From IMG/VR virus record IMGVR_UViG_3300012953_000069, positions 1 through 40,530 of that record: a DNA stretch of 40,530 nt, one strand, 5' to 3'. Under the pieces are notes generated by a model, which had not been told where the DNA came from, made no database searches, and was given only the letters and a program-made list of their open reading frames with translations. Each line of letters begins with the position of its first letter. Position 1 is the stretch's first letter. The stretch comes from a virus. Its lineage: Duplodnaviria > Caudoviricetes. Shown piece by piece: positions 1-40,530 of the stretch. Position numbers and translations under genes: made by a program.

Positions 1-69
1 AAGGAACCTGTGGAAAACCGTAAGATATTATGGGAGAGATATAAAAAAGGTTGGAATAAGAATAAATAA
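1..69 (+). CDS. 3' end of an upstream gene truncated by the window edge (KEPVENRKILWERYKKGWNKNK*)
   Basis: Frame 1 is open from base 1 to TAA at 67-69. The stop overlaps an ATAAATA motif, as at other gene junctions here. Confidence 0.45.
   Translation, partial: KEPVENRKILWERYKKGWNKNK
62..68 (+). promoter_or_regulatory. T4-like late promoter motif (ATAAATA)
   Basis: Matches the T4 gp55 late consensus TATAAATA core, about 25 nt upstream of the ATG at 93. Confidence 0.6.
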
Positions 70-92
70 CTCAGAACAAAACTTATACCATA

Positions 93-320
93 ATGGCATT
101 TACAAGGAATACTACTCAGAATGGAGGATTGCTTGGAACAATCGTCAAAACCAGTGATGGTAAATTTGATTGGTTTCTAAAAGAAAAGTTTACTGATGCA
201 ACCGTAGATTCTAAGACTGGTGGTCAAACAGGAACTCTAACTATTGCTGAAGGTGCAGGTGTAGCAGATTATGATACTGCAGCAGCAGATCTCAAAGCAG
301 CATTCACAGCAGCAGGATAA
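93..320 (+). CDS. small hypothetical protein (75 aa), paralog of 324..569
   Basis: ATG ORF behind a late-promoter motif. Aligns end to end by eye with the next ORF (MA[FY]xR...LL...DxK[FW]...D[ST]K...YDxAAA...AAG). Confidence 0.75.
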   Translation: MAFTRNTTQNGGLLGTIVKTSDGKFDWFLKEKFTDATVDSKTGGQTGTLTIAEGAGVADYDTAAADLKAAFTAAG

Positions 321-323
321 ACA

Positions 324-569
324 ATGGCATATCTTCGTGATAAAGACACTGGTGCAAATCAGTTGTTAATGAACATTCAATTACGGAATGATGATAAGTG
401 GTATGTTCAATTGTTTGAGTCATTTATTGAAGCAGAGATTGATACAAAACCATACTTGATGAATGGTAAAGTACGGTTGCATTCAACTGGACCGTATTCT
501 ACTTATGATAAAGCAGCTGCTGTGGCAAGAGAAGCAATTATCGCTGCGGGAGTTGACTCATTATGTTAG
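324..569 (+). CDS. small hypothetical protein (81 aa), paralog of 93..320
   Basis: ATG ORF 3 nt after the previous stop, with a shared motif pattern. Confidence 0.75.
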   Translation: MAYLRDKDTGANQLLMNIQLRNDDKWYVQLFESFIEAEIDTKPYLMNGKVRLHSTGPYSTYDKAAAVAREAIIAAGVDSLC

Positions 570-1323
570 CAGGTATATTCATATTTACGTCGCCTGAATA
601 GGTTAGAAAAGTATATCCCTCCATTCGCCTCTCAGAGAATTCTATCATAGGATCCTTTGAGAGGTGATTTCCTGGTATGTGATATCCCATTGGCACATTA
701 TTTCGTTTACATCCTTTCTTGAACTCTCCCAATGCTTGCAGGAATTGGGGGTTATCCCATTCTGCTGTACAACCGAGAGATGCTGAAAGATCAAACGGAC
801 CTATTAGTGCAGCATCTACATCGACACTTAGAATCTCATCGATGTTTTGTAAAGCTTCGACATGCTCTATCATTGGTATGAGTAACGGTTGTTGTCCTAA
901 CCCCTCTCGGTACTCATGGAATTGTATCCCATACCCGTTTCCTCTGTTGAACCCCATGCCCCGTGTGCCTCTGGGTGGGAGCGAGAAACTCTCTTTTATC
1001 TCAGCAAGTTGTGATTTACTTCTTATCTGAGGAACTATAATACCAGCAGCACCTTGTTCTAATGCTTCTACAGCACAATAGGAATCTGGTTTAGCAATAC
1101 GTGCTAGAGGTAATGTATTACCTAACTCTAATGCCCGAAATATATTTGGTAACTGGTTACGTGATATGTTACTATGTTCTAAGTCCACTCCAACAAAGTC
1201 AAATCCTCGTGATCCTAAGACCTCTGCAACCTCAGGACATGGTAGTTGCATCCACGACCCAATAACATAGTTACCCTCTACTAAATATTGTCGAATCTTT
1301 TGAACTGCTGCAAATTTATTCAT
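538..1323 (-). CDS. HpcH/HpaI family 2-keto-3-deoxy-sugar-acid aldolase (class II pyruvate aldolase)
   Basis: Motifs GFDFVGVDLEH, GAAGIIVP, PPRGTRG, PMIE..ALQNIDEIL, IGPFDLSASLG. Likely start is the ATG at 1323 (MNKFAAVQK); the ORF-track extension to 1437 overlaps the SGNH gene. Confidence 0.88.
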   Translation of the reverse strand: MNKFAAVQKIRQYLVEGNYVIGSWMQLPCPEVAEVLGSRGFDFVGVDLEHSNISRNQLPNIFRALELGNTLPLARIAKPDSYCAVEALEQGAAGIIVPQIRSKSQLAEIKESFSLPPRGTRGMGFNRGNGYGIQFHEYREGLGQQPLLIPMIEHVEALQNIDEILSVDVDAALIGPFDLSASLGCTAEWDNPQFLQALGEFKKGCKRNNVPMGYHIPGNHLSKDPMIEFSERRMEGYTFLTYSGDVNMNIPANIMSQLPQR

Positions 1324-2014
1324 GATTTTATTTACTGGTTGTAGTTGGACATTTGGTGGTGAGTTAGAAGGAGTAGAAAAAAATTGGGAATTTAGAAGAG
1401 ATAATAGGTTTTCTGCAAGTTTTCCACAATCTATCAATATATCAAAGTGTGGTATATCGAATGAAAGAATAGTAAGTAATACAATTGACTACTTAGAGAA
1501 GAATACTAAACCAGATTTTGTGGTGGTGCAGTTTACTATATTGGACAGATACTCTGTAGTAAACCCTCATTCTGGATATGGTGCTGATTGGTTGAGTCTA
1601 CAAGCATATCAAACCGACCCTAGTAGGAGACATACTCCAGAATTTGTATTAGCAAAGACTTTTTTAAAGAATTTTCATAATCCTGAGTATGCACAAAATG
1701 AATTTTGGAGAAATGTATGTCTATTAGAGAACTATTTGGACAATAAAGACATACCTTACTACATGATGAGAATAGATATGGATCAATTTGTTAGACCAGA
1801 ATTACCAAATGTTTATAAAAATGCATGTAAGAACAAAAATATGTTCAAATTATGCGAAAATCTAATTGGTCATGTAAGAAAAACGACTCTTCCACCCAAT
1901 CCTAACTACTGTCCCAACCTAAGTCACATAGATTGCAACTACGGTGGTGGTCATCCAAGTGCAAAAGGACACAAATTAATTGCAGATCATCTCCAAGGCA
2001 TAGTACCAAAGTAA
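1322..2014 (+). CDS. SGNH/GDSL-fold hydrolase or acyltransferase-like protein, paralog 1
   Basis: N-terminal FTGCSWTFG (block I nucleophile Ser), GISN..I (block II) and C-terminal GGHPSAKGHKLIA (block V His). Confidence 0.8.
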   Translation: MILFTGCSWTFGGELEGVEKNWEFRRDNRFSASFPQSINISKCGISNERIVSNTIDYLEKNTKPDFVVVQFTILDRYSVVNPHSGYGADWLSLQAYQTDPSRRHTPEFVLAKTFLKNFHNPEYAQNEFWRNVCLLENYLDNKDIPYYMMRIDMDQFVRPELPNVYKNACKNKNMFKLCENLIGHVRKTTLPPNPNYCPNLSHIDCNYGGGHPSAKGHKLIADHLQGIVPK

Positions 2015-2898
2015 TTATACCACTCATCGTAGTACTTTGCAAGGTATTTTCGACCAAATTCAAGGTCTTCTTCAGTCAAGTCTTCCAAATCTGACGACCA
2101 TTGGTCTCTTGTGTACTCATGACGAGGTGCTTTTGTTCCCATTTCTGGAAAATATGCATTTGGCCACAATTTTTCAAATTTGAAATCTAAAAATTTCTCT
2201 AAGTTTTCTTGACAATTATTTTTTCCACCCCATAAATCCTCAGAAACGATACTTATGGTACTAAAATGCTCGTTAAATGATTTAAAACTGCCAACATAGT
2301 CAGAATTTGGAGTAATTTCTCCTTTTTTAAGATAACTTTTCCAATATTCTTTTGAAGTACTATAACTATTTTGCAATTCTTTGGAATCTTGATATCTTTG
2401 AGATATTTCTGAGTATAATCTTCTTGTTGGATCCCTAAAAATCTTCAAAACCTTGATATCAAAGTGTTTTTTAAGTACTGGAGCAATTTTTGCAATAAAA
2501 CTCCTTGGTAAATTAGCATTACTATTGGAAAAATCGTGAACATACTTGAATTTGTGCTTCACACGTTCATAATGACGCTTATAATACTTAATGTATATCT
2601 GTAAATTCGGACTTCTAGTGTAAAATTCTTCAATTTCTTCTAAATTATTGTGATAACCATATTTTGACTGATATCCATATGGATGTGACCATTTTGGAGT
2701 CATCGAATCGCCAACAAGACGTTTATACCAAGGTTCTCTCCATTGCCATACGCTAGGGTCATAAATATTCATCAGGAAATGGGGTTCTTTCATTAACCCT
2801 TGATGACTACATTTATTTGCACATGATAGTGTAAGATGAAGTGGAGTAGTCGCACACCAACCATGTCCTGCCCCTATTATAAATGGAATCTTAGTCAT
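1987..2898 (-). CDS. sulfotransferase-fold (P-loop-like) protein, paralog 1
   Basis: IIGAGHGWCATTPL loop, KEPHF, DFSN, FRDPTRRLYS (3'-phosphate-binding motif) and the family C-terminal YFPEMGTKAP...DQW. Confidence 0.75.
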   Translation of the reverse strand: MTKIPFIIGAGHGWCATTPLHLTLSCANKCSHQGLMKEPHFLMNIYDPSVWQWREPWYKRLVGDSMTPKWSHPYGYQSKYGYHNNLEEIEEFYTRSPNLQIYIKYYKRHYERVKHKFKYVHDFSNSNANLPRSFIAKIAPVLKKHFDIKVLKIFRDPTRRLYSEISQRYQDSKELQNSYSTSKEYWKSYLKKGEITPNSDYVGSFKSFNEHFSTISIVSEDLWGGKNNCQENLEKFLDFKFEKLWPNAYFPEMGTKAPRHEYTRDQWSSDLEDLTEEDLEFGRKYLAKYYDEWYNYFGTMPWR

Positions 2899-3601
2899 GA
2901 AAATATTATTCAGTGGGGATAGTTTTACCTACGGTGACGAATTGTCAAATAGAGAAAAAGATCGTTTCTCTAGACTAGTTAGCGATCATTTCCATGCAGA
3001 AGAAATAAACCTTGGAACAAACGGTTCTTCAAACGATAAAATTGTTCGTAATGTATTTGAACATCTTTCATTATGGGATGTAGATGCTGTAGTTATACAA
3101 TTTTCAGAAATAAAAAGATTTGATGTTTATCAGCATAATGATCCTGCCATTTTAATAAAGAACGCTGTAGATCCTCTCTATAATGAAGGATGGGTTAGTA
3201 TTGCACCTGCAAATATAGGTGGAGAGTTCGGAGAGGTAGATCATTTTAGAAAATCTAGAGCAATACCTTATTATAAACACATTCAGGACAATGTAACTGA
3301 TCAACAACGGTATTTTCAACAAATATTATTATTACAACTGTATTTGAAACAAAAAAATATACCTTATGTTATGTTACACTTAGAAAGTTTTAAATATAAA
3401 CATCATAAAGTTCATAGACCAAATTACTATATGAATCAATGTGAGGAGTTTGAAAGTATCATACCAAATATTATAGGAGAACATTTTGGTGAATACTTCT
3501 GTCCTGATCTTAGAAAGAAGGGACATCCTGAAAAACACGGTACACACCCCAATATCAAAGGTCATCGTTTGATAGCAGATCACATCATAGGTAAATTATG
3601 A
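2897..3601 (+). CDS. SGNH/GDSL-fold protein, paralog 2
   Basis: FSGDSFTYG, NLGTNGSSNDKI and THPNIKGHRLIA. Confidence 0.82.
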   Translation: MKILFSGDSFTYGDELSNREKDRFSRLVSDHFHAEEINLGTNGSSNDKIVRNVFEHLSLWDVDAVVIQFSEIKRFDVYQHNDPAILIKNAVDPLYNEGWVSIAPANIGGEFGEVDHFRKSRAIPYYKHIQDNVTDQQRYFQQILLLQLYLKQKNIPYVMLHLESFKYKHHKVHRPNYYMNQCEEFESIIPNIIGEHFGEYFCPDLRKKGHPEKHGTHPNIKGHRLIADHIIGKL

Positions 3602-4650
3602 AACTGACTCATAAACCTAGAATACCAGTTTCGTTACCACCTAAGAAACCAGTTTTACTGATGAACCTTGGGACTGGGTGGTCAGCAACTACTCCGTTCT
3701 TATATACTCTTACAATAGATCAAAGATATTGTCATCCTGGTCATATTAAGGAAAATCATTACCTTTACACCATATTTGAAAAAAATATATTGAATGAGAC
3801 CACTATAAGAGATTTTATTCTAAGGACATCTGCAAATGAATCCCATTGGCTCTTTAGGGGGTGGCAAAAAGAATTATTTGAATATAATTATCATTTTATG
3901 GATGATCCTGACTATGTTAAAAACTGGTATCAAGATGTAAGTATTGAAAAGTATATTGATTATTATCTAAAACATTGGGAAATTGTAAAAAATGATTTTC
4001 ATGCTGTAGCAGATTTCTCAAATCATAATTGGTCGTTACCTTATTGGGAAAATGGTAAAGAGATGATAGACAAGATAAAGGAAGTATTTGATCTGAAGGT
4101 AACAGTGCAATTTAGAGATCCAATTAGAAGATTGTACTCTGAACTAGGAACTTGTTTTATTGATGAACGAACTCCGTATTTGGAGCGTACTGCAACAGAT
4201 AAAAAAATGAGAGAGGGTGAATATTTTCTAAAAAATAAGATGCATAATGAGTTTTTCAAATATTGTCTTACTGATATGGCTCATAAGAGTGCAAATTGTC
4301 AATATGTGGATTTGTATAATAAATGGGAATGGTTAGTTGGTCCAAAAAATATATTATATATTGTTATGGAAGAATTTTGGGATCCTGCTTTACGAAAACA
4401 ACAATGTGAGAGATTATCTAACTTTTTAGATTCTCCAATTCAAAAAGTTCACGAGAATGTTTATTTTCCTGATAAAGGTGCAGATGCTCCTCATTATGAA
4501 GGACTTATAGATCAATGGACTTCAGATAAAGAGACAATTACTGAAGAAACTATAAAATATGCTATGAAATATTTCTTTCCCAAGTATAATCAATGGAAGT
4601 TCAGATTTGGAGAAATACCTGAGGCATGGAACAAACGAAACAAACTATGA
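3598..4650 (+). CDS. sulfotransferase-fold protein, paralog 2
   Basis: NLGTGWSATTP, KENHY, DFSN, FRDPIRRLYS and HENVYFPDKG.AP...DQW. ATGA overlap with the upstream gene. Confidence 0.75.
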   Translation: MKLTHKPRIPVSLPPKKPVLLMNLGTGWSATTPFLYTLTIDQRYCHPGHIKENHYLYTIFEKNILNETTIRDFILRTSANESHWLFRGWQKELFEYNYHFMDDPDYVKNWYQDVSIEKYIDYYLKHWEIVKNDFHAVADFSNHNWSLPYWENGKEMIDKIKEVFDLKVTVQFRDPIRRLYSELGTCFIDERTPYLERTATDKKMREGEYFLKNKMHNEFFKYCLTDMAHKSANCQYVDLYNKWEWLVGPKNILYIVMEEFWDPALRKQQCERLSNFLDSPIQKVHENVYFPDKGADAPHYEGLIDQWTSDKETITEETIKYAMKYFFPKYNQWKFRFGEIPEAWNKRNKL

Positions 4651-5243
4651 AAATTGATTTTATTACAGAACCTTGGGAACATATAATTATTGACGATTTT
4701 CTGTCACCAGAAAGATTTGAGCATATCCAAGATCTTGCAATTCAAGAATTAGGAAGGTTTCAAGTAGAAGGACCAAATACTTTCAGACGTGACAAATATG
4801 TGAGATATACTAAAGAAGACTTACTTCCTGAGGTAACAATGGATATTATGAAACTATTACCTCATAGAGAGTATGATGATCTGGTAAAGTTGAATCATTG
4901 GGCTATTATGCCACCTAATGCAGATTATCCTACTCATATAGACAATGCATCAAGAATACATACCTTTACGTTTTACGTAGCACCAGAAAAAAATTTAGGA
5001 ACCATATTGTGTGATAATCCAAGTACTAACGATAATGGTGATCATGGACAACCTGATAAATCTACAATTTGTGAGTATCCAATAGAATGGAAACCTAATA
5101 GAGCATTTGTACATAATCCAAGACCTAAACAATGGCATAGGTATAGGTCTGGGGATACTCATAGAATAAATTTATCCGTATTTTATGCAGATCCAACTAA
5201 GATAAGGTCTCATAGGCAAGATTTTGACTACTTTATTGATTAG
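4647..5243 (+). CDS. 2OG-Fe(II) oxygenase superfamily protein
   Basis: PWEHIIIDDFL N-terminus, HxD (THIDN), GT.L, WKPNRAF, distal His (WH) and R (HRINL). The ATG at 4647 gives an ATGA overlap with the upstream stop. Confidence 0.8.
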   Translation: MKIDFITEPWEHIIIDDFLSPERFEHIQDLAIQELGRFQVEGPNTFRRDKYVRYTKEDLLPEVTMDIMKLLPHREYDDLVKLNHWAIMPPNADYPTHIDNASRIHTFTFYVAPEKNLGTILCDNPSTNDNGDHGQPDKSTICEYPIEWKPNRAFVHNPRPKQWHRYRSGDTHRINLSVFYADPTKIRSHRQDFDYFID

Positions 5244-6051
5244 TGCTGGTACAGCGTTTTCTGCTACCTCACCTCTACATTATACTTTAGGTTTAGATAA
5301 CAAATATACTCACACTGGGTTATGTAAGGAGAACTATTATCTCTATTCTCTACAGGAAGGTGTTGATATAACATTTGGTCGAGATACGTCAAATAGCAAA
5401 CCTCCAGAAATGACCATTACACATGGTTGTGAGGAATTGTTTGGTAAAAAGTCAATTGATGGGTATATTAGATATTATCAACGTTTGTGGGAGCATATAA
5501 AGTCCGATTACCAAGCAGTTGCTGATTTCTCTAATCAAAATGCTTGTTTAAGTGAAAAATTTATGCAATCTATAAAACCAAGGTTACTTGAACACTTTGA
5601 TGTTAAGGTAATCATGATTTTTAGAGATCCTATTCGTAGATTATGGTCAGTTTGTAATAAAGGTAATATTAGAGAGTTCCGTAGATGGGTTAGTGGTGAA
5701 TTAGAACCAAACGCCATGTATGCTGACATTTATAAAAGACATAGAAATGTTTGGGGTGAAGAAAACGTTCATATGATAGTAATGGAAGAATTGTGGGACG
5801 GAAAGACGCAATCACTTTCAGATTTTTTAGATTTTCCTATAAACACAGTTCATGAAAATGTTTACTATCCAGAAAAAGGAACTAAAGCACCACATTACGA
5901 ATATTTGAAGGATCAATGGATATCTGACAGACGTAATTTAGATTTAAAGACATGGGCATATGCTATGAACAATATGGGTTGGGTATATAAAGATTTTAAG
6001 GATACTTTTGGATACATACCTGATAAGTGGGGTGAATGGTATGAAACCTAA
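5224..6051 (+). CDS. sulfotransferase-fold protein, paralog 3
   Basis: SAGTAFSATSPL, KENYY, DFSN, FRDPIRRLWS and HENVYYPEKGTKAP...DQW. TTG start. Confidence 0.75.
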   Translation: MTTLLISAGTAFSATSPLHYTLGLDNKYTHTGLCKENYYLYSLQEGVDITFGRDTSNSKPPEMTITHGCEELFGKKSIDGYIRYYQRLWEHIKSDYQAVADFSNQNACLSEKFMQSIKPRLLEHFDVKVIMIFRDPIRRLWSVCNKGNIREFRRWVSGELEPNAMYADIYKRHRNVWGEENVHMIVMEELWDGKTQSLSDFLDFPINTVHENVYYPEKGTKAPHYEYLKDQWISDRRNLDLKTWAYAMNNMGWVYKDFKDTFGYIPDKWGEWYET

Positions 6052-7006
6052 GTTATTATTGAATGCTGGTACAAATTTTTCAGCAACAACACCATTATGG
6101 TATACTTTAGGATTGAATAATCATTATGCTCATACTGGACACGCAAAGGAGCACAATTATCTGTATCATATGATGATTGATGCGAAAAGGTCTATTAATA
6201 CACCTAGTCAACTCAATTCATCTGTTAGATTGACTCAAAAGTGGGAACAAACTGATTTGATAAAAAAAACCAAGAAGAAGGAGAAAAAGAGGGATGGAAA
6301 AGATGGATTTATGCATGTTTATCCTGAGATGACTAAAAGGTCACCTTTCATAGAAGGTAAGTGGACATTAGAAGAAAGAAGAGATTTTTTTGATAATCCA
6401 GAACTTAGTATTGACAAATATATCAAATATTACCTAAAACATTGGGAAAACTTCAAATGTGAATATCAATCAGTTGCAGACTTCTCTAATACTAATGCTT
6501 GCTTGTCTGTAGAGTTTATGGAAAGGATAAAACCTAAGTTATTAGAATATTTTGATATAAAAGTAACAATGATCTTTAGAGATCCTATTCGTAGGTTATT
6601 TTCAGCGTGTAATAGAGTTCATTCTAAATCTGGTGGAATTATGGAAGGATTTAGAAGTTGGGTCTTATTTGACAGTATGGAAGAGAACGTTTACTACTCA
6701 GACATCTATAATAGGCATTGTCAGGTATGGGGTAAAGAAAATGTAATGCCTATTATAATGGAGGAGTTCTCTACAGACAAATTATCTGATTTTTTAGGTT
6801 ATAGTCTAGTTACTGCTCATCAGAATTGTTATTATCCTGAAATGGGTTCTAATGCACCAAAATATCCTGGATTGTCAGATCAATACACTTCAGATAAGAT
6901 AGATTTGTATAAAGAGACTTATGAGTTTGCTTTAGAACATATGGAGAACATTTATAAATCATTTGAAGACACTTTTGGTTATATACCCGAAACATGGAAA
7001 AAATAA
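6041..7006 (+). CDS. sulfotransferase-fold protein, paralog 4
   Basis: Likely ATG at 6041 (MKPKLLLNAGTNFSATTPL), then KEHNY, DFSN, FRDPIRRLFS and YYPEMGSNAP. Confidence 0.75.
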   Translation: MKPKLLLNAGTNFSATTPLWYTLGLNNHYAHTGHAKEHNYLYHMMIDAKRSINTPSQLNSSVRLTQKWEQTDLIKKTKKKEKKRDGKDGFMHVYPEMTKRSPFIEGKWTLEERRDFFDNPELSIDKYIKYYLKHWENFKCEYQSVADFSNTNACLSVEFMERIKPKLLEYFDIKVTMIFRDPIRRLFSACNRVHSKSGGIMEGFRSWVLFDSMEENVYYSDIYNRHCQVWGKENVMPIIMEEFSTDKLSDFLGYSLVTAHQNCYYPEMGSNAPKYPGLSDQYTSDKIDLYKETYEFALEHMENIYKSFEDTFGYIPETWKK

Positions 7007-7911
7007 AACTTTTACTAGGTGCTGGAGTTCCTTACGCTGCTACAACACCACTTTGGTTTACTTTGGCTTTGGACAATAAGTATTGTCATACTGGACATAG
7101 AAAAGAACCCCAATGGTTAGATATTATTCAAAAACAAGAAGAACAAAAATATATCTCCCCAGAAAAATATGAGCAAGGATACAGATTTGTAGACAGAAGT
7201 CGAGGGTTTACAAAAACTCCTAATGTTTATTATAGGTCTAGACACAAAAAACCTTGGTGGATAATGAGAACGGCATTTAGTAGAGAAGAAGAAGATTATT
7301 TCTTTACTTTACCAACATCTATTGACAAATATATTGAATATTATACGGAGCATTGGAAATGGATAAAAGGTGAATATCAATCTGTTGCTGATTTTTCAAA
7401 TAGCACTTGTAGACTAAAAAAACAGTTTATGTTAGATATTCGTGAAAAACTGTTAGAAGTTTTTGATGTAAAAGTAATTATGATCTTCAGAGATCCAATT
7501 CAGAGATTATGGTCTATGGCAAAATGCGATTATAAAAATCTCAAAAGTTTTGAAAAAACATGGACATATCATCGTGGTAGTGTCACACCTACGGGTTGGT
7601 CTAATTATAGTAAGATGTATACCAATCATTCTGAGGTTTGGGGTAAAGAAAACGTATTACCTCTTATAATGGAAAAGGCATGGAAAGATCCTTCAGACCT
7701 ATCAAATTTTTTAGGATACAAGATTGAAAAGATGCATGAAAACGTTTATTACCCAGAAAGAGGAACTAAAGCTCCAAAACTTCGATTTTTACCAGATCAA
7801 TGGACACATGAAGCTGCTGATATAGATTATCCTAAACTAAGAAAAGAATTTGATTGGTTATACGTAGATTTTGAAAAAACCTTCGGATATCTGCCTGAGG
7901 AATGGCAATAA
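6994..7911 (+). CDS. sulfotransferase-fold protein, paralog 5
   Basis: GAGVPYAATTPL, KEPQW, DFSN, FRDPIQRLWS and HENVYYPERGTKAP. Confidence 0.75.
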   Translation: MEKIKLLLGAGVPYAATTPLWFTLALDNKYCHTGHRKEPQWLDIIQKQEEQKYISPEKYEQGYRFVDRSRGFTKTPNVYYRSRHKKPWWIMRTAFSREEEDYFFTLPTSIDKYIEYYTEHWKWIKGEYQSVADFSNSTCRLKKQFMLDIREKLLEVFDVKVIMIFRDPIQRLWSMAKCDYKNLKSFEKTWTYHRGSVTPTGWSNYSKMYTNHSEVWGKENVLPLIMEKAWKDPSDLSNFLGYKIEKMHENVYYPERGTKAPKLRFLPDQWTHEAADIDYPKLRKEFDWLYVDFEKTFGYLPEEWQ

Positions 7912-7914
7912 ATA
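7908..7914 (+). promoter_or_regulatory. possible late promoter motif (ATAAATA)
   Basis: Overlaps the stop of paralog 5 and lies only 4 nt before the ATG at 7919. Confidence 0.4.
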
Positions 7915-7918
7915 AAAA

Positions 7919-8812
7919 ATGGAAAAAATAAAACTTTTACTAGGTGCTGGAGTTCCTTATTCGGCTACAACACCACTTTGGTATACATTGACTTGGGATC
8001 ATAAGTATTGTCATACTGGACATAAAAAAGAACCTCAATGGTTAGACATTATCCAAAAACAACAAGAACAAAAGTATAATCTGAGGTATGATCGAGGAAT
8101 TAGATTTAAAGATAGAAGATCTAAGTTTACACGAATTCCTTATTTTTATCTTGGACACAAAAAACCTTGGTGGATACAAAGAACTAAATTTAATAGGCAA
8201 GAAGAAGATTCTTATTTCTCTTTACCAACTACTCTTGAGCAATATATTGATTATTATAAAAAACATTGGAACGATGTAAAATATGAGTTTCAATCTGTTG
8301 GCGATTTTTCTAATAGTACTTGTGCTCTAAAAAAACAGTTTATGTTAGATATTCGTGATCAATTGCTAGAAGTTTTTGATATAAAGGTAATTTTGATTTT
8401 TAGAAACCCAGTTTATCGATTATGGTCTGCCTCAAAATGCAATTATGAAAAAATATTAAGTCCAAATGGAAAAGTTGATAATTGGAATCATTATGCTAAA
8501 ATGTATACTAAACATTGTGAGGTTTGGGGTAAGGAGAATGTATTACCTCTTATAATGGAGAGAGTGTGGAAGGATCCTAGCGAATTGTCAGATTTTTTGG
8601 GATACAAGATTGAAAAGATGCATGAAAACGTTTATTACCCAGAAAGAGGAACTAAATGCCCAACACCTCAATTTTTACAAGATCAATGGGCAGGTGATGC
8701 TAGTGAATTGGCAAAAGAGATAGATTATGAAAGTATGAGGGAAGAATTTGATTGGTTATACGTAGATTTTGAAAAAACCTTCGGATATCTGCCAGAAGAA
8801 TGGTCACCATGA
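7919..8812 (+). CDS. sulfotransferase-fold protein, paralog 6 (recent duplicate of paralog 5)
   Basis: GAGVPYSATTPL, KEPQW and FRNPVYRLWS. Shares nucleotide-identical blocks with 6994..7911. Confidence 0.75.
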   Translation: MEKIKLLLGAGVPYSATTPLWYTLTWDHKYCHTGHKKEPQWLDIIQKQQEQKYNLRYDRGIRFKDRRSKFTRIPYFYLGHKKPWWIQRTKFNRQEEDSYFSLPTTLEQYIDYYKKHWNDVKYEFQSVGDFSNSTCALKKQFMLDIRDQLLEVFDIKVILIFRNPVYRLWSASKCNYEKILSPNGKVDNWNHYAKMYTKHCEVWGKENVLPLIMERVWKDPSELSDFLGYKIEKMHENVYYPERGTKCPTPQFLQDQWAGDASELAKEIDYESMREEFDWLYVDFEKTFGYLPEEWSP

Positions 8813-9643
8813 GTCTATTGCGTATTTTGGGTATATTCCATGTGCTTTGCACTCGATATATTGGTGAGTTAGTTTTTTTCGTGCATATTCGTACTCTTCC
8901 TTAGATAACGTCTCAGTATCCGATTTTTGGCACTTTAGACCTTCTATGGTTGGTGCATCGACTCCTTTTTCTGGCCAATACGCTGTAGGGTAAAGATCGA
9001 CTGGAACTTCAAGGTAATCTTTCAATTCTTGAAGTGCATTTGATTCTGGGGTGTATAAATCTTCCATTATGATATGATGCGGATTATATCCTGCAATTTT
9101 CCAATTATCAAAGTGATATGTGTAATTTTCGGACTTAGTTAGACTACCAGTATCTAAAACCTCCATAAAGTAATCTTTTGCTGTTGGTTGTTCTGTTTTC
9201 ACCCATTTATTGTTATACCAAGTACAACATTCAGAAAACAACCTACGAACAGGATTTCTGAATATCATTATTACTTTTATATCAAAATTCTCTTCTAATC
9301 GCTGTTTTATCTCTACCAAGAAATTCATGGGTAATTTTTGGTTAGCATTTGTAAAATCAGTTACAGCATCGTATCCTTTTGCATTATTTTTATATAAATT
9401 AATATATTTTGATAAAGTTACGTTATCCCATATATCCTCTGGATAATCATATTTTTTCTTTCTATTTACAGCATCTTTGAGTTGACTGGCGGTTTTTATT
9501 GATAATAAAACACTTTTATGACTTAGCTCATCTAATAAATGATCTTCTTTACATATACCATGATTACAAGTTGGTAATGAAAACATTATAGATCTTGTTG
9601 CTGCCCATCCTATACCAGCACCAATGATTAGTTTTGGTTTCAT
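8804..9643 (-). CDS. sulfotransferase-fold protein, paralog 7
   Basis: IIGAGIGWAATRS, KEDHL, DFTN, FRNPVRRLFS and YWPEKGVDAP. Confidence 0.75.
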   Translation of the reverse strand: MKPKLIIGAGIGWAATRSIMFSLPTCNHGICKEDHLLDELSHKSVLLSIKTASQLKDAVNRKKKYDYPEDIWDNVTLSKYINLYKNNAKGYDAVTDFTNANQKLPMNFLVEIKQRLEENFDIKVIMIFRNPVRRLFSECCTWYNNKWVKTEQPTAKDYFMEVLDTGSLTKSENYTYHFDNWKIAGYNPHHIIMEDLYTPESNALQELKDYLEVPVDLYPTAYWPEKGVDAPTIEGLKCQKSDTETLSKEEYEYARKKLTHQYIECKAHGIYPKYAIDSW

Positions 9644-9648
9644 AAATA
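9642..9648 (+). promoter_or_regulatory. possible late promoter motif (ATAAATA)
   Basis: Overlaps the start codon of the minus-strand gene and lies 24 nt upstream of the small ORF at 9673. Confidence 0.5.
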
Positions 9649-9672
9649 TTACGCACTTACTCTTTATGTATT

Positions 9673-9762
9673 ATGAGAAGACTGTGGGACTGGATTAAAG
9701 GCGAGTATAAACTTTGGAAGTTGCGTAAGGAAGATCCATATATTTACGAAGATGACGACTAA
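9673..9762 (+). CDS. 29-aa small protein MRRLWDWIKGEYKLWKLRKEDPYIYEDDD (not in the ORF track)
   Basis: Translated by hand. Follows a late-promoter motif and its stop overlaps the next gene's start region. The 'KxDP[YF]IY' ending resembles, from recollection, small ORFs near phage carbamoyltransferases. Confidence 0.6.
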   Translation: MRRLWDWIKGEYKLWKLRKEDPYIYEDDD

Positions 9763-10720
9763 AATACCTTTATTGGTATTTGGTGGATGGGGTCATGCGG
9801 CTTCTACTCCTTTTTATTATACTTTAGCAGTAGATAATAAGTATTGTCATGGTGGACATAGAAAGGAAACTGGGTATCTCAACGAATTAGAGAACTATGA
9901 GTTTTTTGATCAACCTATGTGGACGTACACTAGCGATCCATATGATAGGTTGATGGTAAAGAGTTCTAGTATGCCACCAATACTAGATTCATATGTAAAG
10001 CATAGTGAGGAGTTTATCCGAGATTGGATAGCAGAACCACCTAGTATTGATAAGTATATTCATTATTATCAAATTCACTATGAAAATATCAAACATGAAT
10101 ATAAAGCAGTTGCCGACTTTACTAATGGTAACTCTTGGTTGAGAGAACCATTTCTTGACAAGTACATACCTGCATTGCAAGAATTTTTTGATATCAAGTG
10201 CATATTTGTTGCCAGAGATCCAGTCCGTAGATCATATTCAGATTTTAGTGCTAAGTTTACTAATAACTGTCCTAGTGGTAGATGGTATAATAAGGGGGAA
10301 ATCTATCCTGGCAATAAAATGGATAATACCTATGATTCTATAGGAGAGTTATTCAAAGGTGAGTTACATAAGACTTGTACTAGGTTTTATGTTGAATTTT
10401 ATAAGAAATTCAGCAAATACTTCCCAACTCTTCAAATTGTGATGGAGGATTTCTGGGAACCTGATAACTTTACTGAACAGACTGAAAGGTTATCTAACTT
10501 CTTAGATTATCCAATTACAAAGATACATGAAAATGCTTTTTGGCCAGAAGCAGGTGAAAATGCACCTAAATACGATTTCCTGAAGGATCAATGGGGATCT
10601 GTAAGGGAACCACTAACAAAAGAGTTGTACGATTATGCTAGAGAACAATTGGATCCAGTCTACTCACAATGGGAAGACGAGTTTGGATCTTTGCCGAGTT
10701 CTTGGGGTAAAAATATATGA
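9752..10720 (+). CDS. sulfotransferase-fold protein, paralog 8
   Basis: FGGWGHAASTPF, KETGY, DFTN, ARDPVRRSYS and HENAFWPEAGENAP...DQW. Confidence 0.75.
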   Translation: MTTKIPLLVFGGWGHAASTPFYYTLAVDNKYCHGGHRKETGYLNELENYEFFDQPMWTYTSDPYDRLMVKSSSMPPILDSYVKHSEEFIRDWIAEPPSIDKYIHYYQIHYENIKHEYKAVADFTNGNSWLREPFLDKYIPALQEFFDIKCIFVARDPVRRSYSDFSAKFTNNCPSGRWYNKGEIYPGNKMDNTYDSIGELFKGELHKTCTRFYVEFYKKFSKYFPTLQIVMEDFWEPDNFTEQTERLSNFLDYPITKIHENAFWPEAGENAPKYDFLKDQWGSVREPLTKELYDYAREQLDPVYSQWEDEFGSLPSSWGKNI

Positions 10721-12096
10721 TAGGGTTTAGTGAAGGGTTTCATGATGCTGGTATTGCGGTTGTTCACAAGAATACCATTAGTTACGCTGCACATTCTGAA
10801 AGATACTCTAAAAAGAAGCATGATAAGAGATTAGACCTCACGCCAATTACTATGGCACGAGGAATGAATATTCATGATGATGTGGTGGCATTTTATGAAA
10901 ATCCATTACTAAAAAGAACCAGACAACTATATGCAGGGCAAAAAGCATGGAGAAGAGATAGAGAGTTATCTTTACAACCAAATGTCTATATGCAGCATCA
11001 TAAATCACATGCTGCTGCTGCATTCCAGACATCTAATTTTGAACATGCAGCATGTGTAGTAGTAGATAGTATTGGTGAGTGGGATTGTTCCTCAGTATGG
11101 ACTGCTAATATAGTAAACGGTTCAGCAGTATATAAAAAAGTATGGTCTAGGAAGTATCCTAACTCTATAGGACTTTGGTATAGTGCATTGACTAAATGGG
11201 CAGGGTTAAGACCATTAGATGAAGAATATATCTTTATGGGAATGGCAGCCTTTGGAAAACCTAGTCATACCAAGGAGTTACGAGCATTACTTTCTAAGAA
11301 TAACCATAAAGGTATACGTGGACTAGAAGGTGAACCATGTGATGTGGCAAAGAGTGCAGAGGTTGTCCTTCAAGAAGAACTGTTCAAAATATTTGATATT
11401 GCTAAAAAATATAGTAACAATATTTGCTATGGGGGTGGAGTTGCCCTAAACTGTGTTGTAAATACAAAACTAAGGGAAAGGTGCAATCTATGGATTATGC
11501 CCAATCCTGGCGACGCTGGAGGTGCTTTAGGTGCAGCTTTACTTGCATACGGTAAGAAGGTTCAATTTACCCCCTATCTTGGATATAACATCAGGGGTGA
11601 AGTGGATCCAGAAGAAGTGGTCGATCATTTACTCAAACATAAAATCGCTGGTGTTGCAAATGGTCGTGCTGAGTTTGGTCCTCGTGCTCTTGGTAATAGA
11701 AGTCTATTGGCGGATCCAAGAGAAATTTCAACCAAAGATCTCGTCAACGAAATAAAACAACGTCAGAAGTTTAGACCATTTGCTCCTGCTATACTAGAAG
11801 AGCATTGTCAGGAATGGTTTGATATGCCAGAACATTCTAGGCATATGTCATATGTTTACCAGTGTAAGCAGAGTGACCTCATTCCTGCTTGTCTACACGT
11901 TGACAACTCTGCTAGGGTACAAACAGTACCAGAGACATCTGAAAGCGTTCTAAGACCTATATTAGAGTGTTGGTACGAGAAGACGGGATGTCCTGTATTG
12001 TTGAATACATCTCTGAATGTTCGAGGTAAACCAATGGTAAATAGCGTTGAAGACGCAAAATTCTTCTCTAGTGAATATTCAGTAAAGGTTTTTTGA
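10717..12096 (+). CDS. carbamoyltransferase, NodU/CmcH/TobZ family
   Basis: FHDA, ERYSKKKHD, HHKSHAAAAF, DSIGE, GGGVALN, PNPGDAG, GRAEFGPRALGNRSLLADP, FRPFAP, HVDNSARVQTV and LNTSLN. Confidence 0.95.
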   Translation: MIGFSEGFHDAGIAVVHKNTISYAAHSERYSKKKHDKRLDLTPITMARGMNIHDDVVAFYENPLLKRTRQLYAGQKAWRRDRELSLQPNVYMQHHKSHAAAAFQTSNFEHAACVVVDSIGEWDCSSVWTANIVNGSAVYKKVWSRKYPNSIGLWYSALTKWAGLRPLDEEYIFMGMAAFGKPSHTKELRALLSKNNHKGIRGLEGEPCDVAKSAEVVLQEELFKIFDIAKKYSNNICYGGGVALNCVVNTKLRERCNLWIMPNPGDAGGALGAALLAYGKKVQFTPYLGYNIRGEVDPEEVVDHLLKHKIAGVANGRAEFGPRALGNRSLLADPREISTKDLVNEIKQRQKFRPFAPAILEEHCQEWFDMPEHSRHMSYVYQCKQSDLIPACLHVDNSARVQTVPETSESVLRPILECWYEKTGCPVLLNTSLNVRGKPMVNSVEDAKFFSSEYSVKVF

Positions 12097-12815
12097 TGAA
12101 AATATTATTTCATGGATGTTCAATCACTTGGGGTGATGAACTTGAAGATCGTGAAAACGAAAGATACAGTAAGTTAGTTTCTGATAAATTTGATACTAAA
12201 GAGAATAACATTGCTCTGTGTGGTAATAGTAATGATAGGATTGTAAGGGAGACTATAGAATATTTGAAAACATCTAAAGTAGATGTAGTGGTTATGCAGT
12301 TTACTGTCCATTCAAGAATGGAGTGGTTTGATAAACAGGGGTTTCCTCATAAGTTTACACCACAACTTACTACAACTCACGGAAAACTAAAACTCAAAGG
12401 TAACCCTATGTCTGATGAGTTAAGAGAAAGATTGCATTCTGCAGGTAAATGGTTTTATAGATTTGTATATAACGATATTCTTGGCGTAGAGAATATGTGG
12501 AAGAATATGGTCTTTTTTGATTCTTATTGCAAAGCAAATGATATTACCTTTATTCCTCTTTTAGCAGATCACTTTCACGAAGTAATTCGTAGACCAGAAA
12601 AGTTTTACTATACTGAAAAGAATGGTACTGGTTGGTGGAAACCACTATATCAAGGTTTACCTATAACATATATTCATGAGGACATCATAGGTCATAAAAA
12701 AGATGGTATAGGAGATCATTACTACGGTGAATATCATGCAGAGGGAAATCATCCTAATGCCTTAGGACATCAAAAGATATCAGAAAAAGTTATTGAGTTG
12801 ATAGAAGCTATATAA
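12096..12815 (+). CDS. SGNH/GDSL-fold protein, paralog 3
   Basis: FHGCSITWG, NIALCGNSNDRI and NHPNALGHQKI. The ATG at 12096 overlaps the upstream TGA (TGATG). Confidence 0.8.
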   Translation: MKILFHGCSITWGDELEDRENERYSKLVSDKFDTKENNIALCGNSNDRIVRETIEYLKTSKVDVVVMQFTVHSRMEWFDKQGFPHKFTPQLTTTHGKLKLKGNPMSDELRERLHSAGKWFYRFVYNDILGVENMWKNMVFFDSYCKANDITFIPLLADHFHEVIRRPEKFYYTEKNGTGWWKPLYQGLPITYIHEDIIGHKKDGIGDHYYGEYHAEGNHPNALGHQKISEKVIELIEAI

Positions 12816-12826
12816 TCTGTTATAAT
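12798..12826 (+). promoter_or_regulatory. sigma70-type promoter TTGATA-N17-TATAAT with extended -10 TG
   Basis: TTGATA at 12798-12803, 17-nt spacer, TG at 12818-12819 and TATAAT at 12821-12826, 26 nt upstream of the ATG at 12853. Confidence 0.7.
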
Positions 12827-12852
12827 ATTGTTGGATTGCAACCCATTATAGT

Positions 12853-13611
12853 ATGGCTAAAGGATTTAAGGTGGTAACCACCCCACCTACTACAGAACAA
12901 AAGGAAGACTGGTGGTCTGTAGAAAAAGGAAAAGAATTGATCAAAGGTAAGAGTATTGTCTTTTGTCTACCTGGTCGTGGCGTTTCTTACATATTTTTGA
13001 AGGCATTTGTACAACTTTGCTTTGATCTGGTTCAAAGTGGTGCAAGCATTCAAATCTCACAAAATTATAGTTCAATGGTAAACTTTGCACGTTGTAAGTG
13101 CTTAGGTGCTAATGTTCTAAGAGGACCAGATCAACTACCATGGGACGGGAAGTTAAAGTATGACTATCAACTTTGGATTGACAGTGATATCGTTTTCAAC
13201 CTCGAAAACTTTTATCGCATTGTATGTATGGACAAGGATCTTGCTGCTGGTTGGTACGCTACGGAAGACGGTAAAACGACATCCGTTGCTCACTGGCTTG
13301 AAGAGGATGACTTTAAGGAAAACGGTGGGGTAATGAATCATGAGATGGTTGACAGTATTCAAAAACGCAAAAAACCATTTACTGTTGATTATACTGGTTT
13401 TGGTTGGTTACTAATCAAACATGGTGTCTTTGAAAATAAAGAAATGACTTATCCTTGGTTTGCACCTCAGATGCAGGTGTTTGATTCTGGTGAAGTTCAA
13501 GACATGTGCGGAGAGGATGTATCATTCTGTCTTGATGCATTGAAGGCAGGATATGAAATCTGGTGTGACCCACAGTGTAGAGTAGGGCATGAGAAAACAA
13601 GAATTATATAG
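12853..13611 (+). CDS. GT-A fold glycosyltransferase-like protein (conserved cyanophage gene upstream of gp25)
   Basis: WIDSD (DxD) motif, GFGWLLI, GEDVSFC and VGHEK. The MAKGF N-terminus is typical of the cyanomyovirus family as I recall it. Confidence 0.75.
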   Translation: MAKGFKVVTTPPTTEQKEDWWSVEKGKELIKGKSIVFCLPGRGVSYIFLKAFVQLCFDLVQSGASIQISQNYSSMVNFARCKCLGANVLRGPDQLPWDGKLKYDYQLWIDSDIVFNLENFYRIVCMDKDLAAGWYATEDGKTTSVAHWLEEDDFKENGGVMNHEMVDSIQKRKKPFTVDYTGFGWLLIKHGVFENKEMTYPWFAPQMQVFDSGEVQDMCGEDVSFCLDALKAGYEIWCDPQCRVGHEKTRII

Positions 13612-13637
13612 ATACCTGTAAAGAATGATTACGGTAT

Positions 13638-13811
13638 ATGGAAAAGTATGATATATACGTTGAGGGAGTAAAGGAATTCTCTTCTATAGACGAAGAGGAA
13701 ATGCTTGACATATCACAAGCACTTGCCGATGAGTTTTACCACTCTGGATACCCTCATCCCGACGAAATAGAAATTAGATACCTGGGAACCGACGACCAGG
13801 ATTCCGACTGA
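13638..13811 (+). CDS. 57-aa acidic hypothetical protein (MEKYDIYVEG...LADEFYHSGYPHPDEI...), not in the ORF track
   Basis: Hand-translated ATG..TGA ORF that fills the gap before the terminator. Resembles a conserved small cyanophage protein from recollection. Confidence 0.7.
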   Translation: MEKYDIYVEGVKEFSSIDEEEMLDISQALADEFYHSGYPHPDEIEIRYLGTDDQDSD

Positions 13812-13835
13812 CTATCAGGCTACGGAGCATCCAAT

Positions 13836-13866
13836 AAAGACCCTTCTTTGAGAAGGGTCTTTTTTT
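13836..13866 (+). terminator. intrinsic terminator
   Basis: Perfect inverted repeat AAAGACCCTTCT-TTG-AGAAGGGTCTTT followed by a T run. Confidence 0.9.
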
Positions 13867-13870
13867 GTCT

Positions 13871-13887
13871 CTAAATAGAACTAAATA
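13871..13887 (+). promoter_or_regulatory. tandem late promoter motifs (CTAAATA x2)
   Basis: CTAAATA at 13871 and 13881, immediately after the terminator and upstream of gp25. Confidence 0.7.
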
Positions 13888-13908
13888 TACCGAGATTGCA
13901 TCTTCCTA

Positions 13909-14313
13909 GTGCCAGTCAAACGTTTTTCACAAGGTTTCAAAGACATATCTTTGTCTTTCAAACGCCATCCCGTTACGAATGATGTTTTAACATTGAAGAA
14001 TGAGGATGCTATAAAGCGTTCTGTGCAAAATTTGGTCAGAATAAAAATAGGTGAAGTATTTTTTGATGGTGATTTTGGAACTAGGATTACAGGATCTTTA
14101 TTTGAATTGGCAACAGATGATTATGTTGATCCGATTAAGTCTGAAATAGAGACAACAATATCAAATCATGAACCAAGAGTGAAACTAACAGATGTTGTTG
14201 TGCAAAACTACCCTGATAGAAACTGCTTAGACATTACGCTAAATTATGATATTATTGGTCTATCGTCTCCTTCTCAGGCTGTAAATTTCATATTAGAACC
14301 TACTAGGCTATAA
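13909..14313 (+). CDS. gp25: baseplate wedge subunit gp25
   Basis: FKDISLSF..HPVT.D, AIKRSVQNL, GE..F...FG and EPRV motifs. Positioned before gp6; GTG start. Confidence 0.93.
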   Translation: MPVKRFSQGFKDISLSFKRHPVTNDVLTLKNEDAIKRSVQNLVRIKIGEVFFDGDFGTRITGSLFELATDDYVDPIKSEIETTISNHEPRVKLTDVVVQNYPDRNCLDITLNYDIIGLSSPSQAVNFILEPTRL

Positions 14314-16322
14314 TGGCACTCCAACAATACACAAACTTAAATTTTGAGGATATAAAAACCTCAATAAAAGAATATCTGAGGGAGAATTCAAATTTCACAG
14401 ATATGGACTTTGATGGTTCTAATCTGTCAGTTTTGATAAACCTTTTAGCATATAATTCATATCAGACTGCATATAATACTAATATGGTTGTCAATGAGAC
14501 TTTCATTGACTCTGCAACATTGAGAGAAAATGTTGTATCTCTTGCACGTAATATTGGTTATGTTCCACGTTCTAAGAGAGCAGCAAAAGCAACAGTAGAT
14601 TATTATGTTAGTGGTCTTGCTAGTACAGTAGAAACAATATCATTTACACCTGGTGTAATTGCCAATGGAGAAGTATCTGGATCTCAATATATATTTTCAA
14701 TACCCGAAACAGTTACTGGAACTGCTACAGATGGAGAATCTGAAGGTACAATAGAAATTTTTCAAGGTCAATATCTACAAGCAGGTTTTGTAGTAGATGG
14801 AAGTGATAATCAGAGATATATTTTGCCCAATGAAGGTATAGACACTTCTACTATAATCGTAAAGATAAGAGAAAACTCTAGTAGTAGCACTCAAGTAGAA
14901 TATAAGTTAGTAAATAATATTTTAGGTATTACATCAACATCTAACATATATCTAATTCAAGAGACTACTGATGAGAAATATGAATTATTATTTGGTGATG
15001 ATGTATTTGGTAAGAAGTTAGATTCTGGTAATATTATTGATGTTAGTTATATCAAAACTGAAGGTGTTGATGGAAATGGAGCACAAGAGTTCAAATTCGC
15101 AGGAACACTTAGAGATTCAAATTCTGCATTGTTGGATGGGTATACTTCAATACTTACTCCACAAACACCATCTCAAAATGGCGACAATATAGAACCAACT
15201 AACAGTGTTAGGTACTATGCTCCAAGGTTATATTCATCACAACATAGAGCAGTAACTGCTAGTGATTATGAAGCAATAATTCCTTCTGTTTATCCAAATA
15301 TTGAATCTGTTAGTGCTTATGGTGGTGAAGAATTAGATCCACCTCAATATGGTAGGGTTTATATTGCAGCAAAACCTAAGAATGGTTCTTTCTTATCCAA
15401 CTTCACTAAAAAAGAAATATTAGCATCTTTAAAAAGTTATTCTGTTGCTGGAATTGTACCTACTTTTGTAGACTTGAAATTTATCTATGTTGAAGTTGAT
15501 AGTTACATTTACTATAACCCAAACTTTGCAGGTGATCCAGATACTGTAAAAAGTAGTGTTGTAAATTCTTTGACTCAGTTTGCATCTGGAACAGAGTTGA
15601 ATAAATTTGGCGGTAGGTTCAAATATAGTAAAATTGTTTCGATGGTTGATAATGTTAATAACTCCATAACATCTAATATTACTAATGTGAGAATAAGAAG
15701 GAATTTATTAGCAAAAGTAAATCAATTTACTCAGTATGAATTATGTTTCTTGAATTCTTTCTATTGCAACGAAACTAATTACAATATTAAATCTACAGGA
15801 TTTGGTGTAAGAGGAATATCTGGTACATGCTATTTTACTGATGAAAAGATCGATCATAAGAAGGGTAAGTTATTCTTATTCCAAATTCTTACTGATGATA
15901 CAATAAATGTTCTTGATAATAACTTTGGAACTGTTGATTATGAGAAAGGAGAAATCATTATAGATACTGTGAATATAACTTCTACAACACTGACTAATAA
16001 TATTATTGAAGTTCAAGCAGTTCCAGATTCAAATGATGTTTTAGCAAGAAATGAACTCTATCTTCAATTTGCTGTAAATAAGAGTAATTTTTATATGAGA
16101 AGAGACTCTATATCTTCTGGTGAAAATACTTCTGGAACTAGATTTAATATTCAATCTAGTTATCAAACAGGTGGATCTAAGGTACGAGGCACGGCTATTA
16201 TCTCTAATTCTTCTGGAAGATCAACATCAGCACCAACATTACCAGTTGCAACTACATCTACATCATCTACATCATCTACATCATCAACACAAACAGGTAC
16301 ACCTACAAGTAGTTCATATTAA
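14313..16322 (+). CDS. gp6: baseplate wedge subunit gp6
   Basis: LNFEDIK..., FTD.DF.GSNLSVLI.LLAYN, DSATLRENVVSLARNIGY.PRS and RAVTASDY. Confidence 0.95.
   Translation: MALQQYTNLNFEDIKTSIKEYLRENSNFTDMDFDGSNLSVLINLLAYNSYQTAYNTNMVVNETFIDSATLRENVVSLARNIGYVPRSKRAAKATVDYYVSGLASTVETISFTPGVIANGEVSGSQYIFSIPETVTGTATDGESEGTIEIFQGQYLQAGFVVDGSDNQRYILPNEGIDTSTIIVKIRENSSSSTQVEYKLVNNILGITSTSNIYLIQETTDEKYELLFGDDVFGKKLDSGNIIDVSYIKTEGVDGNGAQEFKFAGTLRDSNSALLDGYTSILTPQTPSQNGDNIEPTNSVRYYAPRLYSSQHRAVTASDYEAIIPSVYPNIESVSAYGGEELDPPQYGRVYIAAKPKNGSFLSNFTKKEILASLKSYSVAGIVPTFVDLKFIYVEVDSYIYYNPNFAGDPDTVKSSVVNSLTQFASGTELNKFGGRFKYSKIVSMVDNVNNSITSNITNVRIRRNLLAKVNQFTQYELCFLNSFYCNETNYNIKSTGFGVRGISGTCYFTDEKIDHKKGKLFLFQILTDDTINVLDNNFGTVDYEKGEIIIDTVNITSTTLTNNIIEVQAVPDSNDVLARNELYLQFAVNKSNFYMRRDSISSGENTSGTRFNIQSSYQTGGSKVRGTAIISNSSGRSTSAPTLPVATTSTSSTSSTSSTQTGTPTSSSY
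16257..16283 (+). repeat. (TCTACATCA)x3 tandem repeat encoding the Ser/Thr-rich gp6 tail
   Basis: Read directly from the sequence. Confidence 0.85.
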
Positions 16323-19300
16323 TGATCACCACATCTTTTACTAAAGTACAAGTCAATGAACTTGTTCAAAGTCAGATACCTGAGTATATTAACTCTGAAA
16401 ATCCTCTTTTTGGAGACTTTATAAAGCAATTTTATATTTCTCAAGAGTTTCAAGGTGGTTCTATTGATATTGCTGATAATTTAGTTGAGTATAAGGGTCT
16501 TGATTTTGCCAATAAGACAAATCTAACTGGGTTTACATCGGTTTCTACTTATATAAGTGGTTTTGAAGACACAATTTATGTCGATTCTACTTCTGGTTGG
16601 CCAGATAAATGGGGATTATTAAAAATTGATGATGAGATTATTACATATACTGGTATAGGAACTACTTCATTTACTGGTTGTGTTCGTGGATTTAGTGGTA
16701 TTGAGAATAATTCAAAAACAAATCAACCAGAATATCTAACTTTTAGTAATAGTGGAGTAGGAACTCACGCTGTAGATTCTAAGGTTCATAATCTAAGTAA
16801 TGTTTTCTTACAGACTTTTTTCAAAAATCTAAAGAAACAGATTTTACCAGGTTTTTCAGAAAGAAATATAAACGATAAGGTTGATCAGTCTAATTTTATT
16901 AGACAAGCAAAGGATTTTTATAAGTCAAAAGGAACAGAAGAAGCATTCAAAATATTATTCAAAGCATTATATGATGAAAAGGTTGAGATGATTCAACCTT
17001 CACAATATATTCTAAAACCATCTGCTGCTGATTATATTGTCAATGATGTATTGATTTGTGAATCTCTTGAAGGTGATCCTGAGAAACTTCAAGGTGAAAC
17101 TTTAGTTCAAGATACAACTCCAATAGAGACAAGTGGTTCAATTTATAGTGTTGAACGTACTGTTATTGATAATAAAAAATATTATAAGGTTTCTATAGAC
17201 CAAAGTAGTCTTGTAGGTAAATTTAGACAAATTGGTAAGACTTTTGTAACAAAAACTGCTGGTATTGGTGAAACAATATTGAGTGTTGATTCAACGGTTG
17301 GATTTGGGTCTACAGGAACTATAAAGTTTGAAAATAAAAATTTTGATTATATTGATAAGAATTACACACAGTTTCTTGGTATATCAAGTCTTAGTTCGTC
17401 ATGTGGTATTGGATCTACTGTTAGATCTGGATTAGAAGTATATTCATATGAAGAGGGTGATCTTACTAAACCAGTAAGAATGAATGTTTTGGGTGTTATC
17501 AATAAGTTTGTTGGTAATGCAAATAATCAACAAAGAAATGCTGTTGTAAATGTAAAAACATTAGGTATTGAACAAAAAGATTTTAGATTCTCATCTTGGA
17601 TATACAATACTGCTGCACACCATAATATATTAGGATGGAATCATTTAGGTGGTCAAAGTTATAAACTTGATTTAGTTAATGAGCATACTTTTTATGTTGG
17701 AGATACACTTGATGTTGTAGATGACGATGATAATGTTCAAGAAGGCACTATTAGTAGTATTCCTACAAATAAACAAATAGTTATAAGTACAGGACAACTA
17801 GATTCATCTAAAACGTACTTTATTAGAAGAAAAATAAAAACAACTGTTGATGGATATACTGCAGACATACAGAATACCTATAGTGATAGTAATGATTGTG
17901 TTTATAGTGCTTCTAATAGTTTACCTCATTGGAGTATTGATCCTCAAACGAGAAAGAGAACATTTATTTCTAGCATAAATGTGGCAGGATCGACTATCGA
18001 AGTTATAGATCACAATTTTCATGATGGTGAGTTGGTTGTTTATAATACCACTACTGGTATAGGTACACTAACAAATCTTGAAGAAGGTCAACCATATTAT
18101 CTCAAAAAAATAGATGCAAATAAGGTTGCATTAGCATATTCATTAGAAAACGTTCGTAATGCTCGTTATATTGATGCATTTACTGCAACAGATATAGCAA
18201 GTGCAACTAGTCATACTTTAACTCCAGAGGTTGTTGCAAATAGTAACTTAGGAGCACAAAAGTTACTTAGAAAATTTGATTCTCCTACATTTGGTGATAA
18301 CAAGATAAAAACTGTTCAGGGTGGAGTTGGATTATTTGCAAACGGTGTAGAAATATATTCCTATAAAGCAACTGATAAAGTTTTTTACGGTCCTGTACAA
18401 TCTATTGATATTCTAAACTCTGGGGAAGACTATGATCTTATCAATTCTCCTAGATTATCAGTTACACAAACTGGACATACTGGAGCTGGATGTTCTGCTA
18501 TTGCTCATGTAAAGGGATCTATAAAAGAAATAAATCTGAATACTTTTGGATTAGATTACTTAGAAACACCTAATGTTTCTATTATTGGTGGTAATGATAC
18601 GACTTCTAGTGCTTTTGCTCAGATGAAGATTGTTCAACAGGAAACCAGTTTTGATAGTACAACTCAAGGAAGCATTGTCAATACATTTACTGATAGGTTT
18701 GTATTCCCAGAACCTCATGGATTTAAGCATGGAGAAGAAATAATATATGATACTTCAAATACAGATCCTATTGGCATAGGAACAACACCAGGTAACTTAG
18801 TAAAAAATTCTCCATACTACGTAGTCAAACTAAATGACTGGGAAATGCATATCTCTGATACTCAGAAAGATGCACTTGCTGGTATCGGAACACTAGATCT
18901 TACTACCAATGGTGGTGGTGTTCATAAGTTTACTAGTAAGGATAGAAGACATAAAGTTGATAAGATTGTTGTAACTAATAGTGGTTCTTTCAAGAATAGA
19001 ACAAATACTACAAAAATAGCAGGTATCAATACGTTTACAGATAGTGTAAATATCAAAGGTCATGGTTTCTTATCAGGAGATTTAGTAAAGTATTCTGCAG
19101 ATGATGTAATAGGTGGTCTAACAAGTGATACTGAATATTATGCAATAAAGATTGATGATAATAATTTTAGAGTAAGTACTGATAAGAAATTAGAAAGTTT
19201 TGTTGGATTTACAACCACGGGTTCTGGTGTACATACATTCCAAGATCCACCAATCTCTGTAGTTATAAGTGGTAGACAAGGAATATCTACAGACAATGCC

Positions 19301-22300
19301 ACTGCAACTCCAGTTATTAGAGGACATTTGACAGGAATTCATATTGAGAATGCTGGTACTGATTTTGGATCTACTGTTATAAACGATATATTCAAACCAA
19401 GTGTTAAACTTGTAGAAGGTGACAAAGCATATATTCGCCCAATGATTGAAAATGGTAAGATTGATCAAGTTATTATTCAATCTGGTGGAGAACAATTCTT
19501 CAGTGTTCCTGATGTTATTATAAAAGGTAGCGGTGTTGGTGCTAAAGCACAAGCAACTATAGAAAATGGATCTGTTACTAAGATTGATATTATCAATGCA
19601 GGTATTGGGTACACTGTTACAGATACTACTGTAAGTCTAAAAACACCTGGTAAAAATGCAATTCTATCTGGAAATATAAAAGAATGGACAGTCAATCAAG
19701 TTGATAAGTTAGTAAAATATGGAGATGTAAAAGATGATGATGGATTCTTAGAGGTATCAACAGATGTTGATTTAGGAAATCCATATGTAAATTATTACAT
19801 ACCAAGAAAACTAAGGGATTACTTAGGTGATGATGGTGCAGAACATTCTCCTATTATTGGGTGGGCATACGATGGTCATCCGATATATGGACCAGTTGGT
19901 ATTGTAGGTGGTCAAGTAAAATATCTTCAATCTAGTTATTCTAAAATTTCTGATGTTGCTAGATTAGATGGTCCTCCTTTATCTAAGTATCCATCTGGTT
20001 TCTTTGTAGAAGACTTCAAGTACATTGAAGGTTATGGTGATTTAGATGATCATAATGGTAGGTTTGCGGTTACTCCAGATTATCCAAATGGGATATATGC
20101 GTACTATTCTACTGTTGAAGAGCAGACTACACAAAACCCATTAGATCCGTTTGATGGTGCAAGAAAACCTGTTTTCCCATATGTAATTGGAGATACGTAT
20201 CATTCTGAACCAAGCAGTTTCAATTTAGATTACAAATCTAATCAAGATATTGCTCCTGATTCATATACTAGAAATACAGAACCTTACAATATTTCTGAAT
20301 ATACCTTTGTAACTAATTCTGGTAAAAATACAAATATAAACTCTAAAATTATTAATACTAAGTCTGGATCTTTAGAGTCTGTAGATGTTGTAATAGAAGG
20401 TTTTGAATATAATGTTGGTGATAAATTGTTGTTTGATAATAGCAATACTCAAGGATTTGGTGCAATTGGAGAATTGATAGAGGTTACTGGACCTGGACTT
20501 TCTTCTATCACAACTAGAATTAGAGAATTTGAAAATGTAAGATTTAGTTCTGTAGCTAATACAGTAATAGGTATTACAACTTTACCTCATCAAATACCCG
20601 ATAGATCTATCGTACAGGTTTATGATGTAAACAATACAGATTATTCTGCTTTTGAACTAAAACCACAAATAAGAGTAGATACCGTAAACTCTGGTCTTAG
20701 CACAGATATGCTTTCTATAGGATTGACTACTTCTGTTACTTTGACTGATAGTATTTTTGATATTAGAGATAAAAAAATAATTTCTATCAATGACTTTGTT
20801 GCAATAGAAAATGAACAACTAAAAGTAATTCAATTAGATTCAACAAATAATAAAGTTACTTTCTTGAGAGCACAGAATGGTACTGTTGCTGCAGCACATA
20901 CTTCTACTACACCAGTTGAAAGATTGGAAAGGAGATTTACATACCAAATAGAATCTCTTCAAAAGTTACCTGCACCAGAAGAATTAGAACTTTATTTTGA
21001 CGCTACTACTATAGTTGGTAGTGGTACTACTTTTGGTGTAGGTATTGGTACAACAGTTTCTACTCCTACAGGTAACAAATTTATTCCAACTAGATCAATA
21101 TACATTCCTGATCATGGATTTAGAAATGGAGAAGAACTAACTTATAGTCCTGGTGCTGGTACGTCTTTGACATATCAAACTGATGCTATGAAGAGAGTGA
21201 ATACTTCATTCACAGCACCATTACCATCAAGTGTATTTGTTCAAACTATTAGTAATAATCTTGTTGGATTAGTAACCACTAGAACTGGTATATCATCCGA
21301 TTTGCAACGAGTGATGTATACAGGAAACATTGGTATTGGTAATACTCATAATTTTACTACTAATAGATCTAATATTACAGGTAAATTAAGAGTAGTGGAT
21401 GTTATTGGTACTACTGTTGGTGTTCATAGCATGAAGAGGTCTGATACGGTTGATATAAATGTGGTTTCTGCTGCTACTAGTGCCTTATATGCAACGTATG
21501 ATGAAGGAACAAGATTTATCAATCTATCAAATGTGAGTGTTGGTGCAGCTAAATCTATAAACCCACCAATTAATGTAGTCAAAGGAGATATACTTAGATT
21601 TGATACATCAGATCCATCCCTAGAAGACACTAAAATATGTTTTTATAAAGATCAATCATTCAAAAAAGAATTTGTTGGTTCTGGGGTATCTGCAATTGAA
21701 ATAGAGACTACAAGTATAGCAGGTAATGCAAACTCTAAGACTGAGGTTCATTTTACCCCACAAGTTCCTAATATATTATATTATGCGTTCAAATCTATTG
21801 GTGATACTAAAGTAATAGAATGTAATAAGGATATTATAGATTATTCTAAGATAGTTGTTGAGGATAGTAAATTTAGTGGTAGATTTGGTATCACTACTAC
21901 AACAGATAATACATTTGAATATAATCTCAAACATATTCCAGAAAGAGTTGGATATACTACAGATGCTGTTGTTACATATACAACTGATTCTACCACACAA
22001 CGTGGAGGATTAGGAAAAGCATTATTAACATCAGGTGGTACTTCTTATAGAGATATTCCTGAAGTTTCTATTGCATCTACAACTGGTACTGCTGGTGCAA
22101 TCAAAGTTTCTGGTAATAGAATAGGTCTTATTGATAAAATTGATCTGGTTGAGTATGGTTTTGATTATCCTTCAGATCCTACTTTGAATCCATCTGCAAT
22201 AGTACCAAGTATTATTAGATTGAAAGATAACTTTAGTATAGAAAGTGTTGGAGTTTCTTCTGTAGGTACAAATTATCTTTCACCTCCAAACTTTGTAGTT

Positions 22301-24577
22301 TACAATAGAAAATCTGATAATGTAATTGGTGATGTTGAGTTTTTAGCAGAACTAGATGGTGCTGGTGTCAAAAAAGTTACTGTTGTTAATGGTGGTGGTA
22401 ACTTGAGTAGTTCTGATAATGAATTGATTGCTGTAGATAATACAAATGGTGTTGGTATTATTACTGCTACCTATTCTAATCCAAATGCGACTCTTAGATT
22501 ACAAACTCCTCCAGCAGGGTTTACTACAACATTCCCAATGCCATTTACTGTTGGAGATGAAATTTTTGTTGAGAACGTAGGTGTTAGTTCTGGTAAGGGA
22601 TATAATTCAGCAGATCATAAGTATAAGACATTTACTATAACTGGTGTTACTACTAATTACGGACAACCCAACCAAGCAACAATATCTTATCAACCTGATG
22701 AGGCGTTGGGATATGATGATTTCAATAAGTTTGGAACAGTAACAAACATCAAAGATATTGCTAAATTCAAATTGAACTTAAAACAAGGAACGTTCAATAA
22801 TAATGAAGTTATCATAGGAAATAATAATGCACAGGCAAGATTGATTGCAGGTGAAGGAAAATCAATAAATGTCTTACGTGTTGATAGTTTAGTTGGATTC
22901 CATACTGGCGATAAAGTAATCGGTGAACTATCTCGTTCTTCTGGTACTATTGATTCTATGGAATCATTTACTGGAAACTTTGAAATTGATAGTACAATTT
23001 CTAGAAGATTTGGATGGGAAGGTGATAGTGGTAAATTATCGGACTTCTATCAAAGATTGCAAGATAATGATTATTATCAGCATTTTGCATATTCGTTGAA
23101 ATCTCAGGTTGGTATTTCTTCTTGGGGAGAACCAGTCGATTCATTAGCACATATTGGAGGATTTAAAAAACATTCTGATTTATTGATTCCTTCTGTACCT
23201 ACAGTACAACAATCTACAGTAGCTCCAGGTGTAACTACTGCTACTGGTGGTATTATTATGATTGATAATTATATTGATTTAGAAAAAAGAAATAGTTGGG
23301 ATCTTATTTCAGAGAATACTAATCCTACTGGAACTTCTAGTAAGCAAATCAATTTTACTTCTAAAAGATTTGGTGAGGCTCTTCAATGTAAGGGTAATAG
23401 AGTTTTGAATTTGGATGATATAAGTTCTGACTTCTATACTGATCCAAATATATTCAGATCTCTTGAACTAGATCGTTTTGATATGAACGAAACTTCAGCA
23501 GTCAAATATTATGCACAGGTAGTATTAGATACCTCATTAGGTATAACATATAATACTATTCAATACACTGAGTTTGTTGTAACTCATGACCAAAGCGAAG
23601 CATTTTTGAACACATATGCTGAATTATCAGATTCCTTCGATCTAGGAGAATTCAATGCTACTACGGAAGGTGGTATTCTCAGTGTTAGTTTTTCACCTGC
23701 CAATCCTGATCATGAGGTTGATATTACTTTCTTCAAGGAAGTGCTCCCAGATGCTGTTGGTGTGGGAACCACTGCTGTTGGTCTAATACAAAAAGTTGGT
23801 ATGACATCAGCGATTGCTGCATCAGGTTCTCCGTCAGTGCAAGTACTCTATGAAATAGACAGTACTAAGTTTAGATCTGGTAGTGTTGTTATTGCTGCAG
23901 AAGGACCAAATGAAAAGGAAATTGACGAATTTACATTCCTAGCATCAGGAACAATTGCATGTGATTATAGTAATTTTGGTCAGATGGATTCTGGAACTGA
24001 CTTAGGAACATTTGCAGTAAACCATGCTAGTGGCGTTATTAGATTAGAATATACTCCTGTTGCAGGTATAGGAGTCACAGTCTCTACAATAACCTCTTTA
24101 GTTGGAGTTGATACTCATGTATCTTACAGTGGATTTACTACTACAAGATATAGGATTGGTGATACTGAATTGAATTCTAGAAGAACTGAAATTGCTGCTG
24201 CAGCATCTCCTACTGCTGTTGTAATATCTGAAAAAGATTCACAAACCTTTGCTACATCTAAGTATTCAATTGAAGTAGAAAATACTACAGATAATGCATA
24301 TTCGTATTATCAAGTCACAGCAAATAATTATGAGGGTACTGTAAACTACAGTAAGTTCAATAACCTATCAACTGCCACAGGCATCTCAACTATTGGTGCG
24401 GAGAATAATATTCCAAATCCACAAAGAGATGTTCGTGCAACTGAGGTCGTTGCTTCTGGAGATAATACCCAAGTGAAATTTACACCAGCACCTAACAAAG
24501 CATATATTGTTAGAGTTGCTGAATTAAGACTAGACAAACCAGACGCACTCTCAAGTAACACTGAGGTTGGCTTCTAA
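16322..24577 (+). CDS. gp7: large baseplate wedge initiator gp7-like protein, N-terminal part (2751 aa)
   Basis: Follows gp6. SQIPEYI...F..FIKQFY.SQE, KDFYKSKGT, a YHYH-like domain (HSPIIGWAYDGHPIYGP...DLDDHNGR), LQDNDYYQ.FAYSLKS and repeated H[GN]F..G[ED]...Y modules. Confidence 0.8.
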   Translation: MITTSFTKVQVNELVQSQIPEYINSENPLFGDFIKQFYISQEFQGGSIDIADNLVEYKGLDFANKTNLTGFTSVSTYISGFEDTIYVDSTSGWPDKWGLLKIDDEIITYTGIGTTSFTGCVRGFSGIENNSKTNQPEYLTFSNSGVGTHAVDSKVHNLSNVFLQTFFKNLKKQILPGFSERNINDKVDQSNFIRQAKDFYKSKGTEEAFKILFKALYDEKVEMIQPSQYILKPSAADYIVNDVLICESLEGDPEKLQGETLVQDTTPIETSGSIYSVERTVIDNKKYYKVSIDQSSLVGKFRQIGKTFVTKTAGIGETILSVDSTVGFGSTGTIKFENKNFDYIDKNYTQFLGISSLSSSCGIGSTVRSGLEVYSYEEGDLTKPVRMNVLGVINKFVGNANNQQRNAVVNVKTLGIEQKDFRFSSWIYNTAAHHNILGWNHLGGQSYKLDLVNEHTFYVGDTLDVVDDDDNVQEGTISSIPTNKQIVISTGQLDSSKTYFIRRKIKTTVDGYTADIQNTYSDSNDCVYSASNSLPHWSIDPQTRKRTFISSINVAGSTIEVIDHNFHDGELVVYNTTTGIGTLTNLEEGQPYYLKKIDANKVALAYSLENVRNARYIDAFTATDIASATSHTLTPEVVANSNLGAQKLLRKFDSPTFGDNKIKTVQGGVGLFANGVEIYSYKATDKVFYGPVQSIDILNSGEDYDLINSPRLSVTQTGHTGAGCSAIAHVKGSIKEINLNTFGLDYLETPNVSIIGGNDTTSSAFAQMKIVQQETSFDSTTQGSIVNTFTDRFVFPEPHGFKHGEEIIYDTSNTDPIGIGTTPGNLVKNSPYYVVKLNDWEMHISDTQKDALAGIGTLDLTTNGGGVHKFTSKDRRHKVDKIVVTNSGSFKNRTNTTKIAGINTFTDSVNIKGHGFLSGDLVKYSADDVIGGLTSDTEYYAIKIDDNNFRVSTDKKLESFVGFTTTGSGVHTFQDPPISVVISGRQGISTDNATATPVIRGHLTGIHIENAGTDFGSTVINDIFKPSVKLVEGDKAYIRPMIENGKIDQVIIQSGGEQFFSVPDVIIKGSGVGAKAQATIENGSVTKIDIINAGIGYTVTDTTVSLKTPGKNAILSGNIKEWTVNQVDKLVKYGDVKDDDGFLEVSTDVDLGNPYVNYYIPRKLRDYLGDDGAEHSPIIGWAYDGHPIYGPVGIVGGQVKYLQSSYSKISDVARLDGPPLSKYPSGFFVEDFKYIEGYGDLDDHNGRFAVTPDYPNGIYAYYSTVEEQTTQNPLDPFDGARKPVFPYVIGDTYHSEPSSFNLDYKSNQDIAPDSYTRNTEPYNISEYTFVTNSGKNTNINSKIINTKSGSLESVDVVIEGFEYNVGDKLLFDNSNTQGFGAIGELIEVTGPGLSSITTRIREFENVRFSSVANTVIGITTLPHQIPDRSIVQVYDVNNTDYSAFELKPQIRVDTVNSGLSTDMLSIGLTTSVTLTDSIFDIRDKKIISINDFVAIENEQLKVIQLDSTNNKVTFLRAQNGTVAAAHTSTTPVERLERRFTYQIESLQKLPAPEELELYFDATTIVGSGTTFGVGIGTTVSTPTGNKFIPTRSIYIPDHGFRNGEELTYSPGAGTSLTYQTDAMKRVNTSFTAPLPSSVFVQTISNNLVGLVTTRTGISSDLQRVMYTGNIGIGNTHNFTTNRSNITGKLRVVDVIGTTVGVHSMKRSDTVDINVVSAATSALYATYDEGTRFINLSNVSVGAAKSINPPINVVKGDILRFDTSDPSLEDTKICFYKDQSFKKEFVGSGVSAIEIETTSIAGNANSKTEVHFTPQVPNILYYAFKSIGDTKVIECNKDIIDYSKIVVEDSKFSGRFGITTTTDNTFEYNLKHIPERVGYTTDAVVTYTTDSTTQRGGLGKALLTSGGTSYRDIPEVSIASTTGTAGAIKVSGNRIGLIDKIDLVEYGFDYPSDPTLNPSAIVPSIIRLKDNFSIESVGVSSVGTNYLSPPNFVVYNRKSDNVIGDVEFLAELDGAGVKKVTVVNGGGNLSSSDNELIAVDNTNGVGIITATYSNPNATLRLQTPPAGFTTTFPMPFTVGDEIFVENVGVSSGKGYNSADHKYKTFTITGVTTNYGQPNQATISYQPDEALGYDDFNKFGTVTNIKDIAKFKLNLKQGTFNNNEVIIGNNNAQARLIAGEGKSINVLRVDSLVGFHTGDKVIGELSRSSGTIDSMESFTGNFEIDSTISRRFGWEGDSGKLSDFYQRLQDNDYYQHFAYSLKSQVGISSWGEPVDSLAHIGGFKKHSDLLIPSVPTVQQSTVAPGVTTATGGIIMIDNYIDLEKRNSWDLISENTNPTGTSSKQINFTSKRFGEALQCKGNRVLNLDDISSDFYTDPNIFRSLELDRFDMNETSAVKYYAQVVLDTSLGITYNTIQYTEFVVTHDQSEAFLNTYAELSDSFDLGEFNATTEGGILSVSFSPANPDHEVDITFFKEVLPDAVGVGTTAVGLIQKVGMTSAIAASGSPSVQVLYEIDSTKFRSGSVVIAAEGPNEKEIDEFTFLASGTIACDYSNFGQMDSGTDLGTFAVNHASGVIRLEYTPVAGIGVTVSTITSLVGVDTHVSYSGFTTTRYRIGDTELNSRRTEIAAAASPTAVVISEKDSQTFATSKYSIEVENTTDNAYSYYQVTANNYEGTVNYSKFNNLSTATGISTIGAENNIPNPQRDVRATEVVASGDNTQVKFTPAPNKAYIVRVAELRLDKPDALSSNTEVGF

Positions 24578-24580
24578 ATA
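24574..24580 (+). promoter_or_regulatory. late promoter motif (CTAAATA)
   Basis: Overlaps the stop codon and lies 17 nt upstream of the ATG at 24598. Confidence 0.6.
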
Positions 24581-24597
24581 TCTCAAAAGACTTATAA

Positions 24598-27500
24598 ATG
24601 TTTAAGTTAGCATCTGTAAATAAGCAATTTGGTAAGGCAACAGAAACCTTTCAGCAGTCATTCAATTTGACTCATAGAGGTATACCTGTTTTTGCCAAAA
24701 CATTTGATGCTAGTGATTCTGCAGTAGTAGATCTTTCTGAAGATCAGTTTGTAATGAACAATCATTACTTTAGAACTGGTGAACCTATTGTTTATGATGC
24801 AACCAATGGTACTGCGGTTGGTATACAACATGGTGTGAATGGTGTTGGGGCTGCAACTACATTACCAATACAATTGTATGCAATTGAAGTTACTGAAGAT
24901 AAATTTCAAGTTGCAATTAGTGCTGCAAATGCTGCTAATAATTTACCTATAGGATTGACTACTGTTGGAATAGGTACTACTCATAGATTTCTTTCAGAAA
25001 AACAAAATACTAAATGTTTGATTGCAATAGACAATGTTATTCAATCTCCAATTTATAACATTCCAACTACTGTTACTACTTGTCAAAACAATATAATTGG
25101 TACGAAAATTCTTTTTGCGGATGCAGGTAATTTTAGTAGATATGATTTGATAAAAGTTAATGATGAGATAATGCGTATTCAAATTATTGGGATAGATGGT
25201 GTTCCCAATAAAGTTTTAGTTGATCGTGCATGGATGGGTACAAATCAATTTGCTCATCAAATTGGTGATAGCATACATTTATTAGGTGGTGATTATAATA
25301 TCATAAGTGATAGAATTTTCTTTTCAGATGTACCTTACGGTGGCAATAGAGAAGAAATAGGAATATCATCTGAAACCATAGATGTATCATTAAACTCATT
25401 TAACTTACTATCAGATAGTTTAGAATCTGGTACGAAAGTAAAACTTAGAACCCTTGATCCACCAAGACCACTAGAAGAAAACCAAGAATATTTCATTATC
25501 AAAAATTCTGCAAATAACTTCTCATTTGCAGATGATAGAGGAAAAGCTTTATCTGGGGATGCTATTGACTTAATAACTGCTGGTATTGGAACTCATAAAA
25601 TAGTACTTTCTGATGCTACTGATGGTAGTTCATTTCAAGGTAGAGTTTTCACTAGATCAGATTACCATGATAATGTTATTTTAGATGATATATCTTCAGA
25701 TTTTACTGGAATAGGTAAGACGTTTACAATAAAGAGTTCAGGTGTTAATACCACTGGACTATCTACTGATTTTGGTCCTATATTGATAAACAATGTTTTT
25801 CAAAGACCAGGTATAGATTATAATTTAGATGGTGATGCTGCAACTGGTATTACTACTATAACATTTACTGGTAATGAAAATTCTGATCAAGCAGAAACAT
25901 ATAGTACCTCTGATGTAAACTCTAATAATTTACCTAGAAAAGGTATTATTACACGTATTGACGAATGGGAAAAGGGATATGGATATCAACCAAGAGTTGT
26001 TGGTGTTGGTACTGCTACAATCAACTCATCAGGAGTTATATCAAGTATTGGTATGGGTTTTACTGGTAGTGGATATAGAAATAATAATGAAACTATCTAC
26101 AAATTCAAAGTATTAGGTGGTGATGCAACTACAGGTGCTGCTGGTACATTTACAACTGAAGTCGGACATATAAAGACTATTGATATAACTGATAGTGGTT
26201 CTGGTTATTATTATAAGTCAGTATCAAATGCAATTCATGATATAAACTCAGGTATCATGACTGTAACAACATCTGCTAATCACAACTTAGCAGTTGGTGA
26301 TAGGGTTGTATTGCGTGGTATCAATATGAGTGATGGTAGTTCAACATATTCATTCCCATTCCCAGATGAAGTTGGTTATCAAGGAGCAAGAGTTGTTGAG
26401 ATTGTACCAAGTGTAAGAAAGTTCTCTGTAAATGTAGGTGTACATACAGTTGCAACAACATATGGTAGTGGTGGTGTTATCAATAAACCAACTGACGTTC
26501 AATTTGATTCTCCTATTGGATATGATGATGTTGCATTAGTAAGTGCTTTGACAGGTATAGGAGCATCAGTTGCTTTAGATGCAAACCAACTCACTCAGAT
26601 GAAAGGTTTTGAGTTGACTAATGTTGGATATGGATATAGTGAAGGTGAAAATCTAACTATCAGTGGTATCAATACTGATCCAACTCTTATTGAAAAAGGA
26701 TTTATAGATGTTGCTAGTGGTGACGAATATAAAATTTATCATGCAGAATATAATGCAAATGTTGGAATACTAACTGCTGCTATTGGTATTCATACTTTGA
26801 CAGTTGGTATGGGCGTGAGTTTGAAAAATGAATGTATTGGATTTACATGTTCGCAAGATACTTATTCAACACTTCATAAGTATCCAAGATCAACAGATCC
26901 TGTTTCTGGTATAAGTACTGCTATTGTTGGAGTTGGTACTACAACAGTTTCTATAGATGTTGGAATGCCTCCAGTAAATCAAAGAAATGATTATAAGTTT
27001 GCTGGTGCAGCATTCTTAGCAACCTCATTCAAAGTTAAGTTTACTATGGATGATGAATTCTCTGGATGGGTGTTAGGTAAACTACAAATTTTAGATGATT
27101 TCTCAGATGACTTTGATGGTGCTAGAACAGTATTTACTTTAACCGAGGATGGAGCAGCTATTAGTTTTGAAAAAGATATTGGTATTCCTGTTATCATACA
27201 AAATAGTCTTTTGATATTCTTAGACGATGTTCTTCAAGAACCAGGTAAAGCATATACTTATAGTGGTGGTACTCAAATAGCATTTACAGAACCACCTAAA
27301 GAAGGTGCTAAACTTCAAATATTATTCTATAAAGGTACTGATAGTGATGTAGGAACTTTGACTGCTGTTCCTAGTTTGAAAACTGGTGATATTATTCAGG
27401 TAGATAGTGATCCAGAAGAAGGTCAGGATGAACGTATTGTTAGAGAAATTGTTTCTAGAGATACTATTCAGACTACTCTATACAGAGGTGCAGGAATTAG

Positions 27501-28302
27501 TTCATCTAAAACACCTCTGAGACCAATTTCTTGGTCTAAACAAAGGAATGATAAATTTATTGATGGTGTAGTAGTAAGTAAGGCAAGAGATTTATATGTT
27601 GGTCAGGTTTATCCTGCTGCACGTATAATTCAAGACATCGCTAAAAATGATACTACGTTCCACACAGACGCAGGTATTATTGGATTTAGAAGAACTGAAG
27701 AACCAGATGCCAGTAATCTAACATTGAAAATTATTGATACTGATAAAGACAATACAGGATTTGGAAGCACGGGATTCAACTATCCTAAGACAGTTATTAC
27801 TGGTGCAAGTTGTACTGGTGATGATGGTATTCTCACTGGAGTAGGTGTTCAAGGTGCTTATATAACCTTTGAATTCCATATACCATTGAACTCTCCACAT
27901 AGAGTAACTGAATATGGTGGCAAGACAACTAGTACTATTGTTGCTAATGATTACTTTATAATTTCAAATTCCAATGTTGGAACTGGAGTAGCAGCACGTA
28001 ATGCTGCTAATACTGCTGCTGTTGGTGTTGGTACTGAGTTCTGTGATGGTGTTTACCAAGCATACTCAGTTACTGGTATTGGTCAAACTGTCCGTGTCAA
28101 GACCCGTTACACAGGTTCTCATGGAATTACAGTTGGACTTAATTCTGGTCAAGGTAATAACTATGGTAACTATAGTTGGACTAAATGGACATGCTCTGCT
28201 ATTGGTGCAGCGTATACATGCAACACCTCAAATGGATTAACTGGGTTGTCAACTGCACCTCAAATTCAGAGGTCTACTAAATTATCTTTAGATTACACAT
28301 AA
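24598..28302 (+). CDS. large virion/baseplate structural protein (1234 aa), probably corresponding to the C-terminal part of cyanophage gp7
   Basis: Lies between the gp7-like gene and gp8. Has the same repeat modules (NHYFRTGE..VY; LDDISSDF, LDDFSDDFDG; LQEPG..Y...FTEPP) and is Gly/Thr-rich. Confidence 0.7.
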   Translation: MFKLASVNKQFGKATETFQQSFNLTHRGIPVFAKTFDASDSAVVDLSEDQFVMNNHYFRTGEPIVYDATNGTAVGIQHGVNGVGAATTLPIQLYAIEVTEDKFQVAISAANAANNLPIGLTTVGIGTTHRFLSEKQNTKCLIAIDNVIQSPIYNIPTTVTTCQNNIIGTKILFADAGNFSRYDLIKVNDEIMRIQIIGIDGVPNKVLVDRAWMGTNQFAHQIGDSIHLLGGDYNIISDRIFFSDVPYGGNREEIGISSETIDVSLNSFNLLSDSLESGTKVKLRTLDPPRPLEENQEYFIIKNSANNFSFADDRGKALSGDAIDLITAGIGTHKIVLSDATDGSSFQGRVFTRSDYHDNVILDDISSDFTGIGKTFTIKSSGVNTTGLSTDFGPILINNVFQRPGIDYNLDGDAATGITTITFTGNENSDQAETYSTSDVNSNNLPRKGIITRIDEWEKGYGYQPRVVGVGTATINSSGVISSIGMGFTGSGYRNNNETIYKFKVLGGDATTGAAGTFTTEVGHIKTIDITDSGSGYYYKSVSNAIHDINSGIMTVTTSANHNLAVGDRVVLRGINMSDGSSTYSFPFPDEVGYQGARVVEIVPSVRKFSVNVGVHTVATTYGSGGVINKPTDVQFDSPIGYDDVALVSALTGIGASVALDANQLTQMKGFELTNVGYGYSEGENLTISGINTDPTLIEKGFIDVASGDEYKIYHAEYNANVGILTAAIGIHTLTVGMGVSLKNECIGFTCSQDTYSTLHKYPRSTDPVSGISTAIVGVGTTTVSIDVGMPPVNQRNDYKFAGAAFLATSFKVKFTMDDEFSGWVLGKLQILDDFSDDFDGARTVFTLTEDGAAISFEKDIGIPVIIQNSLLIFLDDVLQEPGKAYTYSGGTQIAFTEPPKEGAKLQILFYKGTDSDVGTLTAVPSLKTGDIIQVDSDPEEGQDERIVREIVSRDTIQTTLYRGAGISSSKTPLRPISWSKQRNDKFIDGVVVSKARDLYVGQVYPAARIIQDIAKNDTTFHTDAGIIGFRRTEEPDASNLTLKIIDTDKDNTGFGSTGFNYPKTVITGASCTGDDGILTGVGVQGAYITFEFHIPLNSPHRVTEYGGKTTSTIVANDYFIISNSNVGTGVAARNAANTAAVGVGTEFCDGVYQAYSVTGIGQTVRVKTRYTGSHGITVGLNSGQGNNYGNYSWTKWTCSAIGAAYTCNTSNGLTGLSTAPQIQRSTKLSLDYT

Positions 28303-28305
28303 ATA
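28299..28305 (+). promoter_or_regulatory. late promoter motif (ATAAATA)
   Basis: Overlaps the stop codon, upstream of gp8. Confidence 0.6.
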
Positions 28306-28324
28306 AACAAAAAGTTTCAAAATA

Positions 28325-29863
28325 ATGCCAGCCGTCATCACGGATCAAATTAGAGTACTGAATGCGTCAAATTTCGTAAGTGGAATTTCGACGACTGATA
28401 ACAGTTATTATGTCTTCATAGGACTTCCTAATGCAACAGAAGTTGCAACGGATTGGAATACAAATACTCCATCACCAGTGGATAATTTTGATCAGTATGA
28501 TGACATCTATGATACTCTCATTTCTGCCAAAAAAGTTACATCTAATGATGTTCTAAGAGTTATAAACAAAACTTCTTGGACAAGTGGTACGATATATGAA
28601 ATGTATCGTCATGATTATAGTATCAATAAATTGAGTCCTCAGACCAGTTCTAGTAATCTATACAGCTCAAATTACTATGTAATGAATGAGGATTATAGAG
28701 TTTATAGTTGCATATACAACGGTGCTGCTCCATCAAACAATGGAAAAGGAATTGTTTCTTTGCAACAACCAACTCATACCGACCTTCAACCCAGACTTGA
28801 AAGTGATGGTTATATTTGGAAGTATCTTTATACTATAAAACCTTCAGAGATTCTCAAGTTTGACAGTGCTAACTTCATGCCTGTGCCAACAGATTGGGAA
28901 AATAATACTGATGTAGTTGATGTAAGAAATGCTGCTGTTGATGGTAAGATTGAAGTTATAACGATTGAAGATGTAACTAGTGCTGCATATCAATTCAATG
29001 GTACAAAAAATAATGTTCCTATTAGAGGAGATGGAGATGGTGGTTTAGCATCTGTTACTTTCTTGAATGGTAAGCCATCTGCAGTTCAGGTAACTAATGG
29101 TGGATCGGGGTATTCTTTTGCAACTTTAGATTTAGATTCTGTTGTTACTGGTGCAGGTGCTTCTTTCTCAGTAATCATTCCACCTCCAGGTGGACATGGT
29201 GGTGATGTTTATAAAGAACTTGGATCAAATAAGGTTCTTGTTTATTCTAGAATTGAAAATGCTGACGTAACAAACCCAGACTTCCCAACAGGAAATCAGT
29301 TTGCACGTATAGGTATTCTAAAAAATCCACTAGAGAATGGTAGTACTAATTTACTAACAGCGTCTTCGGTTGTTAATTTACCTGCTATAAAAGTAGATGG
29401 TGCTGCTGCATCATCTTTGATACCATCACTTGATGGACAAATAACTCAAACTGTTGGTGTTGGATCAACTGCTATTGGTAAAATTGTATCTTACGATAGT
29501 ACAACACAAGTGTTGAGATATTGGCAAGATAGAAGTCTTGCTAAAGATAATTCTGCTGGTACTAAACCTACTTATGGTTACAGTCTAAATAAGTTCAATA
29601 ACACTCCTGGATCTGGGGGTTCTACAAGTCTCATTGTAGCAACTACTTCAGGAACAGAAACGTTGACTATTGATACAGGATTTGTTGGAGTATCAACAAT
29701 AGTAAATTCTAAGACATATTATTTTGGACAATCATTTACTAATGGTCTTGCTGAACCAGAGATCAAAAAACACTCTGGTGACATTATATACATTGATAAC
29801 AGACCTGAAGTTATGAGAGCCACAAACCAACGAGAAGACATCAAAATCGTATTAGAGTTCTGA
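28325..29863 (+). CDS. gp8: baseplate wedge subunit gp8
   Basis: MPAVITDQIRVLNA.NF, YYVFIG, W.SGT.YEMYRHDY, DGYIWKYLYTI and SGDIIYIDNR...Q.EDIKIVLEF. Confidence 0.93.
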   Translation: MPAVITDQIRVLNASNFVSGISTTDNSYYVFIGLPNATEVATDWNTNTPSPVDNFDQYDDIYDTLISAKKVTSNDVLRVINKTSWTSGTIYEMYRHDYSINKLSPQTSSSNLYSSNYYVMNEDYRVYSCIYNGAAPSNNGKGIVSLQQPTHTDLQPRLESDGYIWKYLYTIKPSEILKFDSANFMPVPTDWENNTDVVDVRNAAVDGKIEVITIEDVTSAAYQFNGTKNNVPIRGDGDGGLASVTFLNGKPSAVQVTNGGSGYSFATLDLDSVVTGAGASFSVIIPPPGGHGGDVYKELGSNKVLVYSRIENADVTNPDFPTGNQFARIGILKNPLENGSTNLLTASSVVNLPAIKVDGAAASSLIPSLDGQITQTVGVGSTAIGKIVSYDSTTQVLRYWQDRSLAKDNSAGTKPTYGYSLNKFNNTPGSGGSTSLIVATTSGTETLTIDTGFVGVSTIVNSKTYYFGQSFTNGLAEPEIKKHSGDIIYIDNRPEVMRATNQREDIKIVLEF

Positions 29864-29867
29864 CCCA

Positions 29868-32800
29868 ATGCCACAAAATACCAATCTAAATGCGAGTCCA
29901 TACTTTGATGACTTTGAAGCATCGAAGAACTTTAATAGAGTATTATTCAAACCTGGTACTCCAGTACAGGCAAGAGAATTAACAACCTTACAATCGATTT
30001 TACAAAATCAGGTTGAAAAGTTTGGTCGTCATATGTTCAAAGAAGGATCCGTGGTTATTCCTGGATCTGTTCATTATGATAACGAATATACTTGTGTTAA
30101 AGTTGAGTCTACATTTTTTGGTATACCTGTAGAATTATATTTCCATGCTTTACAAAATCTGAGGATAAAAGGAAAGACTTCTGGTGTTATTGCTACAGTA
30201 AAGAAACTTCTTCCAGCATCACAATCGATTACAAATCACACTACATTATACATTAAGTATGAAAGGAGTGGTGATGATGGTAAGACTGCAAAATTCTTAG
30301 ATGGTGAAACTCTTATTTCATTATCTACTTTCGTTCTTGGTGCTACCACTATTACATCAGGTTCTGATTTTGCTAACTGTATTACTAGTGGTGCAACTGC
30401 TATTGGATCAGCATTTACAGTAACTAAAGGTGTTTTCTTTGCTCGTGGTGCATTTGTTGATGTCCAACAAGAAACAATTATATTAGATCAGTATGATAAT
30501 AAACCATCATATAGAGTAGGATTCCTTGTAAAGGAAGAGATTGTTACTGCTGTCGATGATGATAGTTTATATGATAATGCTGCTGGTTTTTCTAACTATA
30601 CTGCTCCTGGTGCAGATAGACTAAAAATTAGTTTAGTACTTACTAAAAAACTACCTCAAGATTTCAATGATGAGAATTTTATTGAGTTGTTTAGATCTAA
30701 AGTAGGTAAAAAAGAACAGATTGTAGAAAAAACATTATATAATGAATTAGCAAAGGAACTTGCTAGAAGAACACATGATGAAAGTGGAGATTACTATGTC
30801 AATAGATTTAGTCTAACTCCTACAGAATGCCTAAACGATAGGTATAGTATTTTTGGAACTTATTTTGCAGAAGAAAAAACATATAAAGGTAATGTACCAT
30901 CAAAAGATTTATTGAATCTTAGGATTGGTCCTGGTAAAGCATATGTAAAAGGATTTGAGTGTGAAGTAGTTGGATCTAGAATTATTGATATAGAAAAACC
31001 AAGAACAACACAACTTGTCAAGAGCAATGCCATACCTTTCCAAGCAGGAAATATATTAAGAGTAAACAATACTCTAAACGGTGCTCAAGTAAAATTAGCT
31101 GCTTCTAATTCTGACTATGTTGATTTACGTGATGCAAGATTAGGTTCAACTAAATCTAATGCTGCTGGTAATAGTATTGGTAAAGCAAGAATATATGATT
31201 ATAAACTTCAAAATGCTGCATATTCTGGAGACACTAGTGTATTTGAAGCGTCATTATTTGATATACAGACTGATGGAAAGATAGGTATCAACCAAGGTCT
31301 TACAATCACCACACCTGTTTACATTCAAGGTATGCAGTCTGGAGCAAGTGCTTTCTTGAAGACAGGTGGATCTAGTCTATTTGAGTTGGAACTACATCAA
31401 GTTACAGGTACTTTTATAGTGAATGAAACCATTGCAATCAATGGTATTCATGAATCATGGAAGGGAATGGGTTGTAGAATCGTAACTAGTGTTACTAATT
31501 ACGATCTTTCAGATGTAAAATCAATTAGATCTACTGCTGCAAGTAGAACATTTGCTGCTGACGTAATTCTAGAATCAAAGCATAACTTTGGTGCTGGTGG
31601 AGTAAATATTTCTGTTGGTTCAGGTTCACCTGGAATTTCTACTGTAACTTCTGCTATTGGCGGATTTTATTCGAGATTCAAGGTAGGTGATATAGTTAGA
31701 TATCAATTATCTGGTATCTCTGATCCAGTTTATAATGTAGTATCTGTAGTTGGTACTTCTAGTCTAACATTATCTGCTGCACCTGATGATGTCAGTGGTG
31801 TATGTGATAAAGATCTTCCAACATCCTCTGTTACAGTAAGTGGAGTTGAAATAGTTGCATGTAATCTAAGAGGATCTTCTAGTGGATTCCTCTATGCACA
31901 ACTACCACATAGTAATGTAGAGTCTATAGACCTTACAGATTCTGTTATAAAGATTAGAAAGGAAGATACTGGTCAAGCTACAGATGGTAGTGGTCAGATG
32001 GATTTACCGTCTTTGACAGGAACGGATTATATTTACGATCCTTTTGATGAGGAAAGATATAGTGTATTCTATTCTGACGGAACAATTGAAACACTAACAA
32101 GTGATCAGTTTGCACTTACTAATGGTGGTAAAGGTGTTACATTATCAGGTCTTACTGCATCTCAGAGTAATGTTGTAGTACATTCAACTCAACAAAAGGA
32201 TAAAGTCAAGTCTAAGCAAAAGACAGTTGTTAGATCTCAATCAGTTACTATTGTTGGATCTGATAGAGAATGGTCTGGTATTACAACTTCAATTGAAGAT
32301 GGTTTAGATCCAAGTGATATCTGGGGTAAGAGAGTTCAGGATATGACTTTATCACTGGATTATCCAGATATTCTCGAAGTCCATGCTGTATATGAAGCTG
32401 CAGGTAATGGAGCACCAACTATTCCAGCACTAACATTAGCATCATTTACTGGTCCTAGTGGAAATAACTCAGATATTATTCTAGGTGAAGTTGGTATTGG
32501 TAAGAGTACAGGTGCATCTGCAGTAGTTCTTGCAAGAAATGGTACAACTAAAGTTGATGTTTGCTTCAAAAATACTAATAGATTCAAAGAAACTGAAAAA
32601 GTTATATTCCAAGAATCTGGTGTTGAGGCTTCTCTAACTCAAATTACAGCTGGTGATAAAAACATTAGAAACAACTTTATAGTTGATTCTGGACAAAGAG
32701 CAGAATACTATGACTTTGGACGTATTGTTAGGAAGCAAGGATTCCCTGCACCACAAGGACAACTTAAGATATTCTTTGATTATTACACTATAAATTCTGA

Positions 32801-35800
32801 AGATTCTGGTGATGTATGTACGGCAAATAGTTATAGTAAAGATCGTTATGATAAGGTTGCTAGTTATAATAATGTAAGAAATACTGATGTTATTGACCTA
32901 AGACCAAGAGTAGCTCCATTTGTTGATTCTGGAACTAGATCACCATTTGAATTTGATTCAAGAGACTTTAGTGGTGGTGGACAAGCAGTACCTAATGTTC
33001 TTGTATCTGATGAAAATATAGTATTCGATTACAATTTCTATCTTGGTAGAACTGATAGATTATACTTGAATCCAAATAGTACGTTTACTGTAAAGAAAGG
33101 TACTCCTGCTATACATCCAGTACAACCAGAATCTATCCCCGATTCATTTGAATTAGCACTAATAGAATATAAACCATATGTTTACAATGTTAGAACAGAT
33201 GTAAAACTTACTTTCAGGTCTAACAAACGTTATACTATGAAAGATATTGGTGATCTTGAGACTCGTATTGAAAATATTGAGGAGATCACTGCACTATCTT
33301 TATTAGAGAATGCCACACAAAGTTTGGTTATTACTGATCCTGATACGGGACTTGATAGATTCAAGAATGGGTTTGTTGTAGATCCTTTCAACGACTACAA
33401 TGTTGCTGATAGGTCATTACCTTCTTTGAAATTTGAAGTTACTGGTGGAGAATTAGTACCAGTAAAACATTTTGATTCTATTGATCTTTTAGTTGGATCT
33501 AATGAACTTATAGGATTGAGTCAAGATCCAGATCCTACAATTGATGCAAGATATGTTCAAGATTTAGGTTCAACTAATATTAGAAGAACTGGTAATTTAT
33601 TGACATTGAATTATGATCTTATTGGTTATCAAGATCAAATTCTTGCAAGTAGAGTTGAGAATGTCAACCCATACATGTACCGTAGTTGGCAGGGTAATCT
33701 AACCCTAAACCCATCTAGTGACATATATGTTGATAGAGTATCAGTTGTAGAGGATGGTGGTCTTGGTTATGTAAATGATGTTATTTTTGATACAGATTTG
33801 CTTCCAAATATGAGGGAGCAAAATATTGAATTTGTCGGAACAAGATTAAAACCAATTACAGAACATCATGTCACATTCCAAGGAATTGACATGATTGATA
33901 ATAGAAATTTTGTTATACCAAAACTTTTGGAAGTAACTCCTATTCAAGGTTCCTTCCAAGTAGGTGAGACTATACGTGGAACAGTTTCTAGTAATCAGAC
34001 TGCTTCTCAGGCAACAGAATTTAGAGTTAGATTAGCAAATCCAAACCACAAAGGTGGTCCTTATAATGCACCTACAGTATTTGTAAACACAAACCCATAC
34101 GAACCTACAGTTGGGTTCTCTTCATCATACTCAGAAACATCAACAGTTCTGAATATTGATACCTCATCTCTAAATCAAAAATCAGACGGTTCCTTCTTTG
34201 GTAAAGCTGATATTGGAATGAGATTGGTTGGAGAAACTAGTGGTGCTGAAGCAGAAATCAATAACCTTAGAATAGTTAGTGATGACTTAGGAGCAGCACT
34301 TGGTTCTTTGTATATTCCAGGTGAAGCGTTTGAAAATGGAGAAAGCACAGCAATACTTACTAGTTTACGTCCACAAGAACAATTGCCAGGTATAAACTTT
34401 AGTCGTGCTGCTGCTAATTTCTTCTCAGAAGGTGGACAAATAACAGAAACAACTCTAACTAGAACTGAACCTGCACCTCCTCCACCAGAAATCATTTATG
34501 AGGAAGTTATTCGTGAGGTTGAGGTTGATGTTGTTAGGGATGTTCACCACCATCATACTAACACGGTATATGAAACTGTTGTTGAAGTAGTAACTGAACC
34601 ATATGCAGTTCCAGGAGATACTGTATACGTTGAAGTACCTGTACCTGTACCCGTTATTCAATATGTTGATAGGGTTGAATATGTTGAAGTTGTAAGAGAA
34701 GTTGAAGTTATAAGAGAAGTTATTGTTGAAGTTGAGGTTGATCCTCTAGCACAGAGTTTCTTTGTTGAAGAAGAACCTGGTGTATTCATAGGTGCTGTTG
34801 ATTTATTCTTCCTGTCTAGATCAGAAACAATTCCTCTCTCAGTAAGAATTGTAACTATGGAGAATGGTTATCCAACAAGAACCATAATTGGGGGTGCTAT
34901 TGCCACAGTCGATCCTCAAGATGTAAATGTCTCAGATAATGCTTCTATAGCAACAAGGGTTTACTTCCCTAATCCAGTATACCTACCTGGTAGATCAACA
35001 GGAGCAGAGTATGCGATAGTTGTTGCTTCAGATACTGATGAGTACAATCAATGGATTGCACAAGTTGGAGAAGCCGATATTACAACATTAAATGAATCAG
35101 AGTTGGGTAAAGTTATTATTGCCAAACAACCTAATCTTGGTTCATTGTATAAGGCACAAAACGCTGCTACTTGGACACCATCTCAGATGGAAGATATGAA
35201 GTATACATTATACAGATGTAACTTTACAACTGAATCTGGAACACTCAAGATGTTTAGTCCAAGACTAACTGAATGGGGTGCTAGAAACCAATTACCTGAT
35301 AATCCAATTGAAACTTTTGCTAAGACTACATTAGTTGGTATTGGATCTGCTATTGAAAAAATGTCCACCAATCTAACGATTGGGCAACAGGTATTACAGA
35401 ACAATACAACTGCTTTTGGATACGTTGCTGAGAGATTATCTCACATCGGACAAAGTGATACTGCTATAAGGTTAACTAATGCTGGTACTGGATATGAAGA
35501 TGGTACTTATAATGATGTTGCCTTTATAAGACGCACAGGTAGAGGATCAGGTGGTGCTGGTATTGCAACAGTGTCTGGTGGTGTAGTTACAGCAATGACT
35601 ATCAAACCAGGTTCAGAAGGAGTTGCATATGCTCAAGGTGATACTTTTACAGTTGCTATCGGAACTAAAGGTCTTGGTAGAGACTTCATAGGAAGTGTCG
35701 GTCTTACTACTGGAATTAATGCATTCTTACTGACAGGTGTCGGTGGTGCAGACTTCAATACTTCTGATGAAATACAAGTATATAATGGTAGTCTTGGATA

Positions 35801-37166
35801 TGGAGTAACTGTCACAAACATTGTTCCATCTACAGTTACTGTCAATACTGATCAGCGTTCTGGTAAAATATTTAAGGTAACTCATCCTATGCACTCCAAT
35901 CACTCTGCATTGAATAGAGTGAAGATTGCTGGTGTAACAGGAGATTCTTTACCTACTAGATTGACTGTTGGTTACGCTGCTAGTTCTACAGGTAATATAA
36001 GTGTTGCAAGTAGTACTGGATTCAATATGTTTGAGGGTTCTCAGGTATCGGCAAGCAATCCTGGATATGCACTTTTAGGTGATGAGTTGATTTCATATAC
36101 TGGTATTGGTAATAATAGCATTACTAATATTACTGGTCGTGGACTTGACAGTACATTTGCTAGAACTTATGAGATTGATGCTCCAATACAAAAGGCAGAA
36201 CTATCAGGAGTTTCATTACGTAAGATTAATAGAGAGCATATTCTTCAAGAGGTTACAAATAGTTTTGATGATAAGATAACATTTGATCATTATCATTGCC
36301 AGATTCCTGGTGATATCAATTTCAGTGTTGATCAAAGTGGTGGTGGAGACAGAGGTAGAGCAACATCAAACATTCAGTTTGATCAACTTACACCTGCAAT
36401 TTCATTCACATCATGTGATGGAACTTCTCTTACGGCAAGAGCAAGAACAACTTCTGCTACAAGTATAAGTGGTTCTGAGACATCATTTGAGGATAAAGGA
36501 TTCCAAGATGTTTCTTTGACTAACACAACCGAGTTTACTGATCCTAGAATGATTGCTTCTTATGAAAATGAGCAAGCAAATACACAACTTCTAGAATTAC
36601 CAGGATCTAAGTCATTCACGATGGATCTTACAATGTCTACAACAGATCAATATGTATCACCTGTTGTAGATGCATTTAGAAGTTCTATATCAGTATCACA
36701 GAATAAGTTGAACGCACCTGTCTCAAATTACATTACTAATAGATTATCTAATACTTATCAAGAAGATCCTCATGAATTATCTTATGTAACGAAGATTATT
36801 CCATTAGAAAATGCTGCAACATCACTAAAAGTTTTTGTTGCTGCGTACAGACCTTCAACATCAGATATTAGATGTTTCTATAGATTGGTAAGGGCAGATG
36901 GTGCTAGTGAAGTAGACAGAGTATTTGAGAACTTCCCAGGCTATGCTAATTTAGATGCTGGTGGATTTATGGTTGATCCTAAGAATAATGACTCTACTCC
37001 TAACGCAAATGTTGCTGTTAGTCTTGAGGATCAGTTCCTTGAGTATGAGTGGTCTGCAGACAACTTACCTCCGTTTACTGGATTCCAAATCAAGATAAAC
37101 ATTGGCTCTACTAATCAAGCACAAGAACCTCGTTTATTAGACTTTAGAGCAGTGGCGGTGACCTAA
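29868..37166 (+). CDS. VrlC/DUF4815-like large virion structural protein (2432 aa)
   Basis: MPQNTNLN.SPYFDDF, VLFKPG.PVQARELTTLQSILQNQ, APGADRLKI, RYTMKDIG.LE.RI, DRFKNGF.VD.F and DPLAQSF. Positioned after gp8. Confidence 0.88.
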   Translation: MPQNTNLNASPYFDDFEASKNFNRVLFKPGTPVQARELTTLQSILQNQVEKFGRHMFKEGSVVIPGSVHYDNEYTCVKVESTFFGIPVELYFHALQNLRIKGKTSGVIATVKKLLPASQSITNHTTLYIKYERSGDDGKTAKFLDGETLISLSTFVLGATTITSGSDFANCITSGATAIGSAFTVTKGVFFARGAFVDVQQETIILDQYDNKPSYRVGFLVKEEIVTAVDDDSLYDNAAGFSNYTAPGADRLKISLVLTKKLPQDFNDENFIELFRSKVGKKEQIVEKTLYNELAKELARRTHDESGDYYVNRFSLTPTECLNDRYSIFGTYFAEEKTYKGNVPSKDLLNLRIGPGKAYVKGFECEVVGSRIIDIEKPRTTQLVKSNAIPFQAGNILRVNNTLNGAQVKLAASNSDYVDLRDARLGSTKSNAAGNSIGKARIYDYKLQNAAYSGDTSVFEASLFDIQTDGKIGINQGLTITTPVYIQGMQSGASAFLKTGGSSLFELELHQVTGTFIVNETIAINGIHESWKGMGCRIVTSVTNYDLSDVKSIRSTAASRTFAADVILESKHNFGAGGVNISVGSGSPGISTVTSAIGGFYSRFKVGDIVRYQLSGISDPVYNVVSVVGTSSLTLSAAPDDVSGVCDKDLPTSSVTVSGVEIVACNLRGSSSGFLYAQLPHSNVESIDLTDSVIKIRKEDTGQATDGSGQMDLPSLTGTDYIYDPFDEERYSVFYSDGTIETLTSDQFALTNGGKGVTLSGLTASQSNVVVHSTQQKDKVKSKQKTVVRSQSVTIVGSDREWSGITTSIEDGLDPSDIWGKRVQDMTLSLDYPDILEVHAVYEAAGNGAPTIPALTLASFTGPSGNNSDIILGEVGIGKSTGASAVVLARNGTTKVDVCFKNTNRFKETEKVIFQESGVEASLTQITAGDKNIRNNFIVDSGQRAEYYDFGRIVRKQGFPAPQGQLKIFFDYYTINSEDSGDVCTANSYSKDRYDKVASYNNVRNTDVIDLRPRVAPFVDSGTRSPFEFDSRDFSGGGQAVPNVLVSDENIVFDYNFYLGRTDRLYLNPNSTFTVKKGTPAIHPVQPESIPDSFELALIEYKPYVYNVRTDVKLTFRSNKRYTMKDIGDLETRIENIEEITALSLLENATQSLVITDPDTGLDRFKNGFVVDPFNDYNVADRSLPSLKFEVTGGELVPVKHFDSIDLLVGSNELIGLSQDPDPTIDARYVQDLGSTNIRRTGNLLTLNYDLIGYQDQILASRVENVNPYMYRSWQGNLTLNPSSDIYVDRVSVVEDGGLGYVNDVIFDTDLLPNMREQNIEFVGTRLKPITEHHVTFQGIDMIDNRNFVIPKLLEVTPIQGSFQVGETIRGTVSSNQTASQATEFRVRLANPNHKGGPYNAPTVFVNTNPYEPTVGFSSSYSETSTVLNIDTSSLNQKSDGSFFGKADIGMRLVGETSGAEAEINNLRIVSDDLGAALGSLYIPGEAFENGESTAILTSLRPQEQLPGINFSRAAANFFSEGGQITETTLTRTEPAPPPPEIIYEEVIREVEVDVVRDVHHHHTNTVYETVVEVVTEPYAVPGDTVYVEVPVPVPVIQYVDRVEYVEVVREVEVIREVIVEVEVDPLAQSFFVEEEPGVFIGAVDLFFLSRSETIPLSVRIVTMENGYPTRTIIGGAIATVDPQDVNVSDNASIATRVYFPNPVYLPGRSTGAEYAIVVASDTDEYNQWIAQVGEADITTLNESELGKVIIAKQPNLGSLYKAQNAATWTPSQMEDMKYTLYRCNFTTESGTLKMFSPRLTEWGARNQLPDNPIETFAKTTLVGIGSAIEKMSTNLTIGQQVLQNNTTAFGYVAERLSHIGQSDTAIRLTNAGTGYEDGTYNDVAFIRRTGRGSGGAGIATVSGGVVTAMTIKPGSEGVAYAQGDTFTVAIGTKGLGRDFIGSVGLTTGINAFLLTGVGGADFNTSDEIQVYNGSLGYGVTVTNIVPSTVTVNTDQRSGKIFKVTHPMHSNHSALNRVKIAGVTGDSLPTRLTVGYAASSTGNISVASSTGFNMFEGSQVSASNPGYALLGDELISYTGIGNNSITNITGRGLDSTFARTYEIDAPIQKAELSGVSLRKINREHILQEVTNSFDDKITFDHYHCQIPGDINFSVDQSGGGDRGRATSNIQFDQLTPAISFTSCDGTSLTARARTTSATSISGSETSFEDKGFQDVSLTNTTEFTDPRMIASYENEQANTQLLELPGSKSFTMDLTMSTTDQYVSPVVDAFRSSISVSQNKLNAPVSNYITNRLSNTYQEDPHELSYVTKIIPLENAATSLKVFVAAYRPSTSDIRCFYRLVRADGASEVDRVFENFPGYANLDAGGFMVDPKNNDSTPNANVAVSLEDQFLEYEWSADNLPPFTGFQIKINIGSTNQAQEPRLLDFRAVAVT

Positions 37167-37360
37167 TGGATAGAATAAAGGTACAAAACTTCAAAGGTCT
37201 CGAAAGAGATAAGAAGACTGGTGCAATCTTAAATACTGATAAGACTGCATATGATCGTTATGTTAGAGAAAAAAATCATAGACTAATTCAAAAAGATGAA
37301 TTAGATACTATGAAGAAAGAGATTGAAATTTTGAAGGAATTATTATTAAAGAATAAATAG
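37166..37360 (+). CDS. small conserved phage protein (64 aa) with C-terminal coiled coil
   Basis: L.RD..TGAILNTD..AY..Y motif; TAATG overlap with the upstream gene. Confidence 0.75.
   Translation: MDRIKVQNFKGLERDKKTGAILNTDKTAYDRYVREKNHRLIQKDELDTMKKEIEILKELLLKNK
37353..37359 (+). promoter_or_regulatory. late promoter motif (ATAAATA)
   Basis: Lies at a gene junction about 20 nt upstream of the ATG at 37379. A second CTAAATA sits at 37371-37377. Confidence 0.55.
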
Positions 37361-37378
37361 AAATACTGATCTAAATAT

Positions 37379-37717
37379 ATGGCAGTTCCCTCAGTAAATA
37401 TACAAATAGAAGCAGGTACTGACTTTTCTTCTACCTTTGATTTGAAGAAGAGGGATAACACAGCCCTAGATTTAACATCATATGATTTCTCCTGTAAGAT
37501 GAGGAAATGGGCAGGTGCTCCTGGTTCCGTTTCTTTTGCCACTACTTATGGCGGTCAACCTTCAAAAGGTAATCTAACAATATCTCTGAGTGATACTCAG
37601 ACTGGTATTATTACTTCAGGAAGATATGAGTATGATGTTCTTATTATAAATCGTAACAGTAATATCAGAACTAAAGTTATTACTGGGCAGGTGATAGTAA
37701 ACCCAACGGCATCATGA
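37379..37717 (+). CDS. small virion structural protein (Ig-like/adaptor-like)
   Basis: NIQIEAGTDFS..F, LDLT.Y, G...ISL...QT and GRYEYDVLI pattern typical of phage tail-associated proteins. Confidence 0.7.
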   Translation: MAVPSVNIQIEAGTDFSSTFDLKKRDNTALDLTSYDFSCKMRKWAGAPGSVSFATTYGGQPSKGNLTISLSDTQTGIITSGRYEYDVLIINRNSNIRTKVITGQVIVNPTAS

Positions 37718-37718
37718 T

Positions 37719-38063
37719 ATGTCAATACAGATTGTTAATGTTGGCATTACTTCCGACCATGCTGACACTGCATTAGATGGTCAACCCATTGTTAAATTTA
37801 CAGTAGAACAGGACGACACTGTGGCAAACATTAGAGACATAACTGACATCGTATCTACTGCAATTGGTAGTGGAATAGGAACTCATTTTGTTCTATCATA
37901 CGATCCAAACGCAGATAACTTTGTCTTTATAAGTCCAGACGCTGTAGTTGAATCTGCAGCAGGAAGTCAATCTGGTCCTGCGGGATTTGATTCTTCAATC
38001 ATATCAGCACTTGGTGAAGATCTAGATAATAAAATTGATCTTGATGCTGGAACTTGGGCATGA
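37719..38063 (+). CDS. hypothetical virion-associated protein (114 aa)
   Basis: ORF within the late operon; ends DLDAGTW, similar to the IDGG.F endings of fibre-associated proteins. Confidence 0.65.
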   Translation: MSIQIVNVGITSDHADTALDGQPIVKFTVEQDDTVANIRDITDIVSTAIGSGIGTHFVLSYDPNADNFVFISPDAVVESAAGSQSGPAGFDSSIISALGEDLDNKIDLDAGTWA

Positions 38064-38066
38064 ATT

Positions 38067-38073
38067 CTAAATA
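38067..38073 (+). promoter_or_regulatory. late promoter motif (CTAAATA)
   Basis: Intergenic, 21 nt upstream of the ATG at 38095. Confidence 0.6.
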
Positions 38074-38094
38074 CAACAAGGTAAGTAGGAACAA

Positions 38095-39081
38095 ATGAGT
38101 AATCCAGTACTTCAGTTTAAGAGAGGTAACGTTGCCAGTCTACCTGGATTAAGAGCAGGTGAACCTGGCTTTACCATAGACAAATATGATTTATATGTTG
38201 GTATTGACTCTACAACTTCCAATAACCAAATTATAGGTTCTTCTCGTTACTGGACAAAAGAAACTACAACAACGGGATCTGGAGTCAATCTAGTAGAGGG
38301 TACTAATAACGGTACTAATACATTAACTCTAAAGGCTCCTGCAACATTAGCAGGTGATCAGGTATATACATTTCCAGGATCAGCAACTAATAACGGATAT
38401 CTAAAGTCAGATGGTAGTGGTGGGTTGACATGGGATACTGCTCCTAATCAAGCACAAAGTGGTGGAACAGGTGCTCAAGCAGTCAATGTATCTGGAGTAG
38501 GTACTGTAACATATCTAAGTTCAACTAATGCCAATGTTACTGGTGTTAGTACTTTCGCAACTGCTCAAGTAAGTGATCTTACCTCTGGTAGAGTTGTTAC
38601 TGCTGGTACAGATGGAGAGTTAGAAGATAGTGCTAATCTGACATTTAGTGGATCAGCATTGACAGTTACAGGTACAGCAAACGTAACAAGTGATTTATCT
38701 GTTGGTGGTAATCTTACCATAAGTGGTTCTGTAACACAGATCAACACTGTCAATACAACTGTAGAAGATGTTCTTCTTGAACTACAAGTTGTAGATGGTG
38801 CTGCTTTAGGCAGTGATACCAACAAGGACGTTGGTCTTATAATGAACTACTATAGTGGTTCTGCTAAGAAAGCTGCTGTATTCTGGGATGATTCTGCAGG
38901 AAGAGTTGTTATAGGTTCAGAAGTTTCAGAGTCTTCTAGTGTTCTGACAGTAAGTACTACTGGAGATCTAGAGATAGGTGGGTTATATATCAATGATTGT
39001 GCTGGTCAGACACAAGTAATTTCTTGTTCAGGAACCACTAGATCATTAGAAAATATTACCATAGATGGTGGTTCGTTCTAG
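38095..39081 (+). CDS. short tail fibre-like protein (328 aa)
   Basis: N-terminal LQFKRG....L..GEPG....LYVG (Mtd_N/fibre anchor-like), Gly/Ser/Thr-rich beta repeats, VGGNLTISG..T..NT....VED and a C-terminal IDGGSF. Confidence 0.75.
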   Translation: MSNPVLQFKRGNVASLPGLRAGEPGFTIDKYDLYVGIDSTTSNNQIIGSSRYWTKETTTTGSGVNLVEGTNNGTNTLTLKAPATLAGDQVYTFPGSATNNGYLKSDGSGGLTWDTAPNQAQSGGTGAQAVNVSGVGTVTYLSSTNANVTGVSTFATAQVSDLTSGRVVTAGTDGELEDSANLTFSGSALTVTGTANVTSDLSVGGNLTISGSVTQINTVNTTVEDVLLELQVVDGAALGSDTNKDVGLIMNYYSGSAKKAAVFWDDSAGRVVIGSEVSESSSVLTVSTTGDLEIGGLYINDCAGQTQVISCSGTTRSLENITIDGGSF

Positions 39082-39108
39082 CATATATAGAGCAGTTGTT
39101 TTTCTAAC

Positions 39109-39309
39109 ATGAATGAGGAAGTGAACGCTGTTTTGCAGGTTTATCAAAACAGAGTAAGTACATTATTGGCACAAAATATTGCTTTAGAAGCAAAGCTAAC
39201 TGTTGCCAACAACGCAATTAAAAAATTACAAGAAGAAGTAAAAGGATTAGATAAACCCACATCTGTTCCACAAGATCCAGATCCAGTGGTAGATGGTGGA
39301 GAAGTGTGA
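39109..39309 (+). CDS. small coiled-coil protein (66 aa)
   Basis: Heptad pattern (YQNRVSTLLAQNIALEAKL); follows the fibre gene. Confidence 0.7.
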   Translation: MNEEVNAVLQVYQNRVSTLLAQNIALEAKLTVANNAIKKLQEEVKGLDKPTSVPQDPDPVVDGGEV

Positions 39310-39683
39310 TAGTTTATTTGGCAGGTCCGATTGAACAATGTTCTGAGGATGAGGTTCACTTGTGGAGAAACTATGTTTCTGAACACATACCCATTGACAT
39401 AGCTGTACTAGAACCTCGTTACGATTTAGGATCTGCTGGAGAGATATTTCACAACACAAAACAAAATGTAGAACGATGTGATATGGTTTTTGCTTATTTG
39501 CCTAAAGGGGTGAATGATAGGAGACCATCGTACGGGACTATATTTGAAATATCATATGGACATGCACTCAATAAAGAGATTGTTATTATTTCTGATGATG
39601 AGTTTGTCCATAATCATCCTGTTATGAAAGGAGTTGGTAGTCATTTCAATTGTTTAGATAATGCAATTAGATACTTATTTTAG
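39306..39683 (+). CDS. nucleoside 2-deoxyribosyltransferase / nucleotide N-glycosidase-like protein
   Basis: VYLAGPI, WR, CD...AY and SYGT.FE..Y with the catalytic Glu. GTGA overlap. Confidence 0.8.
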   Translation: MIVYLAGPIEQCSEDEVHLWRNYVSEHIPIDIAVLEPRYDLGSAGEIFHNTKQNVERCDMVFAYLPKGVNDRRPSYGTIFEISYGHALNKEIVIISDDEFVHNHPVMKGVGSHFNCLDNAIRYLF

Positions 39684-40167
39684 TGGTATTTGGCAAGATC
39701 AAAATTTTGAATCTCTTAAGTATTCTGGCTATCAGTTGGTCGATTATGTCAATGCTCAAACACCTTCTAGTGTCTTAGATGTAGGTTGTGGTTATAATAG
39801 ATTTAAGGGAAAGATAAAAAATCTTATTGGAATAGATCCTTATAATGATGCTGCTGATATCAAGGTATCAGTTGAAGAGTATAACTCAGCACCGTTTGAG
39901 ATAGCACTATGTTTAGGATCTATAAATTTTGGTAACGTAGATTACCAGTTAGAAAAACTACACACACTGTGGAGAAAGGAAGCAATATTTAGAGTCAATC
40001 CTGGCATACCACATGGTTGGATAGACTATGGAGATATGGAATGGTATCCATGGACACATGATAAGATTAAAAGTGTAGCAAAGCAATATGGATATACTAT
40101 AAAATGTCTTGAAAGCGAGCATACTGTTCAAGGAGATCTAAGATACTTTTTCATATTTGCTAAATAA
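39661..40167 (+). CDS. class I SAM-dependent methyltransferase-like protein
   Basis: VLDVGCG motif I, GIDP motif II and LCLGSINFG. Confidence 0.8.
   Translation: MQLDTYFSGIWQDQNFESLKYSGYQLVDYVNAQTPSSVLDVGCGYNRFKGKIKNLIGIDPYNDAADIKVSVEEYNSAPFEIALCLGSINFGNVDYQLEKLHTLWRKEAIFRVNPGIPHGWIDYGDMEWYPWTHDKIKSVAKQYGYTIKCLESEHTVQGDLRYFFIFAK
40160..40166 (+). promoter_or_regulatory. late promoter motif (CTAAATA)
   Basis: At the gene junction, 26 nt upstream of the ATG at 40193; AGGA Shine-Dalgarno-like sequence at about 40178. Confidence 0.55.
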
Positions 40168-40192
40168 ATCTGTAGATAGGAAAAAATTTAAA

Positions 40193-40530
40193 ATGCTTTC
40201 TGGAACAGATTTCGTCAAGAAGATCAAGGAAGGAAACAGTGAGTTGTTTGAAGCATCACGCTCAAACGTTCGTCGTTTCTTCGCTTCTAAGCCAAGTGAT
40301 GAGTATCTAGTCGAGCACTTCCGTGGACGTATGGTCAACGAAGCTCAGAATATGTACGCTATCGCTGGTCAAGTTGCATCCGCAGATCCTTCTACAGACG
40401 TAAAAGACTTAGAACTTCTAAGCCGTCAAGCTATGGACGAAGCAAAGCACTTCCGTATGGTAAAGGAAGTAATCGAGCACATCACTGGTGAAGAACTAGA
40501 TGTTGCTGCTGCATTCGCTGCAGAGGCAGA
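40193..40530 (+). CDS. ferritin-like diiron four-helix-bundle protein, truncated by the window end (not in the ORF track)
   Basis: Hand translation MLSGTDFVKKIKEGNSELF...RMVNEAQNM...LLSRQAMDEAKHFRMVKEVIE gives E...DExxH diiron ligand spacing. Codon usage is rich in TTC/ATC/AAC/CGT. Confidence 0.75.
   Translation, partial: MLSGTDFVKKIKEGNSELFEASRSNVRRFFASKPSDEYLVEHFRGRMVNEAQNMYAIAGQVASADPSTDVKDLELLSRQAMDEAKHFRMVKEVIEHITGEELDVAAAFAAEA

What the first reader, a model, noticed from the sequence alone, without database searches (positions are those of the whole stretch)
538..13611. Phage-encoded multi-enzyme tailoring island: 8 sulfotransferase-like, 3 SGNH, carbamoyltransferase, 2OG oxygenase, aldolase and glycosyltransferase beside the baseplate operon
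Seen: about 13 kb of tightly packed, often translationally coupled genes, nearly all group-transfer or tailoring enzymes, directly upstream of gp25-gp6-gp7-gp8, with late-promoter motifs inside the island. Established: sulfotransferase (NodH-like), NodU carbamoyltransferase and SGNH O-acyl transferases/esterases together decorate glycans such as Nod factors and surface polysaccharides, and HpcH-type aldolases form keto-deoxy sugar acids. Inference: a dedicated pathway that builds and combinatorially decorates a glycan, either on the Ser/Thr-rich virion proteins or on host LPS (receptor masking or superinfection exclusion). DNA hypermodification is an alternative. I know of no characterised phage system with this level of paralog expansion.
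Basis: partly seen in the sequence, partly recalled or inferred. Interest (0 to 1): 0.88.

Follow-up and report, generated by a model that had tools for sequence, protein, structure and literature searches.

The report
Cyanophage sugar-tailoring island with rewired sulfotransferases
A group of uncultured marine cyanobacterial viruses carries, next to its baseplate genes, a fast-changing block of enzymes built around one carbamoyl-adding enzyme, a tiny overlooked tyrosine-bearing protein and many sulfotransferase-shaped proteins that lack the usual catalytic lysine; together they likely decorate a sugar chain, probably on the virus particle, but neither the target nor the chemistry has been tested.

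Summary
The island is real, intact and selected: 8 sulfotransferase-fold (ST), 3 SGNH/DUF6071, 1 carbamoyltransferase (CT), an HpcH aldolase, a 2OG-like protein and a GT-A gene. It marks one uncultured cyanomyovirus clade: 23 of 24 loci with a close GT carry it, against 3 of 47 more distant loci. CT is single-copy; ST (1-9) and SGNH (1-7) vary.

Corrections: the GT is a wider-clade gene with its own sigma70-type promoter, and a terminator separates it from gp25.

Additions: (1) about 99% of 301 ST sequences have an aromatic residue in place of the PSB lysine, while 3'-phosphate residues are kept and a new Arg and lid motif appear; (2) an unannotated 29-residue DP(Y/F)IY microprotein accompanies this CT branch and DUF6071 SGNHs in phages and bacteria, often beside glycosyltransferases.

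Likely mechanism (inferred): a CT -> microprotein Tyr -> SGNH Ser carbamoyl relay onto a cytoplasmically made glycan, most likely a virion glycan. DNA modification is disfavoured. The scan noted similar islands, the lysine-less family and the microprotein before on other DNA. My searches found no paper describing them.

The parts
538..1323 (-). HpcH/HpaI-type class II aldolase, 261 aa from the likely start at 1323 (longest ORF runs to 1437); accessory, in 12 of 28 long islands
   Evidence: PF03328 E 1.9e-18; start from homologues
1322..2014 (+). SGNH/DUF6071-type protein 1; its ATG overlaps the aldolase start (CATG)
1987..2898 (-). ST-fold paralogue 1 (Trp at the PSB lysine position)
2897..3601 (+). 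SGNH/DUF6071-type protein 2; ATAAATA at 2761 lies 136 nt upstream
   Evidence: DUF6071 E 2.1e-10, over the cut-off
3598..4650 (+). ST-fold paralogue 2 (Trp)
4626..5243 (+). 2OG-Fe(II)-oxygenase-like protein (H104-x-D106, H171, R180); accessory, in 11 of 28 long islands
   Evidence: motifs invariant in 11 homologues; copy count; no Pfam or PDB hit
5224..6051 (+). ST-fold paralogue 3 (Phe); the copy that was modelled
6008..7006 (+). ST-fold paralogue 4 (Phe)
6994..7911 (+). ST-fold paralogue 5 (Tyr); its nearest relatives in the data sit at the tail-fibre site of other phages
7919..8812 (+). ST-fold paralogue 6 (Tyr); ATAAATA at 7908
   Evidence: PF13469 E 1.9e-5
8804..9643 (-). ST-fold paralogue 7 (Trp)
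9642..9648 (+). Late-promoter-type ATAAATA ahead of the microprotein-ST-CT-SGNH run; a late motif within 60 nt upstream of the microprotein is seen in 16 of 44 hits
9673..9762 (+). Unannotated 29-aa microprotein: amphipathic basic N-terminus, DP(Y/F)IY motif, invariant second Tyr; predicted carbamoyl shuttle or CT partner
9752..10720 (+). ST-fold paralogue 8 (His)
10717..12096 (+). O-carbamoyltransferase of the NodU/CmcH/TobZ superfamily; the single-copy fixed core of the island
   Evidence: PF16861 6e-52, PF02543 1e-31; PDB relatives; single copy in 27 of 28 long islands
12093..12815 (+). SGNH/DUF6071-type protein 3, coupled to the CT
12798..12826 (+). sigma70-type promoter of the GT (TTGATA-17-TATAAT, extended -10); a comparable site in 90 of 92 distinct GT upstream regions, with or without the island
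12853..13611 (+). GT-A glycosyltransferase (phrog_1574, T4-GC 102); flanking gene of the wider P-SSM2/S-SSM7-like group, not island-specific
13836..13862 (+). Intrinsic-terminator-like hairpin between the GT and gp25; late motifs at 13871 and 13881 follow it
16176..16322 (+). Ser/Thr-rich C-terminal extension of baseplate gp6 (residues 622-669); candidate O-glycosylation site, inferred only

Best explanation
This is a clade-wide, shuffling cassette of soluble group-transfer enzymes in marine cyanomyoviruses that likely decorates a glycan made in the infected cell's cytoplasm, most likely one carried on the virion. Shown: a fixed core (microprotein, one CT, at least one DUF6071-type SGNH), variable ST and SGNH copies, purifying selection, late-type motifs, and no transmembrane segments. 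Inferred mechanism: (1) the CT activates carbamoyl phosphate with ATP, as TobZ/NodU-type enzymes do (established knowledge, recalled); (2) it would load the carbamoyl group on the invariant Tyr of the microprotein, by analogy with DltX and the PatA tail; (3) each SGNH paralogue would take it on its catalytic Ser and deliver it to a particular sugar hydroxyl, which would explain one CT and many SGNHs; (4) the ST-fold paralogues likely still bind a 3'-phospho-nucleotide (host PAPS is the simplest donor) and would sulfate further positions, with the newly conserved Arg138 and lid motif standing in for the lost PSB lysine; (5) the conserved GT-A, expressed earlier from its own promoter, would supply the first sugar on a virion protein, with the aldolase and 2OG enzyme editing sugar precursors. 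Gain, loss and swapping of paralogues would then vary the surface pattern between strains.
For: Clade-wide synteny: 23 of 24 GT-anchored loci at >=81.3% GT identity carry the island, 3 of 47 below (threshold chosen after seeing the data). CT single in 27 of 28 long islands, ST 1-9, SGNH 1-7. dN/dS to the best relative 0.07-0.43 wherever dS was measurable. Microprotein in 58 of 68 CT loci versus 1 of 59 GT loci without CT, and abutting or overlapping the CT start in 28; it varies synonymously at invariant residues; D, P and the second Tyr are invariant in 68 sequences. The same micro-ORF lies near related CTs in 28 of 79 GTDB loci and in 49 of 71 and 60 of 65 viral loci, and DUF6071-type SGNHs in 57 of 79, 51 of 71 and 34 of 65. 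8 of 14 hand-picked bacterial loci have glycosyltransferases or sugar-nucleotide enzymes beside the module. SGNH Ser and His are kept in 83 of 84. Tyr-to-SGNH-Ser relays are established for acyl groups (PMC12148441, passages). The GT model's top matches are STIV A197 (Z 15.4, rmsd 2.6, 161 aligned), mimivirus R699 (14.9), Mnn9 (14.2) and LH3/ColGalT1 (13.9). ATAAATA lies 5-160 nt upstream of a co-oriented island gene in 21 of 39 cases versus 7.5% expected, over 37 islands that are related to each other. Maximum hydropathy is 1.53 or less in every island protein. A Ser/Thr-rich gp6 tail is present in 18 of 38 island loci and 0 of 34 others.
Against: No substrate, product or activity has been shown. 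The GT has its own sigma70-type promoter (90 of 92) and exists without the island, and a terminator lies before gp25 in 39 of 49 island loci, so island, GT and baseplate are not one operon. 20 of 38 island loci lack the gp6 tail, and the tail is confounded with kinship. ST and SGNH paralogues also occur after the tail-fibre block and after nrdB. Only 5-10% of individual ST, SGNH or CT genes have ATAAATA within 150 nt. The PSB lysine that contacts PAP in NDST1 (PMC10864358, one passage) is absent, so sulfate transfer is not assured. The microprotein lacks the terminal Phe and the membrane helix of DltX-type shuttles, and the cited paper does not mention carbamoyl transfer. 6 of the 14 bacterial loci show no clear glycan context.
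Confidence: 0.42

Rival explanations
1. Same enzymes, but the target is the host surface: they would modify sugar-nucleotide or lipid-linked precursors in the cytoplasm and so change LPS or other surface glycans (superinfection exclusion, grazer avoidance).
For: Bacterial copies of the microprotein-CT-DUF6071 module sit with GT2, GT4, GT8, polysaccharide pyruvyl transferases and NDP-sugar epimerases. Related islands carry NDP-sugar epimerases. Cyanophage LPS-gene clusters are usually read this way (PMC3037559, PMC12801897, passages). Paralogues also sit away from structural genes.
Against: No membrane or exported component in the island. Late-type motifs fit assembly better than early receptor masking. 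The GT fold is nearest to protein glycosyltransferases.
Confidence: 0.22
2. The ST-fold proteins are not sulfotransferases: they would transfer another group from a 3'-phosphorylated nucleotide donor, or act as non-catalytic PAP/PAPS- or glycan-binding proteins. This concerns chemistry and can hold together with any target.
For: Lys replaced by W/F/Y/H in about 99% of 301 sequences, as one derived branch. No APS kinase in 5 partial records. A weak hit of one copy to an O-methyl phosphoramidate transferase model (E 0.0019, 17 bits against a 600-bit cut-off).
Against: 3'-PB Arg and Ser, the PSB Thr and the K-E pair are all kept. A new near-invariant Arg could replace the charge. The family grades into canonical K-type sulfotransferases, and one nested member has Arg. 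A cyanobacterial control genome has APS kinase.
Confidence: 0.3
3. DNA hypermodification: the CT would carbamoylate a hydroxymethyl base, or a glycosylated base would be decorated further, to resist restriction.
For: A phage CT of this superfamily makes 5-carbamoyloxymethylcytosine (PMC8670742, passages). The GT has a host-type promoter compatible with replication-phase expression.
Against: That system is defined by CT next to a thymidylate-synthase-like hydroxymethylase, and CTs on unmodified contigs were flanked by glycosyltransferases. No such gene appears in the island maps. ThyA-type: 0 of 5 partial records; ThyX: 2 of 5. The same module occurs in bacterial glycan loci. Strain-level copy-number change is not expected of a genome-wide base modification (inference).
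Confidence: 0.09
4. The product is a small molecule or a modified peptide: the microprotein would be the substrate (RiPP-like; Tyr in an acidic context), or the enzymes would tailor a metabolite as SxtI/J/K/L/N do in saxitoxin clusters.
For: The enzyme set parallels sxtI (CT), sxtK, sxtL (GDSL) and sxtN (sulfotransferase) (PMC2684587, PMC2679770, passages). Related islands add radical SAM and methyltransferase genes. The cyanophage microproteins have an acidic tail after the Tyr.
Against: No scaffold synthase, protease or exporter in the island. The microprotein is near-invariant while the enzymes vary, the opposite of precursor diversification (inference), and it travels with the CT in 215 loci that have no ST of this family.
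Confidence: 0.13

Closest known systems
Carbamoyltransferases and 'LPS' gene clusters of large T4-like cyanophages (P-SSM2, S-SM2, S-SSM7; Sullivan et al. 2010, PMC3037559; S-SCSM2R, PMC12801897)
   Same: Same virus group; phage-borne carbamoyltransferase and glycosyltransferases of untested function; S-SCSM2R ORF96 / P-SSM2 gp109 is the orthologue of the window's GT.
   Different: Those CTs are only about 30% identical. In three cultured phages the region upstream of the GT holds small hypothetical genes, not this island. The ST and SGNH families match only the single-cell virus AG-345-D19 by tblastn.
Heparan-sulfate 3-O-sulfotransferases / NDST1 sulfotransferase domain / Alicyclobacillus 3RNL
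   Same: Fold (Z 16.6, 16.1, 16.0; rmsd 3.2-3.4 over 215-220 residues), 3'-PB Arg/Ser, PSB Gly/Thr, K-E motif.
   Different: PSB Lys replaced by an aromatic residue; new Arg138, Met187 and a conserved N-x-Y-x-P-D...DQWxSD lid with no conserved basic residue; 12-17% identity.
DltB/DltX/DltD and PatA/PatB acyl-tyrosine relays (PMC12148441)
   Same: A microprotein with an invariant near-terminal Tyr, encoded with a donor-activating enzyme and SGNH proteins.
   Different: The donor enzyme here is a soluble carbamoyltransferase, not an MBOAT; no transmembrane helix; the motif is DP(Y/F)IY(E/K), not FXYXXF; no intermediate has been shown.
SxtI-SxtJ-SxtK-SxtL block of saxitoxin clusters (PMC2679770, PMC2684587)
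   Same: O-carbamoyltransferase with a small partner gene and a GDSL/SGNH gene; one GTDB locus (L230) has a membrane-type small ORF ending PFIYTLF beside a distant CT.
   Different: No DUF5989 match for the phage microprotein; no toxin scaffold genes; the link between SxtK and DUF5989 is recalled, not from a call.
5-hydroxymethylcytosine carbamoyltransferase (Yang et al. 2021, PMC8670742)
   Same: Phage-encoded CT of the same Pfam families.
   Different: No neighbouring dCMP hydroxymethylase; neighbours here are SGNH, ST and GT genes.
Mycobacteriophage virion glycosylation (Freeman et al. 2023, seen only as cited in PMC12619734)
   Same: Phage GTs encoded near structural genes; glycans on the C-termini of virion proteins.
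   Different: No tailoring array is mentioned in the passage seen; different virus group; the primary paper was not read.

Membership tests
PAPS-dependent sulfotransferases (HS 3-OST/NDST type) | P-loop sulfotransferase fold | tested here: met
   Model pLDDT 93.2; top five VIA matches are sulfotransferases, Z 16.6-15.1, against 8.3 for the best non-sulfotransferase; one of 8 copies modelled
PAPS-dependent sulfotransferases (HS 3-OST/NDST type) | 3'-phosphate-binding Arg and Ser (RxPxxRxxS) | tested here: met
   R134 100%, S142 99% of 301 sequences
PAPS-dependent sulfotransferases (HS 3-OST/NDST type) | Basic residue (Lys/Arg) in the 5'-PSB loop | tested here: not met
   W 56%, F 27%, Y 10%, H 6%, K 1% of 301; 0 of 8 window copies have it; the column aligns with the Lys of 3RNL
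PAPS-dependent sulfotransferases (HS 3-OST/NDST type) | Catalytic Glu after the PSB helix | tested here: met
   K35 91%, E36 88%; its role as base is recalled knowledge
PAPS-dependent sulfotransferases (HS 3-OST/NDST type) | Lid-loop Lys/Arg contacting PAP (K833/R835 in NDST1) | tested here: inconclusive
   No conserved basic residue in the lid columns, but model coordinates could not be superposed residue by residue
PAPS-dependent sulfotransferases (HS 3-OST/NDST type) | Sulfate transfer from PAPS | not testable with these tools
   needs an enzyme assay
NodH Nod-factor sulfotransferase | Sequence or fold closest to NodH/Stf0-type enzymes | tested here: inconclusive
   No such Pfam or NCBIfam hit; Stf0 scores Z 7.9 against 16 for HS-type; NodH itself was not listed
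O-carbamoyltransferases (NodU/CmcH/TobZ superfamily) | Carbam_trans_N plus Carbam_trans_C domains with conserved motifs | tested here: met
   Both over the cut-off; PDB relatives at E 1e-45 to 1e-33; H94/H98/D117 invariant in 66 sequences
NodU (equivalog) | NCBIfam NF041651 cut-off | tested here: not met
   123.7 bits against 1000
SGNH hydrolases/transferases | Block I Ser, block II Gly, block V His | tested here: met
   Ser 83, Gly 78, His 83 of 84; profile hits a GDSL structure at E 5e-5
SGNH hydrolases/transferases | Block V Asp (DxxH) and block III Asn | tested here: not met
   No conserved Asp three residues before the His; invariant N46 and R74 appear instead of a GxND motif; no structure model was made
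5hmC carbamoyltransferase DNA-modification system | CT encoded with a thymidylate-synthase-like dCMP hydroxymethylase | tested here: inconclusive
   None beside the CT; PF00303 in 0 of 5 records that are at most 59% complete, ThyX in 2 of 5
DltX/PatA acyl-tyrosine shuttles | Invariant Tyr near the C-terminus, encoded with an SGNH protein | tested here: met
DltX/PatA acyl-tyrosine shuttles | FXYXXF terminal motif, membrane anchor and MBOAT partner | tested here: not met
   Motif is DP(Y/F)IY(E/K); no hydrophobic helix; the partner is a CT
DltX/PatA acyl-tyrosine shuttles | Covalent acyl-Tyr intermediate | not testable with these tools
   needs mass spectrometry
SxtK / DUF5989 | Match to PF19451 | tested here: not met
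   0 of 5 records at E <= 10; no Pfam hit for two microproteins; sensitivity for 30 residues is low
GT-A glycosyltransferases | GT-A fold with DxD motif | tested here: met
   D110-S-D112 and G220-E-D222 invariant or nearly so; model pLDDT 79; Z 15.4 to STIV A197

The most novel reading that the evidence does not exclude
An abundant ocean virus clade builds a strain-specific, chemically edited glycan coat with two unstudied chemistries: a soluble carbamoyl-tyrosine relay (carbamoyltransferase -> 30-residue microprotein -> interchangeable SGNH transferases) and a virus-only branch of the sulfotransferase fold that works without the PSB lysine. The gene array is then a combinatorial code for virion surface chemistry.
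Probability: 0.2. Interest if true: 0.88.

Novelty: new variant of a known kind. Interest (0 to 1): 0.64.

Why it matters
Cyanophage carbamoyltransferases and glycan genes have been listed since 2010 without a function. This island gives a compact, soluble and directly testable system: three small genes for the carbamoyl step, which also occur in cultured actinobacteria, and one enzyme family that breaks a textbook sulfotransferase motif. A carbamoyl-Tyr relay would explain the small companion genes of O-carbamoyltransferases and give DUF6071 a function. Activity of the lysine-less family would revise the mechanism of sulfotransferases. A decorated virion glycan would be a new axis of strain variation in marine phages, affecting adsorption, decay and grazing.

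Tried and rejected
Complex prediction of a natural CT-microprotein pair from the close relative L003 gave 'no answer' (score 0.11, mark 0.32); it is not used as evidence either way.

DUF5989/SxtK membership of the microprotein: no HMM match. tblastn of the 29-mer against cultured phages gave only chance hits, although a relative exists unannotated in RsoM2USA, so that search is insensitive.

The 'c6' family next to many CTs found no match in Pfam, PHROGs, PDB sequences, the Atlas or the ST profile. 2OG identity could not be strengthened.

APS kinase and ThyA searches ran on 5 partial records only, so absence is not shown. RNA-library contigs from 3 studies lie patchily over the island at 90-99% identity; contigs cannot show strand, level or timing and may be DNA, so this is not used as proof of expression.

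The tree is the quick IQ-TREE result, as the careful run did not finish. One row (P0342) was labelled K by a regex slip; its real motif has Trp.

Rejected: assembly artefact; chance ORFs or decaying stuffer DNA; a single island-GT-baseplate operon; 'NodU' and 'NodH' as family names.

Literature searches with no relevant hit: cyanophage+sulfotransferase+carbamoyltransferase, 0 papers; the four-term phage search, 2 papers unrelated by listing; DUF6071, 0 papers; Campylobacter phosphoramidate transferase with sulfotransferase, none of the 10 listed held 'sulfotransferase'; no cyanophage transcriptome paper found for promoter timing. The library lacks most subscription journals. No supplements were read, and those of PMC3037559 and PMC8670742 could bear on promoters and CT classes.

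Full report
WHAT THE WINDOW IS. The window is a whole 40.5-kb virus contig. From 13909 on it encodes T4-like baseplate proteins gp25, gp6, a split gp7, gp8 and fibre-type proteins. Its GT gene has 104 relatives among deposited phage records, nearly all P-SSM2/S-SSM7-like cyanophages at 60-85% identity. Of five larger records carrying the same ST family, three encode a photosystem II reaction-centre protein, and one of the others encodes transaldolase and PTOX. The host is therefore a marine picocyanobacterium (inference). Contigs from other marine DNA runs cover all 30 bins of 1-14400, one of them spanning 625-6442 with 4 differences, so the island is not an assembly artefact.

The CT passes both Pfam cut-offs, the aldolase hits HpcH_HpaI, and one SGNH passes DUF6071. 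The eight ST-like proteins align at 31-38% to the first. A model of one (pLDDT 93.2) matches 3RNL, NDST1 and 3-OST-5 at Z 16.6, 16.1 and 16.0 (Foldseek agrees). The GT model (pLDDT 79) is GT-A, nearest to STIV A197, mimivirus R699, Mnn9 and LH3. The 2OG label rests on motifs alone (no support). Pairwise dN/dS to the best relative is 0.07-0.43 for every island gene where dS could be measured; one ST was saturated against its two best relatives and gave 0.28 against the third.

DISTRIBUTION. An ST-profile scan of IMG/VR returned 59 loci; most show ST/SGNH copies, then CT, then the GT, gp25 and gp6. To avoid selecting on the island I also scanned with the GT (best 80 of 600 from a partial scan). 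Among the 71 loci with at least 700 bp upstream, 23 of 24 at >=81.3% GT identity carry island genes and 3 of 47 below do (threshold set after seeing the data). S-SSM7, P-SSM2 and S-SCSM2R have only small genes at this position. Among 50,697 deposited phage records, the ST and SGNH queries matched only the single-cell virus AG-345-D19. In 28 island loci with at least 9 kb upstream (the window included, some redundant) the CT is single in 27, ST copies number 1-9, SGNH 1-7, the aldolase is in 12 and the 2OG-like gene in 11. The same ST and SGNH families also occur after the tail-fibre block and after nrdB.

ATAAATA is depleted in the window (6 versus 23 expected) and all six are on +. In 37 islands thinned at 95% CT identity, 21 of 39 ATAAATA sites lie 5-160 nt upstream of a co-oriented island gene, against 7.5% expected (the islands are related, so the p-value overstates the case). 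Only 5-10% of single ST, SGNH or CT genes have the motif within 150 nt, as expected for operons. The GT differs: a sigma70-type site lies upstream in 90 of 92 distinct regions, mostly 20-26 nt before the start, with or without the island. Controls were ST 11 of 176, SGNH 4 of 136, CT 11 of 48 and gp6 35 of 92, the last inside the gp25 coding sequence. gp25 has its own late motif in 89 of 92, and a terminator-like hairpin precedes it in 39 of 49 island loci. So the GT is an older, separately promoted flank gene, and the island is not simply the front of the baseplate operon. That TAAATA marks late and sigma70-type sites earlier genes follows T4-like phage practice as described in PMC3037559 (passages); timing was not measured.

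THE ST FAMILY IS REWIRED. In 301 family sequences (redundant) the 5'-PSB lysine position holds W, F, Y or H in about 99%, while R134 and S142 of the 3'-phosphate motif (100% and 99%), T15 and the K35-E36 pair are kept. The column aligns with the Lys of 3RNL; the equivalent K614 contacts PAP in NDST1 (PMC10864358, one passage). A search of 1.8 billion representatives found 132 proteins at E <= 1e-30, grading into canonical K-type enzymes at lower scores. In a quick tree of 58 rows the aromatic forms lie on one branch (SH-aLRT 95), once a mislabelled row is corrected. Comparing 65 aromatic with 16 K-type proteins, the aromatic branch has gained R138 (94%), M187 (98%) and a conserved lid motif. 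The Atlas's three best clusters are 100% viral. This is remodelling under selection, not decay. Whether sulfate is still the transferred group is open; I put it at about 70%.

A MISSED PART. A 29-codon ORF at 9673-9762, behind the ATAAATA at 9642, encodes an amphipathic basic helix ending in DPYIY plus acidic residues. It is found in 58 of 68 CT loci and in 1 of 59 GT loci without CT, that one being an island lacking CT. The ten misses have the CT cut by, or starting within 1.5 kb of, a contig end. In 28 loci it abuts or overlaps the CT start. Codon variation at invariant residues is synonymous. The same micro-ORF lies near related CTs in 28 of 79 GTDB loci (a lower bound; one is the membrane type, and some MAG contigs may be phage), in 49 of 71 and 60 of 65 other viral loci. 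DUF6071-type SGNHs are in 57, 51 and 34 of those sets, and none of these 215 loci has the ST family. D, P and the second Tyr are invariant in 68 aligned sequences. In 8 of 14 hand-picked bacterial loci the neighbours are glycosyltransferases or sugar-nucleotide enzymes; in other phages they are often radical SAM and sugar enzymes. So the mobile unit is microprotein + CT + SGNH, and this cyanophage clade has added an ST array where other phages add radical SAM arrays.

MECHANISM. I found the microprotein independently. In Dlt and Pat systems an acyl group passes from an invariant Tyr to an SGNH Ser and then to the glycan (PMC12148441, passages; carbamoyl is not mentioned). The SGNHs here keep Ser (83 of 84) and His (83 of 84), lack the block V Asp, and have an invariant Asn and Arg. 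The most economical model is CT -> microprotein Tyr -> SGNH Ser -> sugar hydroxyl, with one donor enzyme and many acceptor-specific transferases, and ST paralogues adding sulfate at other positions. Every catalytic step is inferred. For the target, the lack of membrane segments, late motifs, two of three known sites beside structural modules, the GT's likeness to protein glycosyltransferases and the gp6 Ser/Thr tail (18 of 38 island loci, 0 of 34 others; confounded with kinship and absent from 20 island loci) lean to a virion glycan. Host-surface precursors remain a strong rival. DNA modification is weaker: the known phage 5hmC carbamoyltransferase goes with a thymidylate-synthase-like gene (PMC8670742, passages), which is not in the island maps and was found in 0 of 5 partial records, 2 of which have ThyX.

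COMPARISON AND NOVELTY. Cyanophage carbamoyltransferases and LPS-type clusters are in print without a function (PMC3037559, PMC12801897, passages). Tandem dioxygenase arrays in cyanophages and sulfotransferase-dioxygenase operons with tail-collar proteins were proposed by Iyer et al. (PMC2938197, passages). Phage sulfotransferases are called functionally unclear in PMC10580990 (passages). My searches found no paper joining cyanophage, sulfotransferase and carbamoyltransferase and none naming DUF6071; the library lacks most subscription journals. The scan itself has noted similar islands, the lysine-less family and the microprotein on other genomes; these are unchecked notes and not independent support. 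The proteins work like sulfotransferases, an O-carbamoyltransferase and SGNH transferases, but the ST family fails one defining motif, the CT is not NodU, and the microprotein is not a DltX or DUF5989 member by the tests run. Verdict: real, unusual, directly testable in vitro; a new variant of a known but unexplained kind of phage tailoring cluster. Interest 0.64.

Noticed in passing
window 1321-1324 and 2896-2899; many loci: Divergent island genes often share an overlapping start (CATG, no intergenic space): 15 of 57 distinct divergent junctions, a few being the same junction read from both strands; about 15 more have AT-rich gaps of 10-41 nt. Promoters must then lie inside the neighbouring gene.
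   Followed up: partly
window 39306-40530: A second tailoring site after the tail-fibre block: a nucleoside 2-deoxyribosyltransferase-like ORF (PF05014 E 2.6e-8), a methyltransferase-like ORF (weak hit in a homologue) and an unknown ORF. In L046, L055, L056 and L058 two or three ST genes sit between the last two, and those are the nearest relatives of window STs 5 and 6, which suggests movement between sites.
   Followed up: partly
L151:14223-18950 (G002): A third cassette of four SGNH and one ST gene lies directly after nrdB in a related cyanophage contig.
   Followed up: partly
L004:7110-8159 (-) and 24 relatives: Unknown 235-390 aa family ('c6', YWxxPxxGK near the N-terminus), often inserted between the microprotein and the CT; no match in any library tried.
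   Followed up: partly
L145:8026-8136 (Ralstonia phage RsoM2USA): An unannotated DPFIY micro-ORF among three DUF6071 genes, a radical SAM gene and a CT in a cultured jumbo phage.
   Followed up: partly
window 13638-13811: Small acidic 57-aa ORF between the GT and gp25, similar to a cluster that matches phrog_3252.
   Followed up: no
window 16322-24577 and 24598-28302: The gp7-type baseplate protein appears as two ORFs (2751 and 1234 aa) matching the N- and C-terminal parts of phrog_2885; G002 shows the same split.
   Followed up: no
window 93-569: Two small ORFs (75 and 81 aa) behind a late motif at 62; relatives recur at the edge of several islands; no family match.
   Followed up: no
window 38095-39081: Short fibre-like protein with an Mtd_N domain (E 4.5e-6); homologues at this site vary from 328 to 1615 aa.
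   Followed up: no
   Followed up: no
proteins P0362 and P0370: Database proteins in which the C-terminal part of an ST is joined to the N-terminus of an unrelated dehydrogenase or epimerase; recombination scars or assembly chimeras.
   Followed up: no
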